Shown here: positions 1 through 64,000 of the stretch, piece after piece | Position numbering within the stretch: position 1 is the first letter of the stretch | Layout: each line of letters opens with the position of its first letter | DNA from: Candidatus Methanophagales archaeon ANME-1-THS | Lineage (GTDB): Archaea; Halobacteriota; Syntropharchaeia; Alkanophagales; Methanospirareceae | DNA: 64,000 bases | NCBI GenBank assembly: GCA_004212135.1 | Contig: RXIE01000127.1 | Location: 1,565-65,564 of the forward strand | Reading direction: 5' to 3' | Program-made: the position numbers and the translations under genes | Notes under the pieces: generated by a model | What the model saw: the letters and a program-made list of their open reading frames with translations, nothing else | Databases searched by the model: none | What the model was told of the DNA's origin: nothing

Positions 1-286
1 CGTCCACCTCGCCCTTCACATGATATCTCCTTGACGCTAAATAAACCGAAACATCCTTCTTCACGCACTGCAATTTCTTCCTTATGTAGCTCTTATTCAC
101 CTTCTCCCTCGCCTCGTGCAAATCCCTACCCTTTAAAACCTTATACCGCTTCTCTTCGTGCTGCGGTATCCCCAGACAATACATGAAATAGGTGAACCTC
201 TTGCAAAATAGGTATTCCATCACGTCCGAGACCGTAATGAACACCTCAGGCTCCAATTTCGGCTCATGCGACACCTCCGATTCCAT
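1..286 (-). CDS. cas4: Cas4 (RecB-like nuclease), N-terminal part; gene runs off the window start
   Basis: Reverse-strand translation from the ATG at 286 gives MESEVSHEPKLEPEVFITVSDVMEYLFCKRFTYFMYCLGIPQHEEKRYKV..., matching the Cas4 N-terminal motif (VSD..EYLFC.R). It lies downstream of cas1-cas2 on the same strand. Confidence 0.6.
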   Translation of the reverse strand, partial: MESEVSHEPKLEPEVFITVSDVMEYLFCKRFTYFMYCLGIPQHEEKRYKVLKGRDLHEAREKVNKSYIRKKLQCVKKDVSVYLASRRYHVKGEVD

Positions 287-345
287 GCCCCTAGCCCTCT
301 CTTTCCATTATTCACCTGTTTTCTTTTCCGTCAAGGCGTTTCTTT

Positions 346-380
346 CTGCGAAGCGATTTTGATAAAACTTTTCCTAAAAG
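346..380. repeat. 35-bp element R1 (ctgcgaagcgattttgataaaacttttcctaaaag) with an imperfect TTTTGATAAAA palindrome; sits between the cas2 stop and the cas4 start
   Basis: 33/35 identical to element R2 at 711-745. Seen directly in the sequence. Confidence 0.6.
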
Positions 381-399
381 GTTTAAAGAAAAGGGTTGA

Positions 400-693
<294 letters not shown>

Positions 694-710
694 TTACCCT
701 TTTCCTAAAA

Positions 711-745
711 CTGCGAAGCGTTTTTGATCAAACTTTTCCTAAAAG
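711..745. repeat. 35-bp element R2 (ctgcgaagcgtttttgatcaaacttttcctaaaag) containing the perfect 10-bp palindrome TTTGATCAAA
   Basis: Near-identical to R1. Positions 728-745 also encode the last codons of cas1. The gene-proximal 22 nt before cas2 resemble those before cas4. Confidence 0.6.
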
Positions 746-1702
746 TTTGTTCGCAATTCGGTGGCACTCAAATTGGATCACGTTTTTCGTCTTTATATTC
801 CGTCCCTTATACTTGATCGTCTTCTCAAACGTCTCGTTAAGCGCTTCTATCAGCACCGCTTTTCCCTCTTTATTCAAACTCACGCCGTTCTGTATCTTAT
901 CAAAATATTCCTCCTTTACCTCCCGTTTGCTGAACAGATGAACTACCGTCTCGTCCACAAACGTTCTGAACATCTCGATAATGTCAAAGACCAGCGATTT
1001 CTTGTTGTAGTTATCAGTATGCAGAAAGCCGATATAAGGGTCTAAACCCGAAATTATGCACGCCTTCTCCACCATTGAGTACAAGACGCCATAGCCATAA
1101 TTTAACATGGCATTAAACCCATCCCTCGCCGGATTCCTGCTCCGACTGTCAAATTTGAATTTATCTGGTACGATTGATGAGAGTGCTTCGAAGTACGTTC
1201 TGGATGCCATACCCTCTATCCCTAAAATCGTTTGCCTCCTTTCTTCAACAGTGCCTTTTAAACCCTTCATCCGCTCCTTCAATTGCTCTATCTCATTTAT
1301 GCAGCTTTCTAACTCGTCTTTCTTCTCTGCTCTCGTCTTCTTCAACCTTTTTAAAAACTCGATTTGATTGTCAAACTTTTGGACCCCCCATTTCTTCGCC
1401 AGGTTTAATCCTTCCTCCTTCTCATACAGCTCCAGTTGTCTCCTTCTTATTAACGTCGTGCTTCCCAGCTTGGGGTGCCACACCCTTCCATAAGGGTCTC
1501 CATAAGAATCGAGAAAAACGATGTCTATATTGTTCTCCACAGCAAACTTGATCGCATCCGTGGAAATATACGCAGCCGTAGCGATCAAAATGCTGTCAAC
1601 TCTATTCACCGAGACTTCAAATACCTTATCCTCTTTTCTCACCAAAAAACAGTTTCCCTTCTTCCTTAGATAGGATCCATAAGTGTTAATCACCAATTGC
1701 AT
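728..1702 (-). CDS. cas1: CRISPR-associated endonuclease Cas1
   Basis: 324 aa with Cas1 hallmarks (…DSILI…GFLH…, long central coiled linker, conserved C-terminal region ...DPYIGFLHTD...). Confidence 0.9.
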   Translation of the reverse strand: MQLVINTYGSYLRKKGNCFLVRKEDKVFEVSVNRVDSILIATAAYISTDAIKFAVENNIDIVFLDSYGDPYGRVWHPKLGSTTLIRRRQLELYEKEEGLNLAKKWGVQKFDNQIEFLKRLKKTRAEKKDELESCINEIEQLKERMKGLKGTVEERRQTILGIEGMASRTYFEALSSIVPDKFKFDSRSRNPARDGFNAMLNYGYGVLYSMVEKACIISGLDPYIGFLHTDNYNKKSLVFDIIEMFRTFVDETVVHLFSKREVKEEYFDKIQNGVSLNKEGKAVLIEALNETFEKTIKYKGRNIKTKNVIQFECHRIANKLLGKV

Positions 1703-2133
1703 TTTTTACGCTTTTTCACTCTTTTATCTGCTACTACATATTGGTTCTCATATACATTTTTGCCTCGTAAAGTCATAATTATCTCATAAAGTATATAAAT
1801 CTATGTACTACTTACTTATCTATACGTGTTATCAACATCCAGCGCATTCACTTACCTGCGGATTCCACCATCAAATCAAAAGGCCAATCAAAAAATTTCA
1901 GTGCCATACTTAATGTAATGTTTGTTACTCGTGGAAATATTGTTATGGGTTAATAATAAATACATAGCGATCCTACCTACTTAAACCTATTCAGGTATTG
2001 GCAAAGCTAGAGCTGAGACATCACCCAACAAGGGTTTCATATATATGCGATCCACGATAGGGTGAGAAGGTGAAGAAATAAGGCGCTATGTGGGGCGCAT
2101 ACGCTGTATCTGGAACGTTAAAGGTGGTGAAAG

Positions 2134-3177
2134 ATGAAAGCGAAAAACATGTTAGTGATAAGCATACTGATTATACTCCTGTTGGGTATTGGTATCGGAA
2201 TTGGTATAGCAAATACAGAAGTAAATGTGGGTGCAAATAGCCAAAAATTTTCAAAGAGTGATCTAAAAGAACTCTATTGCAAATACAAGGTAACGGAAAA
2301 CGACATCAAATTTGCGAAGGGCGAGTTGCCTCACTACTTAACTGGAACAATTCTGGATGGCAATGTTAGAGTCATAGTATCAGAGACGGGTGCACCTCCA
2401 GAGGGATTTAAAAAAGGAGAGCATTACGACGTGGTAATCGGCGTAGATGAGATGTTTGCCATAATAGATGAAGCGTGCGAGAGATTTATCGAGAAATACG
2501 GTGTAGACCCTGGAAACCCCAAATTGGACGCTGTCGATGGCGTTCCTCTTCCCAAGGAAGAAGTAAAGAAGCTTGTTAAAAGCAGAAAGTTTGATTCAGG
2601 GGATGCAGAACCTTCGGTGGGTATCCTCGGTGGGCCTTTAGAGGGTCCGCATGCGATTGATGGAAACCTGTATGCGCATGTATTCATAGCAAAAGATACT
2701 CGACATAAACCGAGAGAATTGGTGACTGGTGACACGAGCGCTGCGTTGTCTCGATTTGAAACTCAGTTCGGTGTTAACATGGTCTGGTACTGGTATTTTG
2801 GCTATTGGAATGCTGGTGATATTAGCCCAGCAAGCAGTTGCATGAACGCACTTGGGGATTTAGCTGAAGATGAAGCTTGGGTAGTGGACGCTGAAAATGA
2901 TATTGTAATAGGATGGCTCCATGACATGGATCACAACGGTATGGCATTTCTGGATGGATTCTATGCGGTATGTTCAGATACAGCACGCGGAGTCGATTGG
3001 TCACATGACAGTATCGTTCAACATGAGGTCTCCCATCTCTTCAATGCACCTGACCATGGTCGAGCTGGTCCAAACTGTATAATGACTGAATGGTATGCCT
3101 ACTGGGGTAAAGAGGTATGGTGCGCCAGTTGCGAGGCTACCGTTAATGAAAATATATGGGGCGGAGAAATTGATTAG
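2134..3177 (+). CDS. Membrane-anchored zinc metallopeptidase, archaemetzincin-like (HExxH…H, CxM Met-turn, CxxC)
   Basis: N-terminal hydrophobic segment (ILIILLLGIGIGIGIA). C-terminal HEVSHLFNAPDHGRAGPNCIMTEW…CASCE resembles the archaemetzincin motif HExxHxxGxxH…CxM…CxxC. Lies in a lower-GC stretch. Confidence 0.45.
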   Translation: MKAKNMLVISILIILLLGIGIGIGIANTEVNVGANSQKFSKSDLKELYCKYKVTENDIKFAKGELPHYLTGTILDGNVRVIVSETGAPPEGFKKGEHYDVVIGVDEMFAIIDEACERFIEKYGVDPGNPKLDAVDGVPLPKEEVKKLVKSRKFDSGDAEPSVGILGGPLEGPHAIDGNLYAHVFIAKDTRHKPRELVTGDTSAALSRFETQFGVNMVWYWYFGYWNAGDISPASSCMNALGDLAEDEAWVVDAENDIVIGWLHDMDHNGMAFLDGFYAVCSDTARGVDWSHDSIVQHEVSHLFNAPDHGRAGPNCIMTEWYAYWGKEVWCASCEATVNENIWGGEID

Positions 3178-3247
3178 AAAGAAGCCGAACCAGAATCTAA
3201 TTACTGCCTACTTTTGTATGTTTAGAAAGGGCAACTGAACTAAGAAG

Positions 3248-3670
3248 ATGAGAAAACGAACTGCGATTGTACTGGGACTGGGGATTGCGATGGTACTCGC
3301 GATCAGTTTTTTTATTCTCTATCCTTATGTGCTCATGGGTCCACCACTGCACCTCTTCAGCATCCAGAACAGGGATGGTACGGACGCGCACGAGGTGCTC
3401 GTCGAGATCATTGATTCCGAGCATCAACCTATCTTCACAGAAACGATTGTCGTAGCTCCAAACGAAGAAATAAGCTACCCAAAACCATTATGGTTAAAAT
3501 TAACGCGGTCAAGAGGCGAATATACCTTCAACGTCAGAGTGGATAATACGTTTACCGAGACCTGTACGACCGAGGTAGATCCGTGGCTGGAGGTGCTCAT
3601 AGCCCTCTATGCCAGAGATCCTCGCTCCGGAGAGATTCGGCCGCTTACCATAACACGCGTGGTGGTGTAA
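3248..3670 (+). CDS. Small N-terminally anchored membrane/secreted protein, paralog A
   Basis: 140 aa with an N-terminal TM helix. Shares VxVEIxDxxxxPIFTxT…RGEYxFNV with the next ORF. Confidence 0.5.
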   Translation: MRKRTAIVLGLGIAMVLAISFFILYPYVLMGPPLHLFSIQNRDGTDAHEVLVEIIDSEHQPIFTETIVVAPNEEISYPKPLWLKLTRSRGEYTFNVRVDNTFTETCTTEVDPWLEVLIALYARDPRSGEIRPLTITRVVV

Positions 3671-3733
3671 CCTCCTGAAGATTCTTCAAGCATGTAGTCC
3701 TTATGCAGGAGAAATGCTATTTATGTACCTGAG

Positions 3734-4129
3734 ATGAAACCCCTAACGAAAGTACTCATCGGCATAACTATTGTCGCGTGCGTAGCACTTGCATCTTGGT
3801 ATCTCTTCTTTAACGTCTACCTCTCGCCGGGTACCGAACCGCTCCGGTTCTCTCTCCTGAATAAAGACACAGCTATTCATACTGTAACGGTGGAGATATT
3901 CGATCCTGCGAACAACCCTATCTTCACGACCACTTACACGCTCAGACCCCAGGAAAGTATACAATCACCGGAGCTAGCCGCAAGACGAGGCGAATATCTA
4001 TTTAACGTCATGCTTGATACGACAACAACAGTGCAGCATCAGGCGTATGTGGCAGAGGGCAATTTTGGTGTAATGGTCACCATATACTCCGGTAGTCAGA
4101 TTCATATCGCTAACCTGATGGGTGATTAA
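3734..4129 (+). CDS. Small N-terminally anchored membrane/secreted protein, paralog B (tandem duplicate of 3248-3670)
   Basis: 131 aa with the same architecture and conserved blocks as paralog A. Confidence 0.5.
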   Translation: MKPLTKVLIGITIVACVALASWYLFFNVYLSPGTEPLRFSLLNKDTAIHTVTVEIFDPANNPIFTTTYTLRPQESIQSPELAARRGEYLFNVMLDTTTTVQHQAYVAEGNFGVMVTIYSGSQIHIANLMGD

Positions 4130-4279
4130 GTGCTGCGAGGTGCGACGCCACTCCTGACACCCCTTTCTCGAAAAGAAAGCATTACCAACAACCTTTTTTT
4201 TTATCTTCGGTAAAAAACCTTGATTGAAAAATGCCGCACGCCCAAGTCTAGAGTGCTCCTTAGTGCTCTCGTGTAATGA

Positions 4280-4363
4280 TGCGGGGGGAGGGATTTGAAC
4301 CCTCGAATCCCTACGGAACAGGATCTTAAGTCCTGCGCCTTCGTCCACCTCGGCCACCCCCGC
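4280..4363 (-). tRNA. tRNA-Leu (anticodon TAA), class II with a long variable arm
   Basis: Reverse complement GCGGGGGTGGCCGAGGTGGACGAAGGCGCAGGACTTAAGATCCTGTTCCGTAGGGATTCGAGGGTTCAAATCCCTCCCCCCGC folds as: 7-bp acceptor stem, GCC/GGC D-stem, CAGGA/TCCTG anticodon stem around loop CTTAAGA, variable arm, and GAGGG/CCCTC T-stem with a TTCAAAT loop. An A/T-rich TATA-like stretch lies upstream. Confidence 0.85.
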
Positions 4364-4613
4364 ATCTCTCACTCTCTGCTCACCTTTAAGGCGCTCATGC
4401 ATTTATTTTTAGTGCTCGTCATTCGTTAGACCAGCGCATAGCTAACACCAGGTGGTAATTAAACCTATGTTTCTTGATATATTAGGTTGCATACTCTGTC
4501 TTCACTGAATGTATAGCCCCAGAATACGCGAATACACACGCTCGTACAGGATCAAAACCGGATAAGTTTTTATAGATAGTCGGAGAACGTAGAAGCAGAT
4601 AAACGAAAAGGAG

Positions 4614-5324
4614 GTGATAACCATGATAAGAAGAACAGGAGTGTTTGCACCGATCGTGATCGGAGTGCTTATTCTGGGGATGATCGGACTGGGTACCGCA
4701 CTTGCTGCTGAGCAAGCCACAACGACAGAAGCAGTACATTTCTCCAAGCTCATTTCGTTCTTGCCTGATCCACCGTCCGGATGGAGAGGCGAAGAACCGT
4801 TTGGCACGATGCAGACGTACGAAGGAGGGAGCTGGAGCACAGCAGCACGAAGTTACCAGAAGTTGGGTGGAGAAGATTTGACCGCTGAAGTCATGATTAC
4901 CGATTATGCATTATATGCGACCGGGTGGTTAGGTGCATGGAATCGGTTCTACGCATTCGAGTCCACCGAGGGCTATATCAAGTCGGTCACCATCGACGGA
5001 TTTCCAGCTTGGGAGGTCTACACCAGAGATACAAATGATTATAGCTTATATGTGGGTATCAATGACCGATTCCTGGTCTTTATTACCACGGACAGCGATA
5101 AGAACATGCTCGATAAGTTAGCCGATTCGATCGATTTCAAGGGAATTGCCGCATTGGGTAAAGGGGCACCTGCTCCCACAGTAACGGGAAAACCAACGCC
5201 AACACCCGCGGAGGAGACGCATACCGAACCGCCAGCCGAGGAGGGTAAGACACCGGGTTTCGAGGCGGTATTCGCACTTGCAGGGCTCCTGGTGGTACTG
5301 TATCTCGTGAGAAGGGATAATTAA
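4614..5324 (+). CDS. Secreted protein with a PGF-CTERM archaeosortase sorting signal
   Basis: N-terminal signal/TM segment. Thr/Pro-rich linker. C-terminus PGFEAVFALAGLLVVLYLVRRDN (PGF motif, TM helix, basic tail). Confidence 0.65.
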   Translation: MITMIRRTGVFAPIVIGVLILGMIGLGTALAAEQATTTEAVHFSKLISFLPDPPSGWRGEEPFGTMQTYEGGSWSTAARSYQKLGGEDLTAEVMITDYALYATGWLGAWNRFYAFESTEGYIKSVTIDGFPAWEVYTRDTNDYSLYVGINDRFLVFITTDSDKNMLDKLADSIDFKGIAALGKGAPAPTVTGKPTPTPAEETHTEPPAEEGKTPGFEAVFALAGLLVVLYLVRRDN

Positions 5325-5416
5325 ATCCCTTCTTTTTTCCCCGAAAGAAACCCCGGCTTACGGTTCGTTACTACTTCTGTTTTTGCTGAATTGCGCGCTT
5401 CACCGACTTCAGGAAC

Positions 5417-6481
5417 TCAATAGATAACGCGCTCAAGTGCATCGTCCCTGACTGCTTCCTTTATTTCACGTGCGATTCGCCTCCCGGTACTCATCGGCTC
5501 AGGGTACAGGAGGTGGGAATAGGGCGAGCCATTGATGTACAGATTGGTGCCCGCAACAATTCGGGCTGAGATCTCGAAGGCGATAAATTCCATATCCTCA
5601 GTGCTGATCGTTTCCAGACAGAATGGTCCGATCAGACCCGGACTGAAGAGCTCCTGGGATGCCTTGACTACGCGCTGCCCCATCTCCAGGATCTGTGGTA
5701 AGAGCGATTCCCGTGCAACGACCGGTATATTTCCTGTTACCACAAAGGAGGGCTCCGGAGGATTATCCTGTAAAATCGTGGCGAGCCGCGAGATCCCATC
5801 AATGTTCGACTCATACCGGATATCCATGCTGAGCAGCTCCACCCGATCCTTCAGGGGTGAATAAAAATAATGGGGGTAGAACCTGGTTCCTATGACAAAC
5901 TCCTGGATGGTAAATCGCTCTTTATCGCGGAGCTTCAGCTTCTCCAACTTCCGCTCAAACTCCTCAGGCTTACTCGCGATAAAATAGCCCCGACCGCCCT
6001 TCGCGCCCGGGAATTTGACGAGCACCAATCGATCAATATTCTCTGGAGTTTTGAACTCCTTGGGAAGTCGTAAACCAGCATGAGCCAACCAGGTCCGCTC
6101 CTTTACTCGATCTGATTCCCATTCCAGGACCATTCGGTTTCCAAACAGAGGAATACGGAGTTCAGTTTCGATCCGTTGCGGCGAGAGATACTCCACAAAG
6201 GATCCGTGCGGGATGAGGATAACATTCCGGTCTCTCAGTCGCTGCATAAACTCCTCATCTAGGCATTGCTGGTACTCATCAACCATCAGAACTTCGTCAG
6301 CCACGCCGAACTGCTGGTAAACCGCTTCCACACCTCGTTTACAGATCACCAGATTCCTGAACCCCTCGTCTCGCGCTCCTTTGAGTATCTGGAGTGCTGT
6401 ATGACTCCCCATGGTAGCGAGTGTGAGCCCGTCTCGGGCATAACCGTCCAGCAGGCGATGAATTTCGCTGATCGAGATCAT
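5417..6481 (-). CDS. purP: FAICAR synthetase (5-formaminoimidazole-4-carboxamide ribonucleotide synthetase) PurP, paralog 2
   Basis: Homologous to the adjacent PurP (…GSHTALQILKGARDEGF…). The real start is the ATG at 6481 (MISISEIH…). The longer listed ORF is an upstream extension that overlaps purP-1. Confidence 0.8.
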   Translation of the reverse strand: MISISEIHRLLDGYARDGLTLATMGSHTALQILKGARDEGFRNLVICKRGVEAVYQQFGVADEVLMVDEYQQCLDEEFMQRLRDRNVILIPHGSFVEYLSPQRIETELRIPLFGNRMVLEWESDRVKERTWLAHAGLRLPKEFKTPENIDRLVLVKFPGAKGGRGYFIASKPEEFERKLEKLKLRDKERFTIQEFVIGTRFYPHYFYSPLKDRVELLSMDIRYESNIDGISRLATILQDNPPEPSFVVTGNIPVVARESLLPQILEMGQRVVKASQELFSPGLIGPFCLETISTEDMEFIAFEISARIVAGTNLYINGSPYSHLLYPEPMSTGRRIAREIKEAVRDDALERVIY

Positions 6482-6482
6482 C

Positions 6483-7610
6483 TCAGGTAACCGTCTCCTC
6501 CAATCGGTTCTGTTGAATCGCTTTCCGGATTTCCAGAGCCACCCGCTTCCCGATCGAAAGTGACTCTCCGTAGAGGTAGCCCGGATAGGGCGTGAAACAG
6601 GTCCCCGGAGAGCCCTGCACACGCAGCGAGATATCAAAAACGACCGCTCGTTCCTCCGGAGGGCCGGGAATGAACGTGGACTGCAACGCAAAGGGACCAA
6701 TGATACCCGGCGGATAGACCTCTCGCGCAACGCGGACAAACTTCTCGCCCAGCTCGAAGATCTGCTCTAATAGCGATTCCTTTACCGTACAGGCGATATG
6801 GCCCGCCTCGATAGCTTTGACCTCAAGGTACTTCAATGCCTCTAACTGCTGCGATGCTGGGAGACGAAGAATGCCATCGAGATTCGTCTGTCTCCTGGTA
6901 TCAACCCCTAACAGTTCCAGTCGCGCATCTAAAAGCGAGTAGAAGTAATTGAAGTTGAACTGCGCGCCTATCACAAATTCCTCGATGACCGCTTTCTTCA
7001 GCCCTTCAGCCGTTATCCTTCCCTCTCGGAGCATCTGATCGGATCTTGTATAAAACTCTTCGGGAGAAGAGGCGAAGAAGAATGCTCGTTCGTACGTCCG
7101 CTGTGCCTCCGGCGCCTTAACCAGAACCAGGCGGTCGATCTCCTCAGGACTCTTATATACCCGGGGATAAGGAATCCCACCTTTCTCCATCAGATAATAC
7201 TGATTCTTCTCCGCGTCCCGTTCCTCGGCACGAAGCATACCCCTCGATCCGAAGAGGGGCAGAAGAAATTCGTCTTCGATACGGTCAAAGCCCACATAGA
7301 CCTCAAACGAGCGGTGCGGGATAAAAATAACATTATTCGCACGCATCTGCTTCTGGACTCGTTCCTCGGTTATATCTGAAAATCGATCAAGGATAATCGT
7401 CTGATCCACAACGCCGCGAGAATCTCCTGCTCGATAGTAGCGGTCATATGTCTTCTCCCTGCCCTTCTGGCACACTACCAGTGTTCTGAAGCCCAGGTCC
7501 TTCGCTCCGCGACAGATATCCAGTGCGGAATGTGATCCAAGCACACCGATGGTTATCTCATCCTTATGGTAGTCCGCTAAAATCCCTCTAATCTCTTCTC
7601 GTGCGATCAT
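6483..7610 (-). CDS. purP: FAICAR synthetase PurP, paralog 1
   Basis: 375 aa, IGVLGSHSALDICRGAKDLGF…, ATP-grasp PurP family. Tandem with paralog 2. Confidence 0.85.
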   Translation of the reverse strand: MIAREEIRGILADYHKDEITIGVLGSHSALDICRGAKDLGFRTLVVCQKGREKTYDRYYRAGDSRGVVDQTIILDRFSDITEERVQKQMRANNVIFIPHRSFEVYVGFDRIEDEFLLPLFGSRGMLRAEERDAEKNQYYLMEKGGIPYPRVYKSPEEIDRLVLVKAPEAQRTYERAFFFASSPEEFYTRSDQMLREGRITAEGLKKAVIEEFVIGAQFNFNYFYSLLDARLELLGVDTRRQTNLDGILRLPASQQLEALKYLEVKAIEAGHIACTVKESLLEQIFELGEKFVRVAREVYPPGIIGPFALQSTFIPGPPEERAVVFDISLRVQGSPGTCFTPYPGYLYGESLSIGKRVALEIRKAIQQNRLEETVT

Positions 7611-7775
7611 AGAATAGAAATATTGTGTTTTATTACGCCATTAATTTTATAAACTTTGGATATTAGTAGTAAAAAGACGAGCGTCAGGAAAGAGGGTACA
7701 GGATACGCTCAACCACAGTGATGCGACGAACCGGGATGGTGGTGAGGAAGTTTATAAGCACGTGGTAGTACCAAA

Positions 7776-8495
7776 ATGACTCAAATAGACCGACCGACGG
7801 TCTTTATAAATGCCGCAATGAGCGCGGATGGCAAGATCTCCACAGTACAAGGTACACAGACGAGGATCAGCGGCAAGAAAGATCGGGATCGGGTCGACGC
7901 GTTAAAGGCCGGAAGCGATGCGATAATGGTCGGTATCGGCACGGTCCTCGCGGATAACCCATCATTAACCGTGAAATCCAAAAAGAGGCGTGAAAAACGA
8001 AAGGCAGAGGGACTGGATGAAAATCCGGTTCGGATCGTGGTGGACAGTACCGCGAGAACGCCGGTTGAGGCCGAACTCCTGGTGAAAGGCGAAGGGAAAC
8101 GAATAATCGCAGTGTCTCAGCGCGCTGTTCTCGAGGATATAAACCGATTGGGAAAGAAAGCGGAGATTTTGATCTGTGGCACGGAAGAAGTAGACCTGAA
8201 GAAGCTGCTCTACGAGTTGTGGCTCCGTGATATACGCCGGGTAATGGTCGAGGGCGGTGCAACGCTCAACTGGTCTTTGATCTCGCAGGGGCTCGTTGAT
8301 GAGCTCTATACCTATGTGGGCAACATGATACTCGGGGGCAAAACTGCACCAACGCTCGTCGGTGGCAAGGGCTTCGGGGCGGACGATGCAGTGGTAAAGC
8401 TCGAGCTATTAGATATGGAGAAGCTGGATGAAGGTGTCTTGCTCCGCTGGCGTGTTACTGCCAAAGGAGGTGAGATGGAGAATGAAACTGCCTGA
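7776..8495 (+). CDS. ribG: 2,5-diamino-6-(ribosylamino)-4(3H)-pyrimidinone 5'-phosphate reductase (RibD C-terminal domain-like; archaeal riboflavin/F420 pathway)
   Basis: 239 aa, TVFINAAMSADGKIS…, DHFR-like reductase fold. Confidence 0.75.
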   Translation: MTQIDRPTVFINAAMSADGKISTVQGTQTRISGKKDRDRVDALKAGSDAIMVGIGTVLADNPSLTVKSKKRREKRKAEGLDENPVRIVVDSTARTPVEAELLVKGEGKRIIAVSQRAVLEDINRLGKKAEILICGTEEVDLKKLLYELWLRDIRRVMVEGGATLNWSLISQGLVDELYTYVGNMILGGKTAPTLVGGKGFGADDAVVKLELLDMEKLDEGVLLRWRVTAKGGEMENETA

Positions 8496-8742
8496 TGCAA
8501 TAAAGAATTTAAATGATCTTGCATACCTCACGAGGAGGAAGCTGGAGAATGAGAATGGTGAGCAGAGGGGCGCGGTCGTGATGTGGCGAACGAAAGGTGC
8601 CGAGGAATTTAACTACCTGCTCCAGTGCCCTTTCTGTGGCGTGGAAGAACAATCACAGGCCTTTTTCAAGAAGAGACCTTATCGAGTGCAGTGTAGCAAC
8701 TGCGGGAAGAGTATCCTGATCGAGAAGCTTGCGCCAAAATAA
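8482..8742 (+). CDS. Small zinc-ribbon protein (CPFC…CSNC)
   Basis: Likely start is MKLPDAIKNL at 8482, overlapping the ribG stop. Two CxxC pairs. Confidence 0.4.
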   Translation: MKLPDAIKNLNDLAYLTRRKLENENGEQRGAVVMWRTKGAEEFNYLLQCPFCGVEEQSQAFFKKRPYRVQCSNCGKSILIEKLAPK

Positions 8743-8892
8743 CAGTTCATGCTTGGAATAAATGCCATATTACCTTTTAGAATTCAGATTCCACGGATCT
8801 GCTAAAAATATCTTAGGGAGTTAATTTTTGACGTTGCGAGGCGCTTTCATGTTAGAGGTGTAACAAGAAAAAGACCAGTTTCGCACGTTACG

Positions 8893-9426
8893 TTGGCAGG
8901 TCCTTTTGAAACGAGAAGTATAAAAAGAGTAATTAACGATGTGGAAAATGTTGCTAAAAATTATGACCTCGTGAATTTTCAACTCAAAGGGTTTGGTTAT
9001 TTCGATAACCCCAATGGCAAGGTTATTTTCGCAGATATTGAGCCCTCAAAAGAACTTGAAGAACTGCGGTGGGAATTAGCAACGAGATTAACGAAGTATG
9101 CTGAACTCAAAGAATGGGATAAAGATAAAAAATTTTCATTTCACGCCACAATCGCTTTTAAGGACATTGATAGGAAATTCCCTGACATTTGGAGATACCT
9201 GAAAAGCAAAGAAGTCCCAAACATCAACCAATATCTCTTGAGAATAACGATTTTAGGAAAAGGTCGTAGAATAGTGTGCGAATATGACCTCATGCTTAAG
9301 AGGATATTAAATCGAAGACAGGCTTTAAGCAAGAAAATATGGATAATAACCAAATTCATATTGAGATTAAAGTTGTTCCGTAGAAGGTTGGTGGGTGCGA
9401 TTAAAAAGATATTCTGGTGGTCGTAA
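8893..9426 (+). CDS. 2H phosphoesterase (LigT-like 2'-5' RNA ligase family) with uncertain or non-canonical start
   Basis: Second HxTx motif (FHATIAF) lies inside the ORF. The first HxTx motif (SHVTLAGPF) is encoded in-frame upstream of the listed TTG start, after a TAA at 8803-8805. No ATG exists in that stretch. AT-rich context. Confidence 0.45.
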   Translation: MAGPFETRSIKRVINDVENVAKNYDLVNFQLKGFGYFDNPNGKVIFADIEPSKELEELRWELATRLTKYAELKEWDKDKKFSFHATIAFKDIDRKFPDIWRYLKSKEVPNINQYLLRITILGKGRRIVCEYDLMLKRILNRRQALSKKIWIITKFILRLKLFRRRLVGAIKKIFWWS

Positions 9427-9540
9427 TGATATACCTCATAAGCGATCTGCATTTAAAAGAGTGAAAAACGAAGAGATGAGGTAAGATTTTACAAAATAAA
9501 ATTGAAGGTTTAAAGCTCACTGACAGAATTAACAGAAATT

Positions 9541-10408
9541 TTCAGTTATATACACCTTATCATCGTTTGAAATAGCTACACCAATCCCTTCGCTCATCCA
9601 ATAAGTGGTTAAAATATTCTGTCTATGTCCTTGGCTATTCATCCATCCTTGAACAGTGTATTCAGCTATTTCCTCCTGAGTGTTCCAATCATAAGAGGGA
9701 ACTCCATCCTAGTAAGTTACTGAACTGTATAAATTGTTTTGAAAAATATTCTCAGCACCCATATAGATGTAATTTCCTACACATACTTCACAATTAAAGC
9801 CTTCTTGTTGGTATCTATAAGAAAAATCGTGACCTTCTGGATCACTATGACTAAAATAGTTCCTATTAGCCATGTCTTGACTGTGCTTTCTCGCAATGAT
9901 ATTCAATGTATCATTCCATGATAAGGCAGGCAATCCTCGTTTATCTCTTTCTTCGTTTATCAGATCGTGAATTTGTTTTTCTAGTTCGAGGATATTGATT
10001 TCTGGTTTTGATGAAGTCACAAGAGGTGAATAATCGCCTGATTCGTTCCACCAACTACCAATATCTTTACCTACACTTTGAAAAGACGATTGAATTTTGC
10101 CAGATTGGTAAGCAGAATATAAAAAATAACCAGCAAGTGCTACAACAGCTAAAATTGTCAGGGCAGTTATAGCTTTTTTAATTTTCTTTTCTCTTTCTTT
10201 TCTATATTTGTATCTCAGTTTTCTATAAACAATAGTGCCTTGACCCCCAAGATGTTCAATGTAATATCTGTAATGTTCACCTTTGAGATAGAGGTCCCAT
10301 CAGCGACCAGTTTTTTTTCGCTATCTTATATGCCTTATTATAAACCCATTGGGGTACTTCCTTTTCATCTACCTCTTCCCAACCAGCTAAATCAATTCTT
10401 CTCGGCAT
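9541..10408 (-). pseudogene. CAP/SCP/PR-1 domain protein gene, disrupted by an in-frame TAG at 9706-9708 and a probable frameshift near the T8/A8 homopolymer at 10311-10319
   Basis: Reverse-frame translation reads …NYFSHSDPEGHDF…SSVTY*DGVPSYDWNTQEEIAEYTVQGWMNSQGHRQNILTTYWMSEGIGVAISNDDKVYITENFC*. The CAP motif GWMNSxGHRxNIL lies downstream of the stop. A TM anchor and an ATG-initiated N-terminus (MPRRIDLAGW…) sit upstream in a different frame. Confidence 0.55.
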
Positions 10409-11205
10409 AATCTAATTTTATAAAGCTTCCCGAATATCTCCTTCACCGCAATTACCGCTTTCGAATCATCCGGCAGCTCTATTATCGGTTTGCCAACTAA
10501 GTCATACGCTCGTATCTGCTCATCTTCGGGAACCACCCCGATAAGCGTCAGCCCACTATCCGCTATCAGTCCAGGCAACGCATTCTGAACGTCCTCATCC
10601 TCCGTAACCTTATTCACCACCAGATAGATTTGTCGGACATTTATCTGCAGCTTCTCCGCAAGAATCTTTATCGCCCTGGCGGTTTCGATACCCCGTTTCG
10701 TGGGATCGCTCACCACCAGCAGGGTATCCACATCCCGCGTGGTTCGCCGGCTGAGATGCTCCAGCCCTGCTTCGCAATCGATGAGGACGGTCGAGAACCG
10801 CGCGGATAACTTGTCAATAAAATGTCGTAGCATATCGTTAATCAGGCAATAGCAGCCTGGACCTTCTGAACGACCCATGGCAAGCAGCGAGAAACGAGGG
10901 GTATGCACGAGTATCTCATCCAGCGTGTACTCAATCAGCATATCAGTGGGCATCGTCTCGGAGAAGAAGACCTGTGAAGGCGATGCAATCTCCTCCCTCA
11001 CATCGCCTATCGTCTTCTGTATTCTCACGCCCAACGCGCTCGGGAGGCTTGTCGCCGGATCTGCATCGATTGCCAGTACTCTTCCTCGTCCCTGCTCGGT
11101 GAGCAATTTGAGTACGAGCGATGTTATAATCGTCTTTCCCGTGCCTCCTTTTCCCGCTACTGCGATGATAAAAGCCTTTTTTGCTTCTCCTGTCATTTTT
11201 ACCAC
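10387..11205 (-). CDS. cooC: CooC-type P-loop ATPase (MinD/ParA family; Ni-insertion accessory protein for CODH/ACS-type enzymes)
   Basis: AFIIAVAGKGGTGKTIITSL… deviant Walker A, 272 aa. Confidence 0.75.
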   Translation of the reverse strand: MVKMTGEAKKAFIIAVAGKGGTGKTIITSLVLKLLTEQGRGRVLAIDADPATSLPSALGVRIQKTIGDVREEIASPSQVFFSETMPTDMLIEYTLDEILVHTPRFSLLAMGRSEGPGCYCLINDMLRHFIDKLSARFSTVLIDCEAGLEHLSRRTTRDVDTLLVVSDPTKRGIETARAIKILAEKLQINVRQIYLVVNKVTEDEDVQNALPGLIADSGLTLIGVVPEDEQIRAYDLVGKPIIELPDDSKAVIAVKEIFGKLYKIRLCREELI

Positions 11206-11241
11206 CGCTCGTTCACCCCGCAGGTTCCAAAAAGTCTTAAT

Positions 11242-12183
11242 ATGTACTCGTACTTCTTGTTATATGAATTACGCATGCCTGCGCCGGTTTATCTCGAAAC
11301 CTACGAAAGGGGCGAACTTGAGGAACGGATCGAGCAGTTGATGGATATACTCAACGAGTGTACACTCTGTCCACGCGCCTGTCGTGTCAACCGAACCAGA
11401 GGTGAGACGGGCTATTGCAACTCAGGAAAGGATCTGATAGTCTCCAGTGCACAGCCCCATTACGGGGAGGAAGACGTTTTGGTCGGGACCTACGGCTCAG
11501 GAACAATATTTCTTACCAACTGTAATCTGGGCTGTATATTCTGCCAGAATTACGATATCAGCCACCTGGGATATGGGCAGCGGGTGACCGGGGAGGAATT
11601 TGCACGGAGCATGCTCAGTCTGCAACGAAGAGGTTGCCATAATATCAATCTCGTCACTCCCACCCATTTCACGCCCCAGATCGTAAAAGCACTGAAAATA
11701 GCGATTGAATACGGGCTCCACATCCCTTTGGTGTATAATTGCGGGGGATACGAATCGAAACGAACCATCGAGTTATTGGATGGCATCGTGGATATCTACA
11801 TGCCTGACATCAAGTATAGTGACGAGGCGAGTGCGAGGAAGTATTCAAACGCGCCTGATTACTTCGACGTCTGTAAAGAAGCGGTTAAGGAGATGCATCG
11901 CCAGGTCGGTGATTTAACCGTTGATGCACAGGGGGTCGCGGTAAGAGGACTGCTGATACGTCATTTAGTGCTGCCGAATCATGTGGCCGGCTCTGCAGAA
12001 GTCTTCAAGTTTATCGCAACTGAACTCTCAAAGGAGTCCTATGTCAATATCATGCTGCAATATCGACCTATGTACCGAGCGTATGAGTATAAGGAACTGA
12101 ACCGGAGAATAACCGTGAGCGAATACCAGGAAGCGCTTGATAGCGCGAAGGACTGGGGTTTGCATCGAGGGTTTGAGTACTGA
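11242..12183 (+). CDS. Radical SAM enzyme, AmmeMemoRadiSam-system / PflA-like family
   Basis: N-terminal CTLCPRACRVNRTRGETGYC followed by radical-SAM CNLGCIFCQNYDISH (CX3CX2C). The probable true start is the second Met (MPAPVY…). Confidence 0.65.
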   Translation: MYSYFLLYELRMPAPVYLETYERGELEERIEQLMDILNECTLCPRACRVNRTRGETGYCNSGKDLIVSSAQPHYGEEDVLVGTYGSGTIFLTNCNLGCIFCQNYDISHLGYGQRVTGEEFARSMLSLQRRGCHNINLVTPTHFTPQIVKALKIAIEYGLHIPLVYNCGGYESKRTIELLDGIVDIYMPDIKYSDEASARKYSNAPDYFDVCKEAVKEMHRQVGDLTVDAQGVAVRGLLIRHLVLPNHVAGSAEVFKFIATELSKESYVNIMLQYRPMYRAYEYKELNRRITVSEYQEALDSAKDWGLHRGFEY

Positions 12184-12185
12184 CG

Positions 12186-12986
12186 ATGTGGGGAAAGCAG
12201 GAGAATGAACTGATATTTCTGGGAACCGCAGGTGCGAGGTTCGTCATGATCACGCAGTTGCGCTCTTCTGCGGGGACTGTCATGAGCTTGAAAGATACCA
12301 CGATCCTCATCGATCCGGGTCCCGGAACGTTGGTAAAATTCACGGCAAGCAAGCCAAAGCTCAACCCCGCCAAATTGGATGCGATTCTGCTCACGCATAA
12401 ACATTTGGACCATTCAAATGATGTCAACGTGATGATCGAAGCGATGACTGAGGGCGGCTTCAAGCCCAAAGGGATACTGCTCGCGCCCAACGATGCCTTA
12501 ACCGATGCGGGAGACGCGGTTGTTTTGAACTATTATAAAGGGCTCGTCGATAAGATCGAGGTGCTCGAGGAAGGGGGTAGTTATGCAGTCGGTAACCTCG
12601 AGCTCCACACACCGAAACGGCATGTGCATGGCATTGTGGAAACCTACGGGCTGAACATAAAGGTACAGGATGACCCTAAGACCACCGTTTCTTTTATTGC
12701 TGATACGCTCTATTTCGATGGGCTGGAGCGGTATTATGAGGGCGAGGTGCTCGTCCTGAACGTGGCGATGTATAAACGGCGCGAAGGTGTTGATCATCTC
12801 TCGGTGGAGGATGCGAAGAGGATTATAGAAGCGAGGAGCCCAAAGGTTGCTATACTCACCCATTTCGGCATGACCATGCTCAGAAATAAGCCATGGGAGA
12901 TCGCGAAGCAGCTCAGTCGAGAGACGGGCGTGAATGTGATCGCGGCACGTGATGGGATGCGATTTGACCTCAACCCGTTTATCTGA
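12186..12986 (+). CDS. MBL-fold metallo-hydrolase
   Basis: LTHKHLDHSND (HxHxDH) motif, 266 aa. Confidence 0.7.
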   Translation: MWGKQENELIFLGTAGARFVMITQLRSSAGTVMSLKDTTILIDPGPGTLVKFTASKPKLNPAKLDAILLTHKHLDHSNDVNVMIEAMTEGGFKPKGILLAPNDALTDAGDAVVLNYYKGLVDKIEVLEEGGSYAVGNLELHTPKRHVHGIVETYGLNIKVQDDPKTTVSFIADTLYFDGLERYYEGEVLVLNVAMYKRREGVDHLSVEDAKRIIEARSPKVAILTHFGMTMLRNKPWEIAKQLSRETGVNVIAARDGMRFDLNPFI

Positions 12987-13223
12987 GCGCTTCTCCCCAG
13001 CCGCCCGACGGTTCGCTCATGATGGTACCTATGGTTCTAACCTCAGGTTCGTACCTCATTTCCGTACCACAAGTTCCTAACCCTTTTTATAGTTCTGTTC
13101 CTAATCGTCCTTCTGGACGGTTCATCACTACAAATTGTATGAAGAGAGGCTCTTTGGGGAATTGGATCGTGATACTGAGAGGCAACCTGCTCAAACAGAC
13201 GCCGGGCGGGGAGGTGTGAGGAG

Positions 13224-13748
13224 TTGAAGAAAAGAAGTCGCCTCGTCTTGGGACTTTCCATCGCCTTTGATCTCGCCGTACTCCTAATTCTTCTGGTCGT
13301 CGTATCGGTATACACGGACATACCGCAGCTCGAACCGGTGAGAAAGCAAGTTGACTCTTTTAAAGCGGTATTGAACTCGTTCTCTGCCCAAGCACCAGAA
13401 GAAATTGTAACCAAGGAACCGCATGAAAATGTAACGATAGAAGAGATATTACGAGATCCAGAGCTCTATAACGGGAGAATTGTTACGACTCAAGGGAGAC
13501 TGATTAAAAGTACTAACTACCCCTATAAAGAGACTCCAGAAGGAGAAAAGCTCTGGTATGCATTGAATGATCGGAACTTTGTCATTTCGATCGTCCCACC
13601 ATTACCCGCAACTCGCACGTATAACGCGGGCGAAACGTATCATGTAAAAGGACGAGTTAAGTATATAGAAACCAGAGAGTACATGAGTACCAAAGCGTAC
13701 ACTTGGGAAATCGCATTGGTCCCTCATGAGATGACAAAAATAAGTTAA
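13224..13748 (+). CDS. N-terminally membrane-anchored hypothetical protein
   Basis: TM helix (LVLGLSIAFDLAVLLILLVVV) and a soluble domain. No recognisable family. Confidence 0.35.
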   Translation: MKKRSRLVLGLSIAFDLAVLLILLVVVSVYTDIPQLEPVRKQVDSFKAVLNSFSAQAPEEIVTKEPHENVTIEEILRDPELYNGRIVTTQGRLIKSTNYPYKETPEGEKLWYALNDRNFVISIVPPLPATRTYNAGETYHVKGRVKYIETREYMSTKAYTWEIALVPHEMTKIS

Positions 13749-13795
13749 CGGTTCAGGCACGGCTGCCCTGCACAACTACTCGTGGGTGATACCCT

Positions 13796-14830
13796 ATGGC
13801 ACAGCGTGAGCTTCCTCTACCTCCTCACTTCGTCCCTGATAAGGTTGGTACCGTCTGGAAGGTTCTCTATCAGGAACGTGCTCGGGAGGCTGAACAATGG
13901 GCGGAGCAGCATTCCATACTACCGGCGGCCACTGACCGATTCAAAATCTGTCTCGTGGCGGTCGACGTGCAGAATACCTTCTGTATCCCGGGCTTTGAAT
14001 TATTCGTGGCCGGTCGTTCCGGGTCAGGCGCGGTTGACGACAATCGGAGGTTGTGTGCATTTATATACCGGAACCTGGATGTGATTACCCGGATCTCGCC
14101 GACGATGGATACACATCAGGCAGTGCAGATCTTTCATTCGGTATTCTGGATCAATGACAAAGGCGAGCATCCAGGACCGTACACGCTCATCTCGGAACAG
14201 GATGTAACGAGCGGTCGGTGGAGGTTTAATCCGGCACTCAGTTATAGTCTCGGGATCGATGAGCACTACGCACAGCGGCACCTCAGGCACTATACCCGGA
14301 GATTGAAGGAGGGTGGAAAATATCAACTGACCATCTGGCCCTATCACGTCATGCTGGGAAGCATTGGTCATGCCCTCGTTTCGGCAGTCGAGGAAGCGAT
14401 CTTCTTCCATAGCATAGCACGGTACTGCCAACCGAATTTTCAGCTCAAGGGGAACAATCCATTTACCGAGCACTATTCGGTCCTCGGTCCAGAGGTGCTG
14501 GACGGCCCTGATGGTGCGCCACTTGCACAGCGGAATCGCTCGTTCATCGAGCAGCTCGTGCAGTTCGACGCGGTCATCATCGCCGGGCAGGCTAAGAGCC
14601 ACTGTGTTGCCTGGACAGTTGAGGATCTCCTGAAGGAGATCTCAGTTCGCGATACGAAGTTGGCGGCGAAGGTCTACCTCCTCGAAGATTGTACCTCACC
14701 GGTCGTGGTACCCGGTGTGATGGACTATACAGATGAGGCCGATGCAGCATTCAGGAGATTCGCCGATGCCGGTATGCATATCGTCCGGTCCACCGACCCC
14801 ATCGAGAGCTGGCCGGGTATCAAGCGTTGA
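13796..14830 (+). CDS. Isochorismatase-family hydrolase (nicotinamidase-like)
   Basis: [16 protein letters not shown] resembles the nicotinamidase/isochorismatase N-terminal VDxQNDF motif. 344 aa is longer than classic PncA. Confidence 0.55.
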
Positions 14831-14831
14831 G

Positions 14832-15656
14832 TTAGCGCCTCTCAAAGGATATAAGAATCGCCGGAACAGAATAATTATTGATAACCGCTTTGATTTCACC
14901 CCTGCAGGCATAGAGGGGATATGCGATTAAATATGCAAACGCACCGCCGTGAAGCAGCATTCCAATATCAGAATAATGAGCAATGAGCTCCAAATTCACC
15001 ATAGATAGAAGAACAAAAACGATGAGCAGAGCCCAACCCCGTTTCAGACCCACTCTAACAACCGTGGTACTCGAATTCCCCAGATCTTCATTGTAATCAT
15101 TTATTTGATGCGTGAGGAGAGACTCGCTCCCTATGATCATAAACAGGGATGCAATCAACAGAGTAAGCATATTTAACTCATCTCCTGCCAGTGTAAACCC
15201 CGCTAAAAAGGGAAATAAGCCAAACATCATACCATGAGTTACTATATCAACAATAAACCGCTCTTTGAGCCGTATATATCGTACTGAATAGAGCGTGAGA
15301 AATACAATACTTACCATCGTGAATAAAAATCCGCGTCGTGTCAAAAAGCAGGAAAGTACGATTGGGATTACGAGCAGCACACTCATGAGCATAAACGTTC
15401 CTTGCTTCGTTATTTTGCCCGCAGAAAGAGGATTTTTACCCATCATGACTTTCTTCGTATTCCGATTGTCTATTTCAACATCGAAGTAGTTGTTTATGAC
15501 GAACCCATAGCTTATCACACAGAAGAAGATTATGCCGGCTATGATAAGTACAGTGGGCGTAGCATCTCCTAAAATCGCGCCGATAAGCGGGATGGGTATA
15601 AAGAACTTTATCCATTCCTTGACCCTCAGCATCTTGAGATAGTCCTTTGCGTTCAT
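14832..15656 (-). CDS. UbiA-family prenyltransferase (integral membrane)
   Basis: NNYFDVEIDNRN (NxxxDxxxD) and multiple TM helices. Confidence 0.75.
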   Translation of the reverse strand: MNAKDYLKMLRVKEWIKFFIPIPLIGAILGDATPTVLIIAGIIFFCVISYGFVINNYFDVEIDNRNTKKVMMGKNPLSAGKITKQGTFMLMSVLLVIPIVLSCFLTRRGFLFTMVSIVFLTLYSVRYIRLKERFIVDIVTHGMMFGLFPFLAGFTLAGDELNMLTLLIASLFMIIGSESLLTHQINDYNEDLGNSSTTVVRVGLKRGWALLIVFVLLSMVNLELIAHYSDIGMLLHGGAFAYLIAYPLYACRGEIKAVINNYSVPAILISFERR

Positions 15657-15898
15657 CTTATCCGCTCCATCGCCGCATTCGAGACCCGCATTTCATCCTC
15701 TTTATCTGCAATAAATAGTTCATATATATGTATAAATATATTCATAGTACTAACGGCACTGAAAAACGCACCAAGAATAAGGGAAATGGCGGTCTCGAGA
15801 GTTCTGACCGCCTCAATGATTGTCATGAGCACGGTAATCTTAACCCATTTATCGCTTCTCCCAACGCAGCAGGGGCATGGAAACGGCCGGTAATCTCT

Positions 15899-16282
15899 CT
15901 AATAAAACAGTATCGCCTTTAGTTCCAGAACGCGGGTAATCTCATCTAATATCTCCTGTATTTTACCCTTTACTCGCCTCCATGCCTCCTGAACAGGAAC
16001 CGCGGTATAAACATATTTAAGCCTTTTCCCCTCTTCTACCCTTTTTATTATAAATCCTTCCTGGTCCAATCGCTGGATATATTTCCGTATGGTTCGTTCT
16101 GAAAGATTCAGGAGGTTCTCAATCTGTTTTATCGTTAACGAGGAGTTTAGTAAAAGATTATAAATTTTGATCTCTATTGGCTTAAAATTAAGAAACCCTA
16201 AACTAACATTTAATAACTCAATTGGTTTCCTGCCTTCTTTCAACGCCTTTTCTATATCCGCGATATAATTTCTTTTTATCAT
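15899..16282 (-). CDS. Winged-helix HTH transcriptional regulator
   Basis: LTIKQIENLLNLSERTIRKYIQRLDQEGFIIKR HTH region, 127 aa. Confidence 0.55.
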   Translation of the reverse strand: MIKRNYIADIEKALKEGRKPIELLNVSLGFLNFKPIEIKIYNLLLNSSLTIKQIENLLNLSERTIRKYIQRLDQEGFIIKRVEEGKRLKYVYTAVPVQEAWRRVKGKIQEILDEITRVLELKAILFY

Positions 16283-16366
16283 GAGTGCATTATACTATGA
16301 ATAAATTACTATATAAAAGCTTCAGAGGTATGAATCTTTTAGCACGATGAATCAACCTTTCTAAAG

Positions 16367-16801
16367 TCACGCTAACAATCGTTTTATCACCTTATCCAGG
16401 ATGCAACTGCGCGAGATAATCCCCACCAACTGGTCGCCTTCCATGACGAGTAAGCGACCCACGCCGGCTTTCGTCATCTTCTCGATCGCATCAATGACAC
16501 ACTCTTCAGGACTGGCACAGATCAATCTGGTGCTCATACGCTCCTTAACGCGAATCGTATCCCAGTCCTCTCGCGCCACCCGAAGCAAATCCTTGTACGA
16601 GATGACGCCCGTTACCTTATTCGCCTGATTCACCACAGGATAACCCTGATGCTGGTATTTAGTGATTAAAGCATCCAGCTCCTTTAAAGTTGCTTCCTCC
16701 GGTATCGTGATCACGTTGGGTTCCATAATCGCGCCTACAGTGACGCACTTGAGCCAGCCGCGGCCTTCAGCCAACCGCTTTATCTTATCCGGGATCGCCA
16801 T
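16367..16801 (-). CDS. CBS domain pair protein
   Basis: Two CBS repeats (…IMEPNVITIPEEATL… / …VIDAIEKMTKAGVGRLLVMEGDQLVGIISRSCILD). Confidence 0.75.
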   Translation of the reverse strand: MAIPDKIKRLAEGRGWLKCVTVGAIMEPNVITIPEEATLKELDALITKYQHQGYPVVNQANKVTGVISYKDLLRVAREDWDTIRVKERMSTRLICASPEECVIDAIEKMTKAGVGRLLVMEGDQLVGIISRSCILDKVIKRLLA

Positions 16802-16835
16802 CAGCCTCCCCTCCCTGGTTCTTCATCCCTCATAC

Positions 16836-17984
16836 TCATTCCTGTCTCTTCCCTCGCTCGAAGAGCACGAGAACCGCGGGCACCACGGTCAGTGCCGCGA
16901 CCATGCTACAGGTCACGCCCATCGCCAGCATCTTCCCCATCTCCTGCATCATGGGCAGTTCACCGAGCGAGAGGCACAGGAATCCGGTTACCGCTGCAAT
17001 CGTCGTGATAAGCATCGGGTAAAAGACATTGGAGAGGGTATTCACCATCGCCTCTTCTCGTGCGTACGATTGCAACTCATACCTGAACCGCTTCGTCACC
17101 TGAATCCCAAAATCGATCCCGATACCCATGATCATCGCGAGTGCACCTGAGGTCATCGGGGTCACCTCAAATCCAATCAGGTAAAGTATGCCGTAGGTCC
17201 ATACAGTGCCGAGGAGAATGGTTAAGAGCGGAATGAGCCCGTACTTGATCGAAACGAAGAGAAGAATAAGAATAATAATGATGAGCGCGAAGCTGACCAA
17301 AGACGTTTTTTGCATCGTCTCGCCCGCGAGTCGCTCCATCGTTACCCCGATCACGGGGTCGCCTGTAATCTCTACCCTGATACCCGGCGGAGGCGGTAAT
17401 CGAATCACCTCCTGTAATTCATCAACCACGTCGTGTTCGTCTATCTCGTCCAATAAGGTCAGCCGCACCACACTGAGCGTATAATCAGTGCTGATATAAC
17501 TGCTGAGCTGCTGCTCGAGCAGCGGATTCTGCCTCAGCAACGACTTCACACTGGCTAACGAACCCGGTATAATCCCGCGATTCCCAGCCTTGATCACGTC
17601 AGCAGCACTTCTCGCATCGATGATTCCATAGACCAACTGAGCCCGCGCGGAGAGCGCATCGACATACCGTAAGGCTTCAGGATCACGCACGTCCCGGATC
17701 TCCAGGGAGTTGCTATAGCGCGGATCAACCTCCACCACAATGGTCGAACTGGAGAAGGTGCCGGCAAATTGATCTGATACGAGCTTGAGCGTCTCAATGA
17801 CCTCGACATGCTCGGGAAGCATATCCTCTTGCGACATCCCCACCGTCTCCATCTTCGATGCGTAATAGCCGAGGACGATGGTGACCAGGCAAAAGAGCGC
17901 TAAAAGGAGCATTTTACGATACGCGACAAATGCTGCATACCGCTTCAAGAGTCTCCTATTTTCTCCGCTTTGGTTATCGCGCAT
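16836..17984 (-). CDS. MMPL/RND-superfamily transporter half (sterol-sensing-like 6-TM domain), subunit 2
   Basis: N-terminal TM, an extracytoplasmic domain and a C-terminal multi-TM bundle. Paralogous to the upstream gene. Confidence 0.6.
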   Translation of the reverse strand: MRDNQSGENRRLLKRYAAFVAYRKMLLLALFCLVTIVLGYYASKMETVGMSQEDMLPEHVEVIETLKLVSDQFAGTFSSSTIVVEVDPRYSNSLEIRDVRDPEALRYVDALSARAQLVYGIIDARSAADVIKAGNRGIIPGSLASVKSLLRQNPLLEQQLSSYISTDYTLSVVRLTLLDEIDEHDVVDELQEVIRLPPPPGIRVEITGDPVIGVTMERLAGETMQKTSLVSFALIIIILILLFVSIKYGLIPLLTILLGTVWTYGILYLIGFEVTPMTSGALAMIMGIGIDFGIQVTKRFRYELQSYAREEAMVNTLSNVFYPMLITTIAAVTGFLCLSLGELPMMQEMGKMLAMGVTCSMVAALTVVPAVLVLFERGKRQE

Positions 17985-19155
17985 CTGACCTCCCTTCCTT
18001 AGCCCAGCTATACAACCAGTCGGCTAATCGCTTCGATTGAAGCCGCTCTTCAAAGAGTATGAAACAGGGATTCGCCACGGTGGCCGCAACCCAGCAGAAC
18101 CCTATACCGAGCGCGAGTGTCTGGCCGAGGTGCTGAACCATCGGCAAAAAGGAGAGCGTCAGGGCGAGGAAAGCCGCAGCAGTAGTAGTCCCCGAACCAA
18201 AGGTTGATGCACCTATATTAGAGACCGTAATCCGTAAGGCTACTTCCGGTGTGGTGCGCTGACGTTCCTCGTAATAACGCGAGACCATAAAGATGCCGTA
18301 CTCGACACCGAGACCCAGAAGGATAGCACCAATCACACCGGTGGCGACGGATATCTTAATACCAAGATAACCCAGGGTGCCAAAGGTCCAGACGATGGTG
18401 AGGATGAGTGGCAGGAAGACAATAAAACCACGTGAGAACGATCGCTCCAGTACGACTAATAATCCGAAGATGATAATCGCCGCCGCCAAAGTCGTCACCA
18501 CCGTGTCTCCTTTGAGCAGTCGCACGACCTCAACAATGAGTGGCGCGTTACCCGTGATCCGGTAGTTCACCCCTGCAGGTTTCGTAATCGCTTCGATATC
18601 ACGCTGAATGAGCTTCGTCATCTTTGTCACCTTCTCTTCATCCGTCCCTATCGCGGTATACGCATAGATCAGCATAACGCTGCTGTCACGATTAAAGAAC
18701 AGCTCCGCTCCAGGCGTTGCAGCTAAAATCGCTTTCACGCCCTCAATATCCTCGGGCACGCCACGCTGAAAGACCGGTGCGATAGACCGAACACCTTCAA
18801 TCGAAGGTTCTGCTGCCAGACGCGCATGCAGTTCAACCACCGATTTGATCACCCGTGGGTCCTTAAGATCGCGCGGAACGCCCTCCGCACCACTCTCATC
18901 ATCCAGTTCGACGGCAATAACCAGGAACTCTTCGCCCGTGAACGTGTTTGCAATCCGCTTCTGCATCTGAAACACCGGCAAATCCCTGGGCCATTCCTTC
19001 GAAAGGTCGCCTTGAAACTCGAGAAGCGTCATCCCATAGCCCAGAACTACCGTTATGAGTACAATCACGAGGATTATCCTCCTGTAATGCCGGTATTGTA
19101 CCGCTGCAAGATGTTCCAGCGCTCTTTCCACACCTATCTTCCCTTTGGGATCCAT
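17974..19155 (-). CDS. MMPL/RND-superfamily transporter half, subunit 1
   Basis: Same architecture as 16836-17984. Overlaps its start by 11 nt, i.e. a split RND/MMPL exporter. Confidence 0.6.
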   Translation of the reverse strand: MDPKGKIGVERALEHLAAVQYRHYRRIILVIVLITVVLGYGMTLLEFQGDLSKEWPRDLPVFQMQKRIANTFTGEEFLVIAVELDDESGAEGVPRDLKDPRVIKSVVELHARLAAEPSIEGVRSIAPVFQRGVPEDIEGVKAILAATPGAELFFNRDSSVMLIYAYTAIGTDEEKVTKMTKLIQRDIEAITKPAGVNYRITGNAPLIVEVVRLLKGDTVVTTLAAAIIIFGLLVVLERSFSRGFIVFLPLILTIVWTFGTLGYLGIKISVATGVIGAILLGLGVEYGIFMVSRYYEERQRTTPEVALRITVSNIGASTFGSGTTTAAAFLALTLSFLPMVQHLGQTLALGIGFCWVAATVANPCFILFEERLQSKRLADWLYSWAKEGRSDAR

Positions 19156-19214
19156 TCGATTAACCCCTCTCTCTTATGCGCACCGGCACGCCCATCTGTC
19201 CTCAGTGAGCAGGG

Positions 19215-20555
19215 TCAAACCCGTTTTCTTAGCCTTGCTCCGATGGCGAAGACGAAAATCAGTGCGATCAGACCTGATAGCGCCCCAAATCCGGGTATAA
19301 CCGAGCTTCTGGGCGATCGTCCCGGCGTCACGTCCAGTTTGATCTCCTTGTTGAAGAGGTATACGTTATCATCGCCGAGGTTACGATCGCCGGTGCATCG
19401 TATCTCTATACCGATTGGATACCCTTTCGGTACTGCATCGGTATCCACATCGAACTTCAGGATCGCAGTGCCTGCTTCTCCGATCGCGAGATTACCGACA
19501 AAATCGCTCTTCACATCGTAGTCGAAGGGCACGTTCGCCTCACCCGTCATGCGCACACTCGCGGATTCCGCTTTCGCCGAACCAACATTCCTGATCGTAA
19601 CATACAGGACTACACCGGAATAACCCGGGGTTAGGTTCATCGGCACGGTATAATATGAAGTGATCTCAAAGGCGGGTTTAGGCTTCACCAGAATCGCCAC
19701 CTCACGCATCACCTCGTACTCGTTCCCCTTTGTATCTTTATACCGTATCTGGAGTGGTATGGTCTGCGTTCCTGATGCAATCCCCTCAGCAATATCAAGG
19801 TGGAATACCGCCTCGCTCTTCTCACCGGAATTTAATCGCCCGATGTATGAACGGTCTGTCCCGGACCACGAGGGCGTGAATTTATCATTGAGGAGCATTT
19901 TTGCCTCTATATCCTTTGCCGCCGCTTCCCCACTGTTCTCTATCACTGCTCTGAGTTCCACATTCCTATCGCCCGGTCGTATCCCTGCGGGGTCAGTTGT
20001 GACATCGCCAACATTGATCACTGCACTTCCCGTTACGCTGAACGACAGTCCTAAGAGCTTGGTTATTTCAGGGCTGGTTACATAGCCTGCGGAGGAATTG
20101 AAATAATATTCACGCCAGGAGCAGTTAACTGGAATGGAATAAACCCCAGTGGGCGCTTCTTCTTTTATATGGATCGTAATTCGTACGTCCGTCGAGCTCC
20201 ATGAGTTCAGGGTATTGATATGCATGACGGTGGGCCCCACGAGTGAGACCACCTGAGTCCCCTGGAATGCTAATCGAATATCCCTCGCATCTATTCCGCC
20301 GTTGTTCTTTACCGTCACGATGACCTCGCTCGTCTCGCCAGGACTGAACTCGGTCGGCCGTACCCCGGTGATGGTAATCGATGAGAATATCGCCGTGGCA
20401 GTTGGAACGACGGACGGTATGGGTAAGGAATAAAAAGGTGCAATAGAACCGAGGAATACCAGACTGAGCGTGAGAAGCGCGATCAACTTCTTCCGCCCGG
20501 GCTTCTTCCTCTCTTCCCGCTTCATTCCCCGGCTGCCATCGATCTCTTTTCGCAT
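19215..20555 (-). CDS. COG1361-like S-layer/adhesion-domain protein with a PGF-CTERM anchor
   Basis: Signal peptide, repeated beta-rich domains, C-terminal IPGFGALSGLIALIFVFAIGARLRKRV. It is the usual partner of MMPL transporters in archaea. Confidence 0.6.
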   Translation of the reverse strand: MRKEIDGSRGMKREERKKPGRKKLIALLTLSLVFLGSIAPFYSLPIPSVVPTATAIFSSITITGVRPTEFSPGETSEVIVTVKNNGGIDARDIRLAFQGTQVVSLVGPTVMHINTLNSWSSTDVRITIHIKEEAPTGVYSIPVNCSWREYYFNSSAGYVTSPEITKLLGLSFSVTGSAVINVGDVTTDPAGIRPGDRNVELRAVIENSGEAAAKDIEAKMLLNDKFTPSWSGTDRSYIGRLNSGEKSEAVFHLDIAEGIASGTQTIPLQIRYKDTKGNEYEVMREVAILVKPKPAFEITSYYTVPMNLTPGYSGVVLYVTIRNVGSAKAESASVRMTGEANVPFDYDVKSDFVGNLAIGEAGTAILKFDVDTDAVPKGYPIGIEIRCTGDRNLGDDNVYLFNKEIKLDVTPGRSPRSSVIPGFGALSGLIALIFVFAIGARLRKRV

Positions 20556-20733
20556 ACCGTGTATAATACCCCTATTACAGTTCGTGGTCTATCCTCGATT
20601 ATTCTGGAAAAGAAAAAGTCTGAGTATATAAAGATTTACGAGCAGAAATATACGCTAAAACTATACGCTTTGAAAAGCAGGACCTGGTAAGCGACGCTAA
20701 ACGATTTTAATCTGCTCTAAGCTGCATTCATGC

Positions 20734-22332
20734 CTAAAATTTATATTTAGAAGAGACCTGGTACTCAACTACATCGGGATTGAGCCATTTACTTACCTCT
20801 TTACGCTCGGTTGGCGGCTGTCCCTGCTTCATCATCTTCACATAGCGCTTCAACCGGTTCGCCATCCAGTTCGCGGCGCGCGCGAGTAACCAGCTCCCGA
20901 TGCTTTTGCTCTTCTGGTATTCGCGCAGCAGGACGGGCATAACCGTGAGATTATGATCGAGGCATTCGCCCATAAGCTGCCAGTGCTCCGGTGTCATCTT
21001 CGCTATGGTAAAGGTCTCTTCGTTATCCAGCATGGTGCCGCGCATGGAGACGAAGTTCATTGGCACGATGAGTGATGCAGTGCCTTTCAACTCGTCCACC
21101 AGTTCGATACTCTTGAGGACATCATCCACAGTCTCGCCGGGCAGTCCGTTTATCAGTGTTGCCGCGTTGAACCACGTATTATCATCAAGGATGCCGAACG
21201 CTCCTTTGACGATCTCTGGCCACTTCTCCGGGGGTGAAGGGAGCGCTTTGCCACGCATGTGCAGTGCGATCAGCCGCTCGCTTCCCGTTTCAATGCCGGT
21301 CTGTGATCCCAGCCAATCCTGATCGAGCATGGAGTAGCAGGTTTCTGAGAGTGCGGTAACCAGACCGGGATTATGATACACGGTGGCGAGAGCGACATGG
21401 CTCGCTCCGATACTCTTGACCCCTTCAACAGCAGCAACACGCTCGATGAGCTTGAGCACCTCGTGCTCATTCGGCTTTAGCCCTTTCGCACCGTAACGCA
21501 GGAGATCTTCAGAATGAAGCGAGATCGCCCTCTGACCTCCCTCTATATTCGTCTTTACATCCTTCACAATGTGCTCAATCGATTTAAAACGGAGCTTGTG
21601 CATATCCGGTGTGCAGAACGAACAGCGCCTTCCACATCCCCTGCTAATCTCGACCAGTCCATGAATCGTCGCACCCCGGATGGGGGGTATCGCCTCTGCA
21701 TTCGGCTCTTTCCCAATGATGATCCGAGGTACTTGCTCACCCTCACAGATAGATTTGAAGATCTCGGGAAGGCTGACTTCACACTCACCGAGGAAGACAT
21801 GATCAATACCCAGTTTGTCCATGATCCCCTCATCAGCTAACTGCCATGCCCCTTTCCCGCCTGCAACCACCGTTTTATCCTTCACCACCCGCTTCTTCAT
21901 CAATTCAAAGAATTTCACACGGTTGTATGGCGGGCCTCTATTGAGGAGATCCACAAACTCCGAGGTTGGTGGGCTGATACCCAGGTAATCGTGTCCACTT
22001 ACTCCTATTATCTCCGTCCGGCTGCCTGCTACCTGCTCCAGATCCCTCGGATGAACCACCGCGACTTCATCCGCGCCAAACTCCGCTGCCAATATCGCCT
22101 CCACAATTCTGAGTCCATAATCAGCATACAGAGCCCGCCCGTTCTTCCGCGGTACCGGCGGCGAGAAGATGCTGAAGAAGAACCAATCGGGAATGATACC
22201 CTGAGGCATGCAGGTCGAGAATCCCACAAAGATCCCCCAGCGATACTGGCTCATCATCGTCTCATCAGCAGTCAGCACGATTTTGGGATTCCGCTGCATT
22301 TTCAAGCCGCCGGAGTTCAGCATCGCGCTCAC
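20734..22332 (-). CDS. B12-binding-domain radical SAM protein
   Basis: N-terminal Rossmann-like (B12-binding-like) region, then ISRGCGRRCSFC (CX3CX2C). Confidence 0.6.
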   Translation of the reverse strand: MSAMLNSGGLKMQRNPKIVLTADETMMSQYRWGIFVGFSTCMPQGIIPDWFFFSIFSPPVPRKNGRALYADYGLRIVEAILAAEFGADEVAVVHPRDLEQVAGSRTEIIGVSGHDYLGISPPTSEFVDLLNRGPPYNRVKFFELMKKRVVKDKTVVAGGKGAWQLADEGIMDKLGIDHVFLGECEVSLPEIFKSICEGEQVPRIIIGKEPNAEAIPPIRGATIHGLVEISRGCGRRCSFCTPDMHKLRFKSIEHIVKDVKTNIEGGQRAISLHSEDLLRYGAKGLKPNEHEVLKLIERVAAVEGVKSIGASHVALATVYHNPGLVTALSETCYSMLDQDWLGSQTGIETGSERLIALHMRGKALPSPPEKWPEIVKGAFGILDDNTWFNAATLINGLPGETVDDVLKSIELVDELKGTASLIVPMNFVSMRGTMLDNEETFTIAKMTPEHWQLMGECLDHNLTVMPVLLREYQKSKSIGSWLLARAANWMANRLKRYVKMMKQGQPPTERKEVSKWLNPDVVEYQVSSKYKF

Positions 22333-22806
22333 TCAACCTCCCTTCCGAGCTTCGTCATCCGCATCTTCCACTCTTCTGAGGTAATTGATCGCGCGCTCCA
22401 CGTTCTCACTGAGATGCTCAAGCTCTTTTATGCCCTCGAGATCATCCCTGAGCAGGTCGAGATATCCCAATACTCGCTCCCGTTCAGCCTTTATCAGCTC
22501 CACAAAGTTCACATTCGCGAGGTACCGGTTCTTTCTGATCCGCCGGAACCGCGCCACGAGACCCAATTTGATGAGCGTATTGAGGTAATTGATCGTCGAA
22601 GAATAGGCGTAACTTGTTCGCTCACTTATCTCTTTCGCAGAGAGCGGCTCACAGGATGCGAGCAGCACGGCGTAGATGGAACTACAGCCTTCTCCTAGCC
22701 CCCAACTCATCATCACGGCCTTCACGCCCCCGATAATCCGGTCCATCGGGTTTTCAAGTTTCGCGCGCCGAGTTCTTGATATTCTCATAATTATTATAAT
22801 AAGCAT
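22333..22806 (-). CDS. HTH transcriptional regulator (MarR/GbsR-like), immediately upstream of the radical SAM gene
   Basis: SAKEISERTSYAYSSTINYLNTLIKLGLV winged-helix signature. Confidence 0.45.
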   Translation of the reverse strand: MLIIIIMRISRTRRAKLENPMDRIIGGVKAVMMSWGLGEGCSSIYAVLLASCEPLSAKEISERTSYAYSSTINYLNTLIKLGLVARFRRIRKNRYLANVNFVELIKAERERVLGYLDLLRDDLEGIKELEHLSENVERAINYLRRVEDADDEARKGG

Positions 22807-22894
22807 AACCTCTACTAATTCTTTTGGGCAGTCGTTTGAATCCGGCTCGTTAATCGGGTCGCGAATCTTGAGACGGTCTGGTACGCCCCTCTTC

Positions 22895-23971
22895 TTACCT
22901 GCGTTCGGCCTGCAGCAGATAATCGAGTACTACCAGAGCAACCATCGCCTCCGCCACCGGGACTATCCGTGGACAGATACAGGGATCGTGCCTGCCGGTT
23001 ACCCGTATCTCCACCTCGGTCATCTGCTCCATATTCACACTTCTCTGGGGCTTCGAGATGGATGAAGGTGGCTTGACCGCAATCCGGCATACCACCGGCT
23101 CTCCCGTCGAGATACCACCCAAGATCCCACCTGCATTGTTCGTTCTCGTTCTGATCCTCCCCGCTTCGATATACAGTGCATCGTTCATCTCGCTTCCTTT
23201 CATCCGCGCAGCGTCAAAACCCGCGCCTATCTCGACACCCTTCACCGCACCGATACTCATCAACGCCTTTGCGAGTTCGGCATCCAATTTGTCGAAGACC
23301 GGCTCGCCCAAACCCGCGGGAACGCCGAGCGCATGCACTTCCACAATGCCACCGACGCTCTCGCCCTCTTCCCTGGCCGCGCGTATCAACGCCTCCATTC
23401 TCTTCGCTGCTTCTAGATCCGCACACCTGACTGCATTGCTCTCCGCATGCCGCATTATCTCCTCCACACTCACTCTTCTCGCACGAATTCCCCCGATCGC
23501 CACGACATGCCCGAGAATATGGATACCACGGCTCGCCAGAATCTTCTTCGCGATTGCACCGGCTGCAACGCGCGCAACAGTCTCCCGTCCCGAAGCGCGT
23601 CCACCGCCCCGGTAATCCCGTATCCCGTACTTCAGGTGATACGTGAGATCCGCTTGACCCGGCCGCGCAATATCTTTCAGTGGCTCATAAGGGCTTGAAT
23701 CCACGTCGGTATTCCAGACGAGCATGGAAATCGGCGTGCCGAGCGTTTTACCGGCGAAGAGGCCGGACAATATCTTCACCTCGTCTGCTTCCTTCCGTTC
23801 GCTGCTGATCCCACTTATGCCGGGTTTTCTCCGATCCAGTTCGCGCTGTATATCCTCTTCTGAGAGCTCGAGCCCGGGCGGACAACCATCGACAACCACG
23901 CCCATCGCCTCGCCGTGTGACTCTCCCCAAGTTGTTACCGTAAATAGCTTTCCGAATGAATTGCCCGACAT
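22895..23971 (-). CDS. aroC: Chorismate synthase
   Basis: [20 protein letters not shown]… canonical AroC N-terminus. The listed ORF carries a 17-aa upstream extension. Confidence 0.9.
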
Positions 23972-24158
23972 GGTAGCAAAGGATGTATACGCTCTTAGTA
24001 TTAATACCCTTTTCTCAGCCAAGAAAGTTTCTGTGCGTACCTGTGCGTACGGGAGAGTAAATGTAGGTTAACAACATGCTCATAGCGCTGGTAATCCGGA
24101 TACCTGTTCCCTGCCGCCTCGCCGATCGGTGTGATATCCGATTCGAGCGTTAACCGGC

Positions 24159-25298
24159 TCACGACCTCAAATCTTCCCGTGCAATCACCATTCTCTGGAT
24201 CTCAGAGGTGCCAACGACAATACTCAGCAGCTTTGCATCGCGGTAATACCGCTCCGCCGGGCAGCGCTTCGTGCATCCGTATCCCCCGTGTATCTGCACG
24301 GCATGTATCGCCGCACGTTGCGCAACCTCCGAGGCATAAAGCTTTGCCATAGCCGCTTCTTTCGTGCATTTCTCGCCAGTATCCGCGAGGTACGCAGCTT
24401 TGTAGGTGAGTAACCGCGCGGCTTCGAGCTCCAGAGCCATGTCCGCGAGCATGAACTGGATCGCCTGGAACCTGGCAATTGGCTGTGCAAACTGCTTCCT
24501 CTCCTTTGCATAGCTCCTGGAGGCGTCAAGGCATGCCTGCGTAATACCCACGCCAACACTGCCCATCGCTATCCGATCCCGGTCCAGCGTTGCCAGTGCT
24601 AAGCGGAGCCCCGCACCTTCAGTGCCCAATCGGTTCTCCTCCGGAACTCTGCAATCGGTGAACTGCAAACTCCCGACGATACACCCTCGCAGGCCCAGCA
24701 GATCTTCTCTCTTCTCGAACGAGAACCCCTTCATGCCCTTCTCCAGGATAAAAGCACTTATCCCCTCTTTACGTCCGCTCTGCGCGGTATAAGCAAAAAC
24801 CACGTAGATGTCCGCGACCGCTGTGTTGGTGATATACGCCTTTCTTCCATTCAGCAGATACTCGTCCCCTTCATGAAGAGCAGTGGATTCGAGCGATGCG
24901 GGATCAGAACCTGCTTCGTGCTCGGTTAACGCAAAAGCGCCCAATTTGGTCCCCTCACAGAGCGGTCTGAGATAACGCTCCTTCTGCGCTTCGGTACCTG
25001 CCGAGTAGATGGCAAACATCGAGATGAGATCGGCTACGCATATACATCCTATGCTCGCACTTGCCCTTGAAAGCTCCTCGAGCATGAGAATGTAGCTCAG
25101 AAACGTGCTATTTGAGCCGCTGTAGGTTAGTGGGAAGGGTAACCCGAGGAATTTGAGCTCCGCCATGCGCTTCGTTATATCAAGAGGGAACTTCCCACTT
25201 CGGTCCAGCTCAGCGGCTCGAGGCTGTAGCTCCTTCTCGGCAAATGCGCGCGCGCGCCTCTGAACTGCGTGCTCCTCTTCAGTTAATCCAAATTCCAT
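24159..25298 (-). CDS. Acyl-CoA dehydrogenase
   Basis: 379 aa, ACAD family (…YASEVAQRAAIHAVQIHGGYG…). Confidence 0.85.
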   Translation of the reverse strand: MEFGLTEEEHAVQRRARAFAEKELQPRAAELDRSGKFPLDITKRMAELKFLGLPFPLTYSGSNSTFLSYILMLEELSRASASIGCICVADLISMFAIYSAGTEAQKERYLRPLCEGTKLGAFALTEHEAGSDPASLESTALHEGDEYLLNGRKAYITNTAVADIYVVFAYTAQSGRKEGISAFILEKGMKGFSFEKREDLLGLRGCIVGSLQFTDCRVPEENRLGTEGAGLRLALATLDRDRIAMGSVGVGITQACLDASRSYAKERKQFAQPIARFQAIQFMLADMALELEAARLLTYKAAYLADTGEKCTKEAAMAKLYASEVAQRAAIHAVQIHGGYGCTKRCPAERYYRDAKLLSIVVGTSEIQRMVIAREDLRS

Positions 25299-25460
25299 GC
25301 ACCCGGTAAGGGCTTATAGAGCGCGGTACCTAAAAAATCTTTGAGTACAAGTTTTATGTGCATGAAAGAGGGATAAAAGGTTAGAGCGTAACCGCGGTGC
25401 GCTCAGCTCAGTATACGTGAGGGGGTACGCAAAACGAAGAAGCCAGCTCTGAACATCGGA

Positions 25461-26657
25461 ATGGTCGGACATGTGGATCATGGAAAGACAACGTTAGTCA
25501 ACGCGTTATCCGGTGAATGGACGGACCGACATAGTGAAGAGATCAAGCGAGGAATATCAATACGGCTCGGCTATGCGGATGCGACCTTCAGACGATGTCC
25601 GGTTTGCGAAGAGCCGGATTGTTACACGGTGGAAGAGATTTGTAAGCATTGCGGCTCGAAGACTGACGAGCTGCGGGCTGTTTCTTTTGTGGATTCACCC
25701 GGTCATGAAGCGTTAATGGCAACGATGCTCAGTGGTGCGGCGATTATGGATGGCGCGGTTCTGCTCATCGCGGCTTCCGAGCCCTGCCCACAGCCTCAGA
25801 CGAAGGAGCATTTGATGGCACTGAGCATCGTGGGCATTGATAAAATCGTCATTGCGCAGAATAAAATCGACCTCGTTTCGAGGGAGGGGGCGATCGCGCA
25901 CTATCGTCAAATAAAAGCGTTTGTTAAAGGGACCATTGCGGAAAACGCACCGATTGTGCCGCTATCCGCACAGCAGTCTGCGAATGTTGATGTATTGATC
26001 CAGGCTTTAGAGAAGACCATACCCACGCCTGAACGAGCACTTGATGAAGCTGCACGGATGTATATTGCACGCTCCTTCGATGTGAATAAGCCTGGCACGC
26101 CTATACCGGAACTCAAAGGCGGGGTCATCGGTGGTTCGCTCCTCAAGGGACGGCTGAAGGAAGGCGATAAGTTAGAAATACTCCCCGGGAGGAGTGTGAC
26201 GACGGGTGGCAAGGAGAGATGGATACCAATCGAAACGGAGATCACCTCAATCATTGTTGGCGGTGAACGGGTCAAAGAAGTGGCTCCCGGCGGACTTGTT
26301 GGCATTGGCACGAAGTTGGACCCGAGTATGACGAAAGAGGACTCGTTAGTGGGGCAGTGTGCAGGAATTCCGGGCACCTTACCACCAACGTGGAATGAAC
26401 TGGCGATCGAATTTCAATTGTTCGAACGCGCGGTCGGCGTAGAAAAGGAAGTGGACGTGCCACCAATAAAAGTGGGTGAGCATATCATGGTGAGTGCGGG
26501 GACTGCAATTACGATCGGTGAGGTGAAGAAGGTGACGAAGAAGAGCCTTGAGGTGAAGCTGAGCAGACCGATATGCGCGGAACAAGGGTCTCGCGTGGCC
26601 ATCGGACGTAAGATGAGGGAACGATGGCACTTGATCGGTGCGGGTGTCATAAAGTAA
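25461..26657 (+). CDS. eif2g: Translation initiation factor 2 gamma subunit (aIF2-gamma)
   Basis: [11 protein letters not shown]… GTPase with a zinc knuckle CPVCEE…CKHC. Conserved upstream residues KKPALNIGM are in frame but lack a canonical start codon. Confidence 0.9.
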
Positions 26658-26664
26658 GACCGGT

Positions 26665-29259
26665 TTAGGACGCTGCAGCGGCGCGTGAGAAGACGATTTT
26701 GCCATCTGAGACCTCAGCCCGGATCGTATCGCCTTCACTGAACTCGCCATCTAGGATCTTCATGGATAAGGGGTCCTCGATCATCCGCTGAATGGTTCGC
26801 TTGACCGGTCTCGCTCCAAATATCGGATCGAAGCCTTTGCTCGCGATCAATTCTTTGACCGCATCGCTCGCCGAGATCGTAATTCTCTTCTCCGCGAGCC
26901 TCTCCTGGAGGTACCGCAGTTGGATCTCAACCACCTTCTTTATCTCAGCCTTGCCCAGCGGGTTGAATATAACCGTCTCATCAATCCGATTCAAGAACTC
27001 GGGCCGGAAGTTCATTTTCAGCACCTCCATCACCTTCTCTTCCAGCTCCTTGCCTCTCAATTCCTGTATGAACGGGGTTGCAATGTTCGAGGTCATAATA
27101 ATAACCGTGTTTTTGAAGTTCACGGTTCTCCCATGACCATCCGTGAGACGACCATCGTCCAGGATCTGAAGCAGCAGATTGAAGACATCCACATGTGCCT
27201 TCTCGATCTCGTCAAAGAGGATGACGGTGTACGGCCGTCTCCGCACCGCTTCGGTCAGGAATCCGCCCTCTTCATACCCCACGTAGCCGGGCGGTGCACC
27301 GATAAGCCGCGCAATCGAGTGCCGCTCCATGAACTCCGACATGTCCATACGCACCATTGCCCGTTCATCATCGAAGAGAAATTCCGCAAGTGCCTTTGCG
27401 AGTTCCGTCTTCCCGACGCCCGTTGGACCGAGGAAAATGAACGACCCGATGGGTCTGTTCGGATCGCTGAGCCCTGCTCGACCCCGTCTGATCGCATTGG
27501 ACACCAGGGCAATCGCTTTATCCTGACCAACCACGCGCTCTTTCAATCGCTCTTCCATATGCAGCAACTTCTCGGTCTCGGCCTCAAGCATCTTCGAGAC
27601 GGGTATCCCGGACCATTTCGCAATCACCTCGGCAACGTCCTCCTCGTCAACTTCCTCTTTGAGCAGCATCTGATCCTTCTGCAGTCCCTTGAGCTTTTCA
27701 TTTTGCGCATCCAATTCCTTCTGTAGTTCGATCAGCGTACCGTAGCGAATTTGTGCCACGCGTTCCAAATTGCCACTCCGTTCAGCCTGCTGCTCTTCTA
27801 ACTTCGCCTGGTCGATCTTCGCTTTGATCTCCCGTATTCGCTGGATCAACTCCTTCTCATTCTGCCATCTCGCTTTGAGCTGGTCAGCCTTTTCCTTTAA
27901 TTCAGAGAGTTCCTTTCTGAGCTTCTCAAGCCGTTCCTTTGATTCTTTATCTTTCTCGCGCTTCAAAGCCTGTTCTTCGATCTCCAATTGCCTGATTTTC
28001 CGTTCCACCTCGTCTATTTCCGCGGGCATACTATCAATCTCGGTTCTCAACTTCGAAGCGGCTTCGTCAATCGCATCAATCGCTTTGTCCGGCAGGAATC
28101 GATCGGTGATATATCTGCTGGAAAGCGTGGCCGCGGCAATCAATGCGGCATCCTGTATCCTCACCCCATGATGCAGTTCATATCGCTCCTTCAATCCGCG
28201 GAGAATCGAAATGGTATCCTCAACTGATGGTTCTCGGACCGTAATCGGCTGGAACCGGCGTTCCAGTGCGGCATCCTTCTCGATATACTTGCGATATTCA
28301 TCGGTCGTCGTTGCACCGACGCATCTGAGTTCGCCGCGTGCAAGTGCGGGCTTGAGCATATTCGAGGCATCTATCGCACCCTCGGCCGCGCCTGCTCCCA
28401 CAACTGTGTGTAATTCATCAATAAAGAGGATAATCTGACCTTCAGCGGCATCAATCTCCCGTAATACCGCCTTCAGTCGGTCCTCAAACTCACCTCTGAA
28501 CTTCGTTCCGGCAATTAAGGCTCCCATATCGAGCGCAACCACGCGCTTATCTTTTAAGGTCTCAGGAACGTCGCCGTTAACAATTCGCTGGGCCAAGCCT
28601 TCCACAATCGCAGTCTTCCCCACGCCCGCCTCTCCGATCAGCACGGGATTATTCTTCGTTCTCCTCGAAAGGACTTGAATCACCCTGCGGATCTCGTCAT
28701 TTCGGCCTATCACCGGGTCGAGCTTCCCTTTACGCGCGAGATCGGTCAGATCGCGTGTGTACCGTTGCAGTGCCTGATACTTCGCCTCGGGCGTTTGATC
28801 CACTATGCGCTGCTGACCGCGAATTCCCGTCAAGGCTTCATAGATCCTCTCCTTCGTCACACCCATTCCTTTAAGGATCCGCGGTGATCCCGGCTCGTCC
28901 TCCTCAGCGATCGCGAGGAGCATATGCTCCGTGCTCATATACTCATCCTTCATCGCCTGGGCGGCTTTCCATGCCTGCTCCAGCGTCTTGTTCAAGCGCG
29001 GCGTGAGGTAAATCTGGTCAATGCCACCGCCTCCATAGACCTGGGGCAAGGAACGTAAATGCGCATTGAGGCGAGATTTGAGCTGCTCGGTATCTACACC
29101 GATTCTCTGCAGTATCGGGCCGATGATACCGTCCGATTGTTCAACCAGAGCTAAAAGGAGGTGTTCCACATCTATCTGCTGATGGGTATATCTGTCGGCG
29201 ATGTTCTTTGCTTCCTGCAGCGCCTCCTGCGCCTTCAAAGTCAGTTTATCAAGCCTCAT
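26665..29259 (-). CDS. clpB: ATP-dependent chaperone ClpB (two AAA+ modules with a middle coiled coil)
   Basis: [13 protein letters not shown]…, two Walker A motifs ([16 protein letters not shown]) and a long coiled-coil M-domain. Confidence 0.9.
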
Positions 29260-29489
29260 AGGGGTATCACGCTCTCCATCCACCCTTTATGAAACATATA
29301 CAAAAATGGTAATAAATAGTTACGAATTCTTTGCGTCAATAATCATGACGAGAGCCGAAAAAGAGCAGCTCAGCACATGCACCAAAGATGATGAACAGAG
29401 CGTTCTAAACCTGCCTCCTCCTCGTCGTCAGAGGTGCTCAATCGGTCATGATGCGACTGAGAGATTTTTTGGCCCGCCTATTCCGCCAT

Positions 29490-29717
29490 TCATTTCAGAT
29501 GCACTTCGGTATTCGGCTTTCTCATCGTCATTGATGCCAGTTCGGACCCCAGTACGAAAATGGCCTGCTTGTGCTCTTCCTTACTCCGGTGCACCTGAAA
29601 TGGGGAGATCTTCAACGCTCGATACCGCTCGAAATCGCAGTTCAACCCAGTGTCTTCACAATATTTCTTCAACTGAGCCAATAACATATGTATGTGTATC
29701 AGCTCTTCTTTCTTCAT
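29490..29717 (-). CDS. Small conserved archaeal protein (UPF0058-like)
   Basis: 75 aa, MKKEELIHIHMLLAQLKKY…. Confidence 0.4.
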   Translation of the reverse strand: MKKEELIHIHMLLAQLKKYCEDTGLNCDFERYRALKISPFQVHRSKEEHKQAIFVLGSELASMTMRKPNTEVHLK

Positions 29718-29940
29718 ATTGACCTCTTTTGACCTGTGACTCTCGAATCAGGTCATGTGCAAATAGAGAAGTGCAGTAAGTATTATAAATAAGGTTAAGG
29801 GCTTCACGTACTGACTTATGATACGAACCTGAGGGACTGAGCGGAATTATTACCGGTCTATCATATTATCTGGCACCTGCCTCTTTGCATGGATGCGCCA
29901 ATAATCACGTTGAAGAAGGTTACGCGGTTGGTGAATTACA

Positions 29941-30525
29941 CTATTTCAAGACATCGACCAGAGCAACTCGCTCTAACACCAGCATCTTCAACTTCTGCTC
30001 GCCCACTGCACTGAGTTCGTCACGGGAAATGGAGAAAAAGTCTTTTATTCGCTCTCTTTTGTGCGCATCCTTCTCCAGATCCGATTCCCAGTCCTGCAGT
30101 GAGATCTCTGCTATTCCTATCTTTCTCCTCACCTCTTCAGCCACAACCTCTAAATCCTTTGCGCCCGTTTCATCCACTATGACGACCGCAACTTTGTGCT
30201 CGCCTGCTCTCACGCCCATCTCCAATGCCCGCTCTATCTGCCTTCTTCCTGACGCATATAACAGAATCTCCATGCCCAGATCGCTCGTTATAGTTTTTTT
30301 CCGCTTCAGAGCCCGTAGCGCCTTTTGCACTGCGGCCTGTAGGTGCTCCTCACCGGCTAGTAAGTTCGCATCCAGAGCCTGGATCGTCACCCGGTAGGTA
30401 TGCGCAATAGCCTTCAATGCCGAAAGGAAATCGTCTACGGTTGAGATCCAGAGGTTGCCAGCAAGTATAGTGCAGTTGAATTCGTGCTCTTCTTGGCTCT
30501 CCCATTGACTCATGTCATTCACCAT
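29941..30525 (-). CDS. cgi121: KEOPS complex subunit Cgi121
   Basis: …LEMEILLYASGRRQIERALE… pattern typical of Cgi121. Confidence 0.6.
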   Translation of the reverse strand: MVNDMSQWESQEEHEFNCTILAGNLWISTVDDFLSALKAIAHTYRVTIQALDANLLAGEEHLQAAVQKALRALKRKKTITSDLGMEILLYASGRRQIERALEMGVRAGEHKVAVVIVDETGAKDLEVVAEEVRRKIGIAEISLQDWESDLEKDAHKRERIKDFFSISRDELSAVGEQKLKMLVLERVALVDVLK

Positions 30526-30680
30526 TTTCCTATCCTATCGTACTGAATCCATTTCACCTTTATTAACCCGCTTTCATTCGATTAACCCGCGTTTGTAAAA
30601 AGATAAAGAATCCGTTCATTTACCTTTTTCCCTTCTGTTTCTCCTGCATTCTTCGATTCGATGTGGCACGGACCTCATGC

Positions 30681-30717
30681 GAATAAAAAAAGGGAGAGCG
30701 GTTTTTACTCCCTCCTT
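30681..30717 (-). terminator. Intrinsic-style terminator: hairpin (AGGGAG…CTCCCT) followed by a T-tract on the minus strand
   Basis: On the minus strand: GGAGGGAGTAAAAACCGCTCTCCCTTTTTTTATTCG, downstream of asd. Confidence 0.45.
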
Positions 30718-30893
30718 ATCCTCCACCGTACCAGCAGTGTCAGCGCGAGTAAGCCGATTCCAACCAGTACAAGTGTAGATATCTCTGGAATTTATGGTTC
30801 GTACCTCAGGTCTCTGGAGCTCACGTGACTTGGTTAGACAACCTTCTTAGAATGTGTAGACCAGAGAAAAGAAGCTGGAGACGAGTGCTTTAC

Positions 30894-31949
30894 TTATACA
30901 TAGCCACGCTGCAGCAGCACTTCGGCATTCAGTATGGATGCACCCGCAGCGCCTCGTATGGTGTTGTGGCCCAGCGCGATATACTTGATTGCGTTCTTCA
31001 TTCTCCCGTCTCGTACTCGTCCTACTGATACGCTCATCCCCTTGCCCGCATCCCGATCAAGCTTCGGCTGCGGTCTGTCACGTTCCTCACGCAGTATGAT
31101 CGGCTTCTCAGGAGCGAATGGTGTTTTAAAATCGCTCCGGAAGTCCCTAAACGCCTGTTTTACCTCGTCCACACCTACTGGTTCCTCAAAGGTCACCCAG
31201 ACCGCTTCGGTATGGCCATCCATTACCATGACACGATGGCACGAGGCACAGACGGTGAACGGTGCATTTGTAATCGCCGAACCTTCAAGTGTTCCGAGAA
31301 GCTTGAGCGTCTCGCTCTCCATCTTATCCTCTTCGCGCTCGATGAACGGTATCACGTTATCCAGGATCGCCATGGACGGCACACCCGCGTAGCCCGCACC
31401 TGATACCGCCTGCATCGTTGATACCTGCACCCCTTGTATGCCGAATCGCATCAAGGGCTTCAAACTCAAGGTCAGCATGATCGCCGAACAGTTAGGATTG
31501 GTGATGATGAACCCGTCCCAGCCCCGGATCGATTGTTGCACCTCGATGAGCGCTAAATGGTCCGCATTGACCTCCGGGATGACCAGAGGTATATCCTTTT
31601 CCATCCGATGTACCGAGACATTGCTGCAGACCACGTAGCCCGCCTCTGCACATCGCTTCTCCACGTTGCTCGCTACCTGTCCCGGCAATGCCGAGAACAT
31701 AATGCGTATATCATCATCGGAATCTGAAGCGCCGATATCCTCCATAGAGCGTATTACCATCTCTGCCGCTTCTTCGGGCATTTCAGAGGGGAGGAACCAT
31801 TTCGCTACCTCCCGGTATCTCTTTCCCACACTTCGTTCAGAAGCAAAGAGCGCGCCAAATTCAAACCATGGATGGTCTTCCAGGAGCTGTACGAACCGCT
31901 GACCTACGCTTCCCGTTGCACCCAATACCCCAACTTTTATTCTCGCCAT
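30894..31949 (-). CDS. asd: Aspartate-semialdehyde dehydrogenase
   Basis: MARIKVGVLGATGSVGQRFVQLL… and a catalytic Cys region. Confidence 0.85.
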   Translation of the reverse strand: MARIKVGVLGATGSVGQRFVQLLEDHPWFEFGALFASERSVGKRYREVAKWFLPSEMPEEAAEMVIRSMEDIGASDSDDDIRIMFSALPGQVASNVEKRCAEAGYVVCSNVSVHRMEKDIPLVIPEVNADHLALIEVQQSIRGWDGFIITNPNCSAIMLTLSLKPLMRFGIQGVQVSTMQAVSGAGYAGVPSMAILDNVIPFIEREEDKMESETLKLLGTLEGSAITNAPFTVCASCHRVMVMDGHTEAVWVTFEEPVGVDEVKQAFRDFRSDFKTPFAPEKPIILREERDRPQPKLDRDAGKGMSVSVGRVRDGRMKNAIKYIALGHNTIRGAAGASILNAEVLLQRGYV

Positions 31950-32118
31950 ACCGCACGTATCCCTTCTTCGGGAAATGCTATAAATCTCCCTGCACCTCTT
32001 CTCTTTACCACAACTTCTTTAAAAAACTATAGCAAACGTGTGCGCACCATAAGAAACCTGGACTGAATAAAAGGTTTATTAGGGGGAGGTCGAGTAATAC
32101 ATAGGATGGGAAACAGTA

Positions 32119-32271
32119 ATGGCGAGATTTCCAGAAGCTGAGGCGAGACTCCTCCGGATGAAGATCTGCATGAATTGTAATGCACGAAATGCAGTGAGAG
32201 CGACGAGATGCAGGAAATGCAACTCGAAAGACCTGAGGATGAAATCCACGCATAGAGGTAAAAAGGCGTAA
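32119..32271 (+). CDS. rpl40e: 50S ribosomal protein L40e (50 aa; absent from the ORF track because it is under 60 aa)
   Basis: [50 protein letters not shown]. Confidence 0.8.
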
Positions 32272-32421
32272 AAAGACGGGCTTGGGCTGAATAAGAGCTG
32301 ATTTATAAAATTTGTTACGATCCTCCGAGCGTGGATGACCTCTGGTAAGGATCTTCATGAGTCTCACCTGGAGCACAGATCAAGAGATGATTGAAGGAGC
32401 GGAGATGACCTGTACCTTTAC

Positions 32422-33207
32422 ATGAAACGGGATATGCGAGCTATGAAGAAGGGTAGAGTAATCGCGGTAGCGGGAAAAGGCGGAACGGGGAAGACTGCGA
32501 TCGCCGCACTCCTGATACGGGAACTCCTGCGATCCCGGGCACAGGAAGAAATCTGCGTGCTCGCGGTGGATGCCGATCCGGATTCCAACCTGCCTGAGGC
32601 GCTCGGTATATCCTATGCAAAAACAGTGGGTGATATCCGAGAAGCTCTGCTGGAAGAGAAGCAGCGAGATGCAGCACTGGATATTTGGTCGCAGTTTGAG
32701 GGTAAAATTGCTGAGATTATCGTGGAAGAGGAGCACTACGACCTGCTGGTCATGGGTCGACCTGAGGGACCGGGCTGTTATTGTCCCGTCAATCATATCA
32801 TCCGCATGCTGATTGATACCCTAACGAAGAACTACGATTACACGGTCATCGATTGCGAGGCAGGGCTGGAGCATCTCAGCAGGAGAACAACGCGGGATGT
32901 GGATCTCATGCTCGTGGTACTGGATATGACTTTGAAGAGCCTGAAAACCGCGTTAAGGCTGAAACAGATCGCGGAAGAGCTCCATGTGGATGTGACGAAG
33001 CTGCTAACCATAGCGAATAAAATACCTCCCGGTGCTGAGACGATGCTCCGAGCAGAAGCGAGTCAATACGGCCTCGAGATAGAAGAGGTAATACCTTTTG
33101 ATGCCGTAATCCAGGACTATGACTTCAAAGGGATACCACTGGTCAAATTACCCGATGATGCACCCTCGGTTATCGCGGTGCGGAGAATAGCGGAGCGCAT
33201 AAAATAA
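32422..33207 (+). CDS. cooC: CooC-type P-loop ATPase (second copy)
   Basis: VIAVAGKGGTGKTAIAALL…. Paralog of 10387-11205. True start may be an internal Met. Confidence 0.75.
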   Translation: MKRDMRAMKKGRVIAVAGKGGTGKTAIAALLIRELLRSRAQEEICVLAVDADPDSNLPEALGISYAKTVGDIREALLEEKQRDAALDIWSQFEGKIAEIIVEEEHYDLLVMGRPEGPGCYCPVNHIIRMLIDTLTKNYDYTVIDCEAGLEHLSRRTTRDVDLMLVVLDMTLKSLKTALRLKQIAEELHVDVTKLLTIANKIPPGAETMLRAEASQYGLEIEEVIPFDAVIQDYDFKGIPLVKLPDDAPSVIAVRRIAERIK

Positions 33208-33249
33208 GGTAAGGTAACTTATGGGTTACCCGTCTGGTGAAGAAAACAG

Positions 33250-35481
33250 ATGAAGATTGTTATTAAAGGAACGGTACAGGGTGTCGGGTTTCGACCGACG
33301 GTATACCGTGTGGCAACAGCTCTGGGCTTGAAGGGCTATGTACTCAACAAAGGCTCGAACGTGGAGATCGGTATCCAGGAGCAGGGAAAGAAGGACGAAT
33401 TCCTGAATCGGTTAATGAAGAACCTGCCTCCACTTGCCGCGCTCAATGAAATAGAGGTGAACGACGATCCTGTCAGTGGCTATCAGGACTTTGAGATACT
33501 CATGAGCTCAGAGGGAGAAAAGACCTCAGTTACGCCTGTGGATACCGCGATCTGCGATGCATGTGTGAAGGAAGTGCTGGATGTGGATAATCGTCGGTAT
33601 CTCTATCCGTTTATTAATTGCACCTCCTGCGGTGCGCGGTTCTCAGTCATACTGAATGTCCCGTACGATCGGGCGAATACCTCAATGCGTGACTTCACGA
33701 TGTGCGAGCACTGCCGCGCGGAATACAAGAACCCACAGGACCGGCGATTTCATGCGCAGACGATCTCATGCCCACAGTGCGGTCCGAAATACACGCTGCA
33801 TGGCCGAAATGGGGAAGTGCTGGACGAGCGAAATCCAATAGAGGCCTTCGCAAAGCTCGTTGACGAGGGCGCGCTCGCCATCGCGAAGGGCTGGGGAGGC
33901 ATGCACCTCATCTGCACCTTTGATCAGGCAAGCCGATTGAGAAAGCTCTACGGACGGCCTGCAAAACCATTCGCCGTGATGTTCCGGGACTTGAATGCCA
34001 TTGAGAACTACCTCGAGTTCGATGCGCATGAAGAAAACTTGCTGACCTCAGCACACCGGCCGATTGTGCTTTTGGATAAGCGTTCCTCTCCGGATGACCT
34101 CTCCGCTATCGCGCCGGGATTAGGCACGATTGGTGCTTATTTACCCTATTCAGGGCTCCATTACGTGCTGTTCCATTATCTGAGTTCAGAGGGGATTATA
34201 ATGACCTCGGCTAATATCTCGGGCGAGCCGATGGCGATCAGAAACGAGGATGCATTCAGGTTGAGCGCGGATTATTTCCTCGTACATAACCGGCGGATCG
34301 TGAACCGGGTTGACGATTCCGTCATTCGGTGCTACGGGGACAAAAACTTCTTCCTCCGGAGATCGAGGGGGTTTGTTCCCACTTCGTTCAAAGTCAGGTA
34401 CCCGCAGAGGATTTTATCACTGGGTGCGGGCGAAAATGTCACCTCGAGTATCTCAAAGGGGGGGAATCTATATACCAGTCAATATATCGGGAATACCTAT
34501 CATTATCCAACAGTCGAATACCTGGCTTCGGGCACGGAGCAACTGCTGAGGCTTTTGGGGTTGAGCATGGCCGACTTTGATGCCATCGGGGTAGACCTGC
34601 ATCCACGCTATCCAACGAGGCGGTATGGTAAACAGCTCTCAGAAGAATGGTCCATCGAATTAGTTGAGGTGCAGCACCATTGGGCACATGCAGCGTCGTT
34701 ACTGCTCGATCGGGCGGTCGATGAGATTGTTGCGTTAACCCTCGATGGGACGGGATATGGTGTGGATGGAACGGCATGGGGTGGCGAGATCCTGCATGCG
34801 AATTACAAAGCCTTTGACCGTGTGGGATCGCTGGAAGAGATACCGCTCGTGGGTGGTGAAATGGCGATAAAAGACCCCAGAAGGTTACTCTTTGCGATTT
34901 TTTCGCGTCTCGGAAGGGATACGCATACCGCCCAGTTCGTGGATGAACAGGAAGCGAGGGTATTAGAGAAGCTGGTGAAGAAAGCGCCGAGGACCAGTAG
35001 CTTCGGCAGGGTGCTCGATGCACTCTCCTGCTACCTCGGCGTCGCTCAGCGGATGACTTATGATGGTGAACCCGCAATGAAGCTCGAACGATATTTAGCT
35101 AAGGGAGAGCGAACGTATGAATTCGAGACGACGGTGAAACGCGCTGATCGCGAAATCGTGCTGACGCTGCCGCTCTTTGATCAACTTGCTGAATATCAGC
35201 TTCACACGGAAAAGGAGAGGGCGGACATTGCATATTCCTTTGTGTACGCGTTGGTCAAGGAGATGGTCGAGATTGCAGCGGACGCGTGCAGTGCCACGGG
35301 CATCACCGCTATCGGGATCACCGGCGGAGTATCCTATGATGTCCCGATTGTCAGACTGGCAGAAGCGATGGTGAAGGAGAAAGGATTAAGGTTTTTAACC
35401 CATGATAAGATACCGAATGGTGATGGTGGTATCTCACTAGGGCAAAATGCGATTGTGGGGCATTTAAAAGAACGAGTCTAA
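33250..35481 (+). CDS. hypF: [NiFe]-hydrogenase maturation carbamoyltransferase HypF
   Basis: Acylphosphatase domain, two CxxC Zn fingers, YrdC-like and Kae1-like domains. 743 aa. Confidence 0.9.
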   Translation: MKIVIKGTVQGVGFRPTVYRVATALGLKGYVLNKGSNVEIGIQEQGKKDEFLNRLMKNLPPLAALNEIEVNDDPVSGYQDFEILMSSEGEKTSVTPVDTAICDACVKEVLDVDNRRYLYPFINCTSCGARFSVILNVPYDRANTSMRDFTMCEHCRAEYKNPQDRRFHAQTISCPQCGPKYTLHGRNGEVLDERNPIEAFAKLVDEGALAIAKGWGGMHLICTFDQASRLRKLYGRPAKPFAVMFRDLNAIENYLEFDAHEENLLTSAHRPIVLLDKRSSPDDLSAIAPGLGTIGAYLPYSGLHYVLFHYLSSEGIIMTSANISGEPMAIRNEDAFRLSADYFLVHNRRIVNRVDDSVIRCYGDKNFFLRRSRGFVPTSFKVRYPQRILSLGAGENVTSSISKGGNLYTSQYIGNTYHYPTVEYLASGTEQLLRLLGLSMADFDAIGVDLHPRYPTRRYGKQLSEEWSIELVEVQHHWAHAASLLLDRAVDEIVALTLDGTGYGVDGTAWGGEILHANYKAFDRVGSLEEIPLVGGEMAIKDPRRLLFAIFSRLGRDTHTAQFVDEQEARVLEKLVKKAPRTSSFGRVLDALSCYLGVAQRMTYDGEPAMKLERYLAKGERTYEFETTVKRADREIVLTLPLFDQLAEYQLHTEKERADIAYSFVYALVKEMVEIAADACSATGITAIGITGGVSYDVPIVRLAEAMVKEKGLRFLTHDKIPNGDGGISLGQNAIVGHLKERV

Positions 35482-35498
35482 AAGAAAAGTGAGTTACG

Positions 35499-35741
35499 AT
35501 GTGTTTGGGCATACCAGCGAAAGTGGTGGAGATTAACCACGAGGGACGAAAGGGAAAGGCGGATTTCGGGGGTGTATCGCGTGAGGTCGATCTCTCATTG
35601 GTCGATGTGAAGGTGGGCGACTATGTGATTATTCATGCGGGTTTTGCAATCGAGCTACTGGACGAGGAGGAGGCGAAGGAGTCGCTCGCGTTGTGGCAGG
35701 AGCTGCTGGAACGATGTTCAGATACCGGGACGAGGGATTAG
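35499..35741 (+). CDS. hypC: Hydrogenase assembly chaperone HypC
   Basis: MCLGIPAKVVEI… N-terminal Cys2. Confidence 0.85.
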   Translation: MCLGIPAKVVEINHEGRKGKADFGGVSREVDLSLVDVKVGDYVIIHAGFAIELLDEEEAKESLALWQELLERCSDTGTRD

Positions 35742-36799
35742 CACAACGGATAATCGAGAGATTAAAAGGCCTGAAGCTCGATTTACGGCTGATGCATGTC
35801 TGCGGCACCCATCAGGATACCCTGGTCAAGTTCGGGTTGGGACCGTTGCTACAGGCGGCCGGGATTGAGGTCCGCGCAGGCCCTGGATGCCCGGTTTGCG
35901 TGACGACGGCACGAGAGATCGAGGAAGCGATGCTTTTAGCACGCATGGGGAAAGTGGTTGCGACCTTTGGTGACATGTTCAGAGTTCCGGGTGAGAACCA
36001 ATCGTTAGCGGACGTGAAGGCCGAGGGTTTTGATGTTCGGATGGTCTACAGCATCACTGACTGTGTTGCTCTTGCGGAAAAAACAGCCAGGGATGTGGTC
36101 TTCTTTTCTATCGGGTTTGAAACTACCGCCCCTACGCCGGCATCAGTCATCTTGCATACCCCACCGGAGAATTTCTCGATCCTCTCGGCGCATCGGCTCA
36201 TACCGCCCGCGATGGAAGCATTGATCCAAATGGGGGAGCTGCGCATCGACGGGTTCATCAATCCCGGGCATGTATCCGCGATCATAGGCGCAAATGCGTA
36301 TGAATTTATATCCACGCGCTATCAGATCCCGCAGGTTATTGCGGGCTTTGAACCGCTCGATCTGCTCGTTGCGGTCTATATGCTCGCGATACAGGCATGC
36401 AAGGGTGAAGCGAAGGTGGAGAATGAATATGCACGCGTGGTGAAACCCGAGGGAAATGAGAAGGCGAAGCGGATCATGGAATCGGTCTTCGAGCCCTTCG
36501 ATCTCGGCTGGCGAGGTTTTCCTGTCATAACTGGCAGTGGACTGAGATTGAAAGAGGAGTTCGCGGCATATGATGCGAGGAAACGATACGAAGATGAATT
36601 GAGCGAGCTGAGCACCGAGTATCAAGAGCCAGAAGGGTGCAAGTGTGGCGAGATCCTGCGAGGGCTGGTGTATCCCGAGGACTGTCCGCTCTTTGGTACC
36701 GTTTGCACGCCCCAGCATCCTGTTGGACCCTGTATGGTCTCCATGGAAGGCTGCTGCAATATACTCTTCAAATATGGAAAATCCAGAATTGGGATTTGA
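35714..36799 (+). CDS. hypD: Hydrogenase maturation factor HypD
   Basis: MFRYRDEG…CGTHQD…GPGCPVCVT motifs. Overlaps the hypC 3' end. Confidence 0.9.
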   Translation: MFRYRDEGLAQRIIERLKGLKLDLRLMHVCGTHQDTLVKFGLGPLLQAAGIEVRAGPGCPVCVTTAREIEEAMLLARMGKVVATFGDMFRVPGENQSLADVKAEGFDVRMVYSITDCVALAEKTARDVVFFSIGFETTAPTPASVILHTPPENFSILSAHRLIPPAMEALIQMGELRIDGFINPGHVSAIIGANAYEFISTRYQIPQVIAGFEPLDLLVAVYMLAIQACKGEAKVENEYARVVKPEGNEKAKRIMESVFEPFDLGWRGFPVITGSGLRLKEEFAAYDARKRYEDELSELSTEYQEPEGCKCGEILRGLVYPEDCPLFGTVCTPQHPVGPCMVSMEGCCNILFKYGKSRIGI

Positions 36800-36819
36800 T
36801 GAACTGAGCAGGTACGTAA

Positions 36820-37311
36820 ATGTCTAAAATTCTCGTCGCGGGTATTGGAAATAAGTATTATGGGGACGACAGCTTCGGTCCACGGGTTATCGAGGCGTTG
36901 ATCGCGAGGAACCTACCTGAGGACGTGGAAGCAAGGGATGTTGGTCTCTGTGGTTCCACACTGGCACCTGACCTTGGTGACTATGAGCTTGTGATCTTTG
37001 TTGATGCGGTTATGAAAGGCGGGAAGCCTGGAACTATCTATCGAACGGAAATAAAAGCAGATCAGGTGAAGGAACTGAGACCTGAAGACGTGGTGCAGTC
37101 CTTCACCTTCAGTATCCATGAGACCGGGCTCGAACAACTTCTCTCCTTCGCTAAGAAGATTGGGACTCTTCCTCCTACTACCATTGTCTTCGGCTGCGAG
37201 ATCCACGAGATCACACTGGGTGAGACACTGAGCCGAGCGGTTGAGGCTGCGGTGCGTAGTACCGTCGAACTAATTTTTACTGAGCTCCAGCGGTACCGCG
37301 AACGGAAGTAG
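36820..37311 (+). CDS. Hydrogenase maturation endopeptidase (HycI/HybD family)
   Basis: MSKILVAGIGNKYYGDDSFGPRV… with the conserved D…H signature. Confidence 0.8.
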   Translation: MSKILVAGIGNKYYGDDSFGPRVIEALIARNLPEDVEARDVGLCGSTLAPDLGDYELVIFVDAVMKGGKPGTIYRTEIKADQVKELRPEDVVQSFTFSIHETGLEQLLSFAKKIGTLPPTTIVFGCEIHEITLGETLSRAVEAAVRSTVELIFTELQRYRERK

Positions 37312-39093
37312 CTCGTGCTTCACGACCCGAGAGCCCATATGCACGTGGATTGCACACCCCAAACACGGATCGAAGCTCCTTATGGTTCTCACGATGTCAA
37401 TGCCCTTCCACGCCGCAGGGTCGCCCGCTTCGGTGATGGGCGAGTGGATGAGTGCTTCTTCGTACGGTCCCGGGTGTTCCTCAGGATCCCTACCCGAGGC
37501 GTTCCACGTTGAGGGTGCGTGGTACTGATAATTATGGATGACTCCGTTCTTCATGACGCACCAGTGCAGGCACGAGCCCCGCATAGCTTCGACCGCACCA
37601 AACCCGATTCCTTCTTCAGGCTTCACGTACGGAGTCCAGACCGCTGTTTTCCCCGCTTTCATGAGTTCCAGAGCCTTCATTACCAGTTTCGAGACGCAAT
37701 AAGCGGTGTAGGCATGATAATATGCCCTCGCTCTCACTCGTTCGACCGTATTTGGCTTCTTTGGAATCTTCCATTCGAAGTCCATCTTCTCCGCGTACTT
37801 GAAACCGGGTATAACAGCCGCAGGAAGCCCAAATTTGAGGCTCGATCCGGTAGACTCAGGCACCAGTCCTGCTTTCGCCGTCACCCACATTCGTGCAAGC
37901 GGCCCCAATTCAACCACATGGTTCGCGCCGTCGCCCTTCCAGTGCCACCATCTCGGTGAGGTAACCCACGTGTATTTAGAATTCCACTTTCCAGCCTCTC
38001 CAGGTTCCGGGATCGTGCGCTTGTTCCACGGATGCTCTAACGCGATTTTATTACCTGCGGGATCAGTCGCGATTTCTTGCTCCCAATTACTCGAATACCA
38101 CCCTCTCCCAACGAACTCTCGAACGCCCGCATTTATCTCAACGAGATCAGTCGTGACGAGATTACCATTCAAAATAACCCCGGGGGAGACCATTCGCTTT
38201 CGGCCCCAATCGGTCATCTCACTATACACCGCAGAATATGCCTCAGGATCGTTATAGCCACCAACAGCGAAGAGGTTTAGCGGTCTCGCACCGACATCCT
38301 CATATCCCTGTGCGAGCACGAAATCGAGCAGATCGTCTGTTGCGCTGACCAGTTCCTTGGTAAAGGCAATGTGCCGCATGAGAAGCGTGAGATACGATGC
38401 GATATCAGACATCGATAGGTTGATCTTTGCAATGCCACCAGGAATAAAGGAGTGAACGTGGGGATGCTTTGCACCGAAGATCGCAGCCATATCATGTCCT
38501 GCTTTCTGAACCAGAAGTGACCGGAGATAGAGCTCGCCCGCCAATGGGTTGAGTGCGGTCATGATATCAGCTATCGTTGCAAAGCCATGGACAGCACTCC
38601 TCTCTGCTTTCGTCTTCTGCGCCTCCGTCCACCAGGCAGGGTTGAACTTCTTCACGGCAATCTCGCTGTAGTCCGGTCCTTCAAGGTTGAGCACACCGAC
38701 CTCAGCATCATACAACTGCTCTGCACCGTGGATGAAATCTCTCAGCACAACACCCATGGGGGGCGGTGATACTCCATATACCTGGTCGCACGCGGTTATG
38801 GATGAAAAGCCATGCGGCACGGGACAAACACCGCAGGCTCGCTGCGTAATCATCGCCGCTTCGGATGGCTCTCTTCCCAGAAGGATAATCTCAAAACCAC
38901 GGAACATTGGACTATACGCGTACGCATCGCTGATCCTCCTTGCACCGATATCGAGCTTCGCATGAACACCCAAATGCCCCTCAATCCTCGTTACGGGCTC
39001 TATAGATATCTCTCTCTCGCCTCCTTTCGCTTCGGGCGCAGGTGCTGCCTCCGCCTCTTTTTTGCCGAGTATCTTCTCCAACAGTTTCGTCAT
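37270..39093 (-). CDS. [NiFe]-hydrogenase large subunit
   Basis: L1 motif RACGVCPVPHG. C-terminal DPCLGCAIHV followed by a cleavable extension. 607 aa. Confidence 0.9.
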   Translation of the reverse strand: MTKLLEKILGKKEAEAAPAPEAKGGEREISIEPVTRIEGHLGVHAKLDIGARRISDAYAYSPMFRGFEIILLGREPSEAAMITQRACGVCPVPHGFSSITACDQVYGVSPPPMGVVLRDFIHGAEQLYDAEVGVLNLEGPDYSEIAVKKFNPAWWTEAQKTKAERSAVHGFATIADIMTALNPLAGELYLRSLLVQKAGHDMAAIFGAKHPHVHSFIPGGIAKINLSMSDIASYLTLLMRHIAFTKELVSATDDLLDFVLAQGYEDVGARPLNLFAVGGYNDPEAYSAVYSEMTDWGRKRMVSPGVILNGNLVTTDLVEINAGVREFVGRGWYSSNWEQEIATDPAGNKIALEHPWNKRTIPEPGEAGKWNSKYTWVTSPRWWHWKGDGANHVVELGPLARMWVTAKAGLVPESTGSSLKFGLPAAVIPGFKYAEKMDFEWKIPKKPNTVERVRARAYYHAYTAYCVSKLVMKALELMKAGKTAVWTPYVKPEEGIGFGAVEAMRGSCLHWCVMKNGVIHNYQYHAPSTWNASGRDPEEHPGPYEEALIHSPITEAGDPAAWKGIDIVRTIRSFDPCLGCAIHVHMGSRVVKHELLPFAVPLELSKN

Positions 39094-39094
39094 C

Positions 39095-40210
39095 TTATAT
39101 CTTCCTCCCCTTTCGTTCCCCCTCTTTCATCGGTTGCTCAAATTCCGCAAGGAGCTTAGAGACCACCGGTTGCCATTCATCTTGGTGCTCTTTGAGATAA
39201 TTGTCTAAACCCTCGATAAGAGCCCCTAAACCCTCGAGTAAATCAGGTACCAACGGCGGTATCAAGTTTATTATAGGCTTAACTCGTGTGTATCCCATCA
39301 AAGCATGAGCCAATGTGCCCTTGATATTCTCAATAATAAATGGCTCAACGGGTGGCTTAGCGAAGAATGGAGAGGTTGGCGGGTCTGGGAAGTCCGGATG
39401 GGTGCAGCCGAAACAGGGGACACCTGTTGCGGTACAGCCACCGTATCCATCAGCCCACGATCTATTATTGCAGTTTGAAACAATACCCTTGCAGCCTACC
39501 GCACCGAGACAGCCAGTTTCACCGAAACTATGGGCGTCGACACCCGCAGCGTAGAACCCACAGATCGGGCAGAGTTCATGCATCGTGTAACCGAAGAGTT
39601 CAACAGGTCGATGCCATTCATCCAGCTCTGGAAGAGGCGCTAATCCCCGTGCTGCAAGAACCGCTTGACCCAGCACCTGAACGATGTTATCAGGTCTGGG
39701 CGGGCAGCCAGGGATGCAGATAACCGGAAGCCCTAAGGCTCCTTTCCAGTCTTTTCCTAAGTACTCCAAAAGTCCCTTTGCACCGGTCGGATTAGGCGTA
39801 CCCGCGGGGATACCACCGTACGCGGCACAGGTACCGATCGCCACAGCAGCCGCACACCGCTTTGCGAGACTGTCAATCACATGGGTCAGTGTAAGCAGTT
39901 TCCCGTCATGCTCGCCAATCGCACAGAAAACCCCTGGTGATGCCTTCGTCTCGTCAGGAATAGATCCTTCAAGAATCAAAACAAAAGGATCATACTTCCC
40001 TTCCATAGCATCAACGAGAACCCGCGATGCATCCTCGCCCCATTCGAACATCAAGGTTGGATGGAATACGAGTTTTAGTCCACCAAGCCCTGGAACAGCT
40101 CCGGTAACCACATCTATAAGCGTTGGGTTGCTTGCCTGCTTGATCGAGATGGTATCGCCAGCACAGTCCTGCCCTTCAAGCCATATCAAGTTTATTTTCT
40201 CAAGGCTCAT
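39095..40210 (-). CDS. [NiFe]-hydrogenase small subunit (no Tat signal; proximal-cluster motif DCAGD instead of the canonical CxGC)
   Basis: N-terminal LIWLEGQDCAGDT. Further Cys clusters (…GTCAAYGG…, CPICG…CLGAVGCKG…CFGCTHP). No RRxF twin-arginine motif. Confidence 0.85.
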   Translation of the reverse strand: MSLEKINLIWLEGQDCAGDTISIKQASNPTLIDVVTGAVPGLGGLKLVFHPTLMFEWGEDASRVLVDAMEGKYDPFVLILEGSIPDETKASPGVFCAIGEHDGKLLTLTHVIDSLAKRCAAAVAIGTCAAYGGIPAGTPNPTGAKGLLEYLGKDWKGALGLPVICIPGCPPRPDNIVQVLGQAVLAARGLAPLPELDEWHRPVELFGYTMHELCPICGFYAAGVDAHSFGETGCLGAVGCKGIVSNCNNRSWADGYGGCTATGVPCFGCTHPDFPDPPTSPFFAKPPVEPFIIENIKGTLAHALMGYTRVKPIINLIPPLVPDLLEGLGALIEGLDNYLKEHQDEWQPVVSKLLAEFEQPMKEGERKGRKI

Positions 40211-40240
40211 CCTATTTTAACCTCCTACCAGATATACCGG

Positions 40241-40276
40241 GTAGATATATCTACATCTATGTGACCTGAGAGTCAC
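40241..40276. promoter_or_regulatory. Two adjacent palindromes in the divergent hydrogenase/hypA intergenic region: GTAGATATATCTAC (40241-40254) and GTGACCTGAGAGTCAC (40261-40276)
   Basis: Perfect 14-bp palindrome and a 5-bp-arm inverted repeat, read directly from the sequence. Candidate operator sites. Confidence 0.4.
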
Positions 40277-40522
40277 GTAATCATCTTGGCATGAAGTCTC
40301 ATAAAAACTTTTCTATTTTGTTAAAGACAGAAAGAGTGATGGTATCAACAACTTTCATGCAATACATATACAATTAAATATGCATATTGCCCGGTACCTC
40401 GAACATAAGAAATCTTACCGGCATGTCTCCATTCATTATTTAGATGCGTTCTACTTAAAGTGCTGGCGCCAATATGATACTGGTATATTAGCAGAGGGGG
40501 TAGACAGAGGGGTGGAACCACC

Positions 40523-40936
40523 GTGCACGAATGGGCATTGGCGGAAGCGGTGATCGCATCCGCACTTGAGGAATCGAGAAAGGGAGGGCTGGGGGAGGTT
40601 ACTGAAATAACACTCAGGATAGGTGAATTACAGCACCTGGAGCTCGAAATCTTCAAATTTGCACTGGACGAACTTGCCAAAAGCTACGCTGGGAGCCCGT
40701 CGCTGCAGAGCTTGAAGATCAAAATAGAACCGGAACAAGCGATCTTTAAATGCCGGGTGTGTGGCGCGGAATGGGATTTTGGCGATCCAGGGCTAGACCA
40801 GAAGGAGTACGAGGCAGTTCATTTCGCGCCTGAGGTCGCCCATGCGTATATCAGATGTCCTTCCTGTAAGAGCCCGGACTTTGAGGTGATCCAGGGGCGC
40901 GGCGTTTTGATCCATTCGATAAAAGGGAAACAGTAA
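40523..40936 (+). CDS. hypA: Hydrogenase nickel-incorporation protein HypA (GTG start)
   Basis: MHEWALAEAVIA… with CxxC…CxxC Zn site. Confidence 0.85.
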   Translation: MHEWALAEAVIASALEESRKGGLGEVTEITLRIGELQHLELEIFKFALDELAKSYAGSPSLQSLKIKIEPEQAIFKCRVCGAEWDFGDPGLDQKEYEAVHFAPEVAHAYIRCPSCKSPDFEVIQGRGVLIHSIKGKQ

Positions 40937-40942
40937 CTCAAG

Positions 40943-41695
40943 ATGATGCTCGATCCGCGTTTAAGCATTATTGATACGCGATTGGCGGGAATAAAGCGAC
41001 TGATCGCGGTATCTGGCGGTAAAGGTGGTATTGGCAAGAGTGTAATCGCCTCGATGCTCGCAGTAACCCTGTCGCGATTGGGTTACCGGGTCGGGCTGCT
41101 CGATCTAGATCTCTCTGCACCCTCGACGCACGTGATACTGGGCGTAGCAGATGGGTATCCGAAGGAGGAGAAGGGAATTGTTCCACCTGAGGTTCATGGC
41201 ATCGCCTATATGAGCATCGTGTACTTCACCGGCGACGAGCCCACTCCCCTCCGCGGTACTGATATCTCAAATGCGCTGCTCGAATTGCTCGCAATTACCC
41301 AATGGGGTTCGCTTGACTTCCTGATTGTCGATATGCCACCGGGGATTGGAGATATAGCAATGGATGTGATCCGGTGGTTGAAGAAGGCTGAATTTCTCGT
41401 CGTGACCACCGCTTCACGAGTAGCCCTGGAAACGGTGAAGAAGGTACTAAAAATGCTCAGAGAGTTGCATAGGCCTATTATCGGCGTTATCGAGAATATG
41501 AAGCTGCGCGAGTCCCCAGTGGTGAACGAGGCGCTCAACGAATTCGAGGTGCCTCTGCTCGGCGCGATAACCTTTGATAAGACCCTTGAGGATTCAATCG
41601 GGGATGTGGACCGGTTATTAAGAAGCGAGGTTGCCGCACGGCTACACGAGATTGTGCTGAACACCTCGGGGTTCAAGCTGGAGCACGGCAGGTAA
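40943..41695 (+). CDS. Mrp/MinD-family P-loop ATPase (probable HypB-type nickel-delivery ATPase or Fe-S carrier)
   Basis: IAVSGGKGGIGKSVIASML… Mrp/NBP35-like Walker A, immediately after hypA. Confidence 0.7.
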   Translation: MMLDPRLSIIDTRLAGIKRLIAVSGGKGGIGKSVIASMLAVTLSRLGYRVGLLDLDLSAPSTHVILGVADGYPKEEKGIVPPEVHGIAYMSIVYFTGDEPTPLRGTDISNALLELLAITQWGSLDFLIVDMPPGIGDIAMDVIRWLKKAEFLVVTTASRVALETVKKVLKMLRELHRPIIGVIENMKLRESPVVNEALNEFEVPLLGAITFDKTLEDSIGDVDRLLRSEVAARLHEIVLNTSGFKLEHGR

Positions 41696-41703
41696 TGAAT
41701 GGT

Positions 41704-42141
41704 TCAGTTCATCCTCCGATTTATAGCCAGTTCCAGAGCTTTTATTCTCTCACTCTCGCCTTTCAAATCCTTTATCAACATCTCAAATTTTCTAAGGTCT
41801 AGGTTAATCACTTTATGTAACTCTTCGCTATCATCTGGTAAGTTATACCGGCTTATATCCAAATCTGCCTCCTTTGTAGCCTTCAATACCTACTCCTCCA
41901 ATCTTGGGCACAGGATAATTAAATCGTTGTTCTTGGCATTATCGTTCAATATCTTTAGTTCACAATCAGATAGATTTTCCTTCGTCTGCAACTTTTTCAA
42001 ATAAGGAGGCTGGACACTGAAAGGGTCTTCATCTATCAATCCGGTGCAATTTTCTCGTTTTGCCAATTGTTTACAAACTTCAGGTTTTCCTCCCAGATGG
42101 ATAACCTGTTTCTTTGGTAATCCTAACGTTTTTACTAACAC
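41704..42141 (-). pseudogene. Small partner gene of the ABC-ATPase, two ORF pieces in the same frame separated by one in-frame TAG (41890-41892); Toprim-like EGxxE…DxD-type motifs
   Basis: ORFs 41890-42141 and 41704-41886 share a frame with a single TAG between them. GTG and TTG starts. Sequence …QVIHLGGKPEVCKQLAKRENCTGLIDEDPF… AT-rich island. Confidence 0.35.
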
Positions 42142-43138
42142 AGAATCTGGTTTGCACTCGGTATAAATCTTTCTTCAGTTCTAAGAATCTCTCAATGTCG
42201 AAGAAAATGTCTATTCCCATCTCCATTATCTCTTCCAGTTCCTTCTCGCTCAAGAGTTTTACTTTTGTCTGGTAGTCTTCAAAATAAGTTATGAAAATAG
42301 CTACTTCGTCTTTGTGTGCTTTTTCAAGGATTGAAAGGAGAAGATAAGGATTGTGCGTTGAAATGAAATATTGGTTCTTGTTCTGGTCCAATGCTATTCT
42401 CTCAGCTAGAAATTTTGTGTAGTAAGGAAAGGCATGAGCTTCTGGTTCTTCAAACACTAATACAGAATCTCTATTAGAATCAATTGCGGTGAGATAAAAA
42501 ACGATTCTTTGAAGGGTGTCAGAAGTTAAGGAATAAGGGTAGGAAACAAGGATATCTTTATGATACTTTAAAACTTCAATTTTATTCTCCTGAGGTTTAA
42601 AAACTAATTTCAATCCAAATGGCTCGAAAATTTGACTTGCAGTAGCTTTCAATTCCTTATGAGTCATGAGAATTGCTAACAGGTTATCTCCAGAAGGAGG
42701 TAAAAGAAATTCTAACTCTTTGCTTGGGAAATCCTTCCTTACGGTAAATCTATAGGACTTAGGAAGGTTCAGAGAACCAGAGTATGATCCTCCTCCACTA
42801 CCCTCGTAGTCATAATCAAAGGAAAAAAGTTCTGATTCCTTTTCACGACATCTACCTTTAAACCTTCCTTGCTCAAAATTAATCTTCAAAATTTTATCAT
42901 CTGCTTTTATTGTTATACTTTTATCCAGATTTTCATCGTAAAATAGATTGCTCATAACCTCAAATCTGACAAAGTCTTTAATGCGGAGTCTATGTTCTCC
43001 GGAGGACATTACTCCTAAACTCTCCAAAATATTTGATTTTCCGGTATTTGGTTCACCTATAAAGAGATTTATCCGCTTGCAATCCATCTTCAAGTGCTTT
43101 ATTGACTTAAAATTCTCAATCTCCAGAGTTTGGATCAT
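42080..43138 (-). CDS. ABC-type (AAA_21/AAA_15-like) ATPase, OLD/PARIS-AriA/Septu-PtuA-like; 3' end overlaps the partner gene in another frame
   Basis: Walker A IGEPNTGKSNILESL, signature-like LTSDTLQRIVFYL, Walker B VLVFEEPEAH, H-loop ISTHNP. Sits in an AT-rich insertion inside the hyp cluster. Confidence 0.7.
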   Translation of the reverse strand: MIQTLEIENFKSIKHLKMDCKRINLFIGEPNTGKSNILESLGVMSSGEHRLRIKDFVRFEVMSNLFYDENLDKSITIKADDKILKINFEQGRFKGRCREKESELFSFDYDYEGSGGGSYSGSLNLPKSYRFTVRKDFPSKELEFLLPPSGDNLLAILMTHKELKATASQIFEPFGLKLVFKPQENKIEVLKYHKDILVSYPYSLTSDTLQRIVFYLTAIDSNRDSVLVFEEPEAHAFPYYTKFLAERIALDQNKNQYFISTHNPYLLLSILEKAHKDEVAIFITYFEDYQTKVKLLSEKELEEIMEMGIDIFFDIERFLELKKDLYRVQTRFCVSKNVRITKETGYPSGRKT

Positions 43139-43308
43139 TTGATAACCTCCTTATTGTTCTTTGTTTTACTTTCTTTATAAATTCTTTACACCTCATAGCC
43201 TACATCGAAATGATGTTTGTGCCACTTATTGGTCCTTTCAGGCAAGGGATGAAACAAGGTCTCGAAGATTAACGTCTAAACCCCCCAAACACGCGATCAG
43301 CGTATGAT

Positions 43309-44391
43309 TCAACAGATCCTCGGCACGGGATCACCGATCGGCGTCTCTACAATCCGCATGCCGCCAACCCGGGTCTTCATCACCACGCCTTTGAGCTCGT
43401 TCGTCGCGGTACCGATGATCGCGGCATCTTTGCCCTTCTCGGTTCTCCTTAAAGCATCAAGCACCTCATCGGCTTTCTCCTTTACGACGCCGATGACCAC
43501 CTTGCCTTCATTACCGATCTCCAGAGGGTCTATCCCCAGCATCTCACAGGCACTTCGAACTGATTCTCGTATCGGAATTGCGTCCTCCTCAATCATGATG
43601 CCCACGTTCGACTTCTCACTGAATTCATTGAGTGTATTCGCGAGCCCGCCCCTCGTCGGGTCTTTCATGACAACCACACCACCAACCACTAAGAGCTCAT
43701 GAATAAGCTTGTTGAGCGGTGCGATATCTGATCGGAGCTCAGTATCAAACTCGAATCCTTCCCTGAAGGAGAACAGTGCGACACCATGATCCCCGAGGTA
43801 ACCAGAGACGAGTATCTTATCACCAGCCCGGAGATTCGAGTCCACCAACCAGTTCGTATCTAATTCACGATACCTTCTCACTTCCTCCAGGTTTGTATCC
43901 AGAGCCGCTGTTCGCTTACCGATCGCCGAGGTATTCACCACGATCTTCTCCAGAGCACCCTTCTCCACAACCTTTGTATCGCCCGTAACAATTGAGACCT
44001 CCGCCTCGTCACAGGTCCGCTTCATACTCGCCAGAATGCGCTCGAAATCGCTGACCGGGAGCCCTTCTTCGATTACAAAGGCCGCGGATAAGCAGAGCGG
44101 CTCGGCACCCATGACCGCGATATCGTTCACCGTACCTGCGATCGCGAGACTCCCGATATCACCGCCGGGGAAGAATAACGGTTTTACGGTGTGCGAATCG
44201 GTCGTGAAGACGATATGGTCAACGACCGCCGAATCATCCAGAGCGTTCAATGGCACTTCGACCTCTATCTCTCCTCTATCAGTACCCCGCACCTCGTTGA
44301 AATCGAAGTAGCGGAGCACGAGCGTGAGCAACTCACGCATCCCTTCACCGCCTGCTCCATGCTCCAGCTTTATACCGCCTTTCATCACCAT
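43309..44391 (-). CDS. hypE: Hydrogenase maturation factor HypE
   Basis: AIR-synthase-related fold ending with the HypE-specific C-terminal PRIC motif. Confidence 0.9.
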   Translation of the reverse strand: MVMKGGIKLEHGAGGEGMRELLTLVLRYFDFNEVRGTDRGEIEVEVPLNALDDSAVVDHIVFTTDSHTVKPLFFPGGDIGSLAIAGTVNDIAVMGAEPLCLSAAFVIEEGLPVSDFERILASMKRTCDEAEVSIVTGDTKVVEKGALEKIVVNTSAIGKRTAALDTNLEEVRRYRELDTNWLVDSNLRAGDKILVSGYLGDHGVALFSFREGFEFDTELRSDIAPLNKLIHELLVVGGVVVMKDPTRGGLANTLNEFSEKSNVGIMIEEDAIPIRESVRSACEMLGIDPLEIGNEGKVVIGVVKEKADEVLDALRRTEKGKDAAIIGTATNELKGVVMKTRVGGMRIVETPIGDPVPRIC

Positions 44392-44473
44392 GCTCGAAAC
44401 CCCGTCAGTATCACAATACCTTATTATGGTGCAGCGTCTTAAGAACTGTCATACGCTCAGGGGTGGATCTACG

Positions 44474-45049
44474 ATGGGCTCGAAGCGAGAACTCCTCTTC
44501 ATCACGACCAATCAGCACAAAGTAAAAGAGATACAGGAGCTGGCGGAGTCTGAATCGAGGAATCTAACCATCGTGCATAGAAACTATGAGTACCCGGAAT
44601 TACAGCTCGATGAGCTGGAAGAGGTGGCGCGAGCAAGTGCGAAGTATCTCCAAAAGAAGGGAGTGATTCAAAGACCATTCCTCATTGAAGACTCCGGGTT
44701 GTTTATTCACGCGTTACATGGTTTCCCCGGCCCTTTTTCCGCATACGTCTTTAAAAGAATCGGTAATGAGGGCATTCTGAAATTGATGGCAGGTAAACAA
44801 GCTGATGAACGAAGGGCGCTGTTTAAAACCGCGGTCGCATTCTGCGAACCGGACCGAGCAGAGCCGGTCATTTTTGTCGGCACGGTGGAAGGGAGCATTG
44901 CAGATGAGGCACGGGGCAGTGGTGGTTTTGGCTTCGATCCCATCTTCGAATTCGGGGGGAAGACGTTTGCCGAGCTGAGCACGGAAGAAAAGAATAAGGT
45001 ATCGCATCGGAGCAGAGCATTCAGGAAATTACTGGCATTCCTCTCGTAA
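44474..45049 (+). CDS. rdgB: Non-canonical purine NTP pyrophosphatase (RdgB/Ham1, dITP/XTP pyrophosphatase)
   Basis: MGSKRELLFITTNQHKVKEI…FGFDPIF… Start is taken at the internal Met. The longer ORF overlaps the hypE start. Confidence 0.85.
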   Translation: MGSKRELLFITTNQHKVKEIQELAESESRNLTIVHRNYEYPELQLDELEEVARASAKYLQKKGVIQRPFLIEDSGLFIHALHGFPGPFSAYVFKRIGNEGILKLMAGKQADERRALFKTAVAFCEPDRAEPVIFVGTVEGSIADEARGSGGFGFDPIFEFGGKTFAELSTEEKNKVSHRSRAFRKLLAFLS

Positions 45050-45241
45050 AAACAGAGCGTATCTCACTCAAGTATTCTTCTTCCATACGATGATTTCGAA
45101 AAGTTTAATTAATTGGCACCGTTTTTATCTAGTGTGGGGATGAAACGATCTAAGGTGGGATCAGGGTGTGCTACGCTCAAAAAGGGGGGAGAAGGACCAC
45201 CTCATCTAACTCCGTTTTTGTTCACCTCCGTTTTTCATAAG

Positions 45242-45928
45242 ATGGCTATGTTCTTGCCCCATACCAAGAAATTCTTCGACCTCTTCGAGGACCTTGCTGA
45301 TAAAGCGGTCGAAGCCTCGCAACTGCTGCTGGAGTTAAGTGCTGACTCACCCTCAGCCGTCCCTATTTCCCTGAGCCCTGATCTGCGCAGCTCAAATCTC
45401 ATGCGAATACGATCACAACTCAGGACACTGGAGAATGAAGCGGATTCCATCGTCCATCAAATTATCCATGAACTGTTTTTTGACCACACCCGGGTCACCG
45501 AGGAGAAGGGCGATATCCGGTACTTCGCTCATAATCTCGACAATGTCATTGATAATGTAGAAAAAGCAGTGGCCCGATTGGCCTTTACCCCACGACTTAC
45601 CATTCCAGAATCGGTCAGTGAGTTCGCTCCGGTCATCCATGAGGCGGCGCAGGAGATAAAGAAAGCGGTCGGTTGTTTGCGAGAGCTCAGACGCGAAGAG
45701 ATGACCTTACAAAACTGCTGCATTCGAATTAACGAGTTGGAGAATAAAGCAGACAAAATAAATCGGCGATGGCTGAAGATTCTCATGACCACACCGGTGG
45801 AAGATCCCAATGAAGTGCTTGAACGGCTCTTACTGAAAGAGGTCGTGGGGATTTTAGAGAATACAATGGACAATTGTGAGGACATCGCGAATATTCTGGA
45901 GACCTTTGGATTAAAGGGCGGGATCTGA
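45242..45928 (+). CDS. DUF47/PhoU-like phosphate-transport regulator-related protein (Pit-associated)
   Basis: MAMFLPHTKKFFDLFEDLADKAVEA… Typical partner of pit. Confidence 0.7.
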   Translation: MAMFLPHTKKFFDLFEDLADKAVEASQLLLELSADSPSAVPISLSPDLRSSNLMRIRSQLRTLENEADSIVHQIIHELFFDHTRVTEEKGDIRYFAHNLDNVIDNVEKAVARLAFTPRLTIPESVSEFAPVIHEAAQEIKKAVGCLRELRREEMTLQNCCIRINELENKADKINRRWLKILMTTPVEDPNEVLERLLLKEVVGILENTMDNCEDIANILETFGLKGGI

Positions 45929-46953
45929 TGTGGCTGGCATTGGTTCTGATCATCTCGCTTGCGCTGATCTATGATTTTCTGAATGGCGCGAATGACAGTG
46001 CAAACGCAATAGCGACGGTGATCGCGACCAAAGCATTACCACCACTGAAGGCATTAGGGCTCGCGAGTTTCTTTAATCTGCTCGGCGCTTTCTTCTTTAC
46101 CGAAGTCGCAAAAACAATTGGGAGCGGGATTGTTGCTACCACTGAGCTTGCACCTACCCTGGTCCTTCTGGTGCTCATGAGCGGGTTGCTCGGCGCGATA
46201 CTCTGGACGTATCTCTGCACCTCGCTCGGTATCCCGATAAGTGTGACGCATTCGTTAGTGGGAGCGATTATGGGTGCGGGATTCGTTGCAGGCGGCGCGG
46301 GCATCATCCAGTGGGGTATCCTGAAGCAAAAAGTTTTTCTCGCTATTGCGCTCGGCCCGTTTGCCGGCTTTGTAGCCGGGGCTCTGCTCTTCTCGCTCAT
46401 CAGTTGGGTGCTCTACCTCTTTTATCAAAAGGTGCCCCCCACCAAGACGGAGGTGCTCTTTAAGAAATTACAGCTCATTTCCGCATCCTTCATGGCATTC
46501 AGTCACGGCATGAATGATACGCAAAATGCGATGGGTGTGATTACTGCGGCGTTGATCACCGGCGGTTTTATCGCGACGTATCCTTCGGACCAATTTCCTG
46601 TTCCCTGGTGGGTGAAGCTCCTCTGTGGTTCGATGATGGCGCTGGGCACACTTCTGATGGGCTGGAAAGTCATCCGAACAATGGGCTGGCGGTTAACGAA
46701 GCTGGAGCCCAAGCATGGGTTCGCGGCTGAGACTGGTACAGGGCTCGCTGTGGTAGCGGTTAGCCTCGTTGGTATGCCGGTGAGCACCACGCACATCATC
46801 GGGTCAGCCGTGATAGGGGGTACATTCTTTCAGAGCCTGCGCAGAATCAGATGGTCCGAGGTGGGACGAATGGTCACCGCCTGGATCATCACCATTCCCC
46901 TCTCCGCTCTCTTTGGTGGTGCATCCTATTGGCTCCTGCGGCTCACGGTATGA
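45928..46953 (+). CDS. pit: Inorganic phosphate transporter (PiT family)
   Basis: LNGANDSANAIATVIAT… and …SHGMNDTQNAMG signature repeats. Confidence 0.85.
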   Translation: MWLALVLIISLALIYDFLNGANDSANAIATVIATKALPPLKALGLASFFNLLGAFFFTEVAKTIGSGIVATTELAPTLVLLVLMSGLLGAILWTYLCTSLGIPISVTHSLVGAIMGAGFVAGGAGIIQWGILKQKVFLAIALGPFAGFVAGALLFSLISWVLYLFYQKVPPTKTEVLFKKLQLISASFMAFSHGMNDTQNAMGVITAALITGGFIATYPSDQFPVPWWVKLLCGSMMALGTLLMGWKVIRTMGWRLTKLEPKHGFAAETGTGLAVVAVSLVGMPVSTTHIIGSAVIGGTFFQSLRRIRWSEVGRMVTAWIITIPLSALFGGASYWLLRLTV

Positions 46954-47108
46954 GGTAAGCCTGCGGACTGGCGACTAAAGGGACGGAGCTCCGGCCCGTT
47001 GATCACCGTATCGCGACCAAAAGATATTTATAGATTGAAAAATATATATTATTTTTAATATCCTTATATATTTTTAAGATGTGGTATATATGTGAGGTGA
47101 GAAAAAAG

Positions 47109-48116
47109 ATGAAGAAGATGAAAGCGATAGCGAGTGCAGCGGCACTCATAGCGATTGCAGCGCTCGGCACAGCGATCCTCATACCAGCGACCACAACGGC
47201 TGTGACTCCAGCGGGTCTCTCGGTACCCTGACCATTGCGGGGCTCCACAACCGTACTTCCGATCAATGAGGAGTGCGCGCGACTGCTTCGCGTGGCGAAC
47301 CCTGACCTCCGCATATCTGTTTCAGGTGGCGGATCGGGTCATGGCGTCAAAGCGGTCGGATCCGGCGAGATCGATATTGGCGCGGCATCGCGCGATGTGA
47401 AATCCGAGGAGATGGCATTGTATCCCGATCTGAAGCCGGTGGCAATTGGAAAGGATAGTGTGGCGATTGTGGTGCACCCCCGCAATACGATCAGTGATTT
47501 AACCATGGAAGAGGCCTCGAAGATCTTCAGCGGCGAGATCACGAACTGGAAGGAGGTGGGCGGCGCCGATGCAGCGATTCGGGTCATCACGCGGGAAGAA
47601 GGATCAGGCACTCGAGAGGTATTCGAGACCTATGTGCTGAAGCCATTTAAGCGAGAACTAGCAGGACAAGCATCAGTAAAGCAATCCAATGGCGAGGTAC
47701 GGGCAACGCTCAGCAGTGATGCCTCGAGCATCGGGTATCTCTCGCTCGGCTACGTCGATGAGACCGTCAAAGCGGTTCGCATAGGTGGCGTGGTGGCAAC
47801 CGTCGAGAATGTGCGTTCAGGCGCCTATCCCATTACGAGGAACCTGTATCTCATCACGAAAGGGGAGCCTAGTGAACTTGAAAAGGGATTCATCGAGTTC
47901 GTGTTGAGCACTGAAGGACAACGGATCGTCGAAGATATGGGCTATATCGCGTTGGCCCCCCTCGAGATGTCAACGCCAGCACCAACCGCGAGACCGATAA
48001 CCACACCACTGCCAACTCCAACGTCCGCGCCCAAAGAGCCGGGCTTCGGGGTTATAGGTGCTATCGCAGGACTGCTTGCCGTGCTGTTTCTCGCTCGGAG
48101 AAGCAGGACGAAGTAA
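47109..48116 (+). CDS. pstS: Phosphate ABC transporter substrate-binding protein PstS; signal peptide and mature domain are in one frame but separated by an in-frame TGA (47229-47231)
   Basis: MKKMKAIASAAALIAIAALGTAILIPATTTAVTPAGLSVP-TGA-PLRGSTTVLPINEE…GGGSG…, with a C-terminal Thr/Pro linker and TM anchor. The AT-rich promoter at 47003-47100 has TATA-like boxes. Confidence 0.75.
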
Positions 48117-48227
48117 AAGCACGAGCACAAAGAGAAGCTAAAAAATGGATCAAATACCAGGGTTTATTTTTTCCCCCTTTCCTTTTACTGTTAGTAGGAA
48201 CGTGGCGTGCGAGAACGAGAAGGTACA

Positions 48228-48959
48228 ATGAAAATCGCGCAGATATCAGACATTCATGCAGCCGATGCTCATTTACTGCCTGACTTAGCAGAGAATGTCA
48301 TAAAGAGGATAAATGAATTGAGGCCTGAAATTCTTGTGGTGACGGGCGATTTAACTGATAACGGCTATCCAATCGAGTATGAACGGGCGAAGCACTATGT
48401 CGATCGAATCGCGTGTGCGATACGAGTGGTGGTTCCAGGAAATCACGATGTGCGGAACGTTGGTGATCTCGGCTTTGAGGAGTTCTTCGGACCCCGATCA
48501 AAGAAGGAGCGTTACAACGGCGTAACTATTCTGGGCATTGATTCCACACAGCCTGATATTGATGACGGTCATGTGGGCAGGGACAAATACACATGGATCG
48601 AGCAGAGCCTGAATACAAAGGACTTTAAGATCGTGGCGCTCCACCATCATCTGATTCCGGTTCCCAAAACCGGGCGAGAAAGCAGTATCCTCAGAGATGC
48701 GGGCGATCTACTCGAACTGCTGGTGAGATGCAAGGTTGACCTGGTACTCTGTGGTCATAAGCATGTGCCGTGGGTCTGGGACGTGAATGGGATGATCATT
48801 CTCAATGCAGGTACTGCGTGCACGAACCGCGTAAAATGGAATATACCACAATCGTTCAATCTCATCGAAGTGGACGAATCGGCAATGGGCGCGATCAAGA
48901 TCCACCGTATGTATTCATGTGGCGGAGAGGAGTTGGTCTTCGAGCAGAAGAGGGGATAA
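48228..48959 (+). CDS. Calcineurin-like metallophosphoesterase
   Basis: MKIAQISDIHA…GDLTDNG…GNHD motifs. Confidence 0.75.
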   Translation: MKIAQISDIHAADAHLLPDLAENVIKRINELRPEILVVTGDLTDNGYPIEYERAKHYVDRIACAIRVVVPGNHDVRNVGDLGFEEFFGPRSKKERYNGVTILGIDSTQPDIDDGHVGRDKYTWIEQSLNTKDFKIVALHHHLIPVPKTGRESSILRDAGDLLELLVRCKVDLVLCGHKHVPWVWDVNGMIILNAGTACTNRVKWNIPQSFNLIEVDESAMGAIKIHRMYSCGGEELVFEQKRG

Positions 48960-48965
48960 CGCGTT

Positions 48966-49880
48966 ATGAGCGACTCAGCGCAGCGGTGCGCCGGTGCCTT
49001 TGGATCTTTCAGGGGCGGTTTGGCTGAACGACTGGTAGAGAAGCTCCTCTTTATCTGCGCGCTTTCCTCTATTCTCATTGTCTTTTTTATCATCGCCTTC
49101 ATCTTGAAAGAAGGCATTCCTGTCCTTGCGCTTGGTCCTGATTTCTTCTTCGGGATGACCTGGAAGCCCGGTCAGGGCCAGTTTGGCGTGGTGCCGACGG
49201 TACTGAGCACCTTCATCGTGGGCATCGGTGCACTGGGGATCGCGGCAGTGATTGGTATACCTGCTGCGATCTATTTAGCTGAATTCGCACCCGAATGGCT
49301 GCGAGCTCTTATCAAGCCGAGCGTGGAGATGTTGGTGGGTATTCCATCGATCGTGCTCGGCTTCTTCGGCTTGATGGTGCTCGTGGTCTTCATCCGAGAC
49401 AATATCGGCGGCTGGGGTGAATGTATCCTGGCAGGGTGGGTAATCCTCGCGGTCATGACCCTGCCGCACGTCATCAGTATATCCGAAGATGCGCTTCGCG
49501 CGGTACCGAGAACCTATAAAGAGGCATCACTCGGGCTCGGTGCCACACCATTACAGACAATACGAAAGATACTAGTGCCAAATGCACGATCCGGGATCCT
49601 GGCCTCTTTGATTTTGGGTATGGGCAATGCGATTGGCGAGACCATGGCGGTCCTGATGGTCATCGGAAATCCGAACATACCCTGGATTCCCAGCAGCGTG
49701 CTGGAACCGGTACGAGTGCTCACCTCCACGATTGTCATTGAGATTTCGTACGTCGTCTGGGGTTCGACGCACCAGCATGCGTTGTTTGCGCTCGGTGTGA
49801 TTCTCTTCAGCATTGTTGCGGTGCTCAATGCAATCACCACGGCACTGATCAGAAAGGGGATAAGGACGGGGTGTAGATGA
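48966..49880 (+). CDS. pstC: Phosphate ABC transporter permease PstC
   Basis: Multi-TM ABC permease with an EAA-like loop. Sits in a pst operon context. Confidence 0.85.
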   Translation: MSDSAQRCAGAFGSFRGGLAERLVEKLLFICALSSILIVFFIIAFILKEGIPVLALGPDFFFGMTWKPGQGQFGVVPTVLSTFIVGIGALGIAAVIGIPAAIYLAEFAPEWLRALIKPSVEMLVGIPSIVLGFFGLMVLVVFIRDNIGGWGECILAGWVILAVMTLPHVISISEDALRAVPRTYKEASLGLGATPLQTIRKILVPNARSGILASLILGMGNAIGETMAVLMVIGNPNIPWIPSSVLEPVRVLTSTIVIEISYVVWGSTHQHALFALGVILFSIVAVLNAITTALIRKGIRTGCR

Positions 49881-50740
49881 ACAGAGGCGAAGTAGCTGAA
49901 AAGCTGGTAAAAGCAGGCTTGCTCGGAGCGGCGCTTATATCCGTCGCGGTCCTCCTCATCGTCGTTGCGTACATCGTTCTTAAAGGTGTGGGCACGATAA
50001 ATCTCGAGTTCCTGACCCAGGCTCAATATCGATTTGGACGGGGTGGTGGTATCTTTCCGCAGATCATCGGCTCGTTAGGTTTGGTCGGGGTCTGTCTGCT
50101 CTTCGCTGTTCCGCTGGGCGTTGCGTCTGCGATCTATCTCGCGGAATATGCCCCGAATAACCTGGTCACGGAAAGCGTGCGGTTCTTTGTGGCATGCCTG
50201 GCGGGTATACCCTCAATTGTGATAGGACTGTTTGGATTGGTATTTCTCGTTTATTACCTCCATCTGGGCGTCTCCCTGCTCTCCGGCGGTTTAGCGCTCG
50301 GGTTTATGATCCTCCCGTGGACCGTTCGGGCGAGTGAAGAAGCGATCAAAGCGGTTCCCCAGTCTTACCGCGAGGCGTCGCTCGCATTAGGCGTCACCAA
50401 GCTCCAAACCATTCGGAGGATCGTGCTTAAAAGCGCTTATCCGGGCATCATCACGGGTGTACTCCTGGGCACGGGCAAGGCGATAGGAGAGACTGCAGTT
50501 GTGCTTTTAACCGCGGGTTCTGGTCTTGAGAGCTTCTTACCCCGGTCTATATTCGACCCTGTTGCGTCGCTACCCGTCTATGTGTATCTGCTTGCAACAA
50601 CGGGGAACACGTCAGAGCAGCTCGAACGTGCGTTTGGCGCATCGCTCGTGCTCATCACGCTCTTTCTGCTGATGAGCATCTTCGCGTTAGTCCTTCGGGA
50701 TCGCTATTTCAAACGTATGAGAGGAAGAGGAGGAGGCTAG
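49877..50740 (+). CDS. pstA: Phosphate ABC transporter permease PstA
   Basis: Paralogous permease. Overlaps the pstC stop. Confidence 0.85.
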
Positions 50741-50745
50741 GAGCA

Positions 50746-51498
50746 ATGAGTAAGATAGAGACTATAGGGCTGAGTGTGTATTATGGAGATGGCACGGTCT
50801 GTGGGTTAAAAGCGGTGAATATAACGATCGAAGCGAACAAAATCACGGCGTTGATCGGACCCTCGGGCTGCGGTAAGACGACATTTCTCAGAGCGTTGAA
50901 CCGGATGAACGAACTCAAGGGAGCGCAGACAAAGGGAAAGGTTCTTATCGATGGGATTGATATTTACAATGGCAAAGTGGATGTCATTCAGTTGAGGAAG
51001 AGAATAGGCATGGTCTTCCAGCAGCCTAATCCCTTTCCCATGAGTATTTACGATAACGTTGCGTATGGCCCTCGGATCCATGGCCAGCGGAACGAGAACC
51101 TGGGTACGATTGTGGAGGAGAGTTTGAAGAAAGCGGCATTGTGGGATGAGGTAAAAGACCGGTTGGACGAGAATGCGTTGGGATTCTCGGGAGGGCAGCA
51201 GCAGCGGTTGTGCATTGCGCGCGCACTTGCGGTCAATCCAGAAATCATCCTCTTTGATGAGCCCTGTTCAGCATTAGATCCGGTATCCACAGCGCGAATC
51301 GAGGAGCTGTTGACCGAATTGAAGCAGGAGTATACCATCGTGATCGTCACGCATAACATGCAGCAGGCCGCCCGTGTCTCGGATTGTACCGCGTTCTTCC
51401 TCATGGGCGAACTGATCGAATATGGAAAGACGTCGCAGATCTTTGAGCGACCAAAGGATAAGCGGACGGAGGATTATATTACCGGGAGGTTCGGCTAG
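50746..51498 (+). CDS. pstB: Phosphate ABC transporter ATP-binding protein PstB
   Basis: GPSGCGKTT Walker [10 protein letters not shown] signature, ILFDEP Walker B. Confidence 0.9.
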
Positions 51499-52155
51499 AT
51501 GAAGGTCAGAAAAGACTATCTGGAGGCTTTAGAGAAGCTCAAATCGGATGTATTACGGATGGGTGAGCTTGCCAAAGCTGCTGCAAAGAACGCCATCGAC
51601 GCGCTCGTTAATCATGACAAGGAGTTGGCCGTGCGACTTCTCGAAGAGAATAGCGTGATCGATCGGATGGAATTTGAGATCGAGAACCAGTGTATGAGAC
51701 TCCTCGCGTTACAGCAGCCGATGGCGATTGATCTCAGAACAATCGAAACGTCCTTGAAGATCATAACCGATTTCGACCGTATAAGCGACCTCGCAGGTGA
51801 TATTGCAGAGATTGTTATTCAGATCGCGGATCAACCGTACGCGAAACCGCTCATTGATATCCCGAGAATCTCAGAGATCTCGCAGGGTATGCTCGCGGAT
51901 TGCCTTGAGGCATTCGCAACGCACCGAATCGAGAAATTAGAGGATTTTTCTGCGCGCGATGATATTGTTGATGCGTTATTTGGCCAGATACGGCGGGAAC
52001 TGGTGGCTATCATGATCGAAAATCCGCGCGCTATTACCAGCGCGAGTCACCTTATCTTCATCGGACTCCATCAGGAACGAATAGCGGATCATGCCTGTAA
52101 CATCGCCGGCCGGATCATCTACATGGTAACGGGAGAGCGGAGGAAGCTGGGATGA
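51499..52155 (+). CDS. phoU: Phosphate transport system regulator PhoU
   Basis: Two PhoU repeats, 218 aa, directly after pstB. Confidence 0.85.
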   Translation: MKVRKDYLEALEKLKSDVLRMGELAKAAAKNAIDALVNHDKELAVRLLEENSVIDRMEFEIENQCMRLLALQQPMAIDLRTIETSLKIITDFDRISDLAGDIAEIVIQIADQPYAKPLIDIPRISEISQGMLADCLEAFATHRIEKLEDFSARDDIVDALFGQIRRELVAIMIENPRAITSASHLIFIGLHQERIADHACNIAGRIIYMVTGERRKLG

Positions 52156-52203
52156 GGACCGTGGTCTAAGCGAGCTCAGTGATAATGAACATGCCTACAG
52201 GAT

Positions 52204-52731
52204 TCAGCTTATCTTCTTCGCTGCCAGTTCAATAGCCCTCGTCACACTTGCGGTTGGTCGTATAGTTGCAACGGGTATCGTAACGATCCGCTCAACGGTT
52301 GGACTGACGATGGGCGCGCACACGAGCGCGGATGCACCATCTCGTTCCGCGTGAATCGCGGCTATTATCGCTTCCTCGATCGTGGTGACCGCATATTCTT
52401 TGATCTCAATCGTCTCGTTGTTGAAGTTTATCTCATCCTTTTCTATGCCGTCCAAAACGCCCCGTGCACCGATGACCGCAATGAATTTCTTCTGCCGCGA
52501 AGATCCTCGTTTGATCTCCCGCACCGTGGTGAGTATCCGCCTGAAGGTGCGCATATTCGGATCACGCTCGCCCGAGAGGATCTTGTAAAGCGTGCTGGCA
52601 GGTATGCCCGATTTCTCACTGAACTCGCCGATGCTCATCCCCAATTTCTGTTTGATCGCTGCGGCCAGTATCTCGGGCAGCTCGTGATCCTGCACAAAGA
52701 TCTCAGTTACGATCTCATCGGCGACGGTCAT
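52204..52731 (-). CDS. HTH (XRE-like) transcriptional regulator with a C-terminal ligand-binding-like domain; divergent from the CoM-related operon
   Basis: …LGMSIGEFSEKSGIPASTLYKILSGERDP… HTH. 175 aa. Confidence 0.5.
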   Translation of the reverse strand: MTVADEIVTEIFVQDHELPEILAAAIKQKLGMSIGEFSEKSGIPASTLYKILSGERDPNMRTFRRILTTVREIKRGSSRQKKFIAVIGARGVLDGIEKDEINFNNETIEIKEYAVTTIEEAIIAAIHAERDGASALVCAPIVSPTVERIVTIPVATIRPTASVTRAIELAAKKIS

Positions 52732-52793
52732 AGCTCATAGTATAAATTGCTATTCCATATATATAAATATCGCCGCTCGTATTATACAATTAG

Positions 52794-52830
52794 GAAATTT
52801 AGTGCGCAAAATAGAAAAATTTAAATATCG
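52794..52830. promoter_or_regulatory. Conserved promoter-proximal motif copy A (aatttagtgcgcaaaatagaaaaatttaaatatcg), downstream of a TATA-like box and upstream of the HdrD-like/DUF39/cysteate synthase/comDE operon
   Basis: About 35/37 identical to copy B at 58348-58384. Confidence 0.5.
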
Positions 52831-52860
52831 AGAATTTAGAAGAGGGATGACTTGAAGAGA

Positions 52861-54459
52861 ATGGTGGATAGTAAGATCGTTGAGGATGAGGAACTGGTGG
52901 CTATAAAATCACGGGAAATAACACCGGTTCTCAGAGATTACCCCGCACGCACGCACCAAATTGCAGAAATGCCCGATACGGAAAATGGGTTGGGGGAAGA
53001 AGACCTGAAGAGATTGAGGTTAGATTGGTTACTTACCGATCCTCGTGCCCCTGATTTGTATTCCTGCATTCAATGCGGTGCGTGCACGGGCATTTGCCCC
53101 GCGGCATCAGTGGACAAGAGATACAATCCGAGAAGATTGGTCGAGTGCCTTATCTCGGGATGGGATATAGAAGATTATCCTTTAGAAAAGTGCTTTTCGT
53201 GCTATACCTGTAAATACGCATGCAGAGAAGGAAATTGTGTGGCTGATATAATTAAGATCTTGAAGGAGAACGAATGGAAGGGGTTAAACGTAAATCGGGA
53301 AAGATGCAGGGAGGAGTTATACTGCAAATCCCTTTACGAGCGAGGTTTATGTGTCACCTTTGATGCTCTTTCTCCCGATAAGATTCCGGAATGGGGCTCT
53401 TCATGGAAGAGGATCTACTCAAATATGCAAAAATTCAGATTGGAGCTTGGTCTTGAAGTGCATTGTCGAAAGATACCTCAACAATCGCTTGATGAGATAC
53501 GAGAGATTGTGGATAGAACAGCGAATACAAAATTCAGAAAAGAAGGTATGGTCGAGGAAGTGACGAAAAGAATTCCTGATAATAAAATTTATCTGTTCCA
53601 TAGTTGTTTCGCGGACGCACACTATCCAGGTATTACCGAGAGTATAAAATACCTATTTGACAGGCTCGGCATTGACTACCTCGATGATCCCCGGCACTCG
53701 TCGTGCACCGGCTTTGGGTATTATGTGAATGAAATACCGCTTTCCACAACGCTTGCGATAAATGCAAGGAATTTCGCTCTGGCAGAAGAGACGGGCTATC
53801 TAAATATAGCACCGATTTGTCAAACAAGTTACGGGGTGCTTACGGAGTCGGCGAGGATTTTGAGGAGCGGCATAAGAAGGCGGATAAATGAAGAGGTCTT
53901 GAGCAAAGTGAACAGGAGATACGAAGGTGAGGTCAATATAGCCCATATTTCAGAAGTACTATGGGCTCACAGAGAGAGAATAAAAGAGAAAGTAAAGCAC
54001 AGCTTTAACGGCCTAAGAGTTGCCACACACAACGGGTGCCACTATGCGAAGATGTTCAGAAAATCCGCTATGCTTAATTTATTGGACGAACTCGTATCCG
54101 TTACCGGTGCGGAACCTTTGGATTATGTGGAGCTTTGTAATCGTCTGCGTATGGGTTTTGATCATACGGTAGAACCCGAAAGAAGATACCTTACCCGGAT
54201 AATTGCCCGAAGAAAGCTTCTATCCGCTAAAGAGGCGGGTGCTGATCTCGTTCTTGTTGCCTGTCCCGGGTGCCAAATAACACTCGATAGAAATCAAGAA
54301 CGTATTGAAAAGGAAAGTGATGTGGAACTCGGTCTGCCTATCATTAACCATGCCCAGTTTATCGCCTTAGCACTGGGTGCAGACCCCTACAAAGTTGTAG
54401 GAATACAAACGCATTCAAACTCTCTCGAACGCATCTTAGAAGAGTTCGACATTCTTTAA
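52861..54459 (+). CDS. HdrD-like Fe-S oxidoreductase (HdrC-like 2x[4Fe-4S] module fused to a divergent HdrB-like cysteine-rich domain)
   Basis: CIQCGACTGICP and CFSCYTCKYAC ferredoxin motifs, then Cys-rich segments (…HSCFADAHYPG…SSCTGFG…NGCHYAK…ACPGCQ). Confidence 0.55.
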   Translation: MVDSKIVEDEELVAIKSREITPVLRDYPARTHQIAEMPDTENGLGEEDLKRLRLDWLLTDPRAPDLYSCIQCGACTGICPAASVDKRYNPRRLVECLISGWDIEDYPLEKCFSCYTCKYACREGNCVADIIKILKENEWKGLNVNRERCREELYCKSLYERGLCVTFDALSPDKIPEWGSSWKRIYSNMQKFRLELGLEVHCRKIPQQSLDEIREIVDRTANTKFRKEGMVEEVTKRIPDNKIYLFHSCFADAHYPGITESIKYLFDRLGIDYLDDPRHSSCTGFGYYVNEIPLSTTLAINARNFALAEETGYLNIAPICQTSYGVLTESARILRSGIRRRINEEVLSKVNRRYEGEVNIAHISEVLWAHRERIKEKVKHSFNGLRVATHNGCHYAKMFRKSAMLNLLDELVSVTGAEPLDYVELCNRLRMGFDHTVEPERRYLTRIIARRKLLSAKEAGADLVLVACPGCQITLDRNQERIEKESDVELGLPIINHAQFIALALGADPYKVVGIQTHSNSLERILEEFDIL

Positions 54460-54471
54460 TAAACGAGAAAG

Positions 54472-55725
54472 ATGGAGAAGAGAAGGACGATCGCGGAGAT
54501 AAATGCGAAACTAGAAAACGGCGAAGGGGTGATTATGACCGCCGAGGAGCTTTGTAATCGTCTGCGGAGTGGTGAGGATATCAGATTTGAGGATGTGGAT
54601 GTCGTCACCTCGGCGACTTGCGGCGTGATGAGTGGAACGTATGCCATTCTTTCGTTCCAAGTTGCTGAACGAGAAGCGTTCGAGCGAGCAACAACGATTT
54701 TACTGAACGGTGTGCCCGGATTCGTGGGTCCGTGCCCGAACGAGCGGCTCGGGGTTGTTGATCTACTTGTGTATGGCACGTCTCACGCGAATGAGCGCTA
54801 TGGGGGCGGGCACCTCTTCAGGGATTTGGTCGCGCAGAAAGAGATAGAAGTGGCAGTTGGAACTGTTGAAGGACGGAGTATTAAAACCACAACGTCTCTT
54901 GAGGAGATCCCTGTTGCGAGATTGTGCAGTACGAGGAACGCATTTAAGAATTACTATGCATTTGTGAATGCCCATGAGAATGCGGTGAGTTCGATATTCG
55001 GAGTGGACAGGTTTAAAGGACCCTTCAAGGAACTGACGTTCTCGGGCTGTGGTGAGTTGAATCCATTAGAAAAAGACCCCTTCAGGGAGACAATTGGCAT
55101 TGGTACGAAGATCTTGATGAACGGGGCGGTGGGTTTTGTGATCGGAGAAGGCACCCGAAGTTCACCAGAAAAGCCAAATTTGATGGGTATTGCGGATATG
55201 CACGGGATGTTTCCTGAGTTTCTCGGCGGCTTTCGGACCGCTGCTGGCCCCGAGGTCTTTTATTCCTGGGCAGTCCCTATTCCAATAGTGAACGAGCACG
55301 TGCTTGAGAACGCAGGGAAGCGGGATGAAGAGATAAGGCTTGGAGTCCTTGATATCCATAATAGGCTCCCGGTCGGTGAAATAACCTATGCGGATGTCTG
55401 GCATGACTTTTCCGTACGGTTTGATCGCTCTGCGTGTCTCGAATGTGATGAGTGTCAGGTTGCCAGCTCGTGCCCTGCCGATGCGTTTGATGGAGAGGCT
55501 AAGGAGGTGCATGAGGATTTCTGTTGCAACTGTGGCACCTGTGTGCAGGTCTGCAAGGGTGGTGCATTCAGTTGTAATCTCGGTGTTGTCCATCTTTCGG
55601 GACGAGAGATCCCTGTAACACTGCGTCAATCAGACAGGAAAAAGGCAGTAAAGCTGGCAGAAATGCTGAAGAGCAAGATTCTGGATGGTGAGTTTGTACT
55701 CGCAGAGCCTGTAAGCAGGCTTTAA
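54472..55725 (+). CDS. DUF39/COG1900-family sulfur-incorporation protein fused to a C-terminal 2x[4Fe-4S] ferredoxin domain (putative coenzyme M synthase or homocysteine-type sulfurtransferase)
   Basis: VDVVTSATCGVMSG-type DUF39 core. C-terminal CLECDECQVASSCP…CCNCGTCVQVCK. Immediately upstream of cysteate synthase and comDE. Confidence 0.55.
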   Translation: MEKRRTIAEINAKLENGEGVIMTAEELCNRLRSGEDIRFEDVDVVTSATCGVMSGTYAILSFQVAEREAFERATTILLNGVPGFVGPCPNERLGVVDLLVYGTSHANERYGGGHLFRDLVAQKEIEVAVGTVEGRSIKTTTSLEEIPVARLCSTRNAFKNYYAFVNAHENAVSSIFGVDRFKGPFKELTFSGCGELNPLEKDPFRETIGIGTKILMNGAVGFVIGEGTRSSPEKPNLMGIADMHGMFPEFLGGFRTAAGPEVFYSWAVPIPIVNEHVLENAGKRDEEIRLGVLDIHNRLPVGEITYADVWHDFSVRFDRSACLECDECQVASSCPADAFDGEAKEVHEDFCCNCGTCVQVCKGGAFSCNLGVVHLSGREIPVTLRQSDRKKAVKLAEMLKSKILDGEFVLAEPVSRL

Positions 55726-55751
55726 TCCTTGAAGGTGATGGAAGAAGCACG

Positions 55752-57098
55752 ATGAACGAGGCAAAGTATCACCTGGAATGTTTGGAATGCAGGCACGTAA
55801 TCGCCGACAGCTATACCAATACCTGCCCTGAAGGTCATGATTCGTTATTAAGAACGGTTTATAAGAGCAAGAGGATAAGGAAACGTTCGGGGCAAGGGAT
55901 GTTCAACTATATCGATTGGCTCCCGGTAGAAGCAACAGTGCCCGTAAACACGAATCCGATTACCTACAAAAGCGAGGAATTGGGAAAAGAATTAGGATTG
56001 GAAAATTTGTATGTCAGTTTCAGTGGTTACTGGCCCGAGAAGGGTGTGTTTATGAAGACCTGTACCTTCAAGGAGTTAGAAGCGCTCCCTACCCTCCTGC
56101 GTGCACACGAGCGGGCAGGTGAGAAGATCCTGGTCGTGGCATCTGCAGGAAATACCTCACGCGCATTCGCAGAGTTCTCCGCCATGACCGGTATGCCGGT
56201 GGTGACCATCGTGCCACACAGGTATACCCACCGGATGTGGACCACGACGGAAGATCACGAGAGCATCTTCCTCATCGCGGTGGATGGCGATTATTCAGAT
56301 GCAAGTGCGGCGAGCAAGGAGATAGTGAATAAACCCTTACAGGGTTTTCGGGGTCAACGGGGCGGAGCCCCGTTAATGGCGGGGTTAATAGAAGAAGGAG
56401 GGGTAAGAAATGTGGCTCGAAGGGATGGAATGGGCGTTGTGGAACTTGAAGCTGCATGGTGTATGAAGGCGTTGCCTGATTATTATGTGCAAGCGGTGGG
56501 CAGTGGCACGGGTGCGATTGCGGCATGGGAAGCGTTTATCCGGCTGATTGGTGATGGACGATTCGGTGAAAGGATGCCGAAGATTGTGATTGCACAGAAC
56601 CTCCCGTTTGCTCCCATGTTCAGTGCATGGCAGGATGGTCGAGCGGAGCTCATCGCGGCTAAAGACCTGAGCAATGCCGAAGCGGCAATAAAGGCGATGT
56701 ATGCCAATATTCTTTCTACCCGAAACCCGCCTTATAGCATCAAAGGGGGCGTCTATGAGATGCTGAGGAGTTCTCAAGGGACGATATACGGAATAACGAA
56801 CGACGAGGCGAGGGAAGCTGAGAAGCTCTTCGAGAGTGAGGAGGGGATAGATTTAGATCCCGCGGCATCAGTAGCAGTCGCTTCTTTGATGCACGCGGTT
56901 GACGAAGGCTTTGTGGAAAAAAAGGATAGAATTCTGTTGAATATCACGGGCGGCGGCTATAAGCGATTGAAGGAGGAGTGTGCACTGTACCACGTAGAAG
57001 CGCGAATGGAACTGCACTCACATGCGGTGGGTCAATTACCGGTCGATGAACTTGAAAGAGAGCTAAAGGAGTTCGTTACGGGTTTATACGTAGGGTAA
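55752..57098 (+). CDS. Cysteate synthase (threonine-synthase-like, PLP-dependent; coenzyme M biosynthesis from phosphoserine)
   Basis: N-terminal Zn-ribbon (CLECRHV…CPEGH) and a threonine-synthase fold (…VVASAGNTSRAF…GSGTGAIAAW…). Contains the 14-aa insert NKPLQGFRGQRGGA. Confidence 0.65.
   Translation: MNEAKYHLECLECRHVIADSYTNTCPEGHDSLLRTVYKSKRIRKRSGQGMFNYIDWLPVEATVPVNTNPITYKSEELGKELGLENLYVSFSGYWPEKGVFMKTCTFKELEALPTLLRAHERAGEKILVVASAGNTSRAFAEFSAMTGMPVVTIVPHRYTHRMWTTTEDHESIFLIAVDGDYSDASAASKEIVNKPLQGFRGQRGGAPLMAGLIEEGGVRNVARRDGMGVVELEAAWCMKALPDYYVQAVGSGTGAIAAWEAFIRLIGDGRFGERMPKIVIAQNLPFAPMFSAWQDGRAELIAAKDLSNAEAAIKAMYANILSTRNPPYSIKGGVYEMLRSSQGTIYGITNDEAREAEKLFESEEGIDLDPAASVAVASLMHAVDEGFVEKKDRILLNITGGGYKRLKEECALYHVEARMELHSHAVGQLPVDELERELKEFVTGLYVG
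56328..56369. repeat. 42-bp in-frame repeat copy 1 (aataaacccttacagggttttcggggtcaacggggcggagcc) inside cysteate synthase
   Basis: Identical 42-mer at 57876-57917 in comDE. Encodes NKPLQGFRGQRGGA in both. Contains a GGGGC-GGA-GCCCC hairpin. Confidence 0.7.
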
Positions 57099-57116
57099 AC
57101 ATGAGCTGAGGATACC

Positions 57117-58289
57117 ATGTATCAAACCGAGCGGGACGTGTTAGAACTCATAAAGAGAAATAACATAGAGGTTGTCTCAACGCTCCCGTGCGAGAAACTA
57201 AGTGCTCTGTTGCGGCTTGTCGCGGACGAACGAGCATTTTGTCATGTGGGTTTGAACCGTGAGGAGAATGGCGTTGGTATCTCCGCAGGTGTTTCGCTCG
57301 CGGGGGGAAGACCGCTCATGATCATCCAGAGCACGGGTTTAGGGAATTCACTCACTGCTCTGATGTCGCTCACCGTTACGTATGGGCTGCCGTTACCCAT
57401 CATCGCGAGCTGGCGTGGCGTTTACAAGGAGCAGATAGAGGCGCAGGTCCCGTTTGGAAAGGCGCTGCCCGGCGTTTTAGATGCATTGGGGCTGAACTAC
57501 ACGCTCATCGAGGACTCCTCACAAATCGGGTTAGTAGACGATGCTATCCAGGACGCCTTTGCTCATGAAAGACCGCATATAGCACTCATCTCGCCGAGAA
57601 CATGGGGAAGCGATGAGGTGAGTAAAGAAAACACCGGTCCGCACCGGAAGAGATCTTTCACCGTGACGTATGAAGGAGAATATCAGGAGCCGGAGATGCG
57701 AAGATACGATGCGATACGGATAATCACCGAATATCTGGATGAAGAAGCCGTGATTGCGAACATCGGTGTCCCAAGCAAGGAACTGTATGCCGCCCAAGAC
57801 CGCGCTTTAAATTTTTACATGCTCGGGAGTCTGGGTCAAGCGTCCTCTATTGGATTGGGCGTCGCATTGAAGACAAATAAACCCTTACAGGGTTTTCGGG
57901 GTCAACGGGGCGGAGCCTTGTTGAGAGAGACGGTAGTACTCGATGGGGATGGAAGCCTGCTGATGAGCGATATCTTGCCGGTGGTAGGGGAGCAGAAGCC
58001 GAAGAATCTTTCTATCATTTGCCTGGATAATGGCACATGGGGGAGCACCGGAGATCAGCCGGTAGCTTTTGCAGGAGATATCGCGCTGATGGCGATCGGT
58101 GCAGGCATGGAGAATACGATGAAGATATACAGGGAAGAAGAGCTGCGGCACGCCTTAGAAGGGTTATACGAGAAGGCGGGTCCGAGATTTCTCCAGGTCG
58201 TGATTAAACCAGGCAATGCACCCATACGGAACATACCTTTGAGCGCATCGCAGATAAAGCGACGATTCATGGCTGCGCTGCTTCCATAA
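57117..58289 (+). CDS. comDE: Sulfopyruvate decarboxylase, fused ComD-ComE (TPP-dependent)
   Basis: ComD-like N-half, then ComE-like C-half with …GSLGQASSIGLGVAL…VVLDGDGSLLM (TPP-binding GDG). Carries the same 14-aa insert exactly at the GLALx–VVLDGDG junction. Confidence 0.8.
   Translation: MYQTERDVLELIKRNNIEVVSTLPCEKLSALLRLVADERAFCHVGLNREENGVGISAGVSLAGGRPLMIIQSTGLGNSLTALMSLTVTYGLPLPIIASWRGVYKEQIEAQVPFGKALPGVLDALGLNYTLIEDSSQIGLVDDAIQDAFAHERPHIALISPRTWGSDEVSKENTGPHRKRSFTVTYEGEYQEPEMRRYDAIRIITEYLDEEAVIANIGVPSKELYAAQDRALNFYMLGSLGQASSIGLGVALKTNKPLQGFRGQRGGALLRETVVLDGDGSLLMSDILPVVGEQKPKNLSIICLDNGTWGSTGDQPVAFAGDIALMAIGAGMENTMKIYREEELRHALEGLYEKAGPRFLQVVIKPGNAPIRNIPLSASQIKRRFMAALLP
57876..57917. 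repeat. 42-bp in-frame repeat copy 2 inside comDE
   Basis: Identical to 56328-56369, in the same codon phase. Confidence 0.7.
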
Positions 58290-58347
58290 TGATACCTAGT
58301 TGTACACTGAAACCAGGAATTCTTCGGGTATATTTATACATTTGGGT

Positions 58348-58384
58348 AATTTAGTGCACAAAAAATAGAAATATTTAAATACCG
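58348..58384. promoter_or_regulatory. Conserved promoter-proximal motif copy B (aatttagtgcacaaaaaatagaaatatttaaataccg), upstream of the sulfonate-type ABC transporter operon
   Basis: Matches copy A at 52794-52830. Preceded by a TATA-like tatatttataca. Confidence 0.5.
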
Positions 58385-58446
58385 CAAGTTAATAGAATGA
58401 CACGGATACAACGAGTGGGTGATACAAAGTATGAGGAGGAGTTGAT

Positions 58447-59475
58447 ATGGAACGAAGAAGCAGAGCCAGTTTAGTAGCTCTTGGGGGATTCATTGTGGTG
58501 GTCGTGATCTTCTTAGGCTGTATAGAAGAAGAGCCAAAGATTACCAAGATAAATATGGGATATCAACCGAGCACGCACCAACTGGCAGCGATGGTTGCGG
58601 CTGAGAAGGGCTGGGGAGAAAGACCGTTGCGCACTTACGGCATCGAAGATGTTGAACTCCGTTTATTCCCTTCAGGACCGCCTGAGATGACTGCAATGAT
58701 TGCCGGAGATCTTGACATTGCCTACGTCGGGGCAGCACCACCTATCGCTGCGATGTATGAGGGCCTGGATGCCAAGATCGTGGCGGGCGTCAATGTAGCG
58801 GGATCTGCAATCGCTGTCCGCCCCGAACTCGTCGAGGCCTATGAACGTGACGGGGTAGGTTCATTGAAGGGAAAAACCATTGCCACCTATCCACCGGGTT
58901 CTATTCAGTATACCATCCTTTCTCAATGGCTCCTGGATAATACCATTGATCCTGCGAAGGATGTAGATATAAAAGCAATGGCGCCGAGCGATGCTGTTTC
59001 CGCTCTAGGAGCGAAGTCCGTCGATGCGGTCTTTCTCCCCAGCCCCCATCCTGAAATAATCGAAGCTGAGGGCACTGGAAAAATCGTTAAATGGTCAGGC
59101 GAGATCTGGCCAAACCACGCCTGCTGTTGCCTGGTTGCGAGTGAGAAGATGATTCGGGAACATCCGGATATTGTTACACAGCTCATAAAAACACACATCA
59201 ATGCGACCACGTATATAAACGAACATCCGGACGAAGCGGCGGAGATCTTCGCCAAGTGGCAGGGAGGAGATGTCGCAACAATAAAGCAGTCCATTAAGAT
59301 ATCGGATTCCCGCTGGATTCACGATCCGCATCTGCAAATCGAGAGTTCGCTCACGTATGCGCTTGATATCTACAAGCTTAACAGAGAGCGATACGAGGCA
59401 AAAGGCATAAAACCGCTCACCGAAGATGATATCTTTGATACCAGTTTCTACGATAAGATAACGGGCTACAAATGA
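58447..59475 (+). CDS. ABC transporter substrate-binding protein, NMT1/SsuA/TauA-like (sulfonate/nitrate/taurine family)
   Basis: Signal/TM, then …IAYVGAAPPIAAMYEGLDAKIVAG… typical of SsuA-type SBPs. Confidence 0.75.
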   Translation: MERRSRASLVALGGFIVVVVIFLGCIEEEPKITKINMGYQPSTHQLAAMVAAEKGWGERPLRTYGIEDVELRLFPSGPPEMTAMIAGDLDIAYVGAAPPIAAMYEGLDAKIVAGVNVAGSAIAVRPELVEAYERDGVGSLKGKTIATYPPGSIQYTILSQWLLDNTIDPAKDVDIKAMAPSDAVSALGAKSVDAVFLPSPHPEIIEAEGTGKIVKWSGEIWPNHACCCLVASEKMIREHPDIVTQLIKTHINATTYINEHPDEAAEIFAKWQGGDVATIKQSIKISDSRWIHDPHLQIESSLTYALDIYKLNRERYEAKGIKPLTEDDIFDTSFYDKITGYK

Positions 59476-60251
59476 AGCTACCGGCTGCGGTACGAGATAA
59501 AGGAATCGTCTTAGTGCCTCTGCTCACCACCATTATTCTCTGGGAGGTCCTGGCGAGATATGTGGTCAAGAACCCCGCCTTCTTGCCAAGATTCTCAGAG
59601 GTTATTTTTGCATTTTATCTGCTTCGAGAGCGTATAATCCCTGATATACTGGTCAGTCTCCTCCATTTTGGTATTGGCCTGCTGCTAGCATTTTCCCTCG
59701 CACTTCCGCTCGCAATTGCTATGGGCTGGTTCAAGACGATATTCAGAGCTCTGGATCCGCTTATCGAGATCCTGAGACCGATACCTCCGCTTGCATGGAT
59801 ACCGCTCGCCATTGTCTGGTTTCACCTGACCCACTATGCGGCTGGCTTTATTATCTTCCTCGGTGCATTCTTTCCGATTCTGATTGACAGTTATACCGGG
59901 TTCAGGAACGTGCCGCGGGTGTTAGTCGAAACAGGCAAGGTATTGGGCTGCATTGGCGATAAAAAGCTGATACGATACGTTGCGTTTCCCTTTGCGCTTC
60001 CCTCGATTGCGACGGGCACTCGTGTGGGCATGGGAGTTGGGTGGATGTGTGTGGTCGCGGCGGAGATGTTCGGGGTGAGTAGAAATGGGCTGGGTTACCG
60101 GCTCTTCAACGAGTTTTACTACTGGAAGCAGATGGATTATGTCATTGCCTACATGCTTATTTTAGGATTGATCTCTCTGCTTCTGGACCGCATGTTCAGG
60201 CATTATATAGAGGAGAACCTATTTAGATGGAGGAAGGGGATAGTCAAATAG
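59472..60251 (+). CDS. ABC transporter permease (SsuC/TauC-like)
   Basis: 6-TM permease. Overlaps the SBP stop. Confidence 0.8.
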   Translation: MKLPAAVRDKGIVLVPLLTTIILWEVLARYVVKNPAFLPRFSEVIFAFYLLRERIIPDILVSLLHFGIGLLLAFSLALPLAIAMGWFKTIFRALDPLIEILRPIPPLAWIPLAIVWFHLTHYAAGFIIFLGAFFPILIDSYTGFRNVPRVLVETGKVLGCIGDKKLIRYVAFPFALPSIATGTRVGMGVGWMCVVAAEMFGVSRNGLGYRLFNEFYYWKQMDYVIAYMLILGLISLLLDRMFRHYIEENLFRWRKGIVK

Positions 60252-60252
60252 C

Positions 60253-61011
60253 ATGAACCACAAGCTCACGCTTCGCAATGTCTCGAAGACGTATAATTCG
60301 GAGGAAGGCGAGATAAAGGCAGTGGAGCATATCAATCTCGAAGTCAAGCCGACCGAATTTTTATGCATCGTCGGTCCCTCGGGCTGTGGCAAAACGACCT
60401 TGCTCAGAATGGTAGCGGGGTTAGACTATCCAACCAGTGGCGAGATTATCTTAGATGGCGCGCACGTGAGCGGTCCTTCTCCGGACAGAGGGATGGTCTT
60501 CCAGGAATTCTCGTTATTCCCGTGGAGAACCGTCTTGAAGAATGTGGAATTTGGACTGGAGATCCGCGGGGTGCAGGAGAGACGAAGAATCGCAGAGCAG
60601 TACCTGGAGCTTGTCGGTCTCCTGGACTTTAAAAATTGTTACCCGCAGGAACTTTCAGGCGGCATGAAGCAGCGAGTAGCGATCGCACGAGCGCTTGCCA
60701 CCAACCCTTCTGTGTTATTAATGGATGAACCATTTGGCTCGGTGGATGCGCAGACGAGGAATGTGCTGCAAGAAGAGCTGCTGAGAATCTGGGAGAGAAC
60801 CGAGAAGACCATTATGTTCGTGACCCATAGCGTTGATGAAGCGGTATACCTCGCGGATCGAGTTGCGGTGATGTCCGCACGACCCGGTCGAATCATCCAG
60901 TGCATGAAGATTGACATACCACGACCCCGAAAGCGAACGAGCGTAGAGACAAATGTGATTCGAGAGAAGCTCCTTACCCTCCTGGTTTCACAGTACCCAC
61001 GAATAGGCTGA
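60253..61011 (+). CDS. ABC transporter ATP-binding protein (SsuB/TauB-like)
   Basis: [25 protein letters not shown] motifs. Confidence 0.85.
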   Translation: MNHKLTLRNVSKTYNSEEGEIKAVEHINLEVKPTEFLCIVGPSGCGKTTLLRMVAGLDYPTSGEIILDGAHVSGPSPDRGMVFQEFSLFPWRTVLKNVEFGLEIRGVQERRRIAEQYLELVGLLDFKNCYPQELSGGMKQRVAIARALATNPSVLLMDEPFGSVDAQTRNVLQEELLRIWERTEKTIMFVTHSVDEAVYLADRVAVMSARPGRIIQCMKIDIPRPRKRTSVETNVIREKLLTLLVSQYPRIG

Positions 61012-61030
61012 GGTATCAATGGCTTATGCT

Positions 61031-61352
61031 TTAAAATACCGTTGGTATAAATCTAAATCTCCATGGTACTCGCCTCATATGTTCTTCATATTCTTTTCCA
61101 AATCTCTCTTTCATTACCTCCTCCTCCTCTCTAATTGCCGTTAATATGGTAAGTATAACAAAAATAATGACTGGAATTAAAATCCACACGATTCCCCACA
61201 TAAATGCAAATCCGAAGTACAGAAGAATTAAACCAGGGTATAATGGGTGTCGCATCTTTGAATAATTCGCCTCAGTTATTAGTTTCTTAATTTTCTCAGA
61301 TTCCTGATGTGCTTCTTTATGGATTTTATGGGAATATTCATGAATGATTAAT
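61031..61352 (-). pseudogene. C-terminal fragment of an isoprenylcysteine carboxyl methyltransferase (ICMT)/phospholipid methyltransferase-family membrane protein
   Basis: …YSKMRHPLYPGLILLYFG…EEEVMKERFGKEYEEHMRRVPWRF. Only about 100 C-terminal residues are in frame after a TGA. No N-terminal TM region or start codon. AT-rich context. Confidence 0.4.
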
Positions 61353-61630
61353 CCTCATAGAGGTGTTTATCCAGCAGACTATTCTTTCTCATATTCAAAT
61401 CACTTCATTATCAATTGGCTTCGGGTGATTTCGGACAACTTCGGTATATACGACATCAATCGTATATTTTCCCAAATTGGAATGACATCCGAAACTTACT
61501 TCGTATATACCTCCCTTTAGCTGATTATTACTCTTCATCTCCTTCAATCCCATCTCTAAATCTACGCGATTTCCAGTCGTGATTTTTCCAATCGAAGTTA
61601 AAAAGTTACTCTCTCCACGCCTCGCGCCAC

Positions 61631-62284
61631 TCACTCCAGTGGTATAGCGGTCTTCTCCTTCTCAATCTCTCGTGCTTTCTTCTTTATCCGCACACTGAGT
61701 ACCCCGTTTTTATAGGTTGCTTTTGCCGTCTCGGGCTTTACCAGCGTCTTGAACGCGACTTCCTTAAAATATCGTCGCCCATTTTCCGTCCTTATCTCTA
61801 ACGTGTCATCAGCAGCATGCAACTTTATATCCTTCTTCTCGACACCAGGCAGTTCAGCGACAACTTCGTACGAATCACCATGATCAATCACATCGACGAG
61901 CGGTTCGCGCTCACCGTTCGGAAAGGGCTCGATTCGTCTATGCGACGCTTTTATATTCCCAAATTCCTTTATCTCCGGCTCTTTACCCGGCTCTTTGGTG
62001 TAGGAGAACCCGTAAATAAACGGGCCATATCGTTTAACCTTACCTTCCGGCGTCTTCTCCTCGGTCATAAAACCCCTGAGTTCCTCCGGCATTCCCTCTT
62101 CTAACTTCCTCGCCATCTCCTCAAACGGGTCTCCAACCCATCCTCCTCTGTCTTCCTGGTCCTTCTTCGCCATCCGCGAGAAATTCTCCCGGGATACCGC
62201 CGGCTGGTTGCTCAAATCCTCGAAGATCCGCTCCATGTACCACTCGAGCAGATCAAAGATCGAGGGGCGCTTTCTCTTCTCCAT
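61631..62284 (-). CDS. Hsp20/alpha-crystallin small heat-shock protein with an N-terminal extension
   Basis: C-terminal …DDTLEIRTENGRRYFKEVAFKTLVKPETAKATYKNGVLSVRIKK alpha-crystallin domain. Confidence 0.75.
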   Translation of the reverse strand: MEKRKRPSIFDLLEWYMERIFEDLSNQPAVSRENFSRMAKKDQEDRGGWVGDPFEEMARKLEEGMPEELRGFMTEEKTPEGKVKRYGPFIYGFSYTKEPGKEPEIKEFGNIKASHRRIEPFPNGEREPLVDVIDHGDSYEVVAELPGVEKKDIKLHAADDTLEIRTENGRRYFKEVAFKTLVKPETAKATYKNGVLSVRIKKKAREIEKEKTAIPLE

Positions 62285-62324
62285 AATTTATGCTTTACAA
62301 TGCATTCTTAAAAAGGTTCGAGCG

Positions 62325-63131
62325 TTAATCACAGCTCGTGCTCACGACTTTGACCGGTGCTTCACCCTTTAGCCCGGTGATCAGTTTCATCAACTCGTCC
62401 AGCTTCTCGGTGCGCCCTTCAACGCAGAGAACGACCGAGCCCTCACCACCATCCACGCCGCCTGCCCCTATGGGGAACGCATCATCAGCTCCCAAGATCT
62501 TTAATGCCTCGACTTCCGTGATTATCGTGCCATGCACGGGCATCAGTCCCACGGGCATCCCGACCGACTGGTAGAATGCTTCGATCCCCACGCGTTTCGC
62601 GGCTTCGGTGATCGAATAGGGGATCGTCTTTTCAATCCCAACGGGTATGATGAAGTGCACGCCCCGTGCCATCACGGTCCCGAGAGCAGACCCGATCGTG
62701 CCACCGGACCGATGGGCCATGTATATGCCGGCTGTTCCGGTTGCGTCCAGCGCATTTGCGCCCTTTATGAAGACATCGCCAGCAGCTAACTTCTCTATTG
62801 CTTGATCAATGCCCTCGTCGCTCAACGTGCCGTTCTTCAGTATTACTTCTTTCTCACGCTCCTCCTTGGGGACCACGCAGGTACCACGGTCAGTGAGGAC
62901 ACCTGCGGCATATCGCTGCTTATCTATTTTCCGCTGCGAGCCGGGCAGGAGCTTCAAAATCTCCTCGCTGATATACCCATTGGTAGTCCCGAGCGTTATG
63001 ATGATGGTCCCTTGCTTCAATGCTCGCTGTACTGCTTTCAACCGGGTTACCCCCTTTGCAATGAGCCGCTTCGATTCAGAAGGCGTCAGTGCGATCAATA
63101 TCTTCCTCTTTTCGATTGCCATACTCCTCAC
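62325..63131 (-). CDS. Conserved hypothetical protein (no family recognised); overlaps the hom 3' end
   Basis: 268 aa, Gly-rich nucleotide-binding-like stretches. No confident match from sequence alone. Confidence 0.3.
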
Positions 63132-64000
63132 TGCACCTTTTGGCTGTAAATGCCTATAAGATCAGAGAGCATTGCACTCGCGGCTTCTATCGGACCCGCA
63201 CCTTTGCCGATGACTGTGATATCCCCTGCCAGATCGGTTTTTATGGTTGCCACGTTCAAAATGCCCCCGACATTGAGGGGGTCGTCTTTCGGGACCAGCC
63301 GCGGCGCTACTTTCAGGTTGCCCTCACGGTCCACCTCGCCGATTAACTTGATCACGTAGCCTGCTTCGTCCGCGAGCGTTAGGGCATCAGGTGTGATCTC
63401 CGTGATGCCGGTTACCTCGACATCCTTGCAGGTTGCATTCCTGCCAAAGATGGAGTTCGCCAGGATCACGAGTTTCACCGCGGTGTCCACCCCTTCAACA
63501 TCCTGTGAAGGATTAGCCTCAGCGATTCCTATCTCCTGCGCCTCCTTTAGCACGTGCTCGTAGGGCAGCCCCTCTTCTGCCATTCTCGTGAGTATGTAGT
63601 TGCACGTGCCATTCAAAATACCCTTGATTGAGAGTATCTCATTCCCCGCGAGATCACCCTTCACCAATGAGAATATTGGCATAGCACCACCAACCGTGGC
63701 TTCGAATCGCAGTTCCTTCTCCTTCTTCGCCGCGAGCTCCATCAACCGCTTATACTCGACTGCGAGAGGGCCTTTATTCGAGGTCACCACATGCCGGCCT
63801 GACTCTAATGCGGTAATTATATGTGTTAATCCCGGCTCTCCTGTCTCGACATTCGTGGGTGTCGCCTCCACCATAACCTCGTGCTCCACATCTCGTATAA
63901 CCTCTACGCTCGTCATATCTGCCATCGTGCCCATGCTTTTATGCCCGGTCTTGAGTGCCTTTATAGCCTCCTCGGAGACACCATTCTCGTCCACAATGAC
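63128..64000 (-). CDS. hom: Homoserine dehydrogenase (C-terminal portion; N-terminus beyond the window end)
   Basis: …[43 protein letters not shown]…[11 protein letters not shown]… catalytic and ACT-like regions. Confidence 0.8.

Follow-up and report, generated by a model that had tools for sequence, protein, structure and literature searches.

A foreign low-GC cassette of an ABC ATPase gene and a decayed partner gene in the hyp locus of an ANME-1 archaeon

The hyp genes of Candidatus Methanophagales archaeon ANME-1-THS are split by a foreign AT-rich insert of two genes, in which an intact ABC ATPase core is followed by the remnant of a gene for a small partner protein. We think it probable that the insert is a horizontally acquired conflict cassette of the antiviral defence type, which landed once in the spacer between the convergent genes hypE and mrp, and the ATPase and its partner are most likely an antiviral sensor-effector pair. 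Positions are those of the window, the 64,000-nucleotide stretch of contig RXIE01000127.1 analysed here. The insert and its host genes are as follows.

40943..41695, plus strand: host gene mrp, encoding a hyp-cluster ATPase of the ParA/NUBPL type; 8 nt separate its stop from that of the partner
41696..43308, no strand assigned: inserted cassette, 1613 bp, about 36% GC, from the mrp stop to the hypE stop; empty site in relatives
43309..44391, minus strand: host gene hypE, flanking the cassette

The cassette fills exactly the interval left by the stops of mrp (41695) and hypE (43309). Its GC content is 36.0%, compared with 51.1% in the 3-kb flank on each side and 49.9% in the whole window. Most ANME-1 relatives, at least seven of them, have an empty hypE|mrp site; in L013, L014, L017, L018, L023, L025 and L026 (HypE 78-83% identical), hypE and mrp converge across a spacer of about 40-110 bp without the cassette. 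Among the 80 hypE loci compared, the module occupied this site in one, L010, where the copy is likewise low in GC and has the same mrp-side junction as the ANME-1-THS cassette. Thus, the AT-rich insertion between the mrp-like gene and hypE proposed in the initial annotation was borne out by the GC profile and by synteny: the genes are not conserved across the clade in hyp clusters of native GC, being found at low GC in one close relative and missing from the others. The cassette probably landed at hypE|mrp once, in an ancestor shared by ANME-1-THS and the MAG Kmv05. In eight independent hosts, the GC content of the module is 5-13 points under that of the host flanks. Neither terminal direct nor inverted repeats were found at the cassette borders, so that a transposon signature is lacking. 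The cassette leaves the hyp locus itself unaffected. In L020, the hypE|mrp site is occupied by a UPF0175-PIN toxin-antitoxin pair.

The ATPase gene lies on the minus strand, with the following elements.

43174..43181, minus strand: TATA-like box TTTATAAA, 35 nt upstream of the ATPase ATG, a putative promoter
43146-43150, minus strand: GGAGG, upstream of the ATPase ATG
42170..43138, minus strand: native ABC ATPase coding sequence of 323 codons, with 43 of 43 family-invariant residues retained
43034-43057, minus strand: Walker A motif of the ATPase, GEPNTGKS
42480..43020, minus strand: recombinant, hypervariable middle part of the ATPase, lying between Walker A and the signature motif
42440-42463, minus strand: Walker B motif of the ATPase, VLVFEEPE
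42353-42355, minus strand: H-loop His of the ATPase, in the motif STHNP

The TATA-like box and GGAGG form a leader of about 50 nt that is conserved in the archaeal copies L004 and L094. The signature-like motif is SLTSDTLQ. The protein scored 2e-20 with Pfam AAA_15 and 3.7e-10 with AAA_21, and Foldseek matched it to Rad50, SMC, RecN, TsOLD, GajA, PtuA and the retron-IA ATPase with E-values of 1e-9 to 1e-12. It is a member of the ABC ATPase superfamily with a Rad50/SMC/OLD-like head, and the Pfam, PADLOC and Foldseek matches agree with the earlier assignment to the class of ATPases used in OLD, PARIS, Septu and Gabija-type systems. In the AF2 model, the native chain ends about 60 aa past the H-loop and has no additional effector domain. 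The gene had been described as a 352-aa AAA_21-style ABC ATPase; its motifs and family stand, and its length does not, since the native protein has 323 aa and a frameshift has added the final 29.

The minus strand contains the 352-aa ORF (42080..43138) and two further ORFs in one frame (41890..42141 and 41704..41886) with a TAG (41892..41890) between them. Comparison with relatives located the following lesions.

42169..42170, minus strand: site of a 1-nt deletion, AAATGAT in relatives and AAAGAT in ANME-1-THS
42080..42169, minus strand: non-native ATPase tail of 29 aa plus stop, following loss of the ATPase stop codon; AF2 pLDDT 25-43 (residues 323-352)
41704..42170, minus strand: partner pseudogene, without a start codon and with an internal stop; family length about 155 aa
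41890..41892, minus strand: TAG in place of the Trp codon TGG; W94 is invariant in 74 of 74 family members

In intact copies, the ATPase and partner genes are usually joined by an ATGA overlap. The deletion abolishes both the TGA of the ATPase and the ATG of the partner, so that the partner has no start codon and the ATPase gains its 29-aa tail. The partner sequence obtained by read-through shares 79% identity with the intact partner of L004. Because the start is lost and a TAG interrupts the frame, the partner gene is a pseudogene in ANME-1-THS, as judged from the lesions in a single MAG assembly. Pyrrolysine read-through of the TAG was considered and rejected, since all 74 relatives have Trp (TGG) there and the start codon is lost as well. 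With the effector knocked out by two lesions, the system is non-functional in ANME-1-THS, and the ATPase ORF is intact except for its junk tail. The suspicion of decay was therefore correct; the overlap of the ATPase 3' end with the partner in another frame does exist, but it is an artefact of the 1-nt deletion, relatives having the 4-nt ATGA. In annotating the genome, the 352-aa 'hypothetical protein' should be read as an ATPase lengthened by a frameshift, and the ORFs downstream of it as a single pseudogene. An exact look-up of the 352-aa protein in a contig index gave no record. The locus also shows, as a dated case, how an effector was lost at a defined hotspot of insertion within a metabolic gene cluster.

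The two proteins belong to large families. We found 3208 homologues of the ATPase in archaeal and bacterial phyla, of about 320-325 aa and 63-85% identical, and the partner family comprises at least 1263 clusters at 50% identity, all of about 150-165 aa. At every locus examined, the partner gene is directly 3' of the ATPase gene, with an overlap of 1 or 4 nt or, in L092, a gap of 2 nt. This two-gene operon occurs in many anaerobic archaea and bacteria and, as cargo, in one archaeal provirus, GahPV1; none was found in IMG/VR or among PLSDB plasmids. No third gene is conserved beside the pair in the loci examined. In Syntrophoarchaeum, the pair sits between the DUF1156 methylase and DUF499 genes (Hma, a BREX-related system), and in Desulfofervidus remnants of both genes border it. 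Other copies adjoin MmeI-like and BsuBI restriction-modification systems or toxin-antitoxin genes, and some are surrounded by housekeeping genes alone, away from any defence gene. Embedded ABC-ATPase-plus-nuclease pairs of Hma/BREX-related systems are experimentally defensive or predicted to be back-up effectors (bioRxiv 10.1101/2024.01.29.577857; PMC12839542). Thus, the candidate two-gene defence module of the initial annotation gains a defence-like context from its relatives (DUF1156/DUF499, restriction-modification and toxin-antitoxin genes), and the defence role is suggested by this context.

The ATPase is also a mosaic. In comparison with the orthologue at the same site in L010, DNA identity is 42-68% in 42480..43020 and 88-95% at both ends of the module. 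The core insert of the ATPase, 49% identical as compared with 88-97% at the ends, is a recombination mosaic. This bears on an alternative that we regard as unlikely, that the pair is a selfish addiction cassette similar to toxin-antitoxin systems, with the partner as toxin and the ATPase as neutraliser, or the reverse, spreading for itself and not for the defence of the host. Several observations speak for such a cassette: the operon is tiny, with two translationally coupled genes; it can be a lone insert among housekeeping genes (trpA|NAD kinase, Uma2|purL and hypE|mrp); the UPF0175-PIN pair of L020 is at the same site; and in ANME-1-THS only the presumed toxic partner is inactivated. However, this class of ABC ATPases is known to provide sensors or regulators of defence and is not known to provide antitoxins, the recombinant variable insert speaks for an arms race against an external target, and placement inside a methylase/DUF499 system fits back-up defence (PMC12839542). 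Furthermore, defence and addiction are not mutually exclusive.

The AF2 model of the partner (pLDDT 93) has an N-terminal alpha/beta domain followed by an all-helical C-terminal half. In the model and the alignment, conserved acidic and basic residues (E5/D9, H25/K29, D47-E48-D49 and E92) are located at C-terminal strand ends; the acidic residues E5, D9, D47, E48, D49 and E92 are near-invariant, with D47 and D49 invariant and E5 nearly so. By inspection of the model, the layout is like that of the beta-alpha-beta-alpha-beta Toprim core, with its conserved Glu after beta1 and DxD after beta3: E5 comes just after strand 2-4 and D47-E48-D49 comes after strand 43-47. The E...GK...DxD motifs may be said to resemble Toprim at the motif level. 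The searches did not support the earlier proposal of a Toprim/DUF4276-type partner. The partner and 74 relatives matched no model at threshold in Pfam, PADLOC, NCBIfam or PHROGs, and the weak matches to Csa3, Thiaminase_I-like_N, 3-methyladenine glycosylase and MAD4 were judged to be noise or sub-threshold. A profile search against PDB sequences gave no matches, and Foldseek with the partner model gave nothing under E 0.03 in PDB and the viral set BFVD. With hhalign, the probability against a P2-Old Toprim profile was 0.1%, the profile having been made from 10 usable sequences from two IMG/VR scans (the final homologue search gave 5 proteins), and the comparison with a single sequence was also negative. 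What is left of the proposal is the motif-level likeness and sub-threshold matches to MAD4 (DUF4276) in 4 of 74 members. Since no nuclease family or solved fold was matched significantly, a nuclease activity of the partner is a guess from its motifs.

The partner may instead be a non-enzymatic adaptor or DNA-binding regulator, combining an inactive Rossmann-like domain with a helical one in the manner of the Menshen NsnC inPIN adaptor, the effector then being the ATPase or an unlinked protein. The missing nuclease family or fold match and the all-helical C-terminal half are in line with this, as is the fact that the PADLOC model best aligned over the full length of the ATPase is Menshen NsnB, whose partner contains an inactive Rossmann-like adaptor domain (PMC12065111). 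However, near-invariant acidic residues at strand ends are a feature of metal-dependent nucleases, and neither a conserved third neighbour gene nor an extra effector domain in the ATPase was seen. We consider an adaptor improbable.

Intact copies encode a minimal ABC ATPase and, translationally coupled to it by the ATGA overlap, the partner of 155 aa. Under the favoured reading as a sensor-effector pair, and by analogy with PARIS, Septu, AbiL, HEC-01 to HEC-03 and MAD3/MAD4, oligomers of the ATPase may keep the partner switched off. An invader might be sensed by the variable insert that separates Walker A from the signature motif, and an ATP-dependent change might then free the partner or switch it on as a metal-dependent nuclease, halting the infection.

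The pair is uncatalogued and abundant, and kin to known modules of an ABC ATPase plus an effector. Like PARIS (the ABC ATPase AriA and the Toprim/DUF4435 nuclease AriB), it is a two-gene operon of an ATPase and a small effector, sometimes virus-borne, and the partner has an E...DxD-type motif pattern. The PADLOC AriA model PDLC02979 matched the ATPase at 5.6e-21, the best stretch aligning residues 1-111 with profile positions 1-87 of 373; however, the ATPase has about 323 aa as compared with about 500, the partner has 155 aa, and no DUF4435/AriB match was obtained for the ANME-1-THS partner or 74 family members. HEC-01/02/03 (ABC ATPase plus TOPRIM, NERD or PIN) and the BREX-related OLD-ABC effectors share the DUF1156/DUF499 embedding seen in Syntrophoarchaeum and, as remnants, in Desulfofervidus. 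The ATPase partially matched HEC-01A and HEC-02A (1e-14 to 1e-15), but no HEC B-protein model (TOPRIM, NERD or PIN) was among the PADLOC results for 74 partners, and most copies, including that of ANME-1-THS, are outside Hma. MAD3 (ATPase) and MAD4 (DUF4276 Toprim) of MADS are likewise an ATPase and a small Toprim protein within a methylation-based system. MAD3 matched the N-terminus of the ATPase at 5e-8 (32.4 bits against a cut-off of 420), and the weak matches of MAD4 were collinear, the best having an E-value of 0.017 (P0240 25-122 against profile 51-143; 13.5 bits against a cut-off of 160); Pfam DUF4276 did not match the partners.

The short ABC ATPases of AbiL (AbiLi with the RloB-like AbiLii) and Menshen (NsnB) are similar in length, and in PADLOC the ATPase matched AbiLi at 1.9e-16 and NsnB at 1.1e-15, the latter over nearly its full length (1-296 against 1-316 of 345). 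Unlike these systems, the partner matches neither RloB/AbiLii nor NsnC, and no DUF262 NsnA gene is nearby. OLD proteins (P2 Old and TsOLD) and Gabija GajA have the same ABC head fold (TsOLD 6p74, 5e-10; GajA, about 1e-9), and the Toprim motifs of P2 Old (VEGKTE...DGKG...DCD) have counterparts in the partner, E-x-K-x-D, G-K and D-x-D, in the same order with similar spacing. However, two separate proteins make up the ATPase and the putative nuclease, the comparison of profiles with P2-Old Toprim was negative, and neither a fused C-terminal Toprim in the ATPase nor an adjacent GajB helicase was found. Septu differs in that the ANME-1-THS partner and 74 relatives have no HNH/PtuB match, and PtuA scored 19.8 bits against a cut-off of 500.

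A bolder proposal, which we offer tentatively, is that the partner represents a new effector fold or family and forms with the 323-aa ABC ATPase a new widespread defence system, borne by archaeal viruses and exchanged within anaerobic alkane- and methane-oxidising consortia (ANME-1, Syntrophoarchaeum and Desulfofervidus), its specificity being re-assorted by recombination of the insert. Archaeal immunity beyond CRISPR and restriction-modification is little charted, and the cassette pair is common to both domains in anoxic sediments, syntrophic partners included. To our knowledge, ANME archaea have not been grown in pure culture; the pair is a compact 1.45 kb candidate for heterologous testing and a natural example of insert swapping in a presumed sensor.

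Two further explanations concern the ANME-1-THS locus itself. The position at hypE|mrp in two ANME-1 genomes might suggest that the hyp cluster has a second NTPase, acting as a host accessory factor for hydrogenase maturation; this is highly improbable, because the module is absent from hypE|mrp in other ANME-1 relatives with contigs spanning the site, occurs in unrelated contexts in many phyla and a virus, has a foreign GC content and has a pseudogenised partner in ANME-1-THS, and a hydrogenase-related role of the cassette was ruled out on its distribution. An assembly or binning artefact, in which AT-rich DNA from elsewhere was wrongly joined to the contig, would agree with the sharp GC step at both borders and with a MAG as the source, but its likelihood is negligible, as the same insert and mrp-side junction are present in the independent MAG GCA_014859735.1 and in an independent Logan assembly of SRR11917416.

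The initial annotation described an AT-rich stretch within hyp genes, and the GC profile agrees: GC content in the insert (41696-43308) is 33-38% in 400-nt windows and 36.0% across both genes, against 51.1% in each 3-kb flank and 49.9% in the whole window. The hyp-gene flanks are also as described, since HypA (PF01155, 8.8e-22), Mrp/ParA and HypE were all matched by Pfam. The distance from the mrp stop to the hypE stop is 1613 bp, and the features are as follows.

40943..41695, plus strand: mrp, ParA/NUBPL-type (Mrp/ParA, PF10609, 1.6e-54)
41892..41890, minus strand: TAG between two same-frame ORFs (83 and 60 aa), in a frame other than that of the 352-aa ORF
42080..43138, minus strand: 352-aa ORF (ORF call)
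43309..44391, minus strand: hypE (AIRS/AIRS_C)

The 352-aa ORF is EFT35_06530 of Methanophagales archaeon ANME-1-THS (100% identity); the remaining ORFs in the insert region are short antisense artefacts.

Alignment with the copy in MAG Kmv05 (L004) and with loci L002 and L006 mapped two independent lesions in the window copy, both known from one MAG assembly. First, one nucleotide (T) is lost between 42170 and 42169, where the window has AAAGAT and the relatives AAATGAT. This deletion removes both the TGA of the ATPase gene and the ATG of the partner gene, and thus the ATPase runs on for 29 unrelated residues (AF2 pLDDT 25-43), while the partner has no start codon ahead of the nearly invariant E5, C6 and D9. 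Second, a TAG replaces the codon of an invariant Trp (W94 in 74/74 sequences). These lesions support the decay suspected earlier: the window copy is a relic that has lost its effector. When the partner is read through, its identity to the intact protein of L004 remains at 79%, and the decay is accordingly recent; the ATPase keeps 43/43 family-invariant residues.

The ATPase matched AAA_15 (2e-20) and AAA_21 (3.7e-10) of Pfam. In PADLOC, only partial or low-scoring matches (40-74 bits) were obtained, to AriA, AbiLi, NsnB, HEC-01A/02A, GajA and Old; those in NCBIfam (Eco8 effector, MAD3, RecF, Rad50 and PtuA) were far under the cut-offs. Its AF2 model (pLDDT 76) resembles Rad50, SMC, RecN, the retron-IA ATPase, TsOLD, GajA and PtuA (E 1e-9 to 1e-12, TM 0.4-0.5). 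Thus, the protein is an ABC-type ATPase as proposed, and these matches place it as a generic minimal ABC head outside any one named family. Two WS2 members of the ATPase family (P0089 and P0100) are recorded publicly as 'DNA replication and repair protein RecF'; the score of the ATPase against NCBIfam RecF is 31.5 bits (cut-off, 172), and the name looks like a misannotation from the common N-terminal P-loop/SMC_N region alone.

The partner was modelled with high confidence (AF2 pLDDT 93, pTM 0.87) as a beta-alpha-beta-alpha-beta unit followed by a beta-hairpin, one more strand and five helices. Conserved residues lie at the strand ends (E5/C6/D9, H25/K29, D47-E48-D49-P50 and P89/E92/W94), and their motifs parallel, in order and spacing, VEGKTE...DGKG...DCD of the P2 Old Toprim domain. 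However, the Toprim/DUF4276 label of the initial annotation is unproven: no model of Pfam, PADLOC, PHROG or NCBIfam reached threshold, no PDB sequence matched, the best Foldseek hits had E 0.13 (PDB) and 0.03 (BFVD) with TM <=0.35, and hhalign assigned a probability of 0.1% to a match with a shallow P2-Old Toprim profile. The sole hint of Toprim is a sub-threshold collinear match of 4/74 partners to MAD4 (DUF4276, which has been classed as Toprim; PMC12065111), the strongest of these having E 0.017, at 13.5 bits where the cut-off is 160. 'Toprim-like nuclease' is thus a guess and not a finding; a metal-dependent nuclease of this kind is the leading one, with chances that we consider about even. 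A non-enzymatic adaptor, another reading of the same protein, seems rather unlikely. The partner belongs to an uncatalogued effector family.

Homologues of the ATPase numbered 3208 at E<=1e-3. The best 120 of them are 308-333 aa long (nearly all 317-333), with query coverage of ~91% and 61-84% identity, and come from archaea (Methanophagales, Syntrophoarchaeum, Methanosarcinales, Asgard, Aenigmatarchaeota and Hydrothermarchaeota) as well as Chloroflexi, Desulfobacteria and WS2. In all loci examined, a gene for a 151-157-aa partner lies directly 3' of the ATPase gene, with a 4-nt overlap (ATGA), a 1-nt overlap in Geoglobus ahangari pleomorphic virus 1 (GahPV1) or a 2-nt gap in Ca. Desulfofervidus auxilii (L092); the pairing is obligate. 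With a profile built from 74 partners, E<=1e-3 was reached by 1263 clusters (50% identity), and among the 150 matches listed, lengths are mostly 145-175 aa. Module GC tracks host GC (26% where the host has 30%, 50% where it has 57%) and was always 5-13 points under the host flanks in the copies compared. Common to the archaeal copies (window, L004 and L094) is a leader of ~50 nt that contains TTTATAAA and GGAGG. The module is a foreign, self-contained cassette of a putative promoter and two genes.

Elsewhere, its neighbourhoods are of defence type. In Ca. Syntrophoarchaeum, a DUF1156 methylase flanks the pair on one side and a DUF499 ATPase on the other; this setting is the Hma or 'BREX-related type 1' system. 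Embedded pairs of an ABC ATPase and a nuclease are known from such systems, and phage defence has been demonstrated for some (bioRxiv 10.1101/2024.01.29.577857; PMC12839542). In Ca. Desulfofervidus auxilii, a 62-aa remnant of the methylase C-terminus (L092:6824-7009, 58% identity) and the initial 47 codons of DUF499 (L092:8470-8595, 45% identity) lie beside the pair, both closest to the intact genes on either side of the Syntrophoarchaeum module; it seems that the cassette travelled together with an Hma/BREX-related system or survived its loss. The module carriers include each other's syntrophic partners. The pair adjoins an MmeI-like type IIG restriction-modification gene in a Chloroflexi lineage; in a 2.6-Mb genome it lies between two Uma2 genes and purL, with a BsuBI/PstI restriction-modification system ~3 kb away, and in another archaeon between trpA and NAD kinase. 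In GahPV1, an integrated pleolipovirus (L097:5364-6805, BK065157.1), it is the cargo gp15/gp16 (partner 45% identical), on which the virus description does not comment (PMC10919331), between two wHTH regulator genes and near a RelE toxin gene. No copies were found in PLSDB plasmids or by a pattern scan of IMG/VR. A selfish module resembling a toxin-antitoxin system is, like the adaptor, an improbable reading.

By analogy with PARIS, Septu, AbiL, HEC-01 to HEC-03, MAD3/4 and Menshen, an oligomer of the ATPase would sequester the partner, its variable insert would recognise a component of the invader, and an ATP-driven change would free or activate the partner, which would then damage nucleic acid and abort the infection. 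That the presumed toxic component alone was lost in the window fits the cost of such effectors. The proposal of a two-gene defence module was right in kind, as a foreign, decaying ABC-ATPase pair of defence type; its Toprim/DUF4276 label is unproven.

Using HypE of the window as a query and one genome per species, we obtained 80 loci and compared neighbour genes by tblastn. In seven relatives (L013, L014, L017, L018, L023, L025 and L026; HypE 78-83% identical), hypE and mrp are convergent with a spacer of only ~40-110 bp, and the pair occupies this site only in L010 (MAG Kmv05, HypE 91%; one and the same contig as L004), so that synteny upholds the claimed insertion. A role of the pair as a hyp accessory factor is highly improbable, and an assembly artefact is hardly conceivable, the pair being likewise present in an independent Logan assembly (L005). 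The mrp-side junction is shared by the two genomes (window, TGAACCATTCA; L010, TGAACCCTTTCA), which indicates a single insertion in their common ancestry; a search for direct or inverted repeats at the insert borders found none. Other cargo in the hypE/mrp spacer of ANME-1 relatives comprises RadC, a wHTH protein and an N6/N4 DNA methylase (L015:6936-10110), a cytidine deaminase with an IS66 transposase fragment (L012:9084-10276), and a UPF0175/PIN toxin-antitoxin pair (L020:9087-9850). Because the cargo differs, the spacer is probably a hotspot of insertion where accessory genes land recurrently. Contigs L011, L014, L016, L017 and L018 carry MAG labels of Nitrosotalea, Desulfobacteria, Bathyarchaeia and Halobacteria; their HypE shares 82-88% identity with that of ANME-1 and Ham1-hypE-mrp-hypA synteny is kept, and the labels probably reflect mis-binning or mislabelling.

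DNA identity between the window and L010 is 80-93% in hypE and mrp, 88-89% where the ATPase gene begins (~120 nt), 42-68% between ~43020 and 42480, and 88-95% in the ATPase 3' end and the initial half of the partner gene. Protein identity of the window ATPase to the same-site orthologue (P0067) is 0.97, 0.49 and 0.88 for residues 1-40, 41-225 and 226-322, respectively, vs 0.82, 0.85 and 0.85 to P0002 from an unrelated metagenome. Since different segments have different nearest relatives and the centre is close to saturation at the DNA level, these comparisons indicate that the centre was swapped by recombinational allele replacement and not by point substitution alone. Column entropy is maximal at residues 80-140, in the stretch that separates Walker A from the signature motif. 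For related defence ATPases, it has been proposed that trigger specificity is set by this insert (bioRxiv 10.1101/2024.01.29.577857).

Upstream of hypA, the window has genes for the small and large subunits of a [NiFe]-hydrogenase in opposite orientation (37270-40210), whereas the corresponding place in Kmv05 has hypD (L004:7721-8806), then hypC and hypF; thus, the neighbourhood was rearranged between these two module-bearing genomes. Further low-GC patches in the window (vs ~50%) are 9001-10000 (35%), with a truncated CAP/SCP-like ORF and a 177-aa ORF that has an HxT-type 2H-phosphoesterase-like motif, 1001-2000 (39.5%) and 61001-62000 (41%), which may be more foreign islets.

Follow-up and report, generated by a model that had tools for sequence, protein, structure and literature searches.

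A two-operon coenzyme M (CoM) gene cluster and a divergently transcribed regulator gene lie side by side in the window, the whole 64-kb stretch of DNA from Methanophagales archaeon ANME-1-THS that was analysed. Pfam and NCBIfam domain scores bore out the gene calls of the original prediction, ComDE by its alpha-subunit model. The genes are as follows.

52204-52731, minus strand: XRE-type (HTH_3) regulator, 175 aa (Pfam HTH_3)
52852/52861-54459, plus strand: HdrD-like Fe-S protein, first gene of operon 1 (Fer4 and two CCG domains)
54472-55725, plus strand: MMP16/ComF, coenzyme M synthase (TIGR03287, 528.9 bits, cut-off 363.95)
55752-57098, plus strand: cysteate synthase (TIGR03844, 559.8 bits, cut-off 324.9)
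57117-58289, plus strand: probable fused sulfopyruvate decarboxylase ComDE (TIGR03845 and TIGR03846 scores)
58447-61011, plus strand: SsuABC importer (SsuA 58447-59475, SsuC-like permease 59472-60251, SsuB-like ATPase 60253-61011)

Operon 1 begins with a protein in which an HdrC-type 2x[4Fe-4S] domain (Fer4, residues 69-127) is fused to two CCG domains (Pfam CCG x2, 71.3 bits). The label "HdrD-like" describes this domain architecture only: the protein scores below the NCBIfam cut-offs for HdrB (235.4 bits vs 450) and HdrC (86.3 vs 270), and no gene for an HdrE-like membrane partner was found in the cluster, where the gene is flanked by the regulator and MMP16. It probably starts at ATG 52861, with TTG 52852 and GTG 52897 as alternatives, and is missing from some orthologous operons. 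MMP16/ComF, a DUF39 (HcyBio) protein with a ferredoxin insert (Fer4_10), adjoins cysteate synthase and ComDE. The suggestion that a DUF39 paralogue beside comDE carries out the thiolation step of CoM synthesis agrees with published work, which identifies MMP16 as ComF, the CoM thiolation enzyme (Chadwick et al. 2025, PLoS Genet, PMC12068725). ComDE exceeds the cut-off of the alpha-subunit model (TIGR03845, 193.5 bits vs 147.95) and falls short of the beta-subunit model (TIGR03846, 196.7 vs 221.5) and of a phosphonopyruvate decarboxylase model (186.3 vs 312.5); genomic context favours the ComDE identity.

The second operon encodes an importer that had been called sulfonate/taurine-type. The sulfonate half of that name holds, with SsuA matching the aliphatic sulfonate family (TIGR01728 SsuA_fam, 186.9 bits, cut-off 163.5) ahead of a BPD_transp_1 permease and an ABC_tran ATPase; the taurine half does not, given a taurine-equivalog score of 45.5, far under the cut-off of 304.25. 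By analogy with the homologous M. acetivorans importer, termed a CoM-specific ABC transporter (PMC12068725), SsuABC is probably the CoM transporter.

The regulator is predicted to join an N-terminal HTH to a C-terminal sensor-like domain. The HTH is clear (PF01381 HTH_3, residues 26-67, 34.5 bits vs a cut-off of 23). The C-terminal part may, on weak evidence, be a Rossmann-like alpha/beta domain: the AlphaFold2 model (pLDDT 82.8) has LacI, CcpA, PurR and PrpR as its top Foldseek matches at TM about 0.3, Pfam gives a weak PrpR_N match (PF06506, E 0.009, below cut-off), and NCBI names some family members "PrpR N-terminal domain-containing". The predicted order of HTH and alpha/beta domain resembles that of one-component regulators such as LacI/PurR/CcpA, or with the PrpR N-terminal domain. 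The resemblance is limited: the regulator has only ~100 residues there (about one lobe), the TM score is low, and its HTH is of the Cro/C1 type, not the LacI type. One cysteine of the sensor domain, Cys138, is invariant.

Anatomy of the promoter module

Both operons are preceded by copies of one ~100-bp module. The conserved motif lies exactly where the original prediction had placed it (A, 52794-52830; B, 58348-58384), and the similarity between copies reaches further upstream than first noted, through a TTATACA box. The 36-bp motif is the core of the module, which spans 52733-52827 (A) and 58295-58381 (B) and is built from four parts: a 14-bp box, ATTATACAATTAGG (ATTTATACATTTGGG in copy B); the same box, inverted, ~40-50 bp farther upstream; a central block of 20 bp; and a BRE/TATA element, AGAAAAATTTAAATA.

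Copy A
52733-52746, minus strand: U box, inverted 14-bp box TTTATACTATGAGC (PWM of the B1 box)
52757-52769, minus strand: T0, TATA-like ATATATATAAATA, ~25 nt from the regulator ATG (read from the sequence)
52781-52794, plus strand: B1 box ATTATACAATTAGG, putative operator (top information content in the 36-module alignment)
52795-52814, plus strand: central block AAATTTAGTGCGCAAAATAG, the originally described motif proper (36-module alignment)
52815-52827, plus strand: BRE/TATA AAAAATTTAAATA (TTTAAATA invariant in the alignment)
Copy B
58295-58306, minus strand: inverted box, degenerate, TGTACAACTAGG (PWM score 6.7; two mismatches)
58332-58350, plus strand: B1 box in the form ATTTATACATTTGGGTAAT (19-mer common to other lineages)
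58348-58368, plus strand: central block AATTTAGTGCACAAAAAATAG (match to copy A)
58369-58381, plus strand: BRE/TATA AAATATTTAAATA (alignment; TTTAAATA)
58433-58441, plus strand: Shine-Dalgarno sequence GAGGAGGAG, ahead of SsuA

The box recurs in inverted orientation across the module family. Scanning with the B1-box PWM found it on the minus strand, in most modules at -46 to -49 and in a few at -37 to -43; an inverted box scoring at least 3.4 within -62 to -35 occurs in 25 of 35 modules, against ~0.6 expected by chance. A third copy at +65, present in 11 of the 35, was found in neither window copy. In copy A the B1 box is the single exact window match to TATACWATWAGR, and the U box is weak (PWM score 1.7, two mismatches), with TTATACTAT at 52737-52745 inside it. 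It sits between the regulator's putative TATA and ATG, a position that would suit autoregulation. That TATA, T0, coincides with a block (TTATTTATAT/AAAT) conserved in the 36-module alignment and is a putative promoter for a leaderless or short-leader regulator mRNA. In other type-B copies, those between ComDE and SsuA, the U box is clear and some of the regulator's first codons survive as a remnant. Within the central block, AATTTA and AAAATAG are near-invariant and the middle varies (TAGTGCGC, TAATGCAC, TAATAGAC); the block could belong to an extended operator or could be a further site for protein binding immediately ahead of the BRE.

The module most likely ends in the core promoter. TATA boxes had been placed ahead of the motif, but the true TATA is most likely the octamer TTTAAATA at the motif's 3' end, not the upstream TATACA box. 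In the window this octamer occurs solely at the two modules, and AGAAAAATTTAAATA is invariant or almost so in all 36. An ATG, GTG or TTG follows TTTAAATA by 22-24 nt in most related copies, so that a TATA-like octamer, a purine/A-rich BRE and a fixed distance to the start codon occur together, as in archaeal core promoters. This conserved start codon makes it probable that transcription begins downstream of the motif core. In copy A, where TTG stands at +24 (52852) and ATG at +33 (52861), the predicted start is ~52850-52852; for copy B the 22-24 nt rule would put it at ~58404-58406. AT-rich boxes such as TTATAC may be TATA-like elements bound by TBP, not by the regulator.

The module core is conserved beyond the level of the adjacent regulator gene. 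Mean identity over the 50-bp core is 88.6%, compared with 79.5% in that gene and 63.9% at its third codon positions, a pattern indicating purifying selection on the core above coding-level conservation.

Distribution of the module and the adjacent regulator

In the DNA searched, the module is confined to two operon positions. In the window, the 16-mer AATTTAGTGCRCAAAA has two perfect occurrences and one other match, with three mismatches; the gapped pattern TTATACAW-N6-AAWT-N8-13-AATAG-N4-9-TTAAATA (span 46-48 bp) matches exactly twice (0.00 expected, 100 shuffles); and an nhmmer profile built on 14 copies gives no hits other than A and B. Across 20 related loci the same profile matched only at A or B positions, with none in the flanks. 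A metagenome scan returned 101 loci, among them 30 true copies on 28 contigs; apart from a few without readable context, all lay in the gap between the regulator and HdrD-like/MMP16 or in that between ComDE and SsuA. A generic promoter element was rejected on these grounds, there being two profile matches in the window and, where context was readable, metagenome copies at two operon positions only. The scan for further copies thus found the motif absent elsewhere in the searched window, related loci and metagenome contigs, and at both orthologous operon positions it is kept in many ANME-1 relatives.

Regulator and module usually travel together in ANME-1. The divergent regulator position is kept in all type-A loci, those with a copy in the regulator-HdrD-like/MMP16 gap, except the L090/L110/L098 group, and the regulator adjoins the module in 15 of them. 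L090, in which a ComA/ComB pathway replaces cysteate synthase, has both modules and no regulator next door. L007, L010 and L011 retain the regulator beside a decayed A module, most of which is lost in L007 and L010.

The association extends to other archaeal lineages. In Ca. Syntrophoarchaeum, Methanoregula and Methanofastidiosum, SsuABC-type operons stand opposite divergently transcribed regulator homologues (40-62% identity), and likewise in two further unassigned lineages; on a Hadesarchaea contig, 1.4 kb separates the homologue from the transporter. Variants of the B1 box stand beside homologues in two loci (L130, L125), and in three Methanoregula loci with a homologue no intergenic block is better conserved than GATACAATAAGGTTAATT. 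The copy B 19-mer (one W position) recurs exactly in the regulator-ssuA gaps of Ca. Syntrophoarchaeum caldarius (L134) and Methanofastidiosum (L135), where the ssuA-proximal copy is the single copy, and nowhere else among 136 loci. Whole-module similarity across classes was not significant by nhmmer (E > 0.2), and the likeness lies in the short box and that one exact 19-mer. As expected of a transcription-factor operator, then, an inverted or repeated box is conserved alongside the regulator gene across lineages. The two conserved positions, the absence of the motif elsewhere and the company that the box keeps with the regulator family across classes argue for the proposed small regulon of CoM and sulfonate genes, controlled by the divergently encoded HTH protein.

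Candidate co-control of CoM uptake and synthesis

We consider it probable that a one-component regulator and its operators co-control CoM uptake and synthesis, the two copies being one duplicated promoter/operator module that acts at the DNA level. From sequence we infer how such a system would bind, what it would sense and where it would start transcription. Most likely the regulator attaches to the boxes in dimeric or higher oligomeric form; it would thereby control its own gene, the CoM biosynthesis operon (HdrD-like, ComF, cysteate synthase, ComDE) and the SsuABC importer. Import and biosynthesis would then respond jointly to the status of CoM or a closely related sulfonate. Transcription would start ~23 nt downstream of the BRE/TATA, which would give leaderless or very short-leader mRNAs. 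The placement of the box upstream of the BRE suggests activation of the operons, and the inverted box over the regulator's own start suggests autorepression. The ancestral unit was probably the regulator divergent from ssuABC; in ANME-1 the promoter module was probably duplicated along with the first codons of the regulator and of the downstream gene, putting the biosynthetic operon under the same control as the importer.

Physiological data from M. acetivorans match the proposed joint control. There, CoM starvation raises ssuA/ssuC, cysteate synthase (cs) and comDE, and 1 uM CoM restores normal levels (PMC12068725). The gene set that reacts together there is the one found in the module-bearing operons of ANME-1, although the M. 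acetivorans response also includes hdrABC (PMC12068725). That study was physiological, and the regulator and cis element go unnamed in it (PMC12068725).

A signal other than CoM is possible but, in our judgement, unlikely: regulator and module would be real and would read aliphatic sulfonates generally, sulfite/sulfide status or thiol redox state. Family members are present as well in Aenigmarchaeota and Hadesarchaea, groups not established as CoM users, and the effector may therefore be sulfonates as a class. Thioredoxin and thioredoxin reductase genes precede one homologue, a second is transcribed divergently from a PAPS-reductase-like gene, and the invariant Cys138 and the many sulfonates bound by SsuA-family proteins point the same way. 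However, the ANME-1 regulon comprises precisely the CoM biosynthesis genes and the transporter, whichever CoM pathway is used, the same gene set gives a CoM-specific response in M. acetivorans, and most lineages that carry the family depend on CoM.

It is more doubtful that the two operons share a strong core promoter plus upstream elements, constitutive or read by a factor encoded elsewhere, while the neighbouring regulator controls itself or other genes. The module's 3' part is a near-consensus BRE/TATA, its AT-rich boxes may be TBP/TFB sites, and module and regulator do part company, in L090 by absence of an adjacent regulator and in L007 and L010 by loss of most of module A. Yet the box accompanies the regulator gene across classes despite divergence of the remaining intergenic DNA, 15 type-A loci have the regulator next to the module, and the inverted-repeat layout and above-coding conservation exceed what a core promoter needs.

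Two further readings are highly improbable. Copy B could be a functionless relic of segmental duplication, or a mobile repeat, as the regulator-codon remnant in type-B copies indicates a duplication origin and unrelated genes lie between the two copies in one locus (L075); against this, lineages with only 55-75% protein identity retain both copies, the metagenome scan shows copies at no other type of site, terminal repeats and a transposase are absent, and the ssuA-proximal copy stands alone in Syntrophoarchaeum and Methanofastidiosum. The shared 5'-UTR element that the original prediction had offered as an option, a riboswitch-like RNA sensing CoM or a precursor, would fit the like orientation of both copies ahead of both operons, the transcription of the motif were the TATACA box the TATA, and a short palindrome (CATTT-N10-AAATG) downstream in some related copies, but it found no support: scanning the entire window against Rfam 15 at gathering thresholds returned only a tRNA (4280-4363), RNAalifold placed 0 pairs in 22 aligned leaders and found no covariation, six single-sequence leader folds were no better than shuffles (z +1.62 to -0.47), the A/U-rich core terminates at a canonical BRE/TATA, 22-24 nt ahead of a start codon, and the downstream block encodes a protein N-terminus or forms a short upstream ORF rather than a structure.

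The favoured system, a regulator acting on duplicated operators, has partial counterparts elsewhere. E. coli Cbl and CysB, LysR-type activators at sigma-70 promoters, control ssuEADCB and tauABCD. Like them, the ANME-1 candidate would be a transcription factor that co-ordinates an SsuABC-type importer with sulfonate metabolism by sulfur status; unlike them, it combines an XRE-type HTH with a predicted Rossmann-like domain, would work at archaeal BRE/TATA promoters, and serves a pathway that makes a cofactor instead of scavenging sulfur. Among archaeal regulators, TrmB/TGM, NrpR and MDR1 are encoded divergently from their targets, with operators by the BRE/TATA or over the transcription start. 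The ANME-1 arrangement shares with these the divergent layout and short repeated or inverted boxes, one over the regulator start and one beside the target promoter. It differs in protein family and box sequence, and in the apparent duplication of a whole promoter-operator unit for a second operon. Together, the module and the adjacent regulator provide a concrete candidate for the CoM-responsive regulator of methane-metabolising archaea.

Genes and anatomy of the coenzyme M promoter module

Gene assignments in the coenzyme M (CoM) cluster proved correct as originally called, from the regulator to the SsuA-type importer. The regulator, a 175-aa XRE-type protein divergent from the CoM biosynthesis operon, matches a protein of 'Methanophagales archaeon ANME-1-THS' at 100% identity, and the cysteate synthase shares 79% identity with the enzyme of another Methanophagales genome. 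MMP16 is the main coenzyme M synthase, ComF, by genetics (PMC12068725), so the proposal that the DUF39 paralog performs CoM thiolation is now established knowledge. Directly upstream lies a phosphate-transport-like cluster (49877-52155) with a BPD_transp_1 permease, an ABC ATPase and PhoU (TIGR02135, 190 bits); related locus L016 has the same PhoU neighbour.

Genes of the cluster and other annotated features of the window
52204-52731, minus strand: HTH_3 regulator, by domain call
HdrD-like protein, 535 aa: HdrC-type di-cluster ferredoxin domain and two CCG domains; HdrD-like by architecture, below HdrB/HdrC equivalog cut-offs
MMP16: TIGR03287, 528.9 bits
Cysteate synthase: TIGR03844, 559.8 bits
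ComDE: fused, one gene
SsuA-family binding protein: with its own permease and ATPase
4280-4363, minus strand: tRNA gene (Rfam, 57.9 bits)
61631-62284, minus strand: archaeal Hsp20 (NF041800, 159.7 bits)
63128-63994, minus strand: homoserine dehydrogenase, its ORF beginning right at the window's end

The two copies of a 36-bp motif in the original prediction are real and belong to a larger module. Similarity between them continues upstream through a TTATACA box, and a gapped pattern covering 46–48 bp has two exact matches in the window against none expected by chance.

Elements of the module, ordered toward the operon from the regulator's ATG (opposite strand) to the start codon
U box: inverted B1 copy, in 25 of 35 modules, mostly at -46 to -49 (about 0.6 expected by chance)
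TATA-like block: about 23–25 nt from the regulator's ATG
B1 box: ATTATACAATTAGG, putative operator
20-bp block: AATTTA and AAAATAG nearly invariant
BRE/TATA: AGAAAAATTTAAATA, near-consensus, archaeal
Start codon: 22–24 nt past BRE/TATA in most related copies

By start-codon spacing, the working TATA box is most likely TTTAAATA and not the TATACA box, and the 36-bp motif falls upstream of the predicted transcription start; the original prediction had set the motif just after the TATA-like boxes. Within the 64 kb, TTTAAATA occurs only at the two module sites. On the opposite strand, the distance from the TATA-like block to the regulator's ATG would be expected of a leaderless regulator mRNA, and the U box falls between this block and the ATG.

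Two types of module differ in what the start codon opens. Type A modules separate the regulator from the first biosynthetic gene, and their start codon begins the operon's leading gene (MYKKM...). Type B, between ComDE and SsuA, opens a short ORF (for example MYKKMFGSIEWKKLGGD, then a stop) that ends in the Shine-Dalgarno/start spacer of ssuA. Seven related loci (L086, L024, L071, L096, L049, L091 and L090) carry this ORF as MYKKM(F/L)(G/D)(S/C)I(E/K)WKKLGGD followed by a stop, with Met and Cys codons, suggestive of a leaderless upstream ORF that is coupled to ssuA. A clean version is missing from the window's copy B (58382-58446), whose predicted leader is about 40 nt long with a strong Shine-Dalgarno sequence (58433-58441). 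Copy A has TTG at +24 (52852) and ATG at +33 (52861). The HdrD-like start is ambiguous here (52852-52900) among that TTG, that ATG and GTG 52897 after GAGGATGAGG; in loci L004 and L046 the homologous upstream ATG opens a different frame that closes after 11 codons, and L001 has a 27-nt in-frame deletion in the region.

Other resemblances to the box were set aside. A box at +65 was rejected as a third operator because it overlaps conserved leaderless start codons (ATG TAT AAA AAA ATG); its likeness to B1 may be partly coding-driven, and it is absent from both window copies. Matches to TATACWATWAGR with up to two mismatches are not enriched across the window (17 found, 19 expected), and those at 16290, beside a TrmB-family gene, and at 40367 are without supporting context and were treated as chance. 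At 8 nt from the start codon of the TrmB-family gene (127 aa, 15899-16310, minus strand) lies TTATACTAT, with a TATATAAAAG box close by; the arrangement recalls the U-box layout and is probably chance or an ordinary promoter. Scans for sigma-70 promoters and intrinsic terminators gave nothing above shuffles, and these models are uninformative for an archaeon.

Conservation and specificity of the module

The module is confined to the borders of CoM genes. Twenty related genome loci share the order regulator, divergent from an HdrD-like or PAPS-reductase-like gene, MMP16, cysteate synthase, ComDE and SsuABC, and both module positions are occupied in several of them. A profile built from 14 copies has no match in the window besides A and B, and in the loci it matches at these two positions alone. 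A single metagenome scan returned 101 loci, with 30 true copies on 28 contigs by profile; every true copy with readable context is type A or type B. Across this scope, one genome-collection scan and one 64-kb window, the module is neither a generic promoter element nor unconserved in relatives. Mean identity between genomes is 88.6% for the 50-bp core, against 79.5% for the regulator gene and 63.9% for its third codon positions.

Gene content between the modules varies. Locus L090 keeps both copies although it encodes ComA/ComB in place of cysteate synthase, so the module tracks coenzyme M and not one particular enzyme. Its operon (4068-9624; HdrD-like, MMP16, ComA, ComB, ComDE; the phosphosulfolactate route) lies between the two copies, and the place of the divergent regulator is taken by an AAA_17 kinase-like gene. 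In the ANME-1 loci L006 (7912-8697, 11310-12185) and L013, a PAPS-reductase-like protein replaces the HdrD-like one as first gene of the module-driven operon, and a TauE/SafE-type sulfite/sulfonate exporter-family gene lies between cysteate synthase and comDE. Both genes would suit a route that supplies cysteate synthase with sulfite (compare PMC6286981). Locus L075 has copies at 1352-1413 and 9162-9207, 7.8 kb apart, separated by unrelated genes (a PGF-CTERM/PQQ-repeat surface protein and a Bmp-type binding protein), probably through rearrangement or insertion between comDE and ssuA.

The module is very likely a DNA-level promoter/operator unit specific to CoM genes. The original prediction had also allowed for a shared, riboswitch-like RNA element in the 5'-UTR. 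We rejected that reading: an Rfam scan of the whole window matched only the tRNA and nothing at the motif, RNAalifold found no consensus pairs in 22 leaders, and single-sequence folds of motif and leaders had energies no better than shuffles.

The regulator family and its box across lineages

The adjacent regulator is the likely candidate to bind the box. Its AlphaFold2 model (pLDDT 82.8) combines an N-terminal five-helix HTH domain with a C-terminal Rossmann-like alpha/beta domain. The best Foldseek matches in the PDB are LacI, CcpA, PurR and PrpR, all weak, whole-chain matches; a PDB sequence search returned nothing, and Pfam PrpR_N matched below threshold. The 41 regulator sequences compared show no variation in the recognition-helix region or in a VCAPIVS motif that contains Cys138. 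The family is small, with 224 representatives in 1.84 billion proteins (about 60 full-length by estimate), and distant members share about 38–62% identity.

Genomic context of regulator homologues
Ca. Syntrophoarchaeum caldarius: divergent from an SsuABC-type operon
Methanoregula, three loci: divergent from SsuABC
Methanofastidiosum: divergent from SsuA/SsuC
Two further lineages: divergent from SsuA-type operons
Locus L131 (330-1730): divergent from a PAPS-reductase-like gene
Hadesarchaea contig: transporter 1.4 kb away

An ANME-1-related contig, L050, has the regulator directly divergent from ssuA with the module in between. In L129 (381-2109), a distant family member follows thioredoxin and thioredoxin-reductase-like genes; this context and that of L131 suggest that the family is tied more widely to sulfur and thiol metabolism.

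The box recurs beside distant homologues. GATACAATAAGGTTAATT, the best-conserved intergenic block of the three Methanoregula loci, lies beside the regulator's start and is the ANME-1 box. Syntrophoarchaeum and Methanofastidiosum each carry an exact match to a 19-mer of window copy B, ATTTATACWTTTGGGTAAT, in the DNA between regulator and ssuA, oriented toward ssuA, and the 136 loci hold no other; in both organisms a TATA box comes next, with a start 23 nt further on. An nhmmer profile of the whole ANME-1 module found nothing significant in Methanoregula, Syntrophoarchaeum, Methanofastidiosum or other distant loci (E > 0.2), so the cross-class claim is confined to the box: the short box itself, the Methanoregula footprint and one exact 19-mer.

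A possible coenzyme M regulon and its growth

Type-B modules carry a trace of their origin. Leftover first codons of the regulator are fused to the end of comDE, pointing to duplication of the whole intergenic unit. The remnant (..AGCGAT.CTCAT, antisense) is fused to or overlaps the comDE 3' end in L001 (12490-12520), L002 (11154-11200), L086, others and the window (58265-58306); the U box of L001 contains the comDE stop codon. Syntrophoarchaeum ssuA starts MYKR, 23 nt past TATA. The simplest history begins with an ancestral unit of regulator divergent from ssuABC, whose promoter-operator-start segment was duplicated in ANME-1, bringing the CoM biosynthetic operon under the same control as ssuABC.

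Module layout suggests how control might work. B1 and the central block lie just upstream of BRE, where a bound regulator would activate the operons, and the inverted box over the regulator's own start would mediate autorepression. One-component regulators with operators are a known kind of system. A physiological precedent exists in M. acetivorans, where CoM starvation raises ssuA ~3.4-fold, cs ~11-fold and comDE ~8-fold and CoM reverses the effect; that 2025 study describes a CoM-specific transcriptional response of transporter and biosynthesis genes and names no regulator (PMC12068725). Our literature search found no named CoM regulator, no ssuA with a regulator in methanogens, and no report of this regulator family, its operator or their CoM link.

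One joint reading, which we hold tentatively as possible rather than probable, would make the regulator family, with its XRE HTH, Rossmann-like domain and invariant cysteine, the CoM sensor of methane- and alkane-metabolising archaea. Its operator would be of the ATACAAT(T/A)AGG type, and through it the regulator would set CoM uptake via SsuABC. The pairing would be ancient, spanning at least Syntropharchaeia (ANME-1, Syntrophoarchaeum), Methanomicrobiales and Methanofastidiosa. The ANME-1 regulon would have grown by tandem duplication of the entire promoter-operator-leaderless-start unit, capturing the CoM biosynthesis operon and leaving a short upstream ORF before ssuA.

All methanogens, methanotrophic ANME and alkane-oxidising archaea depend on coenzyme M as their methyl or alkyl carrier. 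The locus offers a defined candidate operator, a candidate regulator family with homologues in Methanoregula, a genus with cultured species, and clear predictions, which together make CoM sensing and balancing in these archaea directly testable. It also ties accessory genes (HdrD-like, PAPS-reductase-like and TauE-like) to CoM synthesis in uncultured ANME-1, and would be a clean case of an archaeal regulon growing through duplication of a complete promoter-operator unit.

Follow-up and report, generated by a model that had tools for sequence, protein, structure and literature searches.

A probable seamlessly inserting 45-nt hairpin repeat within the adjacent cysteate synthase and ComDE genes of an ANME-1 archaeon

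Results

Two adjacent genes share a short insert

The window analysed here is a stretch of 64,000 nt from Candidatus Methanophagales archaeon ANME-1-THS. By homology, two adjacent genes encode a PLP-dependent cysteate synthase and a TPP-dependent sulfopyruvate decarboxylase, ComDE; the two hosts are unrelated, as the original prediction had held. A 42-mer occurred exactly twice in this 64-kb window (56328–56369 and 57876–57917). Exact search and translation confirmed that it had an identical codon phase in the two genes and gave the product NKPLQGFRGQRGGA in both; no third copy was found in the window when up to 3 mismatches were allowed, and none is expected by chance. The shared stretch is thus real, but its proposed length of 42 bp had to be revised: the true inserted unit is 45 nt, is shifted relative to the 42-mer, and is 43/45 identical between the copies. 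The leading AA of the 42-mer is part of a host Lys codon and lies outside the unit, which extends 5 nt past the 42-mer at the 3′ end. The copies are 43/45 identical because these 5 nt differ (CCGTT in copy 1 and TTGTT in copy 2, i.e. CC to TT at unit positions 41–42). The features are as follows.

55752–57098, + strand: host gene 1, cysteate synthase (PLP enzyme), assigned by homology
56330–56374, + strand: element copy 1, in cysteate synthase, splitting a Lys codon (AA^A)
56331–56347, + strand: hairpin 1 of copy 1, AAACCCT-TAC-AGGGTTT, 7-bp stem and 3-nt loop (predicted fold)
56348–56355, + strand: linker of copy 1, TCGGGGTC, 8 nt
56356–56374, + strand: hairpin 2 of copy 1, AACGGGGC-GGA-GCCCCGTT, 8-bp stem and 3-nt loop (predicted fold)
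56375–56379, + strand: target-side bases AATGG directly 3′ of copy 1, fitting the A-N-T-N-G preference described below
57117–58289, + strand: host gene 2, sulfopyruvate decarboxylase ComDE (TPP enzyme), assigned by homology
57878–57922, + strand: element copy 2, in ComDE, splitting a Lys codon (AA^G)
57879–57895, + strand: hairpin 1 of copy 2 (predicted fold)
57904–57922, + strand: hairpin 2 of copy 2, AACGGGGC-GGA-GCCTTGTT (predicted fold)

Copy 1 is read as (N)KPLQGFRGQRGGAP(L) and copy 2 as (N)KPLQGFRGQRGGAL(L). Folding of the element predicted two hairpins; the GC hairpin noticed originally was recovered, and AAACCCT-TAC-AGGGTTT was added to it. For either strand, both were predicted to form in RNA and in single-stranded DNA, with fold energies of −20 kcal/mol for copy 1 and −15 kcal/mol for copy 2. 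A structured RNA embedded in the mRNAs, one of the original suggestions, may therefore account for the hairpins no less than a DNA structure may, although no Rfam family and no archaeal splicing motif fitted the element. A listing of the pairs in hairpin 2 of copy 2 showed that the two altered bases gave G.T (G.U) pairs on the + strand. A second same-length patch in the window, of 18 nt, was shared by adjacent genes of the same operon, at 54129 and 54546.

Fold compatibility of the insert positions was assessed for the two window enzymes. In the AlphaFold2 model of cysteate synthase (mean pLDDT 91.7) the insert made up residues 193–208, in a loop between helix 181–193 and strand 212–214, with pLDDT below 50 at residues 201–205. 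In that of ComDE (mean pLDDT 86.4) it made up residues 256–271, between helix 242–253 and strand 272–277 and directly before the GDG motif, with pLDDT below 50 at residues 256–267. The models place both inserts in low-confidence helix-to-strand loops, where they would be compatible with the host fold.

The segment was missing in 118 of 120 cysteate synthase orthologues and in 119 of 120 ComDE orthologues (that is, in all the others), in agreement with the earlier view that it is an insertion and not ancestral sequence. Orthologues thus mostly lacked the segment as predicted, but cysteate synthase carriers did exist, namely the query's own database record (P0001) and a related MAG (P0002); they hold the same element at the same site and not a native segment. 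A further genome (L065) had an enlarged insert of 108 nt at the same cysteate synthase site, with the frame kept.

Filled and empty sites differ by exactly 45 nt

Empty sites were compared with filled ones at the DNA level for both genes (^ marks a junction). The cysteate synthase empty site was GTGAA^AATAGGG (L064), and the filled sites were GTGAA[45 nt]AATGGCG in the window and GCGAA[45 nt]AATAGGG in L001. The ComDE site, empty in the closest relative (L065), was AAGACAAA^GAGAGAGACGG, and in the window it was AAGACAAA[45 nt]GAGAGAGACGG. The difference was exactly 45 nt with zero duplicated target bases in each of these two comparisons, i.e. no target-site duplication was present in either. 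Models with a TA-type or AA-type target duplication were ruled out by a hand check against the empty sites. The unit had no terminal inverted repeats, its 5′ end TAAACCCT mismatching AACGGGGC, the reverse complement of its 3′ end.

A preference was detected on the downstream side of 41 independent sites, with A at +1 in 35, T at +3 in 26 and G at +5 in 28 of them, indicating insertion directly 5′ of an A-N-T-N-G-like motif which is degenerate and one-sided. The motif bases pre-existed in the cysteate synthase empty site of L064; the ComDE target, GAGAG, matched at +5 only. The ComDE junctions showed AA microhomology at the left and none at the right.

The unit belongs to a dispersed family

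The family unit was TAAACCCTTACAGGGTTT-TCGGGGTC-AACGGGGC-NNN-GCCCCGTT, with two perfect hairpins; its 45 nt comprised one T, hairpin 1 (AAACCCT-TAC-AGGGTTT), the 8-nt linker and hairpin 2 (AACGGGGC-NNN-GCCCCGTT). The core was present at 62 genome loci (one of which, L044, was a chance match) and at more than 120 metagenome loci, and at least 15 archaeal assemblies and over 120 metagenome contigs contained the unit between unrelated flanks. G60ANME1, from a thermophilic ANME-1 enrichment, is one of the carriers (locus L006). A search of related genomes therefore found the same unit but did not confine it to two neighbouring genes. Across all genome and metagenome loci identity began at the T and stopped at GTT, and the flanks of the 45-nt unit were unrelated at more than 40 independent loci. 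A multi-copy dispersed family with sharp ends and a clean 45-nt difference between filled and empty sites supports the suggestion, among those made originally, of a miniature in-frame insertion element.

The loop of hairpin 2 differed among copies (GGA, GAA, AGA or TGA), and in relatives the linker was the place where extra hairpin modules nested. Composite and nested arrays occurred, the basic unit being two unlike hairpins in direct order; the composite insert of L065 and other composite copies broke after TTTTCGGG. Some insertions were common to orthologous genes across MAGs. At certain loci one left flank was joined via the element to differing right flanks, and vice versa. Recombination at the element is a weaker explanation of this flank swapping, because IS-related or repeated genes form the flanks and assemblers can join contigs through an exact repeat of 45 nt.

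Viral contigs were scanned three times, with different portions of the element and of a sibling, and gave zero matches, so there was no sign of a viral carrier. A tRNA scan of 60 loci revealed no copy inside a tRNA gene, the region matched no Rfam family even at E values up to 10, and a protein database search with a 45-aa concatenate of the encoded peptide returned no candidates. A Pfam scan of 137 ORFs lying up to 2 kb from copies revealed neither a transposase nor a RAYT-like gene in the best 25 of 191 families; the commonest families there were those of ordinary core genes. Among the loci collected there was no full-length parent with the ends of the element (solitary end hairpins bracketing genes). 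Searches of the literature returned nothing on the element sequence or on ANME-1 with MITE, and nothing relevant on repeats or in-frame insertions of ANME-1.

Internal copies follow one reading frame

About one third of the independent sites fell within real genes. Twelve internal sites were located in 11 Pfam-verified genes of unrelated families: chorismate synthase, TruA, a ThiI-like protein, AsnB/diphthamide synthase, Tyr/Trp-tRNA synthetase, YjeF, an FeS/MvhD protein, a Y-family polymerase (two copies), a MiaB-like protein (L040), cysteate synthase and ComDE. Internal copies were in sense orientation throughout, and none had an in-frame stop. Eleven of the 12 were in phase 2 and encoded KPLQGFRGQRGGAPL; under a simple null model this frame accounts for just 0.41 of open site/frame combinations. 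The exception, the copy in the MiaB-like protein, was in phase 0, and there a change of T1 to A abolished the TAA of the element.

Many copies lay at gene 3′ ends or between genes. Those forming C-terminal tails represented all three open frames, antisense and other-frame copies included, and intergenic copies occurred in both orientations (10 versus 6); the TGA loop variant was intergenic. Since the tails use all open frames and the intergenic copies both orientations, selection on the peptide, and not the mechanism of insertion, would explain the frame rule. From the constraints on frame, length and stops in the sequence, we infer that the insert is translated in the host protein.

Both stems covary and the element is near-invariant

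Compensatory pairs were found in both stems among 27 sibling variants, a set prefiltered by RNA folding, which favours G.T over A.C mispairs. Pair 5 of hairpin 1 alternated between A-T and G-C, and in hairpin 2 the loop-closing and outer pairs covaried. The pairs were counted directly, because a MAFFT alignment of the variants left the 3′ arm out of register.

The cysteate synthase insert showed 0/48 nt differences versus 19.7% in the host gene, and the element as a whole was near-invariant across lineages with ~20% host-gene divergence. The former comparison exceeds what is expected of a decaying selfish insert; function, homogenisation or repeated re-insertion must therefore act. At the cysteate synthase site one filled genome has a sister with an empty site, and the pattern of presence among relatives requires two or more events at this single position. 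Near-invariance, together with the evidence for re-insertion at the same site or seamless loss, suggests that the element is active or maintained and not a fossil.

Discussion

Both stretches in the window are probably copies of a small, non-autonomous, seamlessly inserting hairpin repeat of ANME-1 (Methanophagales) that resembles the RPE and REP elements of bacteria. Such a repeat would insert without a fixed orientation or codon phase. Copies landing in a stop-free sense frame within surface loops would be tolerated and translated, and other internal insertions would be purged by selection. Tolerance would follow from a length of 45 nt, a multiple of three, and from one open sense frame, which encodes the Gly/Arg/Gln/Pro-rich peptide KPLQGFRGQRGGAPL. 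The cysteate synthase copy may be older, or recurrent; the ComDE copy would be recent and confined to ANME-1-THS, and it may have hopped locally from the copy 1.5 kb upstream. Mobilisation would most likely depend on an enzyme supplied in trans, which would recognise the hairpins in single-stranded DNA and carry out seamless cutting and joining; an HUH/Y1 enzyme of the IS200/IS605 or RAYT kind is a candidate by analogy.

Several other origins were weighed against such a repeat. Short-patch copying by gene conversion or template switching, in which the cysteate synthase copy that lies 1.5 kb upstream served as template for the ComDE copy, would be in keeping with the sole two copies within 64 kb being 43/45 identical with the same GGA loop, with the 18-nt patch copied between adjacent genes of the same operon (54129 and 54546), and with the AA microhomology at the left junction. 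Against it, the right junction has no microhomology, and the block starts and stops at the family unit ends (T ... GTT), like the copies at over 40 unrelated sites, ends which microhomology-guided copying is unlikely to respect. Other donor copies may also lie elsewhere in the ANME-1-THS genome, beyond these 64 kb. We regard such copying as quite unlikely, and a gene-conversion tract between the two genes, one of the explanations first offered, gains no support: the flanks share nothing, and the block ends are those of the unit at dozens of unrelated loci. The suspicion of an assembly artefact was also dispelled. The window does derive from a metagenome-assembled genome, assemblers can be misled by short exact repeats, and the same operon contains another odd shared patch. 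Nevertheless, three independent assemblies had the cysteate synthase insertion at one and the same nucleotide, other insertions were shared by orthologous genes across MAGs, and those in the window had continuous host sequence on both sides, a kept frame, exact family ends and two base differences from each other. Mis-assembly or a binning error as the source of the repeat in one or both genes is therefore extremely unlikely.

Removal of the 45 nt from the mRNA, as an archaeal intron or by other RNA excision, would give proteins made without the insert. The sense orientation of all internal copies, the stable predicted RNA hairpins, a nucleotide conservation above that of the host gene and the G-U pairing preserved on the sense strand by the two altered bases of the ComDE copy all point in this direction. 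However, no bulge-helix-bulge geometry was seen at either junction with shifts from −3 to +3. At the true junctions 2/4 (cysteate synthase) and 1/4 (ComDE) central pairs formed, and the shifts added no flanked central helix; the flanks could not supply the exon half of the motif, because they differ at every site. Neither tRNA genes nor Rfam gave a match. Introns are free of rules on length, stops and phase, yet the internal copies measured 45 or 108 nt and were open, 11 of the 12 sharing one frame; the copy in the exceptional frame required a stop-killing mutation, and antisense and other-frame copies formed read-through C-terminal tails. An intervening sequence is thus very unlikely.

The element might instead be kept for a benefit to the host, as an RGG-like flexible linker or as a site in DNA or RNA on which a host protein acts (in recombination, in termination or, as with some REPs, in mRNA stabilisation by a hairpin). 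Near-invariance across lineages ~20% apart in host genes, covariation in both stems, the frequent position at gene 3′ ends or between genes, and left and right flanks swapped via the element would fit this. But only some close relatives carry the element, and it is missing from most orthologues, so no host gene requires it; occupation of all frames, both orientations and non-coding DNA argues against a peptide function; and the swapped-flank loci are IS-related or repeated genes, where a 45-nt exact repeat could create assembly joins. Host benefit therefore appears unlikely. A bolder form of the preferred reading is conceivable but doubtful: the repeat would represent a new class of archaeal mobile DNA, the smallest known seamless inserter, with two unlike terminal hairpins and a sequence evolved toward a harmless linker in essential genes. 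It would involve a putative unlinked enzyme, and re-insertion at, or precise excision from, the identical nucleotide; the cysteate synthase site needs two or more events of this kind, and its insert is undiverged versus 20% in the host gene. Bolder still, and barely conceivable, would be removal from the RNA by a route other than bulge-helix-bulge splicing.

Among known systems, the Rickettsia palindromic elements (RPE-1 to RPE-8 and later families) occupy many unrelated housekeeping genes, where they keep the frame and are read through (PMC10969869). Like them, the ANME-1 element is a multi-copy palindromic repeat with an in-frame peptide at fold-compatible positions and with intergenic copies as well (PMC10969869). 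The likeness is one of description: RPEs are bacterial and ~100–150 bp long, whereas the ANME-1 element is archaeal, 45 nt long, and made of two different short hairpins instead of a single long palindrome, and for it seamless insertion and a one-sided A-N-T-N-G preference were demonstrated.

Intragenic REPs are sometimes translated, adding 20–30 residues, sometimes twice per gene (Di Nocera et al. 2013, PMC3733652). REPs and REPINs share with the ANME-1 element short GC-rich hairpins, a similar size, composite or nested arrays, location at gene 3′ ends and sometimes within genes; two copies in one gene are found here in the Y-family polymerase. Unlike them, the main ANME-1 family has no GTAG or CGTC tag, its unit ending in TAAACCC... 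and ...CCCCGTT (one sibling type has GTAG within a stem, where it is not conserved); its basic unit is two different hairpins in direct order and not an inverted REPIN doublet, and it has an archaeal host, has a higher intragenic share (~1/3), and showed no RAYT gene in the best 25 of 191 neighbouring families.

As in IS200/IS605 elements and their miniature derivatives (PATEs), there is no target-site duplication, there are no terminal inverted repeats and a hairpin lies at each end; insertion beside a short motif may be a further point in common with IS200/IS605, and seamless loss is plausible, given the empty cysteate synthase site in a genome whose sister is filled. In contrast to IS200/IS605, the motif is degenerate and the two hairpins differ from one another, while no TnpA gene was found among the commonest neighbouring families and no full-length parent among the loci collected; the hairpins reach the unit ends, leaving no space for the guide tetranucleotide of IS608. 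MITEs, including the archaeal ones of Sulfolobus and haloarchaea, are likewise small, non-autonomous, multi-copy, sometimes nested and variably present among close relatives, but the ANME-1 element is far shorter than typical MITEs and differs from MITEs in the strict sense in having neither terminal inverted repeats nor a target-site duplication. Archaeal bulge-helix-bulge introns are known from tRNA and rRNA genes and from the cbf5 pre-mRNA of Crenarchaeota. They too are short, structured, seamless in the host sequence and sense inside genes, whereas the ANME-1 element has no such motif and no copies in tRNA genes, and is constrained in length, phase and stops like coding sequence.

Selfish hairpin repeats serving as translated loops in essential genes, previously described from a few bacteria, would now extend to Archaea, in an ANME-1 form that is unusually small and clean. 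The annotation and alignment of ANME-1 proteins are affected, since many of these proteins contain otherwise unexplained inserts of 15 residues such as KPLQGFRGQRGGAPL. The sites of the element provide a natural map of insertion-tolerant enzyme loops, and they raise the mechanistic question of which enzyme would cut at T^AAACCC and GTT^A.

Two 45-nt insertions in adjacent genes

The original prediction placed an identical 42-mer, in one codon phase, in the genes for cysteate synthase and ComDE. Positions and phase were verified: exact copies were found at 56328–56369 and 57876–57917 in neighbouring plus-strand genes, against a chance expectation of none, and the whole window contained only these two, both in a search allowing up to 3 mismatches and by short-word BLAST and repeat search.

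Host genes and inserted blocks (blocks delimited from filled versus empty site DNA)
55752–57098, + strand: cysteate synthase (PF00291)
56330–56374, + strand: inserted 45-nt block, copy 1
57117–58289, + strand: ComDE, fused sulfopyruvate decarboxylase (PF02776 and PF02775)
57878–57922, + strand: inserted 45-nt block, copy 2

Each protein was compared with 120 orthologues. The segment was seen in two cysteate synthases, the query's own record (P0001) and a 79% identical protein (P0002) of MAG Kmv05, whose DNA is stretch L001 (L numbers are DNA stretches from other assemblies), and in no ComDE except the query itself; its absence elsewhere agreed with the proposed insert. The empty cysteate synthase site of MAG Yes46-13 (L064) reads GTGAA^AATAGGG, and the filled sites read GTGAA[45 nt]AATGGCG in the window and GCGAA[45 nt]AATAGGG in L001. 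For ComDE, the closest relative (L065) has AAGACAAA^GAGAGAGACGG and the window AAGACAAA[45 nt]GAGAGAGACGG. From the empty-site DNA of these relatives, both window insertions are blocks of exactly 45 nt, so that the shared stretch is indeed an insert but its length is 45 nt and not 42. Each block interrupts a lysine codon after the second base, and no target bases were duplicated at either site. The two blocks are identical at 43 of 45 positions, with 3′ ends CCGTT (copy 1) and TTGTT (copy 2).

Other repeats were also present in the window. An exact 21-nt sequence, GGAGCTTTGTAATCGTCTGCG, occurs at 54129–54149 in a CCG-domain (HdrB-like) gene and at 54546–54566 in the adjoining HcyBio gene. The CCG-domain gene has DYVEKGLCCGMGFDH in L001 and L064 and DYVELCNRLRMGFDH in the window; this 18-nt patch of the same length displaces conserved CCG cysteines and appears to be a copy from the adjoining gene, 417 nt downstream. 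It would be either a short-patch templated mutation or a MAG consensus error. A 73-nt inverted repeat (10712–10784 and 32846–32918, 89% complementary, 22 kb apart) lies near a second repeat pair (11132–11181 and 32446–32495), and both pairs probably mark oppositely oriented paralogous genes.

A dispersed family of double hairpins

A search for the 42-mer in other genomes had also been suggested, and it yielded a dispersed, multi-copy unit: a 21-nt core of the block, scanned against a collection of species-representative genomes, matched 62 stretches. Many copies apiece were found in Methanophagales Kmv05, “archaeon Yes46-13” and a MAG labelled Nitrosotalea, and one or a few in G60ANME1, GoMg1, FWG147, SB_Co_68, AUK002, AUK217, WYZ-LMO13, LH_S14, three “Methanosarcinales” MAGs and one “Halobacteria” MAG. 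A match in an Akkermansiaceae genome was set aside as chance. In all real genome copies, similarity ran from the same T to the same GTT between unrelated flanks, and these ends were exactly those found by comparing filled with empty sites. When metagenomes were scanned with another portion of the unit, at least 120 contigs matched.

The MAG “Nitrosotalea sp. BE2011_44_29” contained ~20 copies, on DYFG01 contigs (L004, L008–L010, L015, L019, L021, L022, L025, L030, L031, L033, L035, L036, L040, L054, L055, L060 and L062). Their flanks, where comparable, were ~97% identical to the Methanophagales-like MAG Yes46-13, and it looks as if these contigs were either mislabelled as Nitrosotalea or wrongly binned.

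The unit was predicted to fold into two perfect hairpins, AAACCCT-TAC-AGGGTTT and AACGGGGC-NNN-GCCCCGTT, joined by the linker TCGGGGTC; the GC hairpin first noticed was thus recovered, together with a further one. Among copies only the second loop varies (GGA, GAA, AGA and once TGA). Across 27 variants both stems were maintained by compensatory changes: pair 5 of hairpin 1 was A-T in 15, G-C in 9 and G.T in 3, the loop-closing pair of hairpin 2 was C-G in 24 and T-A in 3, and its outer pairs included all four Watson-Crick types.

The same genomes also had sibling families, as well as arrays in which units are nested or composite. The cysteate synthase gene of L065 has an enlarged, in-frame 108-nt insert (2151–2258) at the same site. 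This insert has the same hairpins 1 and 2, contains three or four more hairpin modules that are nested after TTTTCGGG, and encodes NKPLQGFRVSPSWACGGMGRAHDGRSPRCGGTGGAPL. In L055:1–1640, two inverted composite copies (~28–150 and 1500–1620), each within TTAGGATTT-type short repeats, flank a small HicA/HicB-like gene pair (892–1318), which may be a mobile cassette. At several loci, intergenic copies lay inside short TTGGGATTT- or TTAGGATTT-like repeat arrays on both sides, e.g. ...ttgggatttacttgggatttggtag[unit]atttgacattgggattt..., which suggests a larger composite repeat.

Copies embedded in repeat arrays
L012:700–900
L042:1500–1700
L056:1150–1350
L058:450–700
L002:1–250
L016:4150–4400

In one group (L094, L104 and L140) and in another (L099, L114 and L139), the first 22–24 nt of the unit were joined directly to the right flank, with the junction a few bases into that flank; hairpin 2 was apparently lost through a small deletion.

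Insertion sites, host genes and reading frame

At 41 independent sites of the genome set, no bases were conserved on the 5′ side, and the 3′ side showed a preference for A at +1 (35/41), T at +3 (26/41) and G at +5 (28/41). The preferred bases were already there in the empty cysteate synthase site, and so reflect target preference and not the element; the ComDE site (GAGAG) agreed at +5 only. About one third of the sites lay within long ORFs, a few at ORF ends and the remainder between genes. The host ORFs were genuine and unrelated by Pfam.

Host genes identified by Pfam
chorismate synthase
TruA
ThiI-like protein
asparagine/diphthamide synthase fusion
Tyr/Trp-tRNA synthetase
Y-family DNA polymerase (with two copies of the unit)
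YjeF NAD(P)HX repair enzyme
FeS/MvhD protein
MiaB-like enzyme

Eleven of the 12 Pfam-verified internal sites had the unit in sense orientation and phase xxT AAA CCC ..., giving the peptide KPLQGFRGQRGGAPL. Of the unit's six possible frames, three contain no stop, and this phase made up 0.41 of the open site/frame combinations when flank-dependent stops were allowed for, so that 11/12 in one frame was unlikely by chance. The exception, located in the TRAM domain of a MiaB-like protein (L040), used phase 0, and this element has T1 changed to A, converting its own TAA to AAA. C-terminal tails at gene 3′ ends used all three open frames (...KPLQGFRGQRGGAPL, ...NPYRVFGVNGAEPRY and, antisense, ...TGLRPVDPENPVRV, each followed by a stop), and copies between co-directional genes were found in both orientations (10 vs 6). 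We conclude that insertion is independent of strand and phase, and that internal copies are filtered by selection on the encoded peptide. In-frame stops never occurred in internal copies, the TGA loop variant was intergenic and the 108-nt insert of L065 is in frame, all of which fit translation of the insert. AlphaFold2 models of the window enzymes had high overall confidence (mean pLDDT 91.7 for cysteate synthase and 86.4 for ComDE) and showed both inserts as a low-confidence loop from a helix to the next strand.

History of the two copies

The cysteate synthase genes of the window and L001 differed at 19.7% of nucleotides (36% at third codon positions), and the insert codons had no differences in 48 nt (P ~1e-4 if the average rate of the gene applied). 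Elsewhere, at further orthologous filled sites, divergence was 0.9% in the element and 6.6% in the flanks, although 21 of the element's 45 positions were set by the search pattern. Three neighbouring genes gave the topology ((window, L065), (L001, L064)), in which empty L064 is the sister of filled L001. With nearly all other orthologues also empty, no fewer than two events are required at this site: the unit may have been gained and then seamlessly lost, or inserted twice at one nucleotide; ongoing homogenisation against other copies could contribute. The ComDE copy, specific to ANME-1-THS, is therefore recent, and may plausibly stem from a local hop of the copy in cysteate synthase, at a distance of 1.5 kb. 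The NMT1-family gene 3′ of ComDE was ~50% diverged in L064 vs 11–24% among the window, L001 and L065; L064 seems to have a different paralogue or a replacement in an otherwise syntenic operon.

Alternative origins and mobilisation

Of the explanations first listed, a miniature in-frame insertion element was supported by dispersed copies, sharp ends and the clean 45-nt difference between empty and filled sites. Exchange private to the two genes did not hold, the unit being dispersed in many genomes, nor did an assembly artefact, the window copies being insertions with exact family ends. No Rfam family was matched and no copies lay inside tRNA genes. An archaeal splicing-endonuclease intron is unlikely: the bulge-helix-bulge geometry that this enzyme needs forms at neither window junction, and is impossible in general because flanks differ from site to site.

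Among the metagenome loci, a single left flank continued across the element into four or more different right flanks, and different left flanks also shared right flanks. The genes concerned were a DUF1670 pair whose stop and start codons overlap in ATGA (the element lies precisely at AC^ATGA), an IS1-type transposase, an HTH transposase-like N-terminus and a RadC-like gene. Short-read assemblers can be misled by a 45-nt exact repeat and the flanks themselves are repeated or mobile, so these joins were not counted as evidence of recombination at the element. The DUF1670 protein occurs as two ORFs (Pfam profile positions 1–121 and 123–220) in L111:2427–3400, and likewise in L077, L109, L112 and others; the element adds 15 residues to the first ORF and keeps the overlap.

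Among 137 ORFs lying no more than 2 kb from a copy, the commonest Pfam families were those of ordinary core genes and included no transposase, and no full-length parent bracketed by both hairpins was seen in the loci examined; the element is therefore probably non-autonomous. No viral contigs matched the element or a sibling. The seamless insertion, the hairpin at each end, the lack of inverted termini and the short target motif on one side only would best suit an HUH/Y1 enzyme (IS200/IS605 or RAYT type) that recognises hairpins in single strands, although several features that define those families were absent or not in evidence.

The closest analogues are bacterial. Rickettsia palindromic elements occur in-frame in many unrelated genes (review PMC10969869), and intragenic translated REPs have been described for several bacteria, where repair genes are frequent hosts and a gene sometimes has two (PMC3733652). 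Unlike these, the ANME-1 family is archaeal, shorter (45 nt) and made of two unlike hairpins; it has no GTAG/CGTC tags, inserts seamlessly beside a short motif, and inside genes is nearly restricted to one coding frame. Neither this sequence nor elements of this kind in ANME-1 were described in the literature searched. The two window stretches are insertions of a previously undescribed, widespread ANME-1 hairpin repeat, probably tolerated as a translated loop.
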